Shown here: positions 1 to 64,000 of the stretch, piece after piece
Numbering within the stretch: the first letter of the stretch is position 1
Layout of the letters: each line of letters begins with the position of its first letter
Assembly: GCF_006345805.1 (NCBI RefSeq)
Contig: NC_043002.1
Coordinates: forward strand, 34,534,001 to 34,598,000
Direction: 5' to 3'
Origin: Octopus sinensis
Lineage: Eukaryota
DNA length: 64,000 bases
Notes under the pieces: generated by a model
Databases searched by the model: none
The model's input: only the letters and a program-made list of their open reading frames with translations
What the model was told of the DNA's origin: nothing
Translations under genes and position numbers: made by a program

Positions 1-348
1 TGCCAGAAAACAAGATATATAGAGAGATAGATATCCTTTGGTAAAGAATGAAAATCACACTCACACATTTAATAGAAACCTGTAAAGAATAGTCAATATA
101 CATTAGCGTGAGCATGCAGAGTGACCCCATGAAGACACAGCCAATTGTTAAAATATGGGCATTCCCTCGATATAACTCGACGACGTTGGGCATTTCCGAA
201 TTCAAAGAAATTCGAATTGATGCAGAGAAATTCCTGCTTGCAGCTGTTTCCACATCCAATCAATTGAATTATAGAAATTTAAATTCCCATACTTGAAACC
301 AGTCAATTGGTAATTTCTTCTGGGACAATTTCCAAAAAGAAAACTCGT

Positions 349-388
349 TGCCCGCAGAGAGACTTAAAACCGCGACCCTCAGATTTCA
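349..388 (-). pseudogene. Antisense 3'-half of tRNA-Lys (intron end, T arm, acceptor 3' strand), degenerate
   Basis: Reverse complement reads TGAAATCTGAGGGTCGCGGTTTTAAGTCTCTCTGCGGGCA. Confidence 0.85.
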
Positions 389-435
389 AGTTCAAAAGAT
401 TTAATCTATTTAAATCATCATTGAATCGCATGTCA

Positions 436-527
436 GCCCGCATAGCTCAGTCGGTAGAGCATCAGACTTTTAAGAACTGCCGTGTTATGAAATCTGAGGG
501 TCGCGAGTTCAAGTCCCTCTGCGCGCG
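436..527 (+). pseudogene. tRNA-Lys(TTT) with 19-nt intron, damaged (G52A, G70C)
   Basis: Full cloverleaf with intron AGAACTGCCGTGTTATGAA after A37; mismatches in T stem and acceptor stem. Confidence 0.8.
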
Positions 528-1070
528 ACGAATTTTCTTTTGGAAATTGTCGCAGAAGAAATGTCCAATTAACTGGTTGGTTTTATATTTGCTGGATGAT
601 TTTATATTTACAGATATTTATTAGTATGTTACATTTTTTATGAGTCATATATCATATAAAAGCTCTTTCGTCCACTCTAGTGGAGTTTTCAAATTGAACT
701 TTTGCAGGAATTTTTTCTCCTTTTATAGTATTATTGAGTGTGTAGGGGCGGGGAGTGATATATGATGCTACAAGAGGGTGAAGAATGGGGAGAAAGTGAG
801 AGATAGTGAGAGAGAGAGATCGTGTGTGCTTTTGTATCTTAAAATAGTGTTAAAGAAAAAGAGAAGGAAAGGAAGAAAGAGAAAGAAGAAAAAATTTGCT
901 GATATCTTTGCAGCTGGTCAGTCTTTCAATGGTAAGTGATTCTTGGCTTTTAGAAATGGCAAACCCAGCTGGTCACTCCAAGCGGAGCAAAATGTCACTT
1001 TTCAAATAATTATCTGGATTTCTTTTTTATCATTGTCTTGTGAGAGAGAGAGAGAGAGAGAGAGAGAGTG

Positions 1071-1141
<71 letters not shown>

Positions 1142-1495
1142 TGTGCGTGTATGTGCGCGCGTGTGGGTGGGTGTCTGTGTATCAGAAAGGTATGTCCAAT
1201 GGGAAAGGGGAATGAAAGGAAGGAGGAGGAGTGAAAGAAGAAAAAATGTGTTTACAATTTTGCAACTGGTGAGTCTTTCAATCCAATGTTTGATACCTGT
1301 GCTGATATGGGATGGAGAATCTGGATGAAAGAGTGTTTTTATTTACGTATATGTACATATGTGTAGTACTGTTTGTGTGTGTGCGCGCGCGCGTGTGTGT
1401 GTGTGTGTGTGTGTTTAATACAATTTACTTTACAAAATTTGTCCTTCATCTAGTACAAAATATTATATAAACATTTTCAGCCATTTCATTTGGTG

Positions 1496-1734
1496 GAGAA
1501 CTTTGTTATGAAGTATTTTTCCATATTTCTCCTGAAGGAGGTGTCATTCTTTGGACATTTGTAGAAGGGAAAGATCTTAAATTTCTTTCTCCACGTGTAT
1601 CTGGGTATTTACTCAGTGAAACACCTAGATACATGTGGAGAAGGAAAATTTAAGATCTTTCCCTTCTACAAATGTCCAAAGAATGGCGCCTCCTTCAGGA
1701 GAAATATAGAAAAATGCTTCATAACATAGTTCTC
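1496..1734. repeat. ~240-bp near-perfect palindrome (fold-back, MITE-like), centre in flipped orientation
   Basis: GAGAACTTTGTTATGAAG...CTTCATAACATAGTTCTC; arms pair up to an 8-nt centre ACTCAGTG; GTG flanks both sides. Confidence 0.92.
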
Positions 1735-2100
1735 GTGATGCAACTGAAACAGATGAGGGCTATATTATACAAGCTGCGCACTGGGGTCGATCTATTCGAC
1801 TGGCCCACTCCACAAAAACATCGGGCCTTGTGCCTAGAGTAGAAAATATTATAATTGAAAGTGAGTAGTGTATATACATCTTGTACGACAAGTATGACTT
1901 TACCAGGATGGGACTTGATGAGTGAACGAATTACTATATTAAATATCAGTAGTAAATGTGAAGGAATTATTAGTAATCACTACGAGGTGACATAAGACTT
2001 CAGATGACGGCTTTATACAAAAATCGTTTCAGTTAACAAGGAATGTATAGCTAAGTCCAAAATATTTCATTTGTCTAAAAGTTAAACCGGACGAACGACG

Positions 2101-2114
2101 GCCCGCATAGCTCA
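2101..2114 (+). pseudogene. 5' stub of tRNA-Lys truncated by an internal deletion of the unit
   Basis: GCCCGCATAGCTCA joined directly to AGAGGGTGAAGAATGG, which lies about 330 bp further on in intact units. Confidence 0.8.
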
Positions 2115-2405
2115 AGAGGGTGAAGAATGGGGAGAAAGTGAGAGAGAGAGAGATCGTGTGTTTTTGTATCTTAAATAAGTGTTAAAGAAAAAGAGGACAC
2201 GAAGAAGAAGGAGGAAAGAAAGAAGAAACATTTACTGATATCTTTGCAGCTGGTCAGTCTTTCAATGGTAAGGGATTCTTGGCTTTTAGAAATGGCAAAC
2301 CTAGCTGGTCACTCCAAGGGGAGCAAAATGTCCCTTTTCAAAAAATTGTCTGGATTTCTTTTTTATCCTTGTCTTTTGAGAGGGAGAGAGAGTGTGTGCG
2401 TGTGT

Positions 2406-2441
<36 letters not shown>

Positions 2442-2660
2442 GGTGTCTGTGTATCTGAATAAGATGTCAAATGGGAAAGGAATGAAAGGAAGGAGGAGGA
2501 GAGAAAGAAGAAAAAAATGTGTTTACATTTTTACAACAGGTGAGTCTTTCAATAGAAAATATTTCTTGGCTTTTAGAAATGGCAAACTCAACTGACCACT
2601 TCAAGGGGGGCAAAATGTCACTTCTCAAAAAATTGTCTGGATTTCTTTTTATCATTGTTT

Positions 2661-2694
<34 letters not shown>

Positions 2695-2970
2695 TGCACA
2701 TGTATGTGTGCACATGTATGTGTGCACGTGTGTGTGTGCACATGTGTGTGTGTGTGTGCACATGTGTGTGTGGGTGCCTGTGTATCTGGAAGGGTTGTCG
2801 CTGGAGAAGGAAGATAGAAGAAAGAGAAGAAGAAGAAATAATTGTGTTGACATTTATACCACTGTATAAATCTTTCAATCCAGTGTTTGATTCCTGTGCT
2901 GATATGCGTTGGAGAATCTGGATGAAAGATTATTAATATTTATGTATATGTACATATGTGTAGAACTGTT

Positions 2971-3006
<36 letters not shown>

Positions 3007-3394
3007 TGTGTGTGCCTGTGTGTTTGTGTGTGTGTGTGTATGTGTTTAATACAGTTTACTTTACAAAATTGGTCCTTCATCTAGCACAAATTATTATAGA
3101 AATATTTTAAGCCATTTAATTTGGTGGAGAACATTGTTATGATTATAATTGAAAGAGAGTAGTGTATATACATTTTGTATGACAAGTATGACTTTACCAG
3201 GATGGGACTTGATGAGTGAACGAATTACTATATTAAATAACAGTAGTAAATGTGAAGGAATTATTAGTAATCACTACGGGGTGACATAAGATATCAGATG
3301 ACAGCTTTATACAACAATCGTTTCAGTTAACAAGGAATGTCTAGCTAAGTCCATAATATTTCATTTGTCTAAAAGTTAAACTGAACGGACGGAA

Positions 3395-3486
3395 ACCCGC
3401 ATAGCTCAGTCGGTAGAGCATCAGACTTTTTAGAACTGTCTAGTTATGAAATCTGAGGGTCGCGGGTTCAAGTCCCTCTGCGGGCG
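3395..3486 (+). pseudogene. tRNA-Lys(TTT) with 19-nt intron, G1A and A37T
   Basis: ACCCGCATAG...CAGACTTTTTAGAACTGTCTAGTTATGAAATCTGA...TGCGGGCG. Confidence 0.75.
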
Positions 3487-4694
3487 ACGATTTTTCTTTT
3501 GGAAATTGTCGCAGAAGAAATGTCCAATTGACTGGTTGGTTTTATATTTGCTGGATGGTTTTATACTTACAGATATTTATTAGTATGTTACATTTTTTAT
3601 GAATCATATATCATATAAAAGCGATTTGGTCCACTCTAGTGGAGTTTTCAAATTGAACTTTTGCAGGAATTTTGTCTCCATTTATAGCATTATTGTGTGT
3701 GTAGGGGCGGGGAGACATATAAGATACTACAAGAGGGTGAAGAATGGGGAGAACGTGAGAGAGAGAGATCATGTGTGTTTTTGTATCTTAAAGGTGTGTT
3801 AAAGAAAAAGAGAAGGAAAGGAAGAAGGAGAGAAAGAAGAAAAAATTTGTTGATATCTTTGCAGCTAGACAGTCTTTCAATGGTAAGTGAGTCTTGGCTT
3901 TTAGAAATGGCAAACTCAATTGGCCACTTCAAGGGGGACAAAATGTCACTTCTCCAAAAATTGTCTGGATTTCTTTTTGTCATTGTTTTGTGTATGTGTG
4001 TGTGTGTGTGTGTGTGCGTGTGTGTGTGCACGTGTGTGTGCACATGTGTGTGTGCACATGTGTGTGTGGGTGCCTGTGTATCTGGAAGGGTTGTCGCTGG
4101 AGAAGGAAGATAGAAGAAAGAGAAGAAGAAGAAATAATTGTGTTGACATTTATACCACTGTATAAATCTTTCAATCCAGTGTTTGATTCCTGTGCTGATA
4201 TGCGTTGGAGAATCTGGATGAAAGATTATTAATATTTATGTATATGTACATATGTGTAGTACTGTTTGTATGCATGTGTGTGTGTGTGTGTGTGTGTGTC
4301 TGTGTGTCTGTGTGTGTGTGTCTGTGTGTCTGTGTGTGTGTCTGTGTGTTTAATACAGTTTACTTTACAAAATACCTTCATCTAGTACAAATTATTATAG
4401 AAATATTTTAAGCCATTTAATTTGGTGGAGAACATTGTTATGATTATAATTGAAAGAGAGTAGTGTATATACATTTTGTATGACAGTATGACTTTACCAG
4501 GATGGGACTTGATGAGTGAACGAATTACTATATTAAATATCAGTAGTAAATGTGAAGGAATTATTAGTAATCACTACGGGGTGACATAAGATATCAGATG
4601 ACAGCTTTATACAACAATCGTTTCAGTTAACAAGGAATGTCTAGCTAAGTCCATAATATTTCATTTGTCTAAAAGTTAAACTGAACGGACGGAA

Positions 4695-4786
4695 GCCCGC
4701 ATAGCTCAGTCGGTAGAGCATCAGACTTTTTAGAACTGTCTAGTTATGAAATCTGAGGGTCGCGGGTTCAAGTCCCTCTGCGGGCG
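4695..4786 (+). tRNA. tRNA-Lys(TTT) with 19-nt intron, A37T variant
   Basis: Stems and A/B boxes match the array consensus; anticodon loop reads CTTTTT; TTTTT terminator follows. Confidence 0.6.
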
Positions 4787-5350
4787 ACACAATTTTTATC
4801 ATGCAATACCATTTCTTTTTTTTTTTTTTTTTTCTTAGTCGAACACATATTCACCCTGCAACTATTACAATTGCTTTCCCTTTTTGCTCAATCCTTTCTT
4901 GCTGCCCATCACGTTTTCTATTTCCATTAGCATTCAGTCTTTTGCTGTTTTATTCCTACCACGCTATGTCATCATCTTCGGCCACAGTCTAATGACTGAA
5001 ACAAATATATATAATAATTGTCACATGTAAATTAACTGACGGCCCTGGTAATACTGTGAAGCATGAGTATAGATCTCTGACTACAGTTTTCATCTATGAA
5101 GAAACATACATTTACATGGTACTAGATCCATTTCAGCCATCTAAAATCACACACAATGGCTCTCTTATATTATCATGTATTTTCATATATTAAACTTCGT
5201 TGCACCACTGCTGCGCATTAAGAGCAACACTATTGATTATTACATTTTAAGATATTGTATTATTAGTGCCAGAAAACAAGATATTTATATAGATAGATGT
5301 CCTTTGGTAAAAAATGAAAATCTTAAATATCAAATGGGATTAAATAATCA

Positions 5351-5388
5351 GAGGGATTTGAACCCGCGACCCTCAGATTTCATCTGAG
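5351..5388 (-). pseudogene. Antisense 3'-half tRNA (B-box) cassette with CTCAGAT/ATCTGAG hairpin junction
   Basis: GAGGGATTTGAACCCGCGACCCTCAGATTTCATCTGAG followed by (TATG)n and then the sense tRNA. Confidence 0.85.
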
Positions 5389-5507
5389 TATTGTTTGTGT
5401 ATGTATGTATGTATGTATGTATGTATGTATGTATGTATGTACGTAGGTATATAGTAGCTAAGTTCAAAAGATTTAATCTATCTAAATTTTCGTTGTTTTG
5501 TGTGTCA

Positions 5508-5599
5508 GCCCGCATAGCTCAGTCGGTAGAGCATCAGACATTTAAGAACTACCGTGTTGTGAAATCTGAGGGTCGCGGGTTCAAGTCCCTCTGCGGGCG
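5508..5599 (+). pseudogene. tRNA-Lys(TTT) with intron, U33A variant
   Basis: CAGACATTTAAGAACTACCGTGTTGTGAAATCTGA; the invariant U33 is lost. Confidence 0.7.
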
Positions 5600-6500
5600 A
5601 CGATTTTTCTTTTGGAAATTATTGCAGAAGAAATGTCCAATTGACTTGTTGGTTTTATATTTACAGATATTTATAAGTATGTTACATTTGTTATGAATCA
5701 TATATCATATAAAAGCGCATTCGTCCACTCTAGTGGAGTTTTCAAATTGAACTTTTGCAAGAATTTTCTCTCCTTTTATAGTATTATTGAGTGTGTAGGG
5801 GCGGGGAGAGATATGTGATTCTACAAGAGGGTGAAGAATGGGGAGAAAGTGAGAGAGAGAGAGAGAGAGGGAAAGAGAGAGAGAGAGATCGTGTGTGTTT
5901 GTGTATCTTAAAGTAGTGTTAAAGAAAAATAGAAGGAAAGGGAGAAGAAGGAGAGAAAGAAGAAAAAATTTGCTGATATCTTTTCAGCTGGTCAGTCTTT
6001 AAATGGTAAGTGATTATTGGCTTTTAAAAATGGCAAACCCAGCTGGTCACTCCAAGGGGAGCAAAATGTCACTTTTCAAATAATTAACTGGATTTCTTTT
6101 TTATCATTGTCTTCTGAGAGAGAGAGAGAGGGTGCGCGGGCGCGCGCGCATATGTGTGTGTGTGTGTGCGTGTATGTGCGCGTGTGTGTGGGTGTCTGTG
6201 TATCTGAAAAGTGTGTCAAATGGGAAAGGGGAATGAAAGGAAGGAGAAGGAGGGAAAGAAAAAAAATGCGTTTACATTTTTGCAACTGGTGAGGCTTTCA
6301 ATCCAATGTTTGATACCTGTGCTGATATGGGTTGGAGAACCTGGATGAAAGAGTGATTTTCTTTACGTATATGTACATATGTGTAGTACTGTTTGTGTGT
6401 ATGTGTGTGTGTGTGTGTGTTTAATACAATTTACTTTACAAATTTGGTCCTTCATCTAGTACAAATATTATAGAAATATTTTCAGTCATTTAATTTGGTG

Positions 6501-6740
6501 GAGAACTTTGTTATGAAGTATTTTTCCATATTTCTCCTAAAGGAGGTGTCATTCTTTGGACATTTGTAGAAGGGAAAGATCTTAAATTTTCCTTCTCCAC
6601 ATGTTTCTAGGTGTTTCGCTGAGTAAATACCCAGATACATGTGGAGAAGGAAAATTTAAGATCTTTCCCTTCTACAAATGTCCAAAGAATGACACCTCCT
6701 TCAGGAGAAATATGGAAAAATACTTCATAACATAGTTCTC
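6501..6740. repeat. 240-bp palindrome copy
   Basis: Same arms as 1496-1734; centre CGCTGAGT. Confidence 0.92.
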
Positions 6741-6876
6741 GTGTTGCAACTGAAATAACTGATGGCTATATTAAACCAGCTGCGTACTGGAGTCGATCTA
6801 TTCGACTGGCCCCCTCCTTGTTGGAAACCTGTCAATTGGTTATTTCTTCTGGACCAATTTCCAAAAGAAAACTCGT

Positions 6877-6916
6877 CGCCCCCAGAAGGATTTGAACCCG
6901 CGACCCTCAGATTTCA
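6877..6916 (-). pseudogene. Antisense 3'-half tRNA-Lys cassette
   Basis: CGCCCCCAGAAGGATTTGAACCCGCGACCCTCAGATTTCA, with the tRNA 3' trailer on its left. Confidence 0.85.
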
Positions 6917-7101
6917 TCTGAGTATTGTTTGTGTATGTATGTATGTATGTATGTATGTATGTATGTATGTATGTATGTATGTTTGTATGCATGTATGTAT
7001 GTATATATGTAGATATGCTTGTGTGCATGTATGTACGTAGGTATATATTAGCTAAGTTCAAAAGATCTAATCTATCTAAATTTTCGTTGAATCGCATGTC
7101 A

Positions 7102-7190
7102 GCCGCATAGCTCAGTCGGTAGAGCATCAGACTTTAAGAACTGCGTGTTATGAAATCTGAGGGTCGCGGGTTCAAGTCCCTCTGCGGGCG
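7102..7190 (+). pseudogene. tRNA-Lys copy with three 1-nt deletions (possibly sequencing error)
   Basis: GCCGCATAG, GACTTTAAG and CTGCGTG each lack one base of a run; the surrounding unit shows similar homopolymer losses. Confidence 0.6.
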
Positions 7191-7455
7191 ACGATTTTTC
7201 TTTTGGAAATTGTCCAAGAAGAAAATGCCCAATTGACTGATTGGTTTATATTTGCTGGATGGTTTTATATTTACAGATATTTATTAGTATGTTACATTTT
7301 TTATGAATCATATATCATATAAAAGCGCTTTGGTCCACTCTAGTGGAGTTTTCAAATTGAACTTTTGCAGGAATTTGTCTCCTTTTATAGTATATTGAGT
7401 GTGTAGGGGGGGGAGAGATTTTAAGATACTACAAGAGGGTGAAGAATGGGGAGAA

Positions 7456-7496
<41 letters not shown>

Positions 7497-7732
7497 GTGT
7501 GTGTTTTTGTATCTTAAATAAGTTTTAAAGAAAAGAGAGGAAAGGAAGAAGAAGGAGAGAAAGAAAGAAAAAATTTGCTGATATCTTTGCAGCTGGTCAG
7601 TCTTTCAATGGTAAGTGATTATTGGCTTTTAGAAATGGCAAACCCAGTTGGTCACTCCAAGGGGAGCAAAATGTCACTTTTCAAAAAATGGTCTTGATTT
7701 CTTTTTTTATCATTGTCTTGTGTGAGAGAGAG

Positions 7733-7773
<41 letters not shown>

Positions 7774-8099
7774 GTGTGGGTGTCTGTGTATCTGAAAGGA
7801 AGTGTCAAATGGGAAAGGGAATGAAAGGAAGGAGGAGGAGGAGGGAAAGAAGAAAAAATGTGTTTACATTTTTGCAACTGGTGAGTCTTTCAATCCAATG
7901 TTTGATACCTGTGCTGATATGGGTTGGAGAATCTGGATGAAAGAGTGTTTTTATTTATTTATATGTACATATGTGTAGTACTGTTTGTGTGCATATGTGT
8001 GTGTGTGTGTGTGTGTGTTTAATACAATTTACTTTACAAATTTGGTCCTTCATCTAGTACAAAATATTATAGAAACATTTTTAGCCATTTAATTTGGTG

Positions 8100-8338
8100 T
8101 AGAACTTTGTTATGAAGTATTTTTCCATATTTCTCCTGAAGGAGGTGTCATTCTTTGGACATTTGTAGAAGGGAAAGATCTTAAATTTTCCTTCTCCACA
8201 TGTTTCTAGGTGTTTCACTGAGTAAATACCCAGATACATGTGGAAAAGGAAAATTTAAGATCTTTCCTTCTACAAATGTCCAAAGAGTGACACCTCCTTC
8301 AGGAGAAATATGGAAAAATACTTCATAACATAGTTCTC
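8100..8338. repeat. 240-bp palindrome copy
   Basis: Same arms; centre CACTGAGT. Confidence 0.9.
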
Positions 8339-8608
8339 GTGATGCAACTGAAACAGATGAGGACTATGTTATACCCATTTCTTTATTACCCACAATGGGC
8401 TAAACACCTGCGCACTGGGGTCGATCTATTCGACTGGCCCCCTCTACAGAAATGTCGGGCCTTGTGCCTCGAGTAGAAATGTAACCATTGCAATGTAACC
8501 ATTGCAAGTAGTATTGTATGTATGTATGTTTGTATATATGTACGTATGTATATAGTAGATAGGTTCAAAAGATTTAATCTATCTAACTTTTCGCTGAAAC
8601 GCTTGACA

Positions 8609-8699
8609 GCCCGTATAGCTCAGTCGGTAGAGGATCAGACTTTTAAGAACTTTAGATTGATGAAATCTGAGGGACGCAGGTTAAGTACCTCTGCGGGCG
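8609..8699 (+). pseudogene. Degenerate tRNA-Lys pseudogene
   Basis: Multiple substitutions; B box destroyed (GCAGGTTAAGTACC). Confidence 0.85.
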
Positions 8700-9213
8700 A
8701 CGACTTCTCTTTTCGAAAATGACCTTGAAGAAATACCCAATTAACTGTTTTCAGATGTGAGAACTTAAAATTCTTGAATTGAATTCATTAGGTGTGGAAA
8801 CAAGTGTAAGCAGGAATTCGAATTTCTTTCAATAAGACATTCTGTACATCATTTTTTTCTATCATCTTTCTATCTATATTATACCACCTGCGCACTGGGG
8901 TCGAACTATTCGACTGGCCCCTCCACAAAAATGTCGGGCCTTGTGCCTAGAGTAGAAAAGATTATAATTGAAAGTGAGTAGTGTATATACATTTTGAATG
9001 ACCAATATGACTTTACCAGGATGGCACTTGATGAGTGAACGAATTGCTATATTAAATACCAGTAGTTAATGTGAAGGAATTATTAGTAATCACTACGGTG
9101 TGACATAAGATATCAGATGACAGCTCTATGCAACAATCGTTTCAGTTAACAAGGAATGTCTAGCTAAGTCCATAATATTTCAGTTGCCTAAAAGTTAAAC
9201 TGGACGAGAGGAA

Positions 9214-9304
9214 GCCCCATAGCTCAGTCGGTAGAGCATCAGACTTTTAAGAACTGTCGTGTTATGAAATCTGAGGGTCGAGGGTTCAAGTCCCTCTGCG
9301 GGTG
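9214..9304 (+). pseudogene. tRNA-Lys with intron, G5 deleted, C72T, A50 (paired T stem)
   Basis: GCCCCATAGC...GAGGGTTCAAGTCCCTCTGCGGGTG. Confidence 0.75.
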
Positions 9305-9906
9305 ACATATTATTTTCTTGCAATACCATTTTTTTTTCTCGTAGTCGAACACATTTTCACCCGGCAACTGTTACAATTGCTTTCCCTTTTTGCTCAATCC
9401 TTTCTTGCTGCCCATCACGTTTTCCAGCTTGGCAATGTCCTTCCGGTCTTTCGAAATATTTTTACGCTCTTCTATTTCCCTTAGCATTCAGTCTTTTGCT
9501 CTTTTATTCCTACCACGCTATGTCATCATCTTCGGCCACAGTCTAATTACTGAAACAAGTAAAATTTAATCATTGTCACAAGTAAATTAACTGACGGTCC
9601 TGGTAATTCTGTGAAGCATGAGTATAGATCTCTGACTACAGTTTTCATCTATAAAGAAACATACATTTACATGGTACTAGATCCATTTCAGCCATCTAAA
9701 ATCACACACAATGGCTCCTCTTATATTATCATGTATTTTCATATATTAAACTTCGTTGCACCACTGCTGCGCATTAAGAGCAACACTATTGATTATTACA
9801 TTTTAAGATATTGTAATATTAGTGCCAGAAAACAAGATATTTATATAGATAGATGTCCTTTGGTAAAAAATGAAAATCTTAAATAATCAATGGGATTAAA
9901 TAATCA

Positions 9907-9944
9907 GAGGGATTTGAACCCGCGACCCTCAGATTTCATCTGAG
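9907..9944 (-). pseudogene. Antisense 3'-half tRNA cassette
   Basis: Same sequence as 5351-5388. Confidence 0.85.
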
Positions 9945-10079
9945 TATTGTTTGTGTGTGTATGTATGTATGTATGTTTGTATGTATGTATGTATGTATGT
10001 ATGTATGTATGTACGTATGTATATAGTAGCTAAGTTCAAAAGATTTAATCTATCTAAATTTTCGTTGTTTTGTGTGTCA

Positions 10080-10172
10080 GCCCGCAAAGCTCAGTCGGGT
10101 AGAGCATCAGACTTTTAAGAACTACCGTGTTATGAAATCTGAGGGTCGCGGGTTCAAGTCCCTCTGCGGGCG
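10080..10172 (+). pseudogene. tRNA-Lys with intron, U8A and extra G in the D loop
   Basis: GCCCGCAAAGCTCAGTCGGGTAGAGC; A box altered. Confidence 0.7.
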
Positions 10173-10696
10173 ACGTTTTTTCTTTTGGAAATTGTTGCAG
10201 AAGAAATTTCCAATTGACTGGTTGGTTTTATATTTACAGATATTTATAAGTATGTTACATTTGTTATGAATCATATATCATATAAAAGCGCTTTCGTCCA
10301 CTCTAGTGGAGTTTTCAAATTGAACTTTTGCAAGAATTTTGTCTCCATTTATAGTATTATTGAGTGTGTAGGGGCGGGGAGAGATATGTGATTCTACAAG
10401 AGGGTGAAGAATGTGGAGAAAGTGAGAGAGAGAGATAGAGAGAGAGAGATCGTGTGTGTTTTTGTATCTTAAAGTAGTGTTAAAGAAAAATAGAAGGAAA
10501 GGGAGAAGAAGAAGAGAAAGAAAGAAGAAAAAATTTGCTGATATCTTTGCAGCTGGTCAGTCTTTCAATGGTAAGTGATTATTGGCTTTTAAAAATGGCA
10601 AACCCAGCTGGTCACTCCAAGGGGAGCAAAATGTCACTTTTCAAATAATTATCTGGATTTCTTTTTTATCATTGTCTTCTGAGAGAGAGAGAGAGG

Positions 10697-10746
<50 letters not shown>

Positions 10747-10970
10747 ATGTGCGCGTGTGTGTGGGTGTCTGTGTATCTGAAAAGTGTGTCAAATTGGAAA
10801 GGGGAATGAAAGGAAGGAGTAGGAGGGAAAGAAAAAAAAATGTGTTTACATTTTTGCAACTGGTGTGGCTTTCAATCCAATGGTTGATACCTGTGCTGAT
10901 ATGGGTTGGGGAACCTGGATGAAAGAGTGATTTTCTTTACGTATATGTACATATGTGTAGTACTTTTTGT

Positions 10971-11016
<46 letters not shown>

Positions 11017-11095
11017 AATACAATTTACTTTACAAAATTGGTCCTTCATCTAGTATAAATTATTATAGAAATATTTTCAGCCATTTAATTTGGTG

Positions 11096-11335
11096 GAGAA
11101 CTTTGTTACGAAGTATAGTTCCATATTTCTCCTAAAGGAGGTGTCATTCTTTGGACATTTGTAGAAGGGAAAGATCTTAAATTTTCCTTCTCCACATGTT
11201 TCTAGGTGTTTCGCTGAGTAAATACCCAGATACATGTGGAGAAGGAAAATTTAAGAACTTTCCCTTCTACAAATGTCCAAAGAATGACACCTCCTTCAGG
11301 AGAAATATGGAAAAATTCTTCATAACATAGTTCTC
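11096..11335. repeat. 240-bp palindrome copy
   Basis: Same arms; centre CGCTGAGT. Confidence 0.9.
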
Positions 11336-11471
11336 GTGTTGCAACTGAAATAACTGATGGCTATATTAAACCACCTGCGTACTGGAGTCGATCAATTCGA
11401 CTGGCCCCCTCCTTGTTTGAAACCTGTCAATTGGTTATTTCTTCTGGACCAATTTCCAAAAGAAAACTCGT

Positions 11472-11511
11472 TGCCCCCAGAAGGATTTGAACCCGCGACC
11501 CTCAGATTTCA
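11472..11511 (-). pseudogene. Antisense 3'-half tRNA-Lys cassette
   Basis: TGCCCCCAGAAGGATTTGAACCCGCGACCCTCAGATTTCA. Confidence 0.85.
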
Positions 11512-11676
11512 TCTGAGTATTGTTTGTGTATGTATGTATGTATGTATGTATGTATGTATGTATGAATGTATGTATGTATATATGTATGTATGCTTGTGTG
11601 TATGTATGTACGTAGGTATATATTAGCTAAGTTCAAAAGATTTAATCTATCTAAATTTTGGTTGAATCGCATGTCA

Positions 11677-11768
11677 GCCCGCATAGCTCAGTCGGTAGAG
11701 CATCAGACTTTTAAGAACTGTCGTGTTATGAAATCTGAGGGTCGCGGGTTCAAGTCCCTCTGCGGGCG
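11677..11768 (+). tRNA. tRNA-Lys(TTT), intact array consensus, 19-nt intron after A37
   Basis: Acceptor GCCCGCA/TGCGGGC, D stem GCTC/GAGC, anticodon stem TCAGA/TCTGA, loop CTTTTA|A, T loop TTCAAGT, G73, TTTTT terminator. Confidence 0.88.
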
Positions 11769-12287
11769 ACGATTTTTCTTTTGGAAATTGTCCAAGAAGA
11801 AATGCCCAATTGACTGATTGGTTTAATATTTGCTGGATGGTTTTATATTTACAGATATTTATTAGTATGTTACATTTTTTATGAATCATATATCATATAA
11901 AAGCGCTTTGGTCCACTCTAGTGGAGTTTTCAAATTGAACTTTTGCAGGAATTTTGTCTCCTTTTATAGTATTATTGAGTGTGTAGGGGCGGGGGGAGAT
12001 TTTAAGATACTACAAGAGGGTGAAGAATGGGGAGAAAGTGAGAGAAAGAGAGAGAGAGAGAGAGATCGTGTGTGTTTTTGTATCTTAAATAAGTTTTAAA
12101 GAAAAAGAGAAGGTAAGGAAGAAGAAGGAGAGAAAGAAGAAAAAATTTGCTGATATCTTTGCAGCTGGTCAGTCTTTCAATGGTAAGTGATTATTGGCTT
12201 TTAAAAATGGCAAACCCAGCTGGTCACTCCAAGGGAACAAAATGTCACTTTTCAAAAAATTGTCTTGATTTCTTTTTTATCATTGTC

Positions 12288-12371
<84 letters not shown>

Positions 12372-12589
12372 GTGTGGGTGTCTGTGTATCTGAAAGGAAT
12401 GTCAAATGGGAAAGGGAATGAAAGAAAGGAGGAGGAGGAGGGAAAGAAGAAAAAAATGTGTTTACATTTTTGCAACTGGTGAGTCTTTCAATCCAATGTT
12501 TGATACCTGTGCTGATATGGGTTGGAGAATCTGGATGAAAGAGTGTTTTTATTTATTTATATGTACATATGTGTAGTACTGTTTGTGTG

Positions 12590-12644
<55 letters not shown>

Positions 12645-12646
12645 AA

Positions 12647-12746
12647 NNNNNNNNNNNNNNNNNNNNNNNNNNNNNNNNNNNNNNNNNNNNNNNNNNNNNN
12701 NNNNNNNNNNNNNNNNNNNNNNNNNNNNNNNNNNNNNNNNNNNNNN
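12647..12746. other. Scaffold gap (100 N)
   Basis: Run of N. Confidence 1.
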
Positions 12747-13693
12747 AATCAAATCAAAATAGACAAAATAGATGAACATCAATGGAATTTGTATCTTGTG
12801 GTACCAGTGCCTGTGGCACACAAGAAATCCATCAGTGCTGTAGTCAGTGCGGTGGGCACATGACAAACACCATCCGATCGTGGCCGTTCGCCAGCCTCAT
12901 CTAGCACCTGTGTCGGTGGCACATAAATACACCATCCGAAGACCCGGCAAGACTAGTCAGGCCATACCCATGGCCCCTACCTGGGACGTAGTCAGTCCAC
13001 CTGTGCATACCTTCCTTCTTGTGACACTTGTGAAGACCTGTTGAGGCAAGTGAAAATCAAACAAATCAAAATAGATGAACATCAATGGAATTTGTATCTT
13101 TGTGGTACCAGTGCCGGTGGCACGTGGCACATAAGAAAACCATCCGAACGTGGCCGTAGCCAGTACCCCGCATCGACTGGCCTCCGTGCTGTGGGCACGT
13201 AACAAGCACCATCCGATCGTGGCCGTTTGCCAGCCTCATCTGGCACCTGTGTCGGTGGCACATAAAAACACCATCCGAGCGTGGCCGTCTGCCAGCCTTG
13301 TCTGGCACCTGTGTCGGTGGCACATAAAAACACCATCCGAGCGTGGCCGTCTGCCAGCCTCGTCTGGCACCTGTGTCGGTGGCACATAAAAAACACCATC
13401 CGAGCGTGCCCGTCTGCCAGCCTCGTCTGGCACCTGTGTCGGTGGCACATAAAAAACACCATCCGAGCGTGGCCGTTTGCCAGCCTCGTCTGGCACCTGT
13501 GTCGGTGGCACATAAAATCACCCACTACACTCTCGGAGTGGTTGGCGTTAGGAAGGGCATCCAGCTGTAGAAACACTGCCAGATCTGACTGGACTGGTGC
13601 AGCTTTCGGGCTCCCCAGACCCCAGTTGAACCGTCCAACCCATGCTAGCATGGAAAGCGGACGTTAAATGATGATGATGATGATGATGATGAT
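12747..13693 (+). mobile_element. SINE-like element with (GAT)n tail and expanded internal 62-63 bp tandem repeat
   Basis: GTGGTTGGCGTTAGGAAGGGCATCCAGCTGTAGAAAC core, 3' GCATGGAAAGCGGACGTTAAA(TGA)n; five internal units at 13194-13506. Confidence 0.85.
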
Positions 13694-13696
13694 ACA

Positions 13697-14070
13697 CATC
13701 ATCATCATCATCATCGTTTAACGTCCGTTCTCCATGCTAGCATGGGTTGAACGGTTCGACCGGGGATCTGGGAAGCCAGATCTGGCTGCACCAGGCTCCA
13801 GTCTTATCTGGCAATGTTTCTACAGCTGGATGCCCTTCCTAACGCCAACCACTCCGTGAGTGTAGTGGGTGCTTTTTACGTGCCACCTGCACAGGTGCCA
13901 GGCGAGGCTGGCAACGGCCACGGTCGGATTGGTGTATTTTATGTGCCACCGGCACGGAAGCCAGTCGAGGCCGCGCTGGCATCGGCCACAAGTCGGATAG
14001 TGCTTTTTACGTACCACCAGACCAGGGATCCTGGCTGGTTCAATTCGATTTCGCTTTAGCTTGCCCCAAC
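13697..14070 (-). mobile_element. Same (GAT)n-tail SINE family, tail-to-tail with the previous copy
   Basis: (CAT)n-CGTTTAACGTCCG...GGATGCCCTTCCTAACGCCAACCAC. Confidence 0.85.
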
Positions 14071-14281
14071 ATGTCTTCGCAAGCAAAGGGGGTTGGCAAA
14101 ATCCTATGAAAGTACTGGTTAGTTACCTATACAAACAATTGAACATTACAGTTTACATTCTACTGCAAGGCAACTATATAAACCGCGGTTTATATATATT
14201 TATTTATTATAATAAGATAATAAAATAGAGATATAATTAATAAATCATTATTTATTTAGTAAAAAATTGACAAACAAAACT

Positions 14282-14370
14282 ACCTCTGATGAGATTCGAC
14301 TTTCAAATCATTTAAAATTTTATTAATTAATTTTCTGTAGGTCTTGAATTGAAACAGCTGTAAAAGAGGT
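14282..14370 (+). ncRNA. Type I hammerhead ribozyme motif, stem I out of register (probably decayed)
   Basis: CTGATGA (14286-92), long stem II GATTC-GACTT...AGGTC-TT-GAATT, GAAA, palindromic ACAGCTGT, GTA triplet; ACCT/AGGT pairing offset by 4 nt. Confidence 0.5.
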
Positions 14371-14414
14371 TTGTCAATTTTTTAGTTAATAAATAATATT
14401 TTATTAATTATCTC

Positions 14415-14674
14415 GCCTGGCCCCTGTGCCGGTGGCACATAAAAAGCACCATCCGTCCGTGGCTGTTTCCCAGCTCTGTCTGGCACCTGTGCGGGTGGCA
14501 TGTAAAAAGCACCCACTACACTCACGGAGTGGTTGGCGTTAGGAAAGGCATCCAGCCGTAGAAACACTGCCAGATCAGACTGGGCCTGATGCAGCCTTCC
14601 GGCTTCACAGACCCCAGTTGAACCGTCCAACCCATGCTAGCATGGAAAGCGGACGCAAAATGATGATGATGATG
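14415..14674 (+). mobile_element. (GAT)n-tail SINE, 5'-truncated
   Basis: Family core and GAT tail. Confidence 0.8.
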
Positions 14675-14698
14675 TCTGTCTATATATATGTATGTGTG

Positions 14699-14729
<31 letters not shown>

Positions 14730-14754
14730 ATATATATATATATGTATGTGTGTG

Positions 14755-14787
<33 letters not shown>

Positions 14788-14834
14788 ATATATATATGTA
14801 TGTGTATATATACATATATATATTTATAAAATAA

Positions 14835-15045
14835 ATAAATGCGCCCTTTTTAAAGCCTAACTAGGCTCATGGGCCCGGTTTCCATGGCATATGTGTTCCC
14901 CAGCTGGATGGGACACTAGTCCATCACAGCGTTACTCATTTTTGCCAGCTGAGTGGACTGAACGCGTCGCCCAGTCCAGAAATCGAAACTACAATCTTAC
15001 GATCATGATGCTGACACCCTAACCACTAAGCCACGTGCCTCCACA
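14835..15045 (-). mobile_element. tRNA-head SINE fragment (second family)
   Basis: Head GGAGGCACGTGGCTTAGTGGTTAGGGTG...TTCGATTTC on the - strand; relatives near 51420-51560 and 63910-64000. Confidence 0.6.
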
Positions 15046-15279
15046 CACACACACATATATATATAAATATATAATAAAATATTAGGGAATAAATCCAAAC
15101 TTACAGGGAAAAATCAGATTTAGGATTGAATCCAATTTTATAGTAAAATATTATATTATATTAAATTAGAGATAAAACCACTATTAGGCAAATCATACAA
15201 TGAAAAACTTAAGCCAATACATAAGATTAATTAATTTATATTATTTAAATATATATTAAAATTATTAAAAAAGATAATT

Positions 15280-15469
15280 AATATAACACTACGATCGTTT
15301 CATGGCTGTTCAATTCTTAAAATTTTCGAGTTACAGTCATTCTTCAGGTGGTTTAAATATTTAACTTGGCGAGGTTTAATCAAGTTAAATATTTAAACCA
15401 CCTGAAGAATGACTGTAACTCGAAAATTTTAAGAATTGAACAGCCATGAAACGATCGTCGTGTTATATT
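15280..15469. ncRNA. 190-bp fold-back of two back-to-back type I hammerhead ribozyme motifs (+ strand 15399-15462; - strand 15350-15287)
   Basis: 89-bp arms, 12-nt loop, one mismatch. Each arm read outward is CAC-CTGAAGA-[ATGACTGT...ACAGCCAT]-GAAA-CGATCG-T(C/A)^GTG. Confidence 0.75.
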
Positions 15470-16255
15470 TATCATCATCATCATCATCATCGTTTAGCGT
15501 CCGTTTTCCATGCTAGCATGGGTTGGACGGTTCTACTGGGGTCTGTGAAGCCAGAAGGCTTCATCAGGCCCAGTCAAATCTGGCAGTGTTTCTACGGCTG
15601 GATGCCCTTCCTAACGCCAACCACTCCGAGAGTGTAGTGGGTGCTTTTTACGTGCCACCCGCACAGGTGCCAGACAGAGCTGGCAAACGGCCACGAACGG
15701 ATGGTGCTTTTTATGTGCCACCGGCACGAGGGCCAGGCGAGGCTGGCAACGGCCACGAAACGGGGCGGTGCTGGCAACGGTCGCGAAACGGAAGGTTCTC
15801 TTACATGCCACCGGCACTGGTAACACATTTGCAATTTCCATTGATCGATTTCGATTCTGATCCTCACTTGCCTCAACGGGTCTTCACAAGTAGAGTTTCG
15901 ACATGCCACCGGCACTGGTAACACATCTGCAATTTCCATTGATCGATTTCGATTCTGATCCTCACTTGCCTCAACAGGTCTTCACAAGTAGAGTTTTGTG
16001 TCCCAAGAAGGGAAGGTATGCATACGTAGGCTGGCTCCATCCCATGTAGAAGGCCACGGGTTATGGACTCACTTGTCCTGCCGGGTCTTCTCGCGCACAG
16101 CACACTTCCAGAGGACTCGGTCTCTAGTCATTTCCTCAGTGAGACCTAAAGTTCGAAGGTCGTGCTTCACCACCTCGTCCCAGGTTTTCCTGGGTCTGCC
16201 TCTTCCACAGGTTCCCTCAACTGCTAGGGTGTGGCACTTTTTCACACAACTATCT
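15470..16255 (-). mobile_element. (GAT)n-tail SINE, long copy with internal duplication
   Basis: Family core; internal direct repeat at about 15800-15895 and 15900-15992. Confidence 0.8.
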
Positions 16256-16359
16256 GATGATGATGATGATGAGAATAAAAGTATATCAATGTATTTGATG
16301 TGTAGTGAGATTAATTTGGAATCAACTGTTCTTGCTTCATCTGGAATTGTTCTTTAGAT

Positions 16360-16570
16360 CATCATCATCATCATCATCGTTTAACGTCCGCTTTCCATGC
16401 TAGCATGGGTTGGACGGTTCAACTGGGGTCTGGGAAGCCAGAAGGCTGCACCAAGCCCAGTCTGATCTGGCAGTGTTTCTACAGCTGGATGCCCTTCCTA
16501 ACGCCAACCACTCCGAGAGTGTAGTGGGTGCTTTTTACATGCCACCTGTACAGGGGCCAGACGAGGCTGG
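16360..16570 (-). mobile_element. (GAT)n-tail SINE, truncated
   Basis: Family core and tail. More copies at 20210-20557(+), 22346-22725(-, two), 24920-25130(-), 30400-30700(-), 35985-36400(-), 38540-38838(+). Confidence 0.8.
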
Positions 16571-16600
16571 ATATATATATATATATATATATAAATGTAT

Positions 16601-16668
<68 letters not shown>

Positions 16669-16713
16669 TAAAAAAAACTTTTCTTCTAATTTTTCTAAAT
16701 TTAATTATTTAAT

Positions 16714-16761
16714 CGTTACAGTTGAAAAGGTCTCAAAATGACCGAAACCGGTACTGAAATG
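16714..16761 (+). ncRNA. Type I hammerhead ribozyme motif with U3-A8 core variant
   Basis: CAG-TTGAAAA-GGTC(TCAAAAT)GACC-GAAA-CCGG-TA^CTG; helix III palindrome ACCGGT; stem I CAG/CTG extended by CGTT/AATG. Confidence 0.7.
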
Positions 16762-16859
16762 TTCACTATAAAATTATTTTAGCATTTTCTATTTTTTACT
16801 TGTTTTTTCATATATATCAACTCGTGTGTTCCTTTTCACCCTTATACATATATATATAT

Positions 16860-17222
16860 TCTTTTACTTGTTTCAGACATTTGACCGGCCATGCTGGAGC
16901 ACCACCTTAAGGGGTTTTTTAATCAAAGAAATCAAACCCAGAGCTTATTCTTTTCCATGCCTAGTACTTATCCTATAGTTCTCTTTTTCCAAACCGCTAA
17001 GTTACAGGGACATAAACACACCTCCATCACTTGTCAAGTGGTGATGGCAGTGGGGGAGAAGCACACAAACACACACATGTATACAACAGGTTTCTTTCAG
17101 TTTCCTTTGACCAAATCTACTCAAAAGGCTTTGGTCAGCCCAAGGCTATAGAAAAAGAGATTTGCCCAAGGTGCCACGCAGTGAGATTGAACATGGAACC
17201 ATGTGGTTGGGAAGCAAGCCAT
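16860..17222 (-). mobile_element. tRNA-derived SINE (tail GAAACAAGTAAAAGAATA), near full length
   Basis: Head GCTTGCTTCCCAACCACATGGTTCC...; body GGTGGTGCTCCAGCATGGCC. Relatives at 20560-20940, 33405-33540, 35805-35990, 37240-37370, 41760-41990. Confidence 0.7.
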
Positions 17223-17669
17223 GACTGCACTTATGTAGTGCCAAATGGTATATTCCTGGTTATGGCACATAACTGGTTACCATTGGTTTTTGCGCATCTG
17301 CTATTGCGTTTGGCAGTATTGATGAATGAGACATGCGAGCTGGAAACATATAGCCTCTGTAATGCTGAAGGTAAATATACAGTCTTGGTCAGCTTGGTGC
17401 TGTTTAATTAATTAACTAATTGATTGCTTGATTAATGGTTCAGTTAATCAAACAATCAGTTCTGTCAAAGTCATTTGGTTACCATCTGCAACCCACCTCA
17501 TCAATGACGCAGTTTCTGTTCTAGGTTTGTCTGCCTGTCCTGAAGCTAGTTAATGGGTTAAGTAAGTTAATCAACGGAAAAATAAATAGTAAAGAAGTGA
17601 AATAGAACCAGTGTGTGTATCAATTATTGGCAAGATGATCCTTCTGAGATACAACAATCATGTGTTTTC

Positions 17670-17860
17670 AAATTTAGGTACAAGTCCAGCAATTTCAGGG
17701 AAGTGGGTAAGTTGATTACATCAACCCCATTGATCATTATTTTATCAACCTTGAAAGGATGAAAGGCTGAGTGTACCTCAGCAGAATTTGAACCCAGAGT
17801 GTAAAATGGCCAAAATGCCACTAAGCATTTTGTCTGGCATGCTAATTTTTCTCCTGCATT
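17670..17860 (-). mobile_element. tRNA-derived SINE, third family
   Basis: GGATGAAAGG...GAATTTGAAC...AAATGCC-CTAAGCA. Relatives at 26610-26815(+), 27340-27560, 42290-42485, 42830-43050(+), 43300-43415. Confidence 0.65.
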
Positions 17861-18285
17861 ACTTATGTCATATCCATTTGATTCGGATACATAATCATCA
17901 CTCATTTTTACTTTCTTCTTTTCTATGTTGGCATGGGTTAGACAAAACTTCTTAAGATGGAATTCTATGGCTAGATATCATTCTTGGCGCTAAACAATAT
18001 ATATTTTGAAGTAAGGTACGTTATTTCAATGGTCTCCATGTCAAACAGCAGTCGGATATTTTCTTTGTGAAAGATATAAAAATAGGATCAGGTAGGGATG
18101 TGTGAAAAGAAGCTGGCTGCCCCAAAAATAATATAGCAACGTCATCAGACCTTGAACAACCATAACCCTGTCATCACTGCAATTGGATATGTCAATTTCC
18201 CATCGGGCCTTATCAGCCCCGAATGAGCGTGTAGACAATATGGACAACAGCCTTCCTAATGTTCATCAGTGAAGTGATGCCAAGA

Positions 18286-18356
<71 letters not shown>

Positions 18357-21052
18357 CACTATTTTACAATGACATGTGTACTTTACCCATACATAACCCT
18401 TTTGCACCCCAGTAGATTATGTTTCCATGCCAACACATCCTGATACCCTACGACTGTTCTACCTCATGTCAGGCAATTAATCTAAGTTGCACCAGTTCTG
18501 TACTAATTAGCCCTAGTAGCAAATGTGCTTCATGACATAACTCAAACAATGGATGACTGAAATCATCTCCCTAGGTATGTCCCTTCCATTCCCTCATGCA
18601 ATCTAAACATCCCCATTGTCCCAAGTGGGAAACACTGCCTACCCACTACTTCACAACCAAAATGACTTAATTATCAACACTCTCATAAAGCATACCTCCA
18701 TGTTTTCTGCTCACTTTATTTCTAGTCCTACATTACACAGAATCAACACAACTCCTCTAAAACAGCTACTCTATCCTACACACATGCTCACACACACACA
18801 CATACCCCTTCCATACGCACAATTGCTAAATGCAAAATCAACTAAATAAAGTCTCTCCAATAATCCTTAAATTGTGCTTCGGTATCAGTCTCTATTCTTA
18901 TAAAATACTTGAGTATTTGAGTACCGAAATCTATTTCAGGTTTTAGAGGACATCTTAGAGTGTATCTCTTTTTAAAGAAAAGCAAGCTCCTTGACCCTGC
19001 CAACTTCCACAGCCCTATTGCTTTCCATTAACAATCAATTTCTTCATCATCTTCACTCACTCACTCTCTCTCTCTCACACCCTCTCTCTTTCTCTCTCTG
19101 TTATCACCAGTATGGCTTTTGTAGAACCAGATCAATTATATACTTGCTTCCCTATATCACTGCTCAGTGGTCTGTTCATTTCTACAATGACAAATTTTTA
19201 GCTAAGCTATTCACTTAAGGGCTTTATCAGCTTTTCTTTTTCAGATTAGAAAACTTGTCAGATTACAGCCTCCACTGACAGATTTCTCTCCAACTTACAT
19301 TCTCTCAACTTTTCTGAACCCCAAGTTTAATGTCATCTCCCAGTCTTCTTTCTGTACCCCAACAACCTTTTGGCTGTCACTTCTAACCACACACTCATAT
19401 TTGTACACACATGAGATATCGACCTCCATTATCCTTTACCTTTCTGCACACAGGTGTACTTCATATGCAGTCTATACGCTTCATGTCAGGTTCACACTGT
19501 TGAAATTAACGGAGGCTGCAAAAAACTTCTTTCAGTGGAAACCTCACATCCCTAGCAACAATACAAATACACATTTTTTTTTATATATTGAGGTAACACT
19601 GTTGTACCTCACTTTTTCTCTGCATGAGCAATACACAACTAAACCCTTTAAACATGCTACAAATGTTAGGTCTAACAATCTCTAATAATCTTTTATTGTA
19701 ATTGCTCACACATACAACATTATGCCAAAACCCCATCTCTAAGACACATTCCTTTTTGGAGACAAAAATAATTTAATCCCAATTACTTCCTCCCAATAAG
19801 GTCGAATAGCTGCAGTGACACTGAAGAGGTGATTCTTGTATCTAGGATGCTGTTGTTGTTGGTACACATGTACATCTCATTAGAACAAAAGGTCATCAGG
19901 CAAGGATCTATTCACCAACATATTACAGCCACTGCCTTAAAGACATATGGTCTCTTCTCGATACATCTTCTATTGCTGCTAAAATAGCTTCAACATAGTT
20001 TTCTACAGAACTGTCTTGCCTTGTGCATCACAGCTTCCAGGCCTAATACTTCCTCATAAATCTTCATCTCTTGAAATATTCTCCACCTCTACATTTTTCT
20101 CAGACACTAGCCTACAACATAAACCATATCACTCTCGCAAGTCTACGGACATTTTTTTTACAAATGTAGCCATTACTCCACCGCCTCCCAAGAAGTTTGC
20201 TTTGATAAAATCAAAATCAAAATCGATCAACATCAATGGAAATTATAGCTGTGATACCAGTGCCGGTGGCACATAAGAGAATCATCCAAACATGGCCGTT
20301 GCCAGCACCGCCCCGACTGGCTTCCGTGCCAGTGGCACGTAAAAAGCACCATCTGATCATGGTCGTTTGCCAGCCTCGACTGGCACGTAAAAAGCACCCA
20401 CTACACTCATGGAATGGTTGGCATTAGGAAGGGCATCCAGCCGTAAAAACATTGCCAGATCAGACTGGGCCTGGTGCAGCCTTCTGGCTTCCCAGACCCC
20501 AGTTGAACTGTCCAACCCATGCCTGCATGGAAAGCGGATGCTAAACGATGATGATGACAATCTTGGCTGTGTGGTAAGAAGTTTACTTTCCGACCCCATG
20601 GTTCTGAGTTCAGTCCCATTGTGCAGCACTTTGAGCACGCATCTTCTATTATAGCTCCAAGTTGACCAATGTCTTGTAGACAGAAACTAGAAGAAGCCCA
20701 TCATATACATGTGTGTATCTTTGTATTTATCTTCACCATTTGATATCTGGTGTTGGTTTGTTTACACCCCTATAACTTAGCAATTTAGCAAAAAAAAAAA
20801 AAAGAAAAGAAAAACAGATAGAATCAGTACCAGGTTTTAAAAAATATAGGTTGATTTGTTGAACTAAATTTCAAGGTGATGCCTCAGCATATCACCAGCA
20901 TGGACTGCAGGTCCATTGATTGAAACAAGCAAAAGATAAAAAGACTCTATTGTTTTAAGGAGTTTTTGGTATTAAGATTTATCAGTATGATGTTTCGTTT
21001 TGGGATTTGGTTTGCAAGATTCTTTATATGAGTTCGTGTGTTGAAACATATT

Positions 21053-21241
21053 CTGTTGTATCTGGGGAGAGTAATTTTCTTTTTGTGCCTTATGATTTAA
21101 CACACTCACCGGTAAAATTTCCACTTATTTCTTATTTTTATTTATTTATTTTTTTATATTAAGAAATAAGTGGAAATTTTACCGGTGAGCGTGTTAAATC
21201 ATAAGGCACAAAAAGAAAATGACTCTCCCCAGACACAACAG
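21053..21241. repeat. Fold-back element: 82-bp arms, 25-nt T-rich spacer
   Basis: 21053-21134 is the reverse complement of 21160-21241 with 3 mismatches. Confidence 0.9.
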
Positions 21242-24200
21242 TATGATGTTATTTCAGGCAAATATATCAATGATTTCACATATTTTCTCATGGTACTGAT
21301 TAACTCACTCCTGTGTGCTGCTAGAAAACCCAAATGCTATGATATCTCAAAATGACTCACCTTAATCATCATATCTTTCTCAAGCTACACAGCTTCAAAT
21401 CACTTCAAAATTCATGTTAATGTTGTTGATCAAATGTTAATGATTTGAACGTTATTACAGGTATCTCTATTGAAACACATCTAAAATCTATGATGGACTT
21501 TATGGTTGCTATTGACTACAAAGATGGATTATTTTTGTTAATGGTTTATTGCACTGCTGATAACCATATGATAAATGTAGTGGTTTATCTCATTGCTGAT
21601 AACATCTGAGATGGTGTTGCTGTTATGCACGCTGACATCCTGGATTACATCAGGAGACAGACCACCCCATCACTAACAGACACTTTCCAGCATCTGGCCT
21701 CACAAGTGTGCTACTCCTCTCTCTGCCTTTTCTATTGCTATAATAATGGCCTTCTTTCCTTAGATTTGGCTGCTTTCGTACCCTGACCACTAAGGTACTC
21801 CTTTCCCACTCATCTCGCCACCCCTTGTGCACTTAACTATTCCTTTCTCTGCACCCAATCACTACACCCAATACTTCTTTCCCAGAACATCAACCCTCTG
21901 GATTCTTTTCCCTGTTCATATCCTTCCTGCAGGCATTAATCTACAACAGTTTAAACAGAACATTTAATGGCAGCAGTTTCTGCTTGTGAAAAAATGTTAT
22001 ATGATAACCATAGCAATTTATCTGTATGTTGCTAGTTATATGATAGCCATCACAATTTTATTTCACTGCAATGAACTACATGAAAACCATAGTGCTCTAT
22101 GATAGAAATGAATGTGGAAGGAAGTAGAGGAAGGGAACAACCAAGAAAGATACAACTGAAGATGCCACACAAAGAAATGTGGACAAAAGGGTTTTGTAGT
22201 TAAGTTTGGGTAATAGGAACATAGGTAACAGTGATGTTATTTGCATAAGATTGTATGTATATTTCATTGAGGTGTATACAGAAAGATTGTGTAGGTATGA
22301 TTTAAAAAGAAAACCAAACAAAAGATTTGGAATTTATTATTTAACCATCATCATCGTTTAATGTCCGTTCTCCATGCTAGCATGGGTTGGACAGAAGGCT
22401 GCACCAGGCTCTAGTCTGATCTGGCAGTGTTTCTACAGCTGGATGCCCTTCCTAACGTCAACCACTCCGAGAGTGTAGTGGGTGCGTTTTACGTGCCACC
22501 GACACAGGTGCCAAGCAAGGCTGGCAACGGCCACGATCGGATTGGTATTTTTTACGTGCCACCGGCACCATCATCATCATCATCATCATCGTTTAATGTT
22601 CGCTTTACATGCTAGCATGGGTTGGACGATTTTGACTGAGGGCTGGCGAACCAGATGGCTGCACCAGGCTCCAATCTTGATCTGGCAGAGTTTCTACAAC
22701 TGGATGCCCTTCCTAACGCCAACCAGGGTAAATCCCAGCTGTTTCCTCTTGAAACACTTCTGCTTATTCCCTTATTACAATGCAATATGTGGTCACAGTT
22801 GCTGCTGTATGTCAGTCGAAATACATTAAAATTGAGAATTATGGAAATATTATTTGCAGAGTTGTTGTATAATAAAACAGGAAAGTGGACAATCTCTTTG
22901 GTGTTATTCACTCTTCACTACACATGCTTCGCCTGCCAAAAGGAATTACAGTTTTACATGGTAGACAGACATTGAAGATTTTCAAATAAGAAGTTCCTTA
23001 CATGTCTATCTAACATGTCAATACTTTTAATTCCCATTGGCAACCGAAACAAGTGCAATGGAAAACAAATAACATCAAAAAAAATGTCCACCTTCATATT
23101 TTATTTTGTTATATATATAAATTCATATCGCAACATAGTTTTACTTGCCAGCTAAGTCTTAAGTATTCTGCTTACAGAAAATGCAAATAATATACAGTCT
23201 TTTTAATCACCATGTTAGGGTGAAATAAATATTAGCATTTTAAAAAATCTTTGGTCTAGAAGGAGCTGGGCCTATGACCTTTACATGTCTTGTGAAACAA
23301 GTGAAGTTGATGCTGTTAATATTCTACCTAAAATATTTCAAGTTCATGACTGCAGGAAAGACATGTACTGGGAGCGAGTTAATGAGATCTTGTGTACTAG
23401 GGAGCAAGTGCTGGGTGTCATGATTGGTGTGGGATCTATGAGGATTGGCTACAGTGTGGGTGATGAGAGAAGACAATCGTGAGTAAAAAGTACTTGACTG
23501 AACTAGCCAGTTCGGAAGTGGTCTTTGGAGTAGCAAGTTTTTAATGTGGTCTTTCAAATAGCAAGATAAAAAGCAGATGGGGGAAACAGCACATCTCTGG
23601 ACCAAAGGCTGAAACATGTTTGTGACTTCATGCTAATCTGTCAAGTAATTTTTTTCTTCTATTTAAATTCGTTTTGGTGGATATGTGGGCTAGGATGCAC
23701 CAACATTAATCATCTCAGATATAGGAGTATCTACTGAAATAGTCAGCTGGGCTTTATAGAGGGTTAGTATTTGGTGGAGGAAGAAGTATCTTCTAACTCT
23801 GAAGAGAAAAAAAACCATTCCTTAAAATACAGTCATTGCTATGTAAAGGGTGTATGTTTACATGGAAAGATCCTGTATGATTGTGGACATCATTTGGAGT
23901 GATCACAAGGGCCCTGGTTGCATACTACTATTGTTGAAACAGGTGTGTAGTGTGGTTGTGTTTTCTTGGTATGTGCAGTGATTGTGGGGATTTTTACTGC
24001 AGAAGAAGATAAGATGGGCTTGAACTTAGAGAATATTTTGAGATCTCTGTTCACTAGGTCATTGCAGATTTAGTGTGAGGTGTCTCACTTGTATGTGGAT
24101 GGCATTTGTGTGCAGAAGGTTTGGGTGGAATGGAATGTCATATCATACATGAGTGTGGGCATTGTTGAAGGTGACTGCAAGTAGGGTCAATAATGTATGG

Positions 24201-25175
24201 GGAAAGTGTGTAGGGAAGAGGACCAAACCCTGGCTAACAAAGTGTAAGAGCTCCATCAAGTGTATGTTGCAGTTGTATGATCTGATCGAAAGCCACCAAT
24301 CTGAGATATGATAGACAGAGCCCATAGGCAGGCAGTTTTGACAGGAGATTTATTCCAAGTTGCTGATGTTGAGGGTAATGACACTGTTAGAAGTCATTGG
24401 CGAGTAACATAAAATAGTTGCTCTCTAGTAAATTGGATTTTATAAAAGCTATACTGGCAGTCATTTTCTAATGACAGTTCAGTTTATTGTTGGTCAGGAT
24501 CAATGGACATGATTTATATTTTCAGTTCAGTAACAGGAGGAGCAACTATTTGTAGAAACAGGGAGTGGGCATTTGTAGCAATTCCATTGCTGCTACTTTA
24601 TTAACCTCAGCTGAATGATAGTAGACCCTAGCTAAAATCAAACTCAAGAAGTAAATGGACAAAACTAAATGCAGGAAATGAATCCAGAACTCTAGTATTT
24701 CTCCCAACTCATGCTTCTAACCGTCATCTTCAGTTATTAAATATTAATTTTTAACATTGACTTCATGGCATACGTATTAGGGAAATTCAGGATCGATTAA
24801 ATCTATCGTAACATTTGACTGTTATTTTGTCAGACTGAAAAGTATGGAAAGTGAATTCCACTTGCATGGCATTTGAACTTAGGATGTGAAGAGATCCAAC
24901 TTAACAGCAATTCTGCTATCTCATCATCATCATCATTTAGCATCCGCTTTCCATGCTATCATGGGTTGGATGGTTCAACTGGGGTCTGGGAAGCCAGAAG
25001 GCTGCACCAGGCCCAGCCTGATCTGGCAGTGTTTCTACAGCTGGATACCCTTCCTAATGCCAACCACTCCGTGAGTGTAGTGGGTGCTTTTTACGTACCA
25101 CCTGCACAGGTGCCAGACGAGGCTGGCATCTACGCTTCATAATTTAATGTTGACACACACACATACTAGGAAATA

Positions 25176-26453
25176 TTGGGTCATCCCATACATGTGGTTT
25201 TTTAATACTTCTTTCATTTTTCAAAATTAAGATAAACAAAGTTCTTTTTTAATCTAAAATATACGCTCTTCCATTTTCTACAATGCTCTTCCATCTATCT
25301 GGTTGACTCACAAAGCCCCTCTTCCAAAATTCACTTGTCCGTGACAAAAAATACTCCTCCAGTACTGTTCTGACCTCGTCTACAGAATTCATATTTTTTC
25401 CATCCAAATGATTTTGATGATTGCCAAATAAATGATAATCAGATAGGGTAATGTCCAGTGAATATGGTAGGTGGGGTATTGTTTCCCATTCAAACTGCCC
25501 CAGCCTTTGGAATGTCATCCTTGCTGTAAGTGACCGAGCATTATTCTGATGGAAGAATACCTTTTGTCTTGAAACTAAAGATAGTTGTTTTTCTTCTAGT
25601 GCTAACTTAAGCCACTCAAGCTGCTGGCAGTAGATCTCCTTTGTTATCATTTAGTTTGGGTTTAAAAGTTCAAATTGGACTAAACCTTTTCATATCCCAC
25701 CAAACAAATAACAGCACTTTACATGGGTGAAGACTTTCTTTAGCCTGGTGTGTCAGTGTTACTCTTTTCCCTACCGACTGTCTTCAGTACTTGACATTTT
25801 TATAGAGAACCCATTTCTCGTCACCAGTCACTATTCAGTCTGAAAAAGCTTCATTTGTGAGACATGACAGCAAAGAAGAGCACACATTCACTCTCTGTGC
25901 ATGATTAGACTAGGAAAGTTTGTGGGGAACCTATTGACCCATTTTGCTGACTTTTCTGTTAACACACAGGTGTTGGTGAATGATTGAATGACCAAACCTA
26001 AGCTTCTCTGCTAGTTCTTCAACAGTTATGATGGAATTTTGTTCCACCAGGGTTTGCATGTCATCCTCATTGAGCTCTACAGATCTTCCAAGATGAAGCT
26101 TGTCTTCTAAACTGTAGTTTCTGGCTTGGAATTTCTGGAACCACTGTTGACACTGGCTTACATTTATTGTCTGATCCCCATATATTGCATTAATATTCCC
26201 CGCACTTACCATTACGTTGTTGCCTTTAATGAACTCATAAATAAAAATATGCCGAATATGCTCCTTTGTCACTTCCATTATAACTTTGAAAGAACAACTG
26301 TTAAAATCGAACTGCTTTCTTCAAAACTTGCACTAAGAATAAAGTAAAATTAATGCCTGCTTTTATAGCAAGTTGATACAGGTAGTTTATCCCATCTGCA
26401 TCTGACTTAGTTCATGCAATTGAAAAAATCGCATTAATTATGGGATGACCCAA
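25176..26453 (-). mobile_element. Full-length decayed mariner (Tc1/mariner) transposon
   Basis: TIRs TTGGGTCATCCCATA / TATGGGATGACCCAA with TA on both sides. N-terminal ORF 25931-26278 (MEVTKEHIRH...WFQKF) and C-terminal ORF 25249-25650 (HQNNAR...HLPYSLDITLSDYHLF); catalytic D to N change and a broken frame. Confidence 0.9.
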
Positions 26454-27981
26454 TAGTATTTAACTTTGCAACTTCTCTGGTGATGCTGGTCTAAGTATCC
26501 CAGTAATAAATTACAGATATCAGAAACACAGTTAATAGTTTATGCATGTAATGACACAAATACTGGTAATTTACTTCTTTAGATGCAAGAAGAATGATGG
26601 CAATGTTCTCTGGCAGAATCATTTGCACACTGGGCAAAATGTTTAGTGGCATTTCATCCATCCTTACGTTCTGAGTTCAAATTATGCCAAGGTCAACTTT
26701 GCCTTTCATCCTTTCAGAGTTGATAAAATAAGTGCCAGTTAAGCACTAGGGTTGATGTATTTGACTTACCTCTACCCCAAAATTGCTGGCCTTGTGTCAA
26801 AATTTGTAACCAATATGAAGATAGTCTTAATAATATATCAACGGAAAGTTTCTCTTCCTTATTCTTCTAATTTCATCTCTCTCTCTCTTTCTACTATCCA
26901 ATGACTTTCTTTCCAATTTGTTTATCTTTAAGTAAATTTGTGATAACATATCTTATTAAAATACTATATATAACCAGGATTAGATATTTTGCCTTCACTG
27001 TATGTGCTGAAGTAGTAATTAATGGATCACTAAGTAATTAGGAACATTTAGATATTAAATATCATTGTTTAGATACTGAATAATTAAGAAATGACACGGA
27101 AAGCAAAATCAATAGGTACGTTGTTGATTCATTAAAACGCTAAGTGGAAGTAAATATGCAGATCAATATTATTGAGGGAAGGTCAATATTATTGTAGCTT
27201 CTTCTGGCTTGTACAGGACACATACATTTTGGTCTTTACCACTTTATAGTGATTTCAGTTTCATCTCGGAATACATAGTGTTTCTTATTCTGAGAAAGTC
27301 GGTTTATCTTATCTTACCAATCTCTTTGATCATACTGCAATATTGATTTCAAATTTTAGCAGGCCAGAAATTTCAGGAGAGGGGTTAAGTCGATTACATT
27401 GACCCCAGTGTTCAACTGGTACTTATTTTATCGACCCCCAAAAGGATAAAAGGCAAGTTGACCTGGGCAGAATTTCATCTCGGAATATGAAGATGGATAA
27501 ATTACTGCTAAGAATTTTACTCAGCAGGCTAACAATTCTGCCTGCTTGCCACCTTTTATCTTACTGTAATATCAACATCACTTCCATCATCTCAAAAATA
27601 AAAGATATAGTTATAAATAAATTCTTCTTCACTCCTGCCTCCCCCACCTCCCAACACCATCACACCACACCACACACCACTACACCTTACACACCCATAC
27701 TACACAACATACTGCAATGCACACATCAGCACTGACCACTTCCCAGACCCACATTTTCACACCTACACATACACACATCAAGATCACCAGCCCTCTTCCA
27801 CACACACATACAAACTCTCTTATACACACGCACACACACCTTCATTTTGAGATCACCACCACTTTATTATCTTCCCTTCTCCCTAGCTCTCCTGTGGGAC
27901 CTTTCTGTCCAGGCCTTTGCCATGATAGATCACTAGCCACTACACATTCTTTATTTTCTCTCCTTGTTTCTTTCTGTGTTC

Positions 27982-28017
27982 CTTTCTGTGGAAGAGCGTA
28001 GGCTCGAAATGTTAAAG
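27982..28017 (+). ncRNA. Minimal type I hammerhead-like motif (U6 core, extra A), in a pLTR-like repeat
   Basis: CTTT-CTGTGGA-A-GAGC(GTAG)GCTC-GAAA-TGT-T^AAAG; flanks homologous to 50440-50630. Confidence 0.5.
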
Positions 28018-31000
28018 ACTTTTTCACTTCCCGAGCGTTATACTAATACATCTGTTTGTTGTCTACATCACCTGTCTTTGTCTTTTGTTTTTTTTTTTGT
28101 GAAACCCCACTACAATTTCTATAGAACTAGATTTTACAGATTCTTATTGTATCACTCATCATGATGTTTGATATAAGGTTTTGTATTTTATAATGGAAAA
28201 GAAGCTAATGCAATTGTATGTCTTAAGAAATATGTGGTGAGTCATCACTACATTGGCAAATATTATGAAGGATGTATTTTATTAATGAAGTCTTAATGCT
28301 GGCTTACTCTGTGCTTGACTAATAGATAAATTAATATTTTGTTTATTGATTAATTAGTGATTCTCTGATTCTACTTCAGTATGTATGGTGAAATCTATGT
28401 AGATTTCATAGCAGAATAGACTCTGTAGAAATCTAATGAAGGTTCTGACTTTTGTAACAATAATCCACCTGTTATTGAAATAGTCACATACAGTGGGGGG
28501 TGGGGTGGGGACAAAAATAGTGAGCATCCATTAATTTTTATCATCGCTTTTTTACCCATTTTCTATGCTGACATATTAGATGGGTTTTCATGTTTGAGTT
28601 CAATATGTCTTTAGGGGTACTGCTCCTCTAAATGAGTTGTGGGGACACCATCTTGCTTGGTTTCCACCACTCTCCTTCTTAACCCTTTCGTTACTGTATT
28701 TATTTTGAGATGCTCTGTGTTTCTTCCAATTATTTTAAATATAACAAAGAATTTAGTAAAATAACATCGTTATCATTAAGCTAGTGTTAGGAACATAAAT
28801 TGTGTCTAAGATTTAGTGGAAGATTTGAATTCAAAACTTATGAAAACAAGACATTTATACTAAAGAGCCAGAGCCAGTTTCAGCTGGCTTGGTAACAAAA
28901 GGGTTAATATCAACCACTTTACCAAGTGAACTGAGTTCTTGTTTGATGACACTAGTACTAGAGAAATATTGTGTTCATGGTAAGACACAACCTCACACTT
29001 AACAGAGTGTACTGGTTGAGTTTTTTGTCACATCAGCAATAGAGAGGTAACTGTGTCCTTGACATGACTAAAGGGTCCTTACAACCACATATCTCTGCTC
29101 ATTTGCCTGCCTCTTTACAGAGTGAGAAGCATGAGTAATAGAGACGAGAATGATAGTGATGAGAGGAATGTGTAATAGGGAAAGGAATGGTAAGAGTACA
29201 CAGTATTCTGAAATAGAGACATATATTCAGGCATCTTAACATAGATGGTAGAGAGATGACAGAAGTTTATGTAATCAAGGAGACAAAGCGATGACAAAGA
29301 CTAGATGTGTGGAAGAAAAAGAGAGTATGATAGCTGACAGAGTGAAATAGGGTGATGACAGGCATGATGACAGGAGGGGAGGGTGAAGTTAGAGGGTACT
29401 GGGCAATCAAGATTCAGTGTAGTCATCTACACATAGGCCTTCAAGATAGGTTGAAGGGGTTGAGTGATGAGAGTGGTGGCAAGGAGAATGGAAAGTATAT
29501 GGGTCTTGTACCAGTTAACTGCACAAAGGAGTGTCTGTGATGGAGAGTCAGACTAGGTGCAGTGGCATCCTTAGTTACCCTGGAAGCAATGTGAGCCACT
29601 CTCAGTTACACCGAAGGCAAAATTCAGTGAGACCCAAGAAGACAAAGAATTAAGAAATGAGGGATTGAGGTATGGGTGAAAGAATGCAATGTATGATGAA
29701 AGGAAGAGAGATCCACTGCTACTTTAGGTCACAACAACTTAGTACAGTGAGATCAAGAAATGACTTATAGGGACTTACGCTCAGGAAGCAAGAAAGATAA
29801 AGTCATGGACAAAAGGGATCTGGGTAACAGTGGTGTGGGCAATATACAGATGAGTGATAGGCTTGTGAGATAGAGGAATGAGCAACAAAGGCAGTGAGTA
29901 AGGATACAAGTGTTGGAGGATTGAGAGGCCATCAAATAAGTCAGTGATGTAAATTTGATAATACGCAAATATATATATATACATGCATGCATATGTGCAC
30001 ACACATGAATACATATGCCTAGTGATACATGCCTTTATATAAGATAATTTTAATATTCATTTTGCCAATCCTCCTTCCATACAGTAACTCAGTCCTTTAC
30101 TATTAGAAACAACAGCTTTAGATCTGTCTTTGTTACTTTGTTCCCCACAAAATACAATATAAAATATGAAGAAAACGTGCCATCAGCGGACGTTAAACGA
30201 TGATGATGATGATGATGATGAAGAAAATATGTAATTTCTTAACTCACCAGCTGTTTCAGGATGCCCAGTGTTATGTAATAATCATAATCATAATTTGCAG
30301 ATGAAATGTGCAAAAAGACATGAGTATGTAACCAGTAACCAGTCACATGAAGATACTACAATAAGTCTGGCTCCCCTCATCAAGTGAATATAGGAAAATA
30401 TCATCATCATCATTTAGCATCCGCTTTCCATGCTAGCATGAGTTGGACGGTTCGACTGGGGTCTGGGAAGCCAGGTGGCTGCACCAGGCCCAGTCTGATC
30501 TGGCAATGTTTCTACGGCTGGATGCCCTTCCTAACGCCAACCACTCCGTGAGTGTAGTGGGTGCTTTTTACGTGCCACCGGCACAGGTGCCAGACGGGGC
30601 TGGCAAACAGCCACGGTTGGATGGTGCCTTTTACATGCTACCGGCACGGGGGCCTGGCGAGGCTGGCAACGGCCACGATCGGATGGTGCTTTTTATGTGC
30701 CATATTAATATAATATAGTTGATAAATATGATAATATTTTCCATGCTAAATGAATTATTCTTCCAATAGATGTGATTCTACAGAAGATATTTTGACCTTT
30801 AAGTCATGAAACAGTTTAGTTGTATGCTAATGTAAATGTTTTGTTAAATCTACATTTTTAACTACTCACTTATATCTTATACTGTTTCTTTATTATTTCA
30901 GAACATCAGATGACATCAGATTTAAAGAATTTTTAACCTTAGGTACACTGTCATTAGTTATCATATTTTGAAGACTAATGGAAGAAACTACATGCAGCTG

Positions 31001-31372
31001 ATAAAAGGTCTGTTTATAATAACTGTTAAGATTACAGTAAAATATTTCCTCTGAAATGAGACTAAAAGCATAATTTCTCTAATTCACTGCTGGGAATCTG
31101 TACAAGATGATTTTACATTCCAATTAAACTTGGACATATTTACAAAGGTGTTTGAGGCATTTTCAGATACTGATGAAGATCATATTGATGGAAGTATGGC
31201 TGAAGAAATATTTGTTTGGAATAAACTATAACACAAATAAAAGACTGTAGCCATATGATATGGTTAAAGAAAAAAAACCATTGGGAAAATAAACTGTGTG
31301 AGAAATTTAAAAGGTTAACTTTTTTCATCTGAAGAGATAGGACATTCATTATAGTACTGTGATATTTCTGAA

Positions 31373-31533
31373 ATGTCTCTAAAAAGAAACCTAACTACTG
31401 GAGAGAAGCCATATCACCGTGATATCTGTGGTAAATCATTTTTGAATGGAAGTCACTTAATTAGACACAAACACATTGATACAAGTGAGAAACCATATCG
31501 TTGTGATATTTGCAATAAATCATTTTCTAATGA
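31373..31533 (+). pseudogene. Upstream degenerate zinc-finger segment, out of frame with the main ORF
   Basis: ATG at 31373: [55 protein letters not shown], then a 1-nt deletion near 31536. In-frame TAG at 31352 upstream. Confidence 0.75.
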
Positions 31534-32931
31534 CAGCATATAGCTAGACACAAATGCATTCATACTGGAGAGAAGCCACATCAATGTGATATCTGTGGTA
31601 AATCATTCTCACAGAGTGGTGACTTGATTATTCACAAACGCAGTCATACAGGAGAGAAACCATATCACTGCAATATCTGTGGTAAATCATTCTGCCATGG
31701 AAAAGCCTTAAATATTCACAAACACATTCATACTGGAGAGAAACTATATCATTGTGATGTTTGTAGTAAATCATTCTCTGAAAATGGTCACTTAACTAAA
31801 CACAAACGTATTCATACTGGAGAGAAACCACATCATTGTGATATCTGTGGCAAATCTTTCTCTTTAAATGGCCACTTAACTAAACACAAATACATTCATA
31901 CAGGAGAGAAACCATATCGTTGTGATATTTGTGGTAAATCATTCTCTCAAAATTATCACTTAACTGTACACAAGCGAATTCATACAGGAGAGAAACCATA
32001 TCGTTGTGATATCTGTGGTAAATTATTTTCGGATGGAAGTCACTTAATCAGACACAAACGCGTTCATACAGGAGAGAACCCATATCATTGTGATATTTGT
32101 GGTAAATCATTTTCTGATGGAAGTCACTTAACTGCTCATATACGTATTCATACTGGAGAGAAGCCATATCATTGTGATATCTGTGATAAATCATTCTCTC
32201 AGAAAAGTAATCTCACTGTTCACAAACATATTCATACAGGAGACAAACCATATTATTGTGATATCTGTGGTAAATCTTTTTCTAGAAGTGGTGACTTAAC
32301 TACTCACAAACACATTCATACGGGTGACAAGCCATATTGCTGTGACATCTGTGGTAATTCATTCTCTCAAAATTATCACTTAACTACACACAAACGAATT
32401 CATACAGGAGAGAAACCACATCACTGTAACACCTGTGGTAGGTCCTTCTCTCATAGAAATGCCTTAAATACTCACAAACGCATTCACACAGGAGAGAAAC
32501 CATATCAGTGTGATATCTGTGGTAAGTCATTCCCTCATGCAAATACCTTACTTATTCACAAACAAATTCATATAGGAGAGAAGCCGTATCACTGTGATAT
32601 ATGTGGTAAAACTTTTACTTTCACTAGTGACTTAGAGAAACACAAATGCATTCATGATGGAAAAAAAACATATCATTGTGATATATGTGGTAAATTATTT
32701 TCGGATGGAAGTCATGTAGCTAGACACAAACGCATTCACACAGGGGAGAAACCATATCCCTGTGATATTTGTGGTAAGTCATTTTCCGTTAGTTGTAACC
32801 TAACTACTCACAAACGTATTCATACTGGAGAAAAGCCATATCATTGTGGTATCTGTGATAAATCATTCTCTCAGAAAAGTAATTTCGCCACTCACAAGCT
32901 CATTCATTTAGGAGAAAAACCATATCACTGA
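31534..32931 (+). CDS. Tandem C2H2 (Kruppel-type) zinc-finger reading frame, 16 intact fingers, no ATG; possibly a pseudogene
   Basis: Stop-free from 31534 (after TGA 31531) to TGA at 32929-31; repeated CxxC-12-HxxxH with TGEKPY linkers; the track start at 31624 is TTG. Confidence 0.8.
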
Positions 32932-33360
32932 TATTTATGGTCTGTTGTACTCTTTAAATGGTAACTTAACTAAAACTACAATCATTCAGCAGGCGAGAAA
33001 CCATATCACTGTGATATTTCTTGGAAATAATTTCACAAAACCACTTTCATACAGGATTTACCACATGTCGCTGTGATCTGTAAATCATTCTCTGAAAGTT
33101 GCACCTTGGCTACTCGTAGACATTACTCTTGCAGGAGAGAAATCTTCCTACTATGATGTATGTGGTATGTCATTCTCATGGAAATAAAAACTTATTCATA
33201 TTGGAGTGAATCCATAATCATTGTGATAAATCATTCTCTCAAAAAAGATAACTTCACCATTTACAAATGCATTCATGTAGGAGAGACACTATATAACTGT
33301 GATGTCTGTGGTAAATCATTTTCTCAAAATTGTATGTCAACTAAACATATGACAGAAAAT
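32932..33360 (+). pseudogene. Decayed downstream zinc fingers
   Basis: GAGAAACCATATCACTGTGATATT and TGTGGTAAATCATTTTCTCAAAAT remnants with stops and indels. Confidence 0.75.
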
Positions 33361-34160
33361 TAACTATATCAATGTCTAAAGCCATTCCATTAAAAAAAAA
33401 ATATCGGTTCGGCTAACAAGACCGATAGAATAAATACTAGGCTTACAAAGAATAAGTCCTGGGGTTGATTTGCTCGACTAAAGGCGGTGCTCCAGCATGG
33501 CCGCAGTCAAGTGGCTGAAGCAAGTAAAAGAATAAAAGAATATATATAACACTAAATGTGTGTCTTTCTTTTTTGTATTTGGTTTGCAAAATTTTTGATG
33601 TAAACTCATGTTTTGAAACAAATTTGGTTGTATCATAGACATTATGCCAACAATAACCCCCCCCCCCCAAGACCTTTCTGTGTCATTTGCAACCTTATCA
33701 ATGATTTGCTCTCTCTCCTCCTGATCTAAAAGTGTTCATACAATAAAGAAGCTACAATAGTATGTGATAACAAACACACAACACTAGTGCAATAACACTG
33801 TGTTATTACAGAATTTTCATATTCTATCTAACTTTTCCAGAGGGGAAAATGATACTGTTGATTTATTTGACATTGTAGGTAAATAAATGAATAATGGAAC
33901 ATTATTATAATTCTTATGTTACAAAGATATACACAAATCATAAAATGAAGTATTTCTTCATACCATAAGATGTGTATATGATGTCTAATAAAAATACATT
34001 CTTTCAATATCTTATGTATATTCTGATGTGAAATTTAGATTTCCATCTTAGAGGATGATTCTAATGATGGTTTAAACTTATATTAAGTTTATCATTTTTT
34101 TACTTATAACATAACCAGATGAGCCTGAATATTCAGATTAATGTAACTAAACTGAATCTA

Positions 34161-35450
34161 CGAGGGACGTTCAATAAGTAATGCCTCTGACCCACTTGCA
34201 GTTGTTGGATCTAGCTGAAATTTTGCATGTGCAATCATTTATATCTCTATAGAGTAAGTGGCAAATTACAGCTCTGAATTACTTGTGGTTTCTGATTTAC
34301 AGGTGTTTGAACCGAGTCAAGTGTGAAATGGAGCCTGTTGAGTGTTGAGCAGTGATCCAGTTTTTGTATTTGAAAGGACGCACACCACGGGAGACTTTTA
34401 ATGAAATGAAAGTAACTTATGGTGATGATGCCCCATCATATGACCTTGTAAAACGCTGGCATCGTGAATTCAAACATGGTTGGAACTCTGTGGAAACAGC
34501 TCCCAGATCTGGTCGCCCCTTCTGCCATTAATGACGCATCTGTCCGTCAAGTTGAGGCTGCCATTTTGGAAGATCGACGCATAATTATTCGCCAAATAGC
34601 CCATGAGGTCAAGATTAGTACCGGATCTGTGGAAACTATCATTCATGACCATTTGCATATGCAAAAGGTGTCTGCCAGATGGATTCCCAGGTTGCTCACG
34701 CCTTTCCAGAAGCAAGAACGCGTCGAGTGCTCGAGGGTGAATTTGGAGATGTGCCAAGAAGATGAGTCAAAATTTTTCAAAAGACTGATTACACAGGATG
34801 AAACCTGGGTCCATCACGATGATCCAGAGACCAAAGCCCAGTCAATGCAGTGGAAGCACCGTGACTCACCCCCTCCAAAGAAGGCAAGGGTGCAGCCCTC
34901 CGCTGGCAAGGTCATGCTCACAGTCTTCTGGGACCAGGACGGAGTAGTGATGACAGATTTCCTGGCAAAGGGTACCACAATTGCAGGAGCCTATTATGCT
35001 TCACTTTTGAGGAAATTAAGAGAAGTTATCAAAATCAAGAGGTGGGGCAAGATCAGCAAAGACATCCTCCTCCTGCAGGACAACGCTCCGGTCCACAACT
35101 CGCTTGTCGCCAGATCAGAAGCACAGGCGTATGGCTATGAACTCCTCCCCCATCCTCCTACTTTCCTGACCTTGCACCCTCTGATTTTCACCTCTTCCCA
35201 GTCATGAAGTTGTTTTTGAAAGGAAAGCGTTTCCCAGATGATGCAGCCTTGATTTCTGAAGTCACGTTCAGGTTGGAGGACCAAGCTGGGGTCTTCTACA
35301 AAAACGGTCTCCAGAGCTGCATCAAACAATGGGAGAAATGCGTAACTCTGGGTGGTTCCTATGTAGAAAAAGACTAATAACTGTGCCAAGTTTCGTTGCT
35401 CTACTGCTATGGGAAGTGGGTCAGGGGCATTACTTATTGAATGCCCCTCG
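34161..35450 (+). mobile_element. Full-length mariner, DD34D, irritans/Hsmar2-like TIR; transposase inactivated
   Basis: TIRs CGAGGGACGTTCAATAAGTAATGCCTCTGACCCAC / GTGGGTCAGGGGCATTACTTATTGAATGCCCCTCG, TA TSD. ATG 34328 to TAA 35377 with early TGA and frameshifts. Motifs WIPRLL, ITQDETW, QDNAPVH, HPP(YSPD)LAPSDF. Confidence 0.95.
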
Positions 35451-35985
35451 TAAATATAACTGGTGTAATTAATCAGAAAAAAGCTTTATTTCTACAGTCA
35501 GTTATACAACAGCTCACATTTTAAATTAGAACATTTAAAATGTTATAATTATACAAAAAAACAGAAAAAAAGAAAGAAAAAAAACGAGGGGGTAAAGCAG
35601 AAGATAGAGGGGAGGGAGTGATGGGCCACAATCCCCAGAACAAATGACCACAATAGCGTTGCCATAGAGAATGGCCTGTGATACTGCGGCAGCCACTCCA
35701 CCTCATGGAGTTCATTTCTGAGACATTCTCACTGGCATAATTTTGGAATCAGTGTCATCAATAGTTTGTTGCTTATTTTGTATGCTTGTTGAAGCACTGG
35801 CATGACTGTGTAGTTAAGCAATTTTCTTTCTAACCATATAATCTCTGATTCACCCCACTGCAGAATGCAGTGGGCAAGTGTCCTCTGTATAGCCTCACAT
35901 TGACTTGTCCCTTTGTGTGAAATTTTATTGGCAAAACTATACAGAAGTTTATTCTAGGTATGTGTGAGAGAGAGTGTCTGTGTGT

Positions 35986-36018
<33 letters not shown>

Positions 36019-37883
36019 GTTTAACATCCGCTTTCCAAGCTAGCATCAGGCTCCAATCTTGATTTGGCAGAGTTTCTACAGCTGGATGCCCTTCCTAACA
36101 CCAACCATCCGAAAGTGTAGTGGGTGCTTTTTATGTGCCACTGGCACGGGGGCCAGTCAGGCGGTACTGGCAATGACCTCGCTTGAATCTTTTTACACAT
36201 GCCACCAGCACAGGTGCCAGTAAAGCGACTTTGGTAACGATCACGCTCGAATGGTGCCCTTTTACGTGCCACTGGCACAGAAGCCAGTTGGCTGCTCTGG
36301 CAGGGGCCAGTCAGGCGATACTGGCAATGACCTCGCTCGAATCCTTTTACACATGCCACCAGCACAGGTGCCAGTAAGGCGACTTTGGTAACGATTACAT
36401 ATATATTAAAATAAACATATATATATATAACCTATATAGTACATATATAAACATAGCTTATTTAGCTATTTTTCAGTAAATTGGAAAAAAAATTATGAAC
36501 AACCATAATCATAGAATATCATCAAAAATGTTTGCATCACTTTGGCCAATCCTAGAGAAGCAAGCAGCCAATTTCTTTATATACTCAACAATTACAGTAG
36601 CTACAGAAAACTGGGGGTACTAATTTGCATATTGTGAGTTTTAACACTTTATTTAATATCAGGGGCCTGTCAACAAGGATCTCAATCCACACAGTACCAA
36701 GGTATGATACAATATATGTAACACACACTAGCTTAAAAGCTACCCTATCGGATGGCTTTTAAGCTAGCTCCTGTGGAGCGCTCTTCATTGGGCCTTAGAC
36801 CCAACAATGACACTTCATGCATTGAGTGCTTATTAAATTTTATTAAACTTGACCAATATTTTTCAAGCTTTGAACAATTTTCATCAAAACAATGATATAA
36901 TTTGTCGACTTGGAACTTATTGCACAGCTGCATGATAAACAGCATTCTTTTGTCTTCCCATTCGGGGTCAGTACAATTTTTTTCTGTCTAAACTCTTTCT
37001 TTCTCTCACTGTTGCTTTCAACCATCACCATCACCAGTACCACCACCATTGCCATCACAACTGCCATATACACACCATTCAGACTTCTGACACCACCACC
37101 ATCAATACCTGTTAGGACACTAAGCTAAAATATTGTTTAGGTTAGTAAAGAATTCCATGTATCCATCACCATTTTATACTGTAAATCTGTGGTTATATAT
37201 ATATATATATATACGCACTACAAGTTGCTTTCAGTTTCTGTCTACCAAATCTTGTCACAAGACTTTGGTTGACCTGGGGCTCTAGTAGAAGACATTTGCC
37301 CAAGATGTCACACTGTGGTACTGAACCTGGAACCACTGGGTCAGAAGTAAACTTCTTAACACATGGCCACATACACAATATATTTACGTAAGCAATTTTT
37401 AAGTTTTTATACATTTAAATAGATACCATTTGCAATTGACAATCTATTCCATTAGAATATATGTTTGCTAACACTGAAGCAATATGACCATGCTAACTAA
37501 GAATGCAGTTTGCAACCTAATTCCTCAAAGTGTAAAAGTTACAGCTTCTGAACAACCACCTTGCACTGAAGAAACTTGTATCTTAGCCTAATGGACCAAA
37601 CTGCTAAAAATTACAGAAGCCCAATACTAAAAATGAAGCAAAAAAAAAGCAATCAACTTGGCAAATTAGCCTGGAGTTGTAAGCACCCAATTACTGATTT
37701 TGGCTGTGGTGGTCTGGCAGAAGTCTTGATGAGAGAGAAGCTGTCTGCAACACTTTGTTGCTTCCTAGTTTAACTACAGAGAGGATTGCTTGCAAGTGGA
37801 ATGTAGTAATACCAATTAAATATTACTACTTGAGACACACTACATCAATCATCACACAAACACGCTCACATATATGTGTGTTG

Positions 37884-37923
<40 letters not shown>

Positions 37924-40670
37924 CCAACCCATGCTAGCATGGAGAACGGACGTTAAACGACGATGATAGTTTATATATAGTGTGTGTTTGTGTGTATATA
38001 TATATATATATATTGTTGTGGAAGGATTCCAACCACCCCCAAGTGACTAAAAGTTGACTGAATCATTGTTATGAAATAAAGAACTGTCAGTAGTTCAGGG
38101 GTAAGCAGTTCACTGTAAGCCATTGGTTGAGAACGTTTAGCCTCATGTAATAGTAATTGTATTCCATCATATAAATACTCACACACGCACACACACACAC
38201 AAACACACACTCTCTCTCTCTCTCTCCCTTGCTCTTCCCACTGGCTAGGCAACCAAGTATCCCCTTTACAGCAGCACATCTGTTTCTGTCCTCTATCTTG
38301 TTACCTTTCTTTCCCTCTCTCTCTTTCTCTTTCTCTCACTCTTCCTCTTTCTCTCTCTCTCTCTCTAGCTGAGTAACCATTTACCTCCTCTATAGCAAGA
38401 CACCTGTTTCTGCTACTCTGTCTCTCTCTCTCTCTCTCACACACTCTAAGCTTTCATCATCTGACACAAGATCACCTCCTCCATTGCCTGCTTCCCTCTC
38501 AAAAATTCCTTGTCTAGCAAGTTATTTGGTGACCCTGCTGATGCTGATGACACGTAAAAAGCATTCAGTCCACACTGTGAAGTGGTTGGCATTTGGAAGG
38601 GCATCCAGCTGTAAATACCATGCCAAAATTGACCTCACCTGTGCTGGTGCCATGCAAAAAGCACTCAGTCCACTTTATGGAGTGGTTGGTGTTAGGAAGG
38701 GTATTGAGCTGTAAAAACCATGCCAAAACAGATGCAGAAGCCTGGTGTAGCCTTCTTCCTGGACAGCTCCTGTCAAACCGTCCATCCCATCCCAGCGTGG
38801 AAGGCACACATTAAATAATGATGATGATGATGATGATGTATATAGATATATAAGATGTTGTAAATAGGAAAGAAAGAAAATAGGCTTTTATCATCAACAA
38901 GGAAATGATTATGCTTGATAAGTAGAAAAGGAGTGAGTACAAATTACATGTCGTATATCCAGTGTAGATGTGAATGTATGAGATGTAGAACCGCATGCAG
39001 AATAACAGAGGTGGTAAACCTCATATGCAACAGGCACACAAAGATACTAAACTCTAAGTGCTCATGGCAAATAGATTATATCAAATATCCAGAACACTAC
39101 TTAGAAGTGCTTGAAAGCTTTTGTTTGGTAGATGACCTAATTACTATTGGAGTTTTATGCTTTAAAAGCATAGTAGCCAGATTGAAAAATGGTTGGAAAA
39201 TTATGAGGGAATTTTACCTCTGCTGGTAATAAAGAGTTTTTTCTTTGAGTAAAGAGCAAATTTATGATGCTTGTGTACAAAGTGTCAGATGAGGGCCATT
39301 TGTGATGACTAGGAAGAAATGAAGTAAGCATACTTCACCAAATGTTTACTGCTAATGTGCATGAGTGAAATAATATTAATGAATTCCCTTTGCCTAATAA
39401 GTGACCTCATATCAGATGCTTGTTGAAACTGAAGAAGTTACATCTTGGAACATCCAGTTTACCATTTAAAAAATATAAAATGAAGAGACACTTTAGCAAC
39501 TAATTCGATAACTATTAAATTCATTTTTTAATTTTCTCATTGTACAATTGTAACCTGGTCAGAGACTGGTCAACTTAGTCATGTGTGTGGTTGTTAGTCC
39601 TATCTGCTTTTACTGTTCTTGTATCAAATATGCATGTGTTGACAATAACTATTCTATGATTCATTTGAGTTTCCAGGTATTATATTTATGACCACTTTAT
39701 TTGTACATTCAACAAATTAAACGTACAATACATATGCACATTCAATAAATTAATTAATTTTGTGTAAGGGGTACAGGGCATATAAATCATTGCATATAAT
39801 GAGTATTTATTGATTGACACAGCTAATGAATGTCTGTAAATAGGAGAGAAAGATAAGTGAGTTGAGAGACTACCAGATAGGATAAACAACTGATTTGTGA
39901 AAATCTTGAAGTAGCTTTAAGTTGAAATAGCTTGCCTTTAAGTAACTATCAGCACAGAACATTCTAGAATCTGTTTGATGGGAAAACTTGCTTGCTTCCT
40001 CTTAAGTTGCCACTTTAGTCATAAATAAGTCAGCAGTGTTGATTGGCCAGACTATATTCCAATTGGCATTAGGACATTTTATGATGTCTCTTTTCCTTTT
40101 ATGGAAATATATCATGCTATGAACTATGGTTCAAATTTCAGCTGGGTTCTCACCACAGTGTTTATTATTTTGGCGTATTAATAAAATAAAGTACTAGGAG
40201 TGATATAATTTCTGGCCTTGTGCCTGAGTTAGAAATTATTATTAGAAGCCTAAGAGTGTTGGATTGGCAGAATCATTAGAGTATCAGACAAAATGCCCTG
40301 TGGTATTTGTAGAGGCTCTTTACATTCTGAGTTCAAATCCTCTCTGAGGTCAACTTATTATTGATTCATTATAATTGATTGTTTCCTACCTCCAAATTTA
40401 TTTTCTGTGCCTTTGTTACAAATAATTATTATTAGTAGTAGACTCTCTGGTCAGAAATAACATGTTAAGTGTGCTAGATATCAGAGCAAATGTAATGCTT
40501 CATTTTTAACAATTAATTATATACTGCTAGAGAATTCATAATTAATTATTTATAAACTGCTAGAGAATTAATTAATTATAAACTGCTTGAGAATTCATTT
40601 TAATGGACAATAAATTACAAAATAATAATAAAAAAAAAAGCATGCATACTTGACTCTTTCAATTATTCCC

Positions 40671-41161
40671 ATCATTATCATCCAGTGTTTTAAATCCGGG
40701 TTTTGTCCCCGCTAACAGGGGTGGTCGGATCTACCTCAATGCCATAGCAACCGCCTCCACACCATCTCACCATCTTGCCTGGTTTTGGGCATCCTCGTTT
40801 TTCAAACCAACCCTCCCAATCTCCTCCTCCTTCACCTTTTCCTTGGTCTACCTTGCTTTCGTGCTCCATTTACCTCAAACCCGGTCACCCTCCTCAGAAT
40901 ATGCTCTTCATCCCTCTTCAACACATGCCCATACTACCTCACTCAATTCACCCTTGCCAACCATTCCACCGATTCCTCCAACCCCATCATCCCCATCAAA
41001 TCCTCAGTCCTCTTATCAAACAGCTTCACCCCACACATTTCTCTCACCATTGCTCTCTCAGTCCTTCTCAAAATTACCATCTCTCTCACCCTCAGACACC
41101 ATGTCTCACTCCCATACAGCATTTCAGCTCTCACACAACTCTTATAGACCCTTCCTTTCAT
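40671..41161 (-). mobile_element. 3' end of an RTE-clade LINE
   Basis: KGRVYKSCVRAEMLYGSETW...RRTERAMVREMCGVKL, then YGHVLKR and GRPRKR remnants; 3' tail GATGATAATGAT. Confidence 0.75.
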
Positions 41162-41953
41162 CTTTAATTATATACTAAGAATATAACAAGAGAAAATACT
41201 GTAGTTAATCTTTCAAGCGTTTTGAGGTATCACATCACAAATCTTTGTGGCATTACAGCGAATGATGGCGAGGCAGAGATACTGGAACAGCCAAGTACAC
41301 TCTCAAGTATCACCTGATACTTTAGATATCAATGACTGTCAGTGGCTCATCTCTTGAATGCCATGAGTTAAAGATGTAATTCACAAACAAATTATGGTAT
41401 TTTAGTATCTTGATGTCCCATATGTGACACATTGCCTCTTGTTGAAGAATAACCCCACACCAAAACAACAGTAGCTCCCACGAAACCGTCACAGCACACA
41501 AAATGTTACCTCACCATTTTATACGTCTTGTGTGTGTTCTGAAAATCTTTGATAAAGACTTTTATATCAAAACTATTTTCAATGTCCTCAGAAACAGTAT
41601 CAAGATATAGTAATAGATGGGGGGGGGGAGGAACACGCATTATATATCACTCCGGGCATTTCTTTAGCTTTTAGGTTGTTTTCAAATGCTGCTGAGGTCG
41701 TCTTTGCCTGTCATCCTTTTGAGGATCGGTAAAATAAGTACCAACTGATATAATCGATATTTCTTTTATTCCTTTGGTTTTTTATTTGACTGCGACTATG
41801 CTGGAGCCCCGCCTTTAGTGGAACAAATCGACTCCAGGACTTATTCTTTGTAAGCCTAGTACTTATTCTTTCGGCCTCTTTTGTCAAACCGCAAAGTTAC
41901 GGGGACGTAAACACACCAGCATCGGTTGTCAAGCGATGCTGTGGACACGCACG

Positions 41954-41984
<31 letters not shown>

Positions 41985-43749
41985 GGGTAGATTACTGAAA
42001 GCAGTAGATTATTGCCTTTATGTCCCTCTTTTCAAATTACTGGTCTTGTGAAAAAAGAAAAACAAAAATGAAATAATTTTATTCCTCTACGTTTGGGCGT
42101 TAGCACATAATATAAAAGAGTTAGCACATAATATAAAACACCCGATTCTTCATATAATGAGTTCAAATCCTATCGCAGTAAACATATTTCGATCATTCTT
42201 CAAGTGTCAACAAAAATGTACCAGTCACGTACTGTAATCTTAGCCACCTAAAGCTCTCTCACCAAATTTCTGTACTTATGCTTTCTATGTCGGTTTCAAA
42301 TTTTAGCACAAGATCAGCAATTTCGGGGCAGGGGATAAGTCTCAACTTGTACTTATTTTATCGACCCTGAAAGGATAAAAGTCAAAACCGAGCTCGGCGG
42401 AATTTGAACTCAGAACGTGAGGACGGACGAAATGCTACTAAACACTGCCCTGCAATGAGAACGATCCTGTTAGCTTGTCGCTTACATCTTTTATATTACA
42501 TCTAACTGTTTCCGCCATTGAAGAGTCACTTGATTCTTCTGTCTCAAGTCATATTCGAAAATGTTTTAAAAGGAAATACATATTAATGTCATTCTAAATG
42601 TTCAGAATATCAACTGCACGACCATGAGTGCAAGATATTTAATGATCGGTCAATTGAATAAGAGCTGAATGGAGTTTAAACATTATTCATCCCTACTCCA
42701 CAAATAAGTCATTGCTAAAATAAACATGTCGATAGGGTACCGAATAACTGGTAAAAGGATTTTTAACGGTAGGTAATATCGCAAAGTTAGCTTCAGAATT
42801 GAACAACTCGTGCAGTATTAGAGTGAAAAATAAGGCGGCGGGCTGGCAGAATCGTTTGCACCCGGCAAAATGGTTAGTGGCATGTCGCCCGTCTTTACGT
42901 TCTGAATTCAAATTCCGCCGAGGTTGACTTTGCTTTTCATTCTTTCGGGAATCGATGACATAAGTACTAAGTTGGGCACTGGGGTCAATGTAATGAAATT
43001 ATCTCCAATTCCGAAATTGCTGGCCTTATATCAAAATTTAAAATCAATATTAGAGTGAAGAAAAATAGCCTGCAATGAATCAAAGATTACGTTAATGATA
43101 TAAGGGGAATAACTCTTCAATCTCTATATTAAATGGTAGTTTACGGCTTTCTTGATTCTACAATAACCGATTTTTCCTAAACTTACAAACGTTGAATAGA
43201 AATTATCATCCATTTTTTCGAAAGGGACAAAAAACTGTTGAACACCATACAATGTTGACCTAAAAATTACTTGATATTTTTCGGAACAGTGAGGCTGCTT
43301 TCGAAAGCAGGTCAAGTCAACTTTGTCAGAATTTGAACTTAGAATAATAAGAGTCAAAGAGAAATGCCTCTAAGCAGTTTGTCCAATGTGCTAACGATTC
43401 TGTCAGATCACTTCTTTATGTAGAGACTATAATACTAAATCTTCCAGCAGTTTTTCCTTACTTATCTAGTGAAATAAGGAATCATTAGCTATGCTTTGTT
43501 CATTGCTTATATTTTGAATAATACCTTACAGATGGATATATAAAATATCAAACTAACTCATGTTCCAATATAGGGATCTTTTCCTTTTGAACGGCAGTTT
43601 TCAACACAATTTCTAGTTAACTAAACACTTTTAAACTTCGTATACTGGTAGAATGTGTCAAAATAAAACATCTTTTTCTCTTGGCTTTCTTGAGAAAATT
43701 GTAATTTGTAAGTTTAATGTAGTTTAATTTTTCGAATTTCCACAACTGT

Positions 43750-45180
43750 GCACAGTTTCTCTTCCCTATCTCAAATCATTATATCAGGTCTGTTGTGCTT
43801 ATTGAGGTCTTCCCTGGTACATTCTACCAGTATTCCTTTTTATTATGAGTGGCTATGGCTTCTACCACACTGTGGTTTCTTATTTCTTTGTCCTCAAGAT
43901 TATCCTTCTGATGGATTTCATTATAGAGTGTCCTAGCTGCAACGTCGTGTCTCATCAGTAGATAATACGATGATGACATTTTTGGACAACTACTTATGAT
44001 TTTCATTGTGAACTCCACAAAGTCTGCATTAATTGTCACATTTTACAGCTTTTCCTGCATCTCTATTCCTTTTGTGCATCAGGCACTTGGTTGATATTTC
44101 CTGTTCCTGGATTGCAAATGCATATCCTTCAAAGTGAGAGGTAGTAATCCGGTTATTGGTCCATGAAAACTGCTTTGATGATCAATTTTTCTATCATCAC
44201 GGAGCTTTCTACTAACATATCCATGCATAATCTTCTGCTCATAAAGGCTCATCCTTTCCTCTTATAACATGTGGCGGTAGAGTCATGCAATTTCCTTGCG
44301 CATGTATTCTAGGTTATCAGACAAAGAGTGTTGCTCAAGGAGCTGCCTTCCAAATCTTATGATGTTATATGCAAATTTGGTCAAGAGATGCACTTGGTGG
44401 CTAAAAGATATTGCTGAAGAGATATGATGTGACATTCAAAGGCATTTTGGATTGATGTTAAGCCTTTACTGCCTTGTATACATTTTAAGTAGAGGCAGTT
44501 TACATCACTGTTTATGTGGAAATTATGTGTGCTTGTTAGTATTTTTTGAGTTTTCACATCAATGGCTCAGATCTCAACAAGCATCCAGTCAAGCAGCCCA
44601 AATGTTTGTATGAGTACCGGCACTGTAAACACATTGTGAGCCACTGTTTTATTGAGTGTAGAGAGTTCTGAGGTCCAAATTCGGCTGTAATATTCTTTAG
44701 TGACATGTGTTTTGTTACTGGTGTCATTGTAAGATACATTCTTTCCAGCTGTTTGTTTTGTTGTGATAATGTTATTGGTTTCACAATGGTTCTGGAGGAA
44801 GAGGTTCTAAACATGCTGTATATATCTTATACATTAGTTCTGACATGCAATTGGCCAGTAGTTTTTTTGCCATGTGGTTCTGTATTTTGGGATCAATTTT
44901 GTCTCTGCTAGAGCTAACCAGTGTGGTATGCTACTGTTCCCAATGAAAGCTTGCTGGTACAGATTGATATGATATGGTCATTAGAATGTTAGCTTCTTGT
45001 ACCAATATCCAACAATCAAGTCTCTTTCAGGTGCTATTCTTTCCTGGAGTTTCTGGATCACAGTTGCAAGAGTTTCACCATCAATATTGCATGACTTGGG
45101 GATGTAATGTAGGAACAATAACTTCTTCGGATTTCTTCCAGCCACAGAGCATTTTGTTAAATTCCTTCTCTTTACTCCAG
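43750..45180 (-). mobile_element. Decayed R4/Dong-like (RLE-type) non-LTR retrotransposon fragment
   Basis: Remnants APERDLIVGYWYKKLTF, VPVLIQTFGLLDW, EGYAFAIQEQEISTK, IISSCPKMSSSYYLLMRHDVAAR in the expected order; many stops; RT core appears deleted. Confidence 0.65.
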
Positions 45181-45182
45181 GA

Positions 45183-45523
45183 GTGTATGTATGTATGTAT
45201 GTATGTATGTATGTATGTATGTATGTATGTATGTATGTATGTATGTATGTATGTATGCATGCATGCATGTATGCATGTATGTATGTATGCATGTACGTAT
45301 GGATGCACGTATGTATGCATGTATATATACACGCATGTATGTATACATGTATATATGCATGCATGTATGTATGTATGTATGTATGTATGTATGTATGTAT
45401 GTATGTGTGTGTGTGTGTGTGTATGTGTGTATGTATGTATGTATGTATGTATGTATGTATGTATGTATGTATGTGTGTGTGTATGTATGTATGTATGTAT
45501 GTATGTATGTATGTATGTATGTT
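45183..45523. repeat. Compound (TATG)n/(TG)n microsatellite, about 340 bp
   Basis: Direct inspection. Confidence 0.95.
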
Positions 45524-48500
45524 TGATTATCTCTGTTTATAGGATTTGCATGCTTTGACATGGCTGATATGTGTACATTACAACACTGCAACTGTCACAA
45601 CTATATTTGAAAGAGATTTGGCTACTATTTCTAGCATGTTAGCAACCACATGAAACTCCTTTGTTGTCTGGATAGAGGCAAAAGGACAGACATATATAAA
45701 TACAGACAGAAATAAACGTAAGAGAGACGAGGCTGACTGACGGACATATTGACAACATTTGAGATACCGTAAAACACGAGTTGTTTAGCTTCACGTCAGC
45801 TTTGAACGATCTGATCTATGTTGAACAGTGGTCTGTTTATGACCATTATATCTTTTGATATTGTGTATTTATTATCTCTACCCCTTAATTCAGAATGGGT
45901 GTGATTTAATAGGAATTTAACTGCTATTACGTGTATGCCGAGCCACCACAATGTCTCTCTGGTATAATAAACTTAAAGAGTTATTCCCCTTGGTCTGTCT
46001 AGCTCTAAGGCATAGCTAAAAATCTATCCTCGTTACGACTGTTCGGAACGAATGGAATATACTGTAAATACACCTTCGAGTAGACTCTTGTATATATATG
46101 CATGTATGTATTTAAACAAGATTCAGTTGAATAAGTTGGGGAACCTAGTTAAGTCGGCATAAAATGCAGACACAACAATTTTTATATGAATACCAGCCTT
46201 GGTACAGAAGTACTGGCAGAATGATATTGAGGTAATGTATGCAGTCAATTTAACCCAACAGAGTATATAATCCGCTCTTGAGCTATTCAGACATGTGCAT
46301 TTTATTAAATATACAGTCTATAATATACTTCAGAACTCGCCAGGGTCATGTTCTGAGATAGATGAATCAAAAATAAATAAGTAACAACTGAAGGGCAGGT
46401 GTCAATCTATTACGGCTGTTTCTAATGAATTTTTTAATTGATAATGAGTACATTATATCATTATAAAAAACCGTTTTCTTCAGATGAATACATGAATCTT
46501 ACAACCAAAATAATTTTTTAAAATAATTCAAAAACCACAGCAACATACATATTCAATGAGTCTGCAACTAGTTTAGGCGCAGAATGTATGTAGGTATAAA
46601 TGCCAGAAAGGTTCCTTCTCAGAACAATAAAGAGTCATTCTGGAAAAAAAAAATCTGGCATGAGATAATGGAAGTTAATGAGAGTTCGAGGTTGTTCGAG
46701 GAAATCCGAAACAAATATTGTCTGCGTGTTAAACTACAAGCATACAATACACCGACGAGGCCTTTGAGACTGTAATTAAAAGACCTCAGGATCGAAAAGC
46801 CTCAGGATGGGACAGGCTTGTTGGATACTAGTACAAAAAGTAACAACAAAAAACAAACAAAAAATCTTTTATTGGCGGTAGCTTATTGATTTATATCAAC
46901 AAGCACTCAGTGGAAATTATAAACATCCCAAGATAGTCAACGCAAGCAGAAACAAAATTGACAACCCCTAAACAATGCAAATCATCTGAGAACTACTGGC
47001 TGGCGAAGCGCATACCAGAATTTCATTTATCCGTTCTGTCTGTCTGTGTGTGTGTGTCCTCTAGGATCTCGAGCATCCTCCATCCGATTGCGCTCAAATT
47101 TGATATGTAGATACCCACGGTATCAGGGCGTGTATAAGTCTTGAAAAAATTACAAAAATCGATTCCAGGTGAGAATGCAATCGATAAAGCCGTGGGAACG
47201 TGTATTTGTACGCGCATGTACATCAGCTGTTGTGATCGATACTACGCGTACGCGAGAAAAATGCACGTGCAGTTTGCGTAAAAAAAAGCCGACTGGCTTG
47301 AAATAATGCCACAAAATGCAGTATATTTAAGAGACCCAAAAAGTAAGATGCAAAACTTGTCATGAAAGAAGGAAAGACTATTTGGTTTCTCAAGAAGTTT
47401 TTTTTTTTGCCTTAACTTCGTTTAACAAAACCAGAAATTTTATTGAAATAAAGGCTTGCTTAATTATTTTTTAATGAAAAGAAAACAACTGATTGCTTTT
47501 TATTCAGCAGATATGATTCAGCACCGTTCATTGGCCGGGGGGCGTTTTGCTCGTAAAATATATAAGCCTGTCTGTGCCTATTCTTTTAGATTACTGTGAT
47601 AATAAATATTAATGTAGGTGTGAGTTGAAACCAAACCGCTAGGTAACGAATCATACATCAAGACAGAATCACAATAGTTTCACGTGATCGGTATTTTAAG
47701 CCACCAATCAGCGTCAGGCTATCGCGCGATTCAATCTTCTAGAGTCTTCGGATTTTTTTCTGTTTGGCTGCACCTGTAAAACTTTTAAGATTTGGTGTAT
47801 TCATGTAATTTTCCACGCTGAAACTCAGGGACTAATTCACTTTTTCCAGAATTTTATTTTTTAAAGTTACAGCGGTTTGATAATTTTTATCTAGTCAGAA
47901 AGCAGGATTTGGAAGCTGTCCTTTCGTGCGGACTGCACTCATTAAATGAAATATTGGCGGAATTCTGCTTCACGCACGCCATATAACCCCTCATGACTTT
48001 TTTTATTTTAGGAATTTTCAAAAAATTTTTACGGATTTGTATTCTACACACGAGAATTCATACGATTATGAAAAGTGATTTAAAGCCTATTTAGCTATTA
48101 TTTTTAGCACATCTCACAGCCACCTCATACCTCAAGTATTTTAAGCATTTAATAGGCGAAAAATGACCACGTAAGTAAGCAGCTTGGTAACAAATTGGAA
48201 ACAGGCACGTGTATGTTATCCAAAATTTGCAAACTTTAAAAGCTATTAATTCTTTATCTATTGGTTTATGGCGAAAATGAATTTCTTGTCAATGATTACC
48301 ATACAAAACTACCCTAGTACATCAAATATTAAATCAAGTGGAACAAAAATTGAAGAAATTGAAAAGTGGCAGCCAACAGAAAAGATCTTAATCTTCTTCT
48401 TGCGCCTTATAAAAAAGCCGCTTTTGTCAGTAATTGCAGGATGTTGAGGCAGCTGCGCGATGTGTTTCCACTCTGACCACAGCTAGACGAGACTCAAGAA

Positions 48501-48835
48501 GACAGTTAAGACAGATAGCAGATAGACGACTGGAATTTCCGTCGCCACGAATGTAGGACACTTGTTACTAGTTATGTTGGGCTAGCCACATGTTACTGCA
48601 GTAAGTTTGAAGCAAACTCCAAGCAGTATATCTCTCCCAGTATGTAAATATTGGTGTTGTCATTTGTAAAATACCAACGCTACTGGACTCTGTGTACGAT
48701 AATAAACGCTTGTGTTAAATGTTCGCGGTTGTCGTTCAGTTACTTTTTCACGCAGCCAAGATACACATTTTCATTCATCAACTCAACCAGTCATCGCCTC
48801 AAACCAGCCAACAAACACGCGACATTATCATCATC

Positions 48836-48870
<35 letters not shown>

Positions 48871-48969
48871 TTAATCCAAACATGAAAGCACAAAAAAAAA
48901 CACAACAACGCGAGGACGTGGAACAAATATGGTATCATTGAACGCTCAGGAAAGAAGGAAAGAAGGAGG

Positions 48970-49004
48970 GTTTAACGTTTCGAGCGGACCTCTTCGTCGG
49001 AAAC
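48970..49004 (-). ncRNA. Minimal type I hammerhead motif, mutated (U4C, stem II mismatch)
   Basis: GTTT-CCGACGA-A-GAGG(TCC)GCTC-GAAA-CGT-T^AAAC; ACGT palindrome. Confidence 0.55.
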
Positions 49005-49124
49005 ATAGGAGAAGGAAAGATCCAGAGAAGGGAAGACAGAGGAAAAAAATTGCCAACGGTACACACGCGGTCACGTAGGGAAGAGGATTTGAAAATACAG
49101 AGGTCTTTTAAAATGTTTATTGAC

Positions 49125-49165
49125 TAGATCGGTTTCGCTTTTTTTAAAAAAAGATTTTCAAAAGT
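49125..49165 (-). ncRNA. Degenerate hammerhead motif with UUGAAAA core
   Basis: TTGAAAA-TCTTTTTTTAAAAAAAGC-GAAA-CCGA-TC^TAGT; mismatches at 10.1, helix III and the 1.1/2.1 pair. Confidence 0.35.
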
Positions 49166-49566
49166 AAACTGCAAGACTTTGTGTAGCCTTTGTGATGTTA
49201 AAAATCAATTAATATACATGTATTAAAATACAGTGATAGAGTCATTGACAACGATAAGAAAATGTTAAGAGAGACTTTGCATTCAAACAGTTTACATAAA
49301 TGTGCTCAAAATAGGCAGTAAAATAAGTTCCTAATTAAGTTCATCAGAAATCATAATTGTTTATAAGCCTATATACAGAAAGAATTTGTAGACAGTATTT
49401 GATAGGAGAAGGCGTGTATTGCTTTATCAAATGTTCATCAGAAATCGTAATTGTTTCAAGGATTTGGAGGAATGACCGACCTTTTTCTTTCATCTTCAGT
49501 CTTGCATATATATATTCTTTTACTGTTATTCTTTTACTTGTTTCAGTCATTTGACTCTGGCCACGA

Positions 49567-49950
49567 TTGTCAGATAATTTCTGTGACAACATCAACCCTA
49601 ACATCTGGCCACTTAGCTCCTCAGACAATACCTCACTTGATTATTATGTGTGGGGCGCAGTTGAGCGAGAGACCAACAAAACTCCTTGTAACACCAAAGA
49701 TGAACTGAAGGCAAGAATAATGGCAGCATTCACCCACTTAAACAAGGAGACAGTCTAGAAGAGTTGCAGGAGATTCCGAAGTCGTCTGGAGACTATGGTT
49801 GAAATTAATGGCGATTTTATTGAATAAATTTACTCTTTAGTATTTCCAGATATTTTTATGTAATTTTGGTAAATATATTTGTTAAAATGAGATATCAGCG
49901 TTATTTTCATGTTTGCGTAATTTAGACGACAGTTTATTCACCGCACCCTG
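49567..49950 (+). mobile_element. 3' fragment of a Tc1/mariner (maT-like) transposon
   Basis: IWPLSSSDNTSLDYYVWGAVERE (WPPxSPDLNPLDYxVW motif), ...GDFIE-stop, right TIR ...CACCGCACCCTG followed by TA. Confidence 0.75.
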
Positions 49951-50384
49951 TATATACACCACACACACTTTCTAAGTTGGGTCTATTAATATAAATATTT
50001 ATATATTTATACTTAAATATTCATCGTCTGAGAGCCCCCACCTTTTGCCTTCTCTCGTTATGCATGTATACATATTTTGTATTTAATACCGAAACTATTA
50101 TATTTCATATATTTAATTTGTTTATCCGCATATTTGCCTCTATATCCGTTCAACTTGATCCCTCTCATAGCCATTCTTCACCCAGTGGAATCGATCCTGT
50201 GTAAAGACATCGGAATCTACGTTTGAATCTTTTGAGCACCAAGTGTCTTCTATACTGAGAATCTCTGGATCTCATCTGTGAACTAATTATTCCGTTTTTG
50301 TATTTGGTTTGCAAGGTTCTCAATATGAACTCGTGTGTTGGCATAATGGCCCTCAGAGATACAACAAGGACTGTGTGTGCGTGC

Positions 50385-50422
<38 letters not shown>

Positions 50423-50496
50423 CGCCATGTTGAATCGCTAGCTTCTGCACGCATTTTTTTCTCTCCTTGTTTCTCTCCGTGTTTCTTTTCTGTGTA

Positions 50497-50534
50497 TCTT
50501 TCTGTTGAAGAGCGTAGGCTCGAAACGTAAAAGA
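50497..50534 (+). ncRNA. Minimal type I hammerhead motif with U6 core and extra A after A9
   Basis: TCTTT-CTGTTGA-A-GAGC(GTAG)GCTC-GAAA-C-GTA^AAAGA; 5-bp stem I, ACGT palindrome. Confidence 0.6.
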
Positions 50535-50755
50535 CTTGTTTTATTTATATTCCTGAGCGCCATACTAATACAATTGTTTGTTTGTACTCCACCTGCCTTC
50601 GTCTTTTGTTTATTTTCATTAAGTTTCCCGTTATATATATATATATTCACTCACTCCTTTCTGTACATCTGTATATCTGATATCCTTTTTAGACAAGTTT
50701 AAATTAAGTGTAGAATATGTAATTAAAGTTCATATTAGCTATCCCCTACAGTTTC

Positions 50756-50789
<34 letters not shown>

Positions 50790-50861
50790 CCCATAATAAC
50801 CTTACAACGATGAAAATGCCAGGCAGCTAGAAGAAAATGCATATCAGAGCAAAATTTTTGT

Positions 50862-50955
50862 TGCCCGCAGAGGGACTCGAACCCCCGACCCTCAGATAAC
50901 TTAACTGCTTCCTTTCATTAAAAGTCTGATGCTCTACCGACTGAGCTATGCAGGC
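50862..50955 (-). tRNA. Divergent tRNA-Lys(TTT) with a different 21-nt intron
   Basis: Intron ATGAAAGGAAGCAGTTAAGTT after A37; U4.G69 and G50.U64 wobbles; T loop TTCGAGT; A73. Confidence 0.75.
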
Positions 50956-51730
50956 TTCCGACCTTCCGCTTTAACTTTTAGACAAATGAAATATTTTGGA
51001 CTCAGCTACACATTCCTTGTTAACTGAAACGATTGTTGCATAGAGCTGTCATCTGATATCTTACGTCACCCCGTAGTGATTACTAATAATTCCTTCACAT
51101 TTACTGCTGATATTTAATATAGTAATTCGTTCACTCATCAAGTCCCATCCTGGTAAAGTCATATTGGTCATTCAAAATGTATATACACTACTCTCTTTCA
51201 ATTATAATCCTTTCTACTCTAGGCACAAGGCCCGACATTGACAAAGTTACACTGAGTCTTAAAAATTCCCTTCGGTCACGAATGACCAAGAAAGTTCCTC
51301 TCCGAGTCGCAAGTCCGGGCAAGGTTGTTTGTCGAATACCAGTCAGTCCTTTCCACAACGCTGATGTTGTCCAAGAAAACGACAAAGGCCGATTCAGTTT
51401 GGCAACAGTAATGTCGCAAATTATTTCTACTGCTAAGTGAACTGGAGCAATATGAAATGAAGTGTCTTGCTCAGAAACACAACTCATAGTCCGGTCTAGG
51501 AATCGAACTTACAACATCACGATTGTAAGCCCAATGTTCTAACCACTGAGCCATGCATCTTCACAAAAAGGTCATCGTAAAGCCACAACGGAGAATCGAA
51601 CTTTGTATCTCTCAAATTATCTTGAAAACACCTAATAATTTAACATCTAATGTTAAAGTGGAAAAATTATCAGAACATTTTTCTATTCAGTTTTGCAAAT
51701 ATAGAATACTGTACGATTGACTATTTGTTT

Positions 51731-51763
<33 letters not shown>

Positions 51764-52498
51764 AACACACACACACACGCACGTGTATCTCCCTTTGCAG
51801 GATAGAGGACGCCGTGATGGTGTCAAGCCTATCTGGCGACGTTGATGTTCGCCTGGGGCTAAATGCAACAGTAACACCCCCACCACCCTGCCCTGTCCCT
51901 AGCCATATTCAGATGGCTTTAGTCCCTTATGTTATGGAGCAGTTACTGTCTATATCTCATTTAGAGAATTATTATTGCTATATATATATATATATATATC
52001 AATAATTAAGGGTAAAATCAATTAGTTATTAATTAATTTCACCAAGTATTTCTCAGTATGTAAAAACCATTCAAGGCGTATTCAAAATATTTCACGTGGA
52101 TGGGAGGGGAAGGTACATAGATTCTTTACTTGCACTGTTTGAATTCGCTGGCACTATCAGTTTGGAGGTGTTCGTCTGAGGTGATACATTTCGGATGAGT
52201 ATGTTCATTATTTTTAGTGCTTTCAAATCCAAACAAGAAATGTTGAGCTGACGAAAGAAATGTCGAGTTTTAATTCGGCTAATCTAGAAACGTTGAACGT
52301 TCTCAAATAATCTTTGTACTTGTGATATTTTGTTGTTTTCCCTCCATGTCTACGTGAGTTATTTTTGAGTAAGCACTTTCAGGGAGATTCTTCTTAAAGT
52401 AGTAGAAATGGCTAAACAAAAATTTTTTTGGGCTGCTATTTCTAAAAATTTCAGTATGTGGCAAAGTAAATTATTTTACTAAGCCCTTAATTATATAA

Positions 52499-52568
<70 letters not shown>

Positions 52569-52760
52569 GAGAAAAAGAAGAAAAAGAAAAAAATGACGTA
52601 CAGAAGTTGATTATTCATAGAAATTTAAATTCATGCAGAGAAATTCCTGCATACAGCTGTTTCCACACCTAATCAATTGAATTATGGAAATGTAAATTCC
52701 AATCTTTGAAACCAGTTAATTGGATATTTCTTCATGGACAACTTCCAAAAGAAACTTCGT

Positions 52761-52852
52761 CGCCTGCAGAGGGACTTGAACCCGCGACCCTCAGATTTCA
52801 TAACTCGACAGTTCTTAAAAGTCTGATGCTCTACCGACTGAGCTATGCGGGC
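52761..52852 (-). tRNA. tRNA-Lys(TTT) with intron, G69A acceptor mismatch
   Basis: Single substitution relative to the exon consensus. Confidence 0.6.
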
Positions 52853-53277
52853 TTCAACCGCTAGATTTAACTTTTAGACAAATGAAATATAATGGACTTA
52901 GCTACACATTCCTTGTTAAAGGAAACGATTGTTGTATAAAGCTGTCATCTGATATCTTATGTTACCCCTTAGTGGTTTCTAATAACTCCTTCAAATTTAC
53001 TACTGATATTTAATATAGTAATTCGTTCATTCATCAAGTCCCATCCTGGTAAAGTCATATTGATCATTCAAAATGTATATACACTATTCTCTTTCAATTA
53101 TAATCTTTTCTACTCTAGGCACAAGGCCCGACATTTTTGTGGAGGGTGCCAGTCGAATAGATCGACCCCAGAGCGCAGGTGGTATAATATAGCATTGTAC
53201 CTATGCCTGTGTTTAGCCCCTTGTGGGTAATAAAGAAATAGGTATAATATAGCCCTCATCTGTTTCAGTTGCATCAC

Positions 53278-53517
53278 GAAAACTATGTTATGAAGTATTT
53301 TTCCATATTTCTCCTGAAGGAGGTGTCATTTTTTGGACATTTGTAGAAGGGAAAGATCTTAAATTTTCCTTCTCCACATGTATCTGGGTATTTACTCAGT
53401 GAAACACCTAGAAACATGTGGAGAAGGAAAATTTAAGATCTTTCCCTTCTACAAATGTCCAAAGAATGACACCTCCTTCAGGAGAAATATGGAACAATAC
53501 TTCATAACAAAGTTCTC
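53278..53517. repeat. 240-bp palindrome copy
   Basis: Same arms. Confidence 0.9.
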
Positions 53518-53595
53518 CACCAAATTGAATGGCTGAAAATATTTCTATAATATTTTGTACTAGATGAAGGACGAAATTTGTAAAGTAAGTTGTAT

Positions 53596-53656
<61 letters not shown>

Positions 53657-53872
53657 CACACAAACAGTACTACACATATGTACATATAAATAAATAAAAA
53701 CACTCTTTCATCCAGATTCTCCAACCCATATCAGCACAGGTATCAAACATTGGATTGAAAGACTCACCAGTTGCAAAAATGTAAACACATTTTTTTCTTC
53801 TTTCCCTCCTCCTCCTCCTTCCTTTCATTCCCTTTCCCATTTGACACACCTTTCAGATACACAGACACCCAC

Positions 53873-53951
<79 letters not shown>

Positions 53952-54191
53952 CTCTCTCTCTCTCACACAAGACAATGATAAAAAAAGAAATCCAGACAAT
54001 TTTTTGAAAAGTGACATTTTGCTCCCCTTGGAGTGACCAGCTGGGTGTGCCATTTCTGAAAGCCAATAATCACTTACCATTGAAAGACTGACCAGCTGCA
54101 AAGATATCAGCAAATTTTTTCTTCTTTCTCTCCTTCTTCTTCCTTTCCTTCTCTTTTTCTTTAAAACTTCTTTAAGATACAAAACACACAC

Positions 54192-54225
<34 letters not shown>

Positions 54226-54488
54226 CCCATTCTTCACCCTCTTGTAGTATCTTAAAATCTCTCCCCGCCCCTACACACTCAATAATACTATAAAAGGAGA
54301 CAAAATTCCTGCAAAAGTTCAATTTGAAAACTCCACTAGAGTGGACCAAAGCGCTTTTATATGATATATGATTCATAAAAAATGTAACATACTAATAAAT
54401 ATCTGTAAATATAAAACCATCCAGCAAATATAAAACCAACCAGTCAATTGGGCATTTCTTCTTGGACAATTTCCAAAAGAAAAATCGT

Positions 54489-54580
54489 CGCCCGCAGAGG
54501 GACTTGAACCCGCGACCCTCAGATTTCATTACACGGCAGTTCTTAAAAGTCTGATGCTCTACCGACTGAGCTATGCGGGC
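54489..54580 (-). tRNA. tRNA-Lys(TTT), intact, 19-nt intron
   Basis: Consensus exons; intron AGAACTGCCGTGTAATGAA; TTTT terminator. Confidence 0.88.
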
Positions 54581-54713
54581 TGACATGCGGTTCAACCAAA
54601 ATTTAGATAGATTAAATCTTTTGAACTTAGCGAATATATACCTACGTACATACATACACACAAGCATACATACATATATACATACATACATACATACACA
54701 AACAATACTCAGA

Positions 54714-54749
54714 TGAAATCTGAGGGTCGCGGGTTCAAATCCTTCTGGG
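54714..54749 (+). pseudogene. Antisense 3'-half tRNA cassette
   Basis: TGAAATCTGAGGGTCGCGGGTTCAAATCCTTCTGGG. Confidence 0.85.
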
Positions 54750-54882
54750 AGTTTTCTTTTGGAAATTGGTCCAGAAGAAATAACCAATTGACATGTTTCA
54801 AACAAGGAGGGGGCCAGTCGAATAGATCGACTCTAGTACGCAGGTGGTTTAATATAGCCATCAGTTATTTCAGTTGCAACAC

Positions 54883-55122
54883 GAGAACTATGTTATGAAG
54901 TATTTTTCCATATTTCTCCTGAAGGAGGTGTCATTCTTTGGACATTTGTAGAAGGGAAAGATCTTAAATTTTCCTTCTCCACATGTATCTGGGTATTTAC
55001 TCAGCGAAACACCTAGAAACATGTGGAGAAGGAAAATTTAAGATCTTTCCCTTCTACAAATGTCCAAAGAATGACACCTCCTTCAGGAGAAATATGGAAC
55101 AATACTTCATAACATAGTTCTC
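54883..55122. repeat. 240-bp palindrome copy
   Basis: Same arms. Confidence 0.9.
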
Positions 55123-55822
55123 CACCAAATTAAATGACTGAAAATATTTCTATAATAATTTGTACTAGATGAAGGACCAATTTTGTAAAGTAAATTGTAT
55201 TAAACACACACACACACACACACACACATACACACACACACACACACACACGCGCGCGCACTCCCCCTCTCTCTCTCTCTCTCTCAGAAGACAATGATAA
55301 AAAAGAAATCCAGATAATTATTTGAAAAGTGACATTTTGCTCCCCTTGGAGTGACCAGCAGGGTTTGCCATTTCTAAAAACCAAGAATCACTTACCATTG
55401 AAAGACTGACCAGCTGCAAAGATATCAGCAAATTTTTTCTTCTTTGTCTCCTTCTTCTTCCTTTCCTTCTCTTTTTCTTTAACACCTCTTTAAGATACAA
55501 AAACACACACGATCTCTCTCTCTCACTTTCTCCTCATTCTTCACCCTCTTGTAGTATCTTATATCTTTCCCCGCCCCTACACACTCAATAATACTATAAA
55601 AGGAGACAAAATTCCTGCAAAAGTTCAATTTGAAAACTCCACTAGAGTGGACGAAAGCGCTTTTATATGATATATGATTCATAAAAAATGTAACATACTA
55701 ATAAATATCTATAAATATAAACATACTAATAAATATCTGTAAATATAAAACCATCCAGCAAATATAAAACCAACTAGTCAATTGGACATTTCTTCTGGGA
55801 CAATTTCCAAAAGAAAAGTCAT

Positions 55823-55914
55823 CGCCCGCAGAGGGACTTGAACCCGCGACCCTCAGATTTCATAACACGGCAGTTCTTAAAAGTCTGATGCTCTACCGAC
55901 TGAGCTATGCGGGC
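55823..55914 (-). tRNA. tRNA-Lys(TTT), intact, 19-nt intron
   Basis: Consensus exons; intron AGAACTGCCGTGTTATGAA; TTTT terminator. Confidence 0.88.
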
Positions 55915-56441
55915 TGACACGCCATTCAACGAAAATTTAGATAGATTAAATCTTTTGAACTTAGCTACTATATACATACGTGCATACATACATAAATACA
56001 TACATGATAATTTAAGAGGAGCCATTGTGTGTGATTTTTGATGGCGGAAATGGATCTAGTACCATGTAAATGTATGTTTCTTTATAGATGAAAACTGTCG
56101 TCGGAGATCTATACTCATGCTTCAGAGAATTACCTGGGCCATCAGTTAATTTACATGAGACAATTATTAAATTTTACTTGTTTCAGTCATTAGACTGTGG
56201 CCGAAGATGATGACATAGCGTGGTAGGAATAAAACAGCAAAAGACTGAATGCTAATGGAAATAGAAGAGCGTAAAAATATTTCGAAAGACCGGAAGGACA
56301 TTGCCAAGCTGGAAAACGTGATGGGCAGCAAGAAAGTATTGAGCAAAAAGGGAAAACAATTGTAACAGTTGCCGGGTGAAAATGTGTTCGACTAAGAAAA
56401 AGAAAAAAATAAAGGAAATGGTATTGCATGAAAAAATTTGC

Positions 56442-56533
56442 CGCCCGCAGAGGGACTTGAACCAGCGACCCTCAGATTTCATAACTGGACAGTTCTTAAA
56501 AGTCTGATGCTCTACCGACTGAGCTATGCGGGT
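56442..56533 (-). pseudogene. tRNA-Lys with G1A and G51T
   Basis: Acceptor and T-stem mismatches. Confidence 0.75.
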
Positions 56534-57047
56534 TTCCTACCGCCCAGTTTAACTTTTACACAAATGAAATATGGACTTAGCTACACATTCCTTGTTAACT
56601 GAATCGATTGTTGCATAAAGCTGTCATCTGATGTCTTATGTCACCCCGTAGTGATTACTAATAATTTCTTCACATTTACTACTGATATCTAACATAGTAA
56701 TTCATTCACTCATCAAGTCCCATCCTGGTAAAGTCATATTGGTCATTCAAAATGTATATACACTACTCACTTTCAATTATAATCTTTTCTACTCTAGGCA
56801 CAAGGCCCGACATTTTTGTGGAGGGGCCAGTCGAATAGTTCGACCCCAGTGCGCAGGTGGTATAATATAGATAGAAAGAAGATAGAAAAAAATGAAGTAC
56901 AGAAGTTATTTATCGAAAGATATTCGAATTCCTGCTTACTCTTGTTTCCTAACACCTAATGAATTGAATTCAAGAAATTTAAGTTCTCACATCTGAAACC
57001 AGTTAATTGGGTATTTCTTCAAGGTCATTTTCGAAAAGAGAAGTCGT

Positions 57048-57138
57048 TGCCCACAGATGGACTTAAACCTGCGTCCCTCAGATTTCACCACTCGAAATGC
57101 TTAAATGTCTGATGCTCTACCGACTGAGCTATGCGGGC
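57048..57138 (-). pseudogene. Degenerate tRNA-Lys pseudogene (paralogue of 8609)
   Basis: Shares GGGACGCAGGTT with the 8609 copy; anticodon altered. Confidence 0.85.
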
Positions 57139-57532
57139 TGACAACTGTTTCAGCGAAAAGTTAGATAGATTAAATCTTTTAAACCTACCTACTATATACG
57201 TACGTACATATATACAAACATACATACAATACTACTTGCAATGGTTACAGTTCCATTACACAATCTCATTAAATTTTACTTGTTTCAGTCATTAGACTGT
57301 GGCCGAAGATGATGACATAGTGTGGTAGGAATAAAAGAGTAAAAGACTGAATGCTAATGGAAATAGAAGAGCCTAAAAATATTTCGAAAGACCGGAATGA
57401 CATTGCCAAGCTGGAAAATGTGATGGGCAGCAAGAAAAGATTGAGGAAAAAAGGAAAAAAATTGTAAGAGTAGCAGGGCGAAAATGTGCTCGACTACGAG
57501 AAAAAAAAATGGTATTGCAAGTAAAATCATGT

Positions 57533-57624
57533 CGCCCGCAGAGGGACTTGAACCCGCGACCCTCAGATTTCATAACACGGCAGTTCTTAAAAGTCTGATG
57601 CTCTACCGACTGAGCTATGCGGGC
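57533..57624 (-). tRNA. tRNA-Lys(TTT), intact, 19-nt intron
   Basis: Consensus exons; TTTT downstream. Confidence 0.86.
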
Positions 57625-58067
57625 TTCCGACTGCCCGCTTTAACTTTTAGACAAATGAAATATTATGGACTTAGCTATACATTCCTTGTTAACTGAAACA
57701 ATTGTTGTATAAAGCTGTCATCTGATGTCTTATGTCACCCCGTAGTGATTACTAATAATTCCTTCACATTTACTACTGATGTTTAATGTAGTAATTCGTT
57801 CACTCATCAAGTCCCATCCTGTTAAAGTCATATTGGTCATTAAAAATGTATATACACTACTCTCTTTCAGTTATAATCTTTTCTACTCTAGGCACAAGGC
57901 CCGACATTTTTGTGGAAGGTGCCAGTCGAATAGATCGACCCCAGTACGCAGGTGGTATAATATAGCACTGTACCTATGCCTGTGTGTACCTATGCCTGTA
58001 CCTATGCCCTTGTGGGTAATAAAGAAATATGTATAATATAGCCCTCATCTGTTTCAGTTGCATCACG

Positions 58068-58306
58068 GGAAGTATGTTTTGAAGTATTTTTCCATATTTC
58101 TCCTGAAGGAGGTGTCATTCTTTGGACATTTGTAGAAGGGAAAGATCTTAAATTTTCCTTCTCCACATGTATCTGGGTGTTTCACTGAGTAAATACCCAG
58201 ATACATGTGGAAAAGGAAAATTTAAGATCTTTCCCTTCTACAAATGTCCAAAGAATGACACCTCCTTCAGGAGAAATATGGAACAATACTTCATAACAAA
58301 GTTCTC
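58068..58306. repeat. 240-bp palindrome copy, centre flipped relative to its flanks
   Basis: Centre reads ACTCAGTG in tRNA-sense orientation, like the 1496 copy. Confidence 0.88.
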
Positions 58307-58409
58307 CACCAAATTAAATGGCTGAATATATTTCTATAATATTTTGTACTAGATGAAGAAACAATTTTGTAAAGTAAATTGTATTAAACACACACACACA
58401 CACACACAC

Positions 58410-58459
<50 letters not shown>

Positions 58460-59003
58460 AACAGTACTACAAATATGTACATATACATAAATAAAAATAA
58501 TCTTTCATCCACATTCTCCAACCCTTATCAGCACAGGAATCAAACATTGGATTGAAAGAACTGAACAGTGGTATAAATGTCAACACAATTATTTCTTTTT
58601 CCTCACTTTCTTCTTTCTTCCTTCTCCAGCGACAACCCTACCAGATACACAGGTACCCACACACACATGTGCACACACACATGTGCACACACACATGTGC
58701 ACACACACATGTGCACACACACATGTGCACACACACATGTGCACACACACACACACACACACACAAAACAATGATAAAAAGAAATCTAGACAATTTTTTG
58801 AGAAGTGACATTTTGCCTGCCCTTGAAGTGGCCAGTTGAGTTTGCCATTTCTAAAAGCCAAGAATCATTTTCTATTGAAAGACTCACCAGTTGCAAAAAT
58901 GTAAACACATTTTTTTCTTCTTTCTCTCCTCCTTCTTCCTTTCATTCCCTTTCCCATTTGACACATCTTTCAGATACATAGACACCCGCACACACGCACA
59001 CAC

Positions 59004-59046
<43 letters not shown>

Positions 59047-59533
59047 CTCTCTCTCTCTCTCTCACAAGACAATGATAAAAAAGAAATCCAGACAATTTTT
59101 TGAAAAGTGACATTTTGCTTCCCTTGGAGTGACCAGCTGGGTTTGCCATTTCTAAAAGCCAAGAATCACTTACCATTGAAAGACTGACCAGCTGCAAAGA
59201 TATCAGCAAATTTTTTCTTCTTTCTCTCCTTCTTCTTCCTTTCCTTCTCTTTTTCTTTAACATTCCTTTAAGATACAAAAACACACACGATCTCTCTCTC
59301 CTCTCTCTCACTTTCTCCCCATTCTTCACTCTCTTGTAGTATCTTATATCTCTCCCCGCCCCTACACACTCAACAATACTATAAAAGGAGACAAAATTCT
59401 TGCAAAAGTTCAATTTGAAAACTCCACTAGAGTGGACGAAGGCGCTTTTATATGATAATAGCAGAATTGCCCGGCGTTGCTCGGGGCTGAATTGCTTGAA
59501 AGTACTGTTAATGATTGCACTGAATTATGATGA

Positions 59534-60043
59534 TTATTCAGGCAAATATTGATATAATTTTACGGTGGGCGATAAGGACTTAACGATCAAACGTGTGCCA
59601 TTGCATTGTTTTGGGGGAACCAAATTTCTGATGAGCATTATAGGGGCACCAACGTTAAGTTTGAGAAAGTGTGGTGGTAGTCCGGGGTGCTCAAAGGAAT
59701 TGAGTACCTCTATTGGATAGTTGATGACGTCCTCTGGGTCAGGAGTTGTATCGATAGACTGATATACATAGACTTCCCCAGGAATGAGTTTTAGCATTTC
59801 ATCATTAATATGGTGAACAGTTTTATTCCTCGGGGCCAGTATAGCCTTTTTGCCAATCCAATCCATATTCTGATAATTAGCTTGTAGATCTGGGAACACT
59901 GCATCTCTGAGATCAGAAGGCGTCTTAACAACGGTACAAATGGAATCGATGGCAATATTACCATTTTCATCCCCTGGTATTTTGCCTTCGCCAAGTGCAA
60001 GGAGGGTGTGAGGAAATGCTACTGATGTGATATTACGTCGCAT
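59534..60043 (-). pseudogene. PIF1-like helicase fragment of Helitron RepHel
   Basis: KAILAPRNKTVHHIN...YPIEVLNSFEHPGLPPHFLKLNVGAPIMLIRNLVPPKQCNGTRLIVKSL. Confidence 0.9.
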
Positions 60044-60294
60044 ATTGGTGTGAAGTTTGAGAGGTATTTCCCTTTATTAAAAAAAAAATATGCATTAAAA
60101 TGGAAAAAAATGATGGTAAATTATTTGTAAAATCGTAGACTCATCGTAGACGCGCGCTAATACCCAGAAGGGCTCGATATGAATGACGACTATAAGATAC
60201 CCGGTTTTGGTTAAACTGCATCGCAAAATGTGGGAGTAGTTAGGAATCTAAATCGGAGTAGACAGACACACAACCTTTCTTTTATATATAAAGA

Positions 60295-60822
60295 TTTTCG
60301 TCCTAAAAAACTTTGTATGGATTGAATGGTTACCTCTATGGAAATATATACACGCACATTATACATACATGTGTGTATAGATGAATATATAAATACATTT
60401 AAATATCTATATACACTTTTGGGCGATCTTTCTGTTTCTTAGAGATAACTTTAGATCTTATTTTCGTCCTAAAAACTTTGTATGGAGTGAATGGTTACCT
60501 CTATGGAAATATATACACACACGTTATACATACATGTGTGCATAGATGAATATATAAATACATTTATATATCTATATACACTTTTGGGCGATCTTTCTGC
60601 TACTTAGAGATAACTTTAGATCTTATATTCGTCCTAAATAACTTTGTATGGAGTGAATGGTTACCTCTATGGAAATATATACACACACATTATACATACA
60701 TCTGTGTATAGATGAATATATAAATACATTTAAATATCTATATACACTTTTGGGCGATCTTTCTGCTACTTGGATATACTTTAGATCTTATATTCGTCCT
60801 AAAAAACTTTGTATGAATTGAA
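60295..60822. repeat. 165-bp tandem repeat, about 3.2 copies, inside the Helitron
   Basis: Units start at 60295, 60461, 60626 and 60791. Confidence 0.92.
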
Positions 60823-62052
60823 AAAGAAAATGAATTGAAATTTTAAGAAAGGAATTTGTTTACATACATGTGTGAAATGGCAAATGTTTGTGCAGTTGTC
60901 CGAAATGGAACCAGGGTAAATGTGTGGAACTGATGTATTATAATGAATAGTCCTTCTTGTTGTGAATATTAATTTGATTAATATGAACCGAAAACCAGTG
61001 GTGTAGCATATAAGACCATAGGTGATCTTCTAGCAAAAAGGATGACCAGTCTGACTGGCTCATCCCTGTCAAACACTCACACACACGCACACATACACAC
61101 GCACCCTCACACACACACACACACACACACACGCACTCACACACACACTCACACACACGCACACACACACGTTAGCTTACAATTTTATTTATATATTTGC
61201 GTGTCTATGTGTGTAAAGAGGAAGTGGGAGTAATATGCAGAGTAAAGGCTTTGAAGTGAAAGAGTGAAATGGTAAAATATTTAGTTTTCTCGAATTTTTT
61301 CTGAAATGGGGGTGAAATTGAAAGAAATTTTGTATGCCATGACCGAATGGAAGTACTTTGAAAAATCATAGGTAAACTCTAATTGAAGAAATTGTGTGAG
61401 GAGTAAATCGTTATGTATTTATTTGTTTCTGTTTGCTGTGTTTTTTTTTGAGTAGTGGTTTAAGGTACACTTGCAAAGAGAAAGTATGAGAAATTATGGT
61501 GATAGCATGAGTGAAGCAGTTCATCCGTTTTATATAAATACTTTCACTTTAATCGTTGCACACTTGCAAAAAGAAAGGAGGAGAAATTAGGGTGATAGCA
61601 TGAGTGAAGCAGTTCGCTCCGTTTTTGTGTGTGTGTGTGTGCTGTAGCCCACACTAAGAAAAGCACTTCACTTACACACCACAATGTGAGTTTTCTCGAA
61701 ATTTTGCTTAATTGGGGGTGAAATTTGAAAAACTGTACCTGGCACGACCCGATGTATTCTACTCTTAAAAATGCTAGGTAAATTGTAATTGAAGAAATCC
61801 TATATTGTAGATTTCTATAAGAGACAAAGGGAGGCACATAAAATCTGCCTTTTATAATAAGAGATAAGAGACAAAGGGAGGCAGATAAAATCTGCCTTTT
61901 ATAATAAGAGATATGATTCATAAAAAATGTAACATACTAATAAATATCTGTAAATATAAAACAATCCAGCAAATATAAAACCATTCCACAAATATAAAAC
62001 CAATCAGTCAATTGGACATTTCTTCTGCGACAACATCCAAAAGAAAAATCGT

Positions 62053-62144
62053 CGCCCGCAGAGGGACTTGGACCCGCGACCCTCAGATTTCATAACGCGG
62101 CAGTTCTTAAAAGTCTGATGCTCTACCGACTGAGCTATGCGGGG
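62053..62144 (-). pseudogene. tRNA-Lys with G1C and U55C
   Basis: B box GGTCCAAG; acceptor mismatch. Confidence 0.78.
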
Positions 62145-62302
62145 TGACATGCGATTCAGCGAAAATTTAGATAGATTAAATCTTTTGAACTTAGCTACTA
62201 TATACATACGTACAAACATACACCAAAACATACATACATACATATATACATACGTACATGCATACATTCATACATACATACATACACAAAACAATACTCA
62301 GA

Positions 62303-62342
62303 TGAAATCTGAGGGTCGCGGGTTCAAATCCCTCTGCAGGCG
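62303..62342 (+). pseudogene. Antisense 3'-half tRNA cassette
   Basis: TGAAATCTGAGGGTCGCGGGTTCAAATCCCTCTGCAGGCG. Confidence 0.85.
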
Positions 62343-63211
62343 ACGAGTAATCTTTTTGGAAATTGTCCCAGAAGAAAAACAAATTGACTGGTTTCAAATA
62401 TGGGAATTTAAATTTCAATAATTGAATTGATTGGGTGTGGAAACAACTGCAAGCAGGAATTTCTCTGCATGAATTCGGAAGTGCCCGAAATCGTCGAGTT
62501 ATATCGACGGAATGCCCATATATTAACAATTGGTTGTGTCTTCATGGGGTCACTCTGCATGCTCACGCTAATGTATAATGACTATTCTTTACAGGTTTCT
62601 ATTAAATGTGTGAGTGTGATTTTCATTCTTTACCAAAGGATATCTATCTATCTCTATATATATCTTGTTTCTGGCACTAATATAATAATATCTTAAATAA
62701 TCAATGTAATAATCAATGGTGTTGTTCTTAATGCGCAGCAGTGGTGCAACAAAGTTTAATATATGAAAATACATGATAATTTAATAGGAGCCATTGTGTG
62801 TGATTTTAGATGGCGGAAATGGATCTAGTACGATGTAGATATATGTTTCTTTGTAGACGAAAACTGTAGTCAGAGATCTATACTCATGCTTTGCAGAATT
62901 ACCAGGGCCGTCAGTTAATTTACATGTGACAATGATTATATTTTACTTGTTTCAGTCAATAGACTGTGGCCGCCGAAGATGATGACATAGCGTGGTAGGA
63001 ATAAAAACAGCAAAAGACTGAATGCTAATGGAAATAGAAGAGCGTAAAAAATATTCGAAAGACAGAAATGACATTGCCAAGCTGGAAAATGTGATGGGCA
63101 GCAAGAAATGATTGAGCAAAAAGGGAAAACAATTGTAACATTTGCAGGGTGAAAATGTGTTCGACTAAGAAAAATGAAAAAAAATAAATGGTATTGCAAG
63201 AAAAAAATTGT

Positions 63212-63303
63212 CGCCCGCAGAGGGATTTGAACCCGCGACCCTCAGATTTCATAACCCGGCAGTTCTTAAAAGTCTGATGCTCTACCGACTGAGCTATGCG
63301 GGC
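63212..63303 (-). tRNA. tRNA-Lys(TTT), intact, 19-nt intron
   Basis: Consensus exons (T loop TTCAAAT); intron AGAACTGCCGGGTTATGAA; TTTTTTT terminator. Confidence 0.86.
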
Positions 63304-63713
63304 TTCCTCTCGTCCAGTTTAACTTTTAGACAAATGAAATATAATGGACTTAGCTACACATTCCTTGTTAACTGAAACGATTGTTGTATAAAGCTGTCAT
63401 CTGATATCTTACGTTACCCCGTAGTGATTACTAATAATTCCTTCACATTTACGCTGATATTTAATTTAGTAATTCGTTCACTCATCAAGTCCCAACCTGG
63501 TAAGTCATATTGGTCATTCAAAATGTATATACACTACTCTCTTTCAATTATAATCTTTTCTACTCTAGGCACAAGGCCCGACATTTTTGTGGAGGGGGCC
63601 AGTCGATTAGATCGACCCCAGTACGCAGCTGGTATAATATAGCCATCATTTGCTTCAGTTGCATCACGTAATATCTCCTCCTCCTCTACCATCACCACTA
63701 CAACCTCCATCAT

Positions 63714-63754
<41 letters not shown>

Positions 63755-64000
63755 GCAGCACCCGAACATTGCTGTCTGGAGTTCTAGGATTCAGAGAGCT
63801 GGTTACTTCGTCTCCTTGGCGTGTAGGTGACCGAGATCTCTGCAAATCCTCCTCAATGAGATGCCAGTTCATTGAAGGCATACACATTGCAGGTGAGTGG
63901 ACTAAAGTGGACATGATGTAAGTGTCTTGCTCAAGAATAGAATACGCTGCCCCATTCCGGTAATCGAAACCTCGGTCTTGGGAGCAACACTCTTACCACT

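Follow-up and report, generated by a model that had tools for sequence, protein, structure and literature searches.

The window, by which we mean the whole 64,000-nt stretch of octopus DNA analysed, holds 18 tRNA genes in two clusters that face each other: nine copies on the + strand at 436-11768, reading rightward, and nine on the - strand at 50862-63303, reading leftward (Table 1). All 18 matched the Rfam family RF00005 above its gathering score of 29 bits (31.7-63.1 bits) and spanned model positions 1-71, and BLAST with one copy as query recovered the same 18 full-length copies; neither RF00005 nor BLAST found further copies in the 38 kb between the clusters. The anticodon is UUU (Lys) in 18/18 genes. 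The original prediction had likewise counted 18 full-length copies but had placed all of them in 436-11768, where only nine lie; its claim that tRNA-Lys(UUU) was amplified locally in an animal genome holds, with the copies divided between two clusters. Both clusters probably extend past the window edges. Gene-to-gene spacing is irregular (485-4520 bp): six neighbour pairs lie 485-867 bp apart and the remainder 1.2-4.5 kb, the former falling within the distance that defines a homogeneous tDNA cluster (tDNAs of the same isoacceptor <1000 nt apart; PMC2888827), with all 18 genes being Lys(UUU).

Table 1. The 18 tRNA-Lys(UUU) copies and associated features of the window
Position	Strand	Flanks	Intron	State of the copy or nature of the feature
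436..527	+	A-type	19 nt	Two stem pairs lost through G52A and G70C; probably impaired
3395..3486	+	B-type upstream, A-type downstream (recombinant unit)	19 nt	G1A and A37U; likely pseudogene
4695..4786	+	B-type	19 nt	A37U; likely impaired
5508..5599	+	A-type	19 nt	U33A at the invariant U-turn base; likely pseudogene
7102..7190	+		18 nt	Degenerate 89-nt copy; pseudogene
8609..8699	+	Divergent A' unit		Pseudogene with the lowest Rfam score (31.7 bits); one of its six exon changes is a T-loop deletion
9213..9304	+	B-type	19 nt	5' acceptor strand disrupted (AGCCCCA), C50A, C72U; pseudogene
10080..10172	+	A-type	19 nt	U8A and an extra D-loop G; likely impaired
11677..11768	+		19 nt, AGAACTGTCGTGTTATGAA	Intact, consensus exons; T5 terminator at +5
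50862..50955	-	B-type upstream	21 nt, ATGAAAGGAAGCAGTTAAGTT	Type C gene; best Rfam score (63.1 bits)
52761..52852	-	B-type upstream, A'-type downstream	19 nt	G69A, giving a C4-A69 mismatch; marginal
54489..54580	-	A-type	19 nt	Intact, consensus exons
55823..55914	-	A-type	consensus	Intact, consensus exons
56442..56533	-	B-type		G1A and G51U; likely impaired
57048..57138	-	Divergent A' copy	18 nt	U33A and six 3'-exon changes; pseudogene
57533..57624	-	B-type		Intact; 92/92 identical to the 55823 copy
62053..62144	-	A-type		G1C and U55C; likely impaired
63212..63303	-	B-type		Near-intact; sole exon change G59A (T loop)
11624..11655	+			Upstream block common to A-type and B-type units, consensus TAGCTAAGTYCAWAAKATTTMAWYTRTCTAAA
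11421..11512	-			Inverted partial copy upstream of A-type gene (BLAST)
350-388, 5349-5383, 6877-6917, 9905-9939, 54713-54747, 62302-62342				Equivalents of the 11421..11512 partial copy

Exons identical to the consensus were found in four copies (11677, 54489, 55823 and 57533), rather than in the five for which intact exons had been claimed, and two further copies look usable: that at 63212, with G59A only, and the type C gene at 50862, which is intact and represents a different variant. The type C body differs at U4, G50, G57 and A73, its T stem is fully paired and its intron is unrelated to that of the main type. Lesions at invariant or paired positions (U33A, A37U, changes of G1, broken pairs and deletions) were found in 12 of the 18 copies; for example, the copy at 7102 has lost one C from the acceptor stem, one U from the anticodon loop and one C from the intron. 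About six of the 18 copies therefore look usable, while the others look like decaying duplicates of the kind usual for tDNA clusters.

Inspection assigned an A box, TAGCTCAGTCGG, and a B box, GGTTCAAGTCC, both of which the consensus and the six best copies retain undamaged; 18/18 copies are followed, 4-11 nt past the gene, by a run of four or more T. A-type and B-type units have one upstream block in common (about -53 to -22 relative to the start of the gene), which closes with the A/T-rich TCTAAA around -28 to -23; this might be a TATA-like upstream element for Pol III. The consensus T stem GCGGG/CCCTC contains a C50-U64 mismatch, which is marked in the Rfam alignment; as the same T stem with the same mismatch recurs in the independent contigs L054, L067, L068 and L071, it is not a local defect. 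Against what we take to be the sequence of human tRNA-Lys3, the predicted 73-nt product is 68/73 identical. Judged by their sequence, the loci are nuclear tRNA genes of the Pol III type whose intron belongs to the canonical TSEN class.

Position, pairing and folding of the intron

In 18/18 copies an insert lies between ...CAGACTTTTA and ATCTGAGGG..., i.e., after position 37, measuring 21 nt in 50862, 18 nt in 7102 and 57048 and 19 nt in the other 15, in line with the lengths observed earlier (18-21 nt, mostly 19). The Rfam alignment places the sole insertion of every copy at the 37/38 position (19-22 nt). A37, A38 and the base that opens the intron are all A, which leaves the junction uncertain by one base and makes 37/38 the canonical reading, not one proven by the DNA alone; thus the proposed site between 37 and 38 is available in 18/18 copies, while the assertion that it lies there exactly is limited by this A run. 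ARAGORN shifted the intron by one base, reporting 10 copies as "tRNA-Stop(tta)" and one as "tRNA-Ile(aat)" and missing five, which is an annotation artefact.

The TSEN endonuclease relies on the 37/38 position and on the anticodon-intron pair (PMC10485636). The third-last intron base (-3) is G in all 18 copies, confirming the earlier observation, and C32 is invariant, so that a C32:G(-3) pair is possible in each; the two unrelated intron sequences (the main type and that of 50862) sit at the same site, each with G(-3). In the main-type introns (15 copies), all 10 minimal changes fall within positions 7-15 and positions 1-6 and 16-19 are invariant (p about 0.006, corrected for the choice of interval), the middle of the intron being as variable as the flank. 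The variants listed in the original prediction (CTGCCGT, CTGTCGT, CTGTCTA, CTACCGT and CTGCCGG) were all found.

Folding in silico distinguished the two intron types. In type C, the 3' splice site occupies a 3-nt bulge of the minimum-free-energy fold, as in the canonical arrangement, and the structure with the C32:G pair enforced is <1 kcal/mol away. In the main type, a canonical fold consisting of C32:G by itself plus a 3-nt bulge came to +0.1 kcal/mol, whereas a bulge-free alternative reached -7.1 kcal/mol and locks the 3' splice site into a helix of U33-A37 paired with UGAA plus A38. The original prediction called the family spliced, which is firmer than this fold allows. The preference of the main-type arm for one unbroken, lengthened helix, in which the 3' splice site is not bulged, would be compatible with the insert being retained, giving either a tRNA-like product that has a larger anticodon arm and another role, or a transcript that is degraded. 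Three lines of evidence make such retention very improbable: i) all copies, like 70/70 independent Lys(UUU) introns, obey the TSEN rules in position, length and G(-3); ii) the intron ends are kept and the middle drifts, which is the pattern expected of a spliced intron; iii) an identical GAA tail is present in the introns of some other organisms (G4 and part of G1).

For a spliced intron, established tRNA biology would predict the following course. Pol III would transcribe the intact copies from the internal A and B boxes, perhaps assisted by the conserved A/T-rich block at about -28, and would terminate at the T run 4-11 nt beyond the gene; RNase P and RNase Z would trim the ends; TSEN would measure from the mature body, use C32:G(-3) and excise the 19-nt or 21-nt intron; and an RtcB-type ligase would seal the halves into a 73-nt tRNA-Lys(UUU).

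Duplication, probable gene conversion and constraint

On either side of the gene, the duplicated units match one another over hundreds of bp at 82-96% identity; they comprise two flank types plus recombinants; the largest repeated block (4916-8018 vs 9470-12616) measures ~3.2 kb at 93.6% identity. The inverted partial copy at 11421..11512, separated from the A-type gene by (TGTA)n, contains the last intron bases, the 3' exon and ~50 nt of downstream flank. A satellite or regular tandem array was rejected: there is no constant period, spacing varies as given above, and Tandem Repeats Finder (longest period 500 bp) found no array with a gene-bearing unit in the window. The "satellite-like" array of the original prediction has accordingly to be given up in favour of irregularly spaced units with two flank types and their recombinants. 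The most probable explanation, to which we assign a probability of about 0.75, is an inverted pair of clusters of intron-bearing tRNA-Lys(UUU) genes duplicated at the DNA level.

The clusters probably grew as units of types A and B, which share an old upstream block, were multiplied through segmental duplication and unequal crossing-over, with the gene bodies serving as points of recombination and gene conversion; the latter would account for the hybrid units and for identical genes in unrelated flanks. In particular, the 55823 (A-flank) and 57533 (B-flank) copies are identical at 92/92 nt while their immediate flanks are unalignable, which points to gene conversion; this identity is therefore explained by conversion at least as well as by selection. 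Exon variability is 2-5 times below flank variability: variable sites numbered 11/143 in exons versus 152/681 in flanks (Fisher p = 2.6e-5), and 7/37 in the intron. The exon-flank contrast was significant in A units, while B units alone gave p = 0.15. Gene conversion alone, without selection, could suffice for the lower exon variability. The exons are less variable than the flanks, but the view of a selected family is unsupported or overstated, given the lesions in 12/18 copies and an identity that fits gene conversion.

The same data bear on whether the clusters are a dead array, i.e., whether the copies are silent or useless, the working Lys(UUU) genes lie elsewhere and an intron-bearing gene was simply caught in a duplicating segment. 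The damaged copies would suit such a history, as would the C50-U64 mismatch in the consensus, the non-canonical fold favoured by the main intron, the non-significant contrast in B units and the turnover of tDNA clusters almost as unconstrained DNA (PMC2888827). We nevertheless regard it as unlikely: i) four copies are exon-identical, and two of these also intron-identical, while flanks differ by 4-18% or are unalignable; ii) the T-run terminator is kept in every copy and the A and B boxes in the intact ones; iii) exons overall are significantly less variable than flanks; iv) the identical T-stem mismatch occurs in independent organisms.

Cephalopods have tRNA-Lys-related SINEs, the window is repeat-rich and a Pif1-type Helitron helicase fragment lies within the right cluster (59534-60043), all of which could suggest that these loci are not genes but head regions of a mobile element derived from tRNA-Lys, either a SINE or a fragment carried by a Helitron. 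This origin is scarcely credible, as the copies are full-length, retain the intron and are followed directly by a Pol III terminator, whereas retroposed SINE heads lack both; moreover, they have no tRNA-unrelated body and no A-rich tail, are confined to the two clusters with none in the intervening 38 kb, and were duplicated in units that take in hundreds of bp of both flanks. A tRNA-derived SINE was rejected on the immediate terminator, the retained intron, the restriction to two clusters and the long flanks shared on both sides. A motif of octopus-type SINE occurs 11 times in the window and makes the assignment to a mollusc plausible.

Relation to known tRNA introns and clusters and to environmental DNA

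Budding-yeast tK(UUU) resembles the window genes in isoacceptor, in a short intron after position 37 and in being an expected TSEN substrate. However, its exons are quite different, its intron is slightly longer (23 nt) and its genes are dispersed, whereas those of the window are locally clustered. Ligation differs as well, yeast using heal-and-seal by Trl1 and animals RtcB (PMC12168002, PMC10485636). The animal Tyr-GUA, Ile-UAU, Leu-CAA and Arg-UCU families have introns at the same position as the window genes, of similar length and under the same anticodon-intron pair rule, and are presumed to use the same TSEN/RtcB machinery, but differ in isoacceptor. We know of no intron-dependent modification of Lys(UUU). 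A GtRNAdb survey of animals names only Tyr, Ile-UAU, Leu-CAA and Arg-UCU (plus Met-CAU), pooling the remainder, Lys-UUU included, as "other tRNAs" (PMC12168002).

With respect to layout, Xenopus has a 3.18-kb tDNA repeat. The window departs from known animal tDNA arrays in its irregular spacing, its two unit types with recombinants, its blocks facing each other across 38 kb and the intron in every copy. On the other hand, homogeneous, pseudogene-rich tDNA clusters with rapid turnover are common in animals, and those of zebrafish, stickleback and Nematostella likewise show one isoacceptor amplified locally, genes that run mostly parallel inside a block, abundant pseudogenes and rapid turnover (PMC2888827). 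The intron-bearing Lys(UUU) cluster is an uncommon yet ordinary instance of a known phenomenon.

One pattern scan of metagenome contigs, with a pattern that demanded an identical 5' exon end and 3' exon start, yielded intron-containing Lys(UUU) genes in 78 metagenome contigs; 3 assembly contigs carry such genes as well. The environmental introns comprised 70 distinct sequences of 14-30 nt at 37/38, with C32 and G(-3) in 70/70, and that of L061 equals the main intron of the window over its first 11 nt. Some of these contigs look metazoan, while some with topoisomerase IA and MutS ORFs look like giant viruses. The amplified family had been called lineage-specific, a description that this shared architecture does not support. 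Nor is the intron peculiar to this locus: many other eukaryotic and giant-virus-like contigs have Lys(UUU) genes whose introns agree with it in position, size range and G(-3). Intron position and G(-3) are shared with the window by groups G1-G4, L003-L005 and the giant-virus-like contigs, whereas acceptor and T stems differ; therefore the environmental contigs come from other organisms. Group G4 nevertheless has the C50-U64 T stem, several of the environmental genes sit in tandem tRNA arrays (L004, L005), and group G2 carries an LRRNT+LRR ORF and a U3 snoRNA gene.

The tRNA-Lys(UUU) genes and their intron

Rfam RF00005 gave 18 matches above the gathering score in the window, and BLAST of the window with one copy as query recovered the identical set of 18 full-length copies, together with seven inverted 3'-half fragments and one 14-nt 5' stub. 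The original prediction had placed 18 full-length copies at 436-11768: the number stands, but only half of the copies lie within that span and nine more are on the minus strand. In all copies CAGACTTTTA is followed by an insert and then by ATCTGAGGG, and under standard numbering the anticodon loop reads C32 U33 U34 U35 U36 A37, which gives the anticodon UUU. The insert is 19 nt long in 15 of the copies, two others having 18 nt and the remaining one 21 nt. It can be placed exactly at 37/38 in 18/18 copies and its third-last base is G in 18/18, both as predicted. Once spliced, the consensus gives an ordinary cytosolic tRNA-Lys(UUU) of 73 nt, identical at 68 of 73 positions to human tRNA-Lys3. 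Judged from sequence, the window genes are tRNA-Lys(UUU) genes with a canonical intron that were locally amplified; the predicted amplification of an intron-bearing family was borne out by the full-length copies, 18 in number, lying in duplicated units.

According to published rules, the tRNA splicing endonuclease (TSEN) uses the 37/38 site and a pair between position 32 and the third-last intron base (PMC10485636). The window intron agrees with these rules and looks spliceable, and we infer its splicing and expression. Folded in silico, the anticodon arm of copy 50862 ("type C") has the 3' splice site within a 3-nt bulge. The arm of the main type (the lineage with the 19-nt intron) preferred an uninterrupted helix with U33-A37 paired to UGAA plus A38 (-7.1 kcal/mol), versus +0.1 kcal/mol for the canonical form with its lone C32:G pair. 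The U-rich Lys loop may invite such an alternative fold, and introns with the identical GAA end occur in other organisms (G4 and part of G1, two of four groups of animal-like contigs, G1-G4). This modelled preference remains a real caveat to the claim that the main-type intron is spliced.

On the window, ARAGORN found 13 of the 18 copies and missed five; ten were called tRNA-Stop(tta), one tRNA-Ile(aat) and two Lys(ttt). The tRNA-Stop(tta) and tRNA-Ile(aat) labels arose because the intron was placed one base off. A suppressor tRNA, as "tRNA-Stop(tta)" would imply, was ruled out by Rfam and by the 7-nt loop that puts UUU at 34-36, and is also opposed by the spliced product, with its 68/73 match to human tRNA-Lys3. 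Automatic ARAGORN calls in such genomes could therefore falsely list suppressor tRNAs.

Duplication, decay and constraint within the clusters

When the copies were aligned together with 300 bp of flank, two unit types, A and B, emerged. Both contain a block at about -53 to -22 upstream of the gene, with TCTAAA (about -28 to -23) at its end; A and B units are unalignable at -18 to -1 and beyond the terminator. In copies 3395, 52761 and 50862 the upstream flank differs in type from the downstream flank or the gene body, and therefore crossover points lie inside the tRNA gene. Identity between units is 82-96% and the largest repeated block is ~3.2 kb. The satellite-like array that had been proposed did not hold up: spacing between genes is irregular (485-4520 bp), and Tandem Repeats Finder, with periods of up to 500 bp, reported in the window no array having the gene unit as its period. 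Growth of the cluster is irregular segmental duplication with recombination within gene bodies, rather than satellite expansion or retroposition. A reading of the copies as SINEs or mobile elements was rejected: the genes keep an intron, run directly into a terminator, lack a tRNA-unrelated body and an A-rich tail, and are found in the window only in the two clusters, with long flanks in common on both sides.

Features in the window, with strand where assigned
Feature	Position	Strand	Remarks
tRNA-Lys(UUU) copies, left cluster (starts)	436, 3395, 4695, 5508, 7102, 8609, 9213, 10080, 11677	+	RF00005
tRNA-Lys(UUU) copies, right cluster (starts)	50862, 52761, 54489, 55823, 56442, 57048, 57533, 62053, 63212	-	RF00005
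Hybrid unit	3395-3486		B upstream, A downstream
Hybrid unit	52761-52852		B upstream, A' downstream
Hybrid unit	50862-50955		B upstream, different gene body
Inverted fragment	11421-11512 vs 11728-11819		92 nt, 87% complementary
Further inverted fragments	350-388, 5349-5383, 6877-6917, 9905-9939, 54713-54747, 62302-62342
Assembly gap	12647-12746		100 N
63-bp tandem arrays	13194-13517, 15640-15759, 30560-30702
SINE-like repeat, 25-mer	13639-13663		10 other sites
Mariner-like ORF pair (by eye)	25249-26278	-	Pfam: no match on the one tested
C2H2 zinc-finger array	31396-32931	+	~18 fingers, 84-bp period
Mariner/Tc1-type transposase ORF	34464-35207	+
Pif1-type (Helitron-like) helicase fragment	59534-60043	-	right tRNA cluster, 4.5-kb gap between 57533 and 62053

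The clusters are oriented towards each other, and the 38 kb between them contain SINE-like repeats, mariner-like ORFs, a C2H2 zinc-finger array and a single gap of 100 N; this gap lies just past the inner end of the left cluster, so that the true length of the cluster edge there may differ. Upstream of the gene, beyond (TGTA)n, seven of the eight A-type units (the exception being 55823) carry an inverted partial copy that runs from the final bases of the intron through the 3' exon and terminator into ~50 nt of downstream flank. The fragment begins at a short palindrome (CTCAGAT GAA ATCTGAG), a start point suggestive of fold-back duplication at the anticodon stem.

Consensus exons are identical in four copies (11677, 54489, 55823 and 57533), not in the five claimed; the sole exon difference of 63212 is G59A, in the T loop. 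Copy 50862 is a well-formed separate variant with U4 (in wobble with G69), G50, G57 and A73, of which G50 restores T stem pairing; its 21-nt intron is unrelated to those of the other copies and its Rfam score is the highest of the set. The consensus T stem itself has a C50-U64 mismatch, which we did not count as damage because the GCGGG/CCCTC stem also occurs in independent environmental contigs. The remaining 12 copies have changes at invariant or paired positions, including U33A in two, A37U in two, G1A or G1C in three, along with disrupted stem pairs and the gain or loss of single bases; copies 8609 and 57048 are strongly diverged. A run of at least four T's lies at most 11 nt downstream in 18/18 copies. 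About one third of the set looks functional by sequence criteria. We read most duplicates as decaying, and the cluster as an otherwise ordinary fast-evolving tDNA cluster.

Variable sites by region and unit type
Region	A units (8 copies)	B units (5 copies)	Combined
Exons	5/71	6/72	11/143
Intron	4/18	3/19	7/37
Flanks	85/247	67/434	152/681

Exons were less variable than flanks (Fisher p = 2.6e-5 combined, 2e-6 for A units and 0.15 for B units alone), the overall contrast being due to A units. Among the 15 main-type 19-nt introns all 10 minimal changes fell at positions 7-15, as expected from the predicted grouping of substitutions in the intron middle, and the ends AGAACT and TGAA were invariant. 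Copy 55823, with A flanks, matches copy 57533, with B flanks, at 92/92 nt, the otherwise variable intron included; gene conversion accounts for this better than selection on the intron does. In our reading the family is under partial constraint combined with concerted evolution. The proposal of a selected family is overstated: exon variability below that of the flanks speaks for partial constraint, but the homogeneity owes much to gene conversion, as in 55823 and 57533.

Lys(UUU) introns in other organisms

The intron-rich tRNAs of animals are Tyr-GUA, Ile-UAU, Leu-CAA and Arg-UCU (PMC12168002). Our literature search found no paper that describes introns in Lys(UUU) genes of animals, molluscs included, and the sole statement on tRNAs in the Octopus minor genome paper is that tRNAscan-SE was run. 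When the window tRNA gene was translated as an ORF and searched against the protein database, five spurious ORFs came up that are in fact Lys(UUU) genes with introns from elsewhere, part of them within tandem tRNA arrays. The window's own intron was absent from these matches. These matches led to a DNA pattern scan of metagenome contigs (AGAGCATCAGACTTTTA-N12-40-ATCTGAGGGTCG), which returned 91 genes on 78 contigs. With three earlier loci added, there were 70 distinct introns of 14-30 nt, with G at -3 (three nt before the 3' splice site) in 70/70. No contig had the window's exons, and therefore the contigs come from other organisms. The intron had been predicted to be lineage-specific; with the same intron type in 78 metagenome contigs it is clearly not unique to O. 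sinensis, being unusual relative to model animals yet widespread elsewhere.

Some contigs are giant-virus-like, AT-rich and gene-dense, and encode a topoisomerase IA and a MutS-domain protein (both on L013 and L016). In five such gene-dense, AT-rich contigs (L013, L016, L025, L030 and L043) the Lys(UUU) genes have introns of 17-24 nt, located at 37/38 and with G at -3; these contigs look like giant viruses whose tRNA genes would need the host splicing machinery. The 21-nt intron of copy 50862 has a 13-mer, GAAGCAGTTAAGT, in common with the Lys(UUU) intron of L030 (Ga0209634_1000294), the exons being different; 0/2000 shuffles reached 13, and anticodon-loop pairing accounts for the TAAGT tail only. 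An endogenous giant-virus source of copy 50862 was rejected, since only four exon positions distinguish this copy from the main type and its upstream flank is of the local B type.

The animal-like contigs (G1-G4) have exons of the form GCCCGG[C/T]TAGC..., G73 and T-run terminators. G2 additionally contains an LRRNT+LRR ORF, a gene for U3 snoRNA and further tRNA genes, and G1 a weak match to a LINE-type endonuclease; the G1 sample codes are presumably those of host-associated samples from gutless annelid worms. The opening AGRACTG or AGGCTG recurs across the introns of G1-G4, and the main window intron (AGAACTGTCGT-GTTATGAA) has its first 11 nt in common with that of L061, a G1 contig (AGAACTGTCGT-TGCAGAC), an overlap reached in only 3/2000 shuffles. 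Two ENA assemblies, L004 and L005, are eukaryotic, tight tandem tRNA arrays (periods ~400 and ~870 bp) with intron-bearing Lys(UUU); their Lys exons are identical among contigs of 41-59% GC, and L004 also has an intron-bearing Tyr(GUA) gene and another tRNA gene.

It is conceivable, though we think it unlikely, that the Lys(UUU) intron, instead of being a neutral passenger, is an old and sequence-constrained feature that several animal lineages have in common and that has a mirror in the tRNA genes of giant viruses. Several observations led us to this reading: i) the ends of the window intron are invariant; ii) the AGRACUG opening recurs in animal-like contigs, with 11 nt common to an unrelated contig; iii) the second intron type contains a 13-mer of a giant-virus-like contig.

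If the intact copies are expressed, part or more of the AAA-decoding tRNA would come via the splicing pathway, and one more isoacceptor would depend for its supply on TSEN and RtcB, the animal-type tRNA ligase. To our knowledge, lysine tRNA made via splicing is not known in model animals. If every Lys(UUU) gene of these animals bears an intron, AAA decoding would depend on TSEN. Introns direct anticodon-loop modification in Tyr, Ile-UAU and Leu-CAA, and the Lys(UUU) intron might then do the same. The environmental matches suggest that Lys(UUU) introns may be common beyond model species, in which case the textbook list of animal intron-bearing tRNAs would be a product of species sampling, not of biology.

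Other elements in the window

The C2H2 repeat has an open frame only from 31624, so that the gene is perhaps interrupted or includes exons further upstream; matches of the ORF in the protein search were dominated by vertebrate zinc-finger proteins. Protein search with the mariner-like ORF returned transposons only, the best named match being a mantis shrimp protein (86% identity), which is not diagnostic of the source organism, and the contigs with mariner relatives (L001 and L002) contained no tRNA genes. Exact look-up of the Helitron ORF gave no match. The SINE-like repeat, associated with the 63-bp tandem arrays, contains CCCATGCTAGCATGGAAAGCGGACG, which is found at 11 sites with at most three mismatches where none is expected and is presumably part of an abundant octopus SINE; a literature search for a SINE 22-mer returned nothing. 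An octopod genome would be compatible with the ~37% GC of the window as well as with the C2H2 array and the fragments of mariner and Helitron elements.
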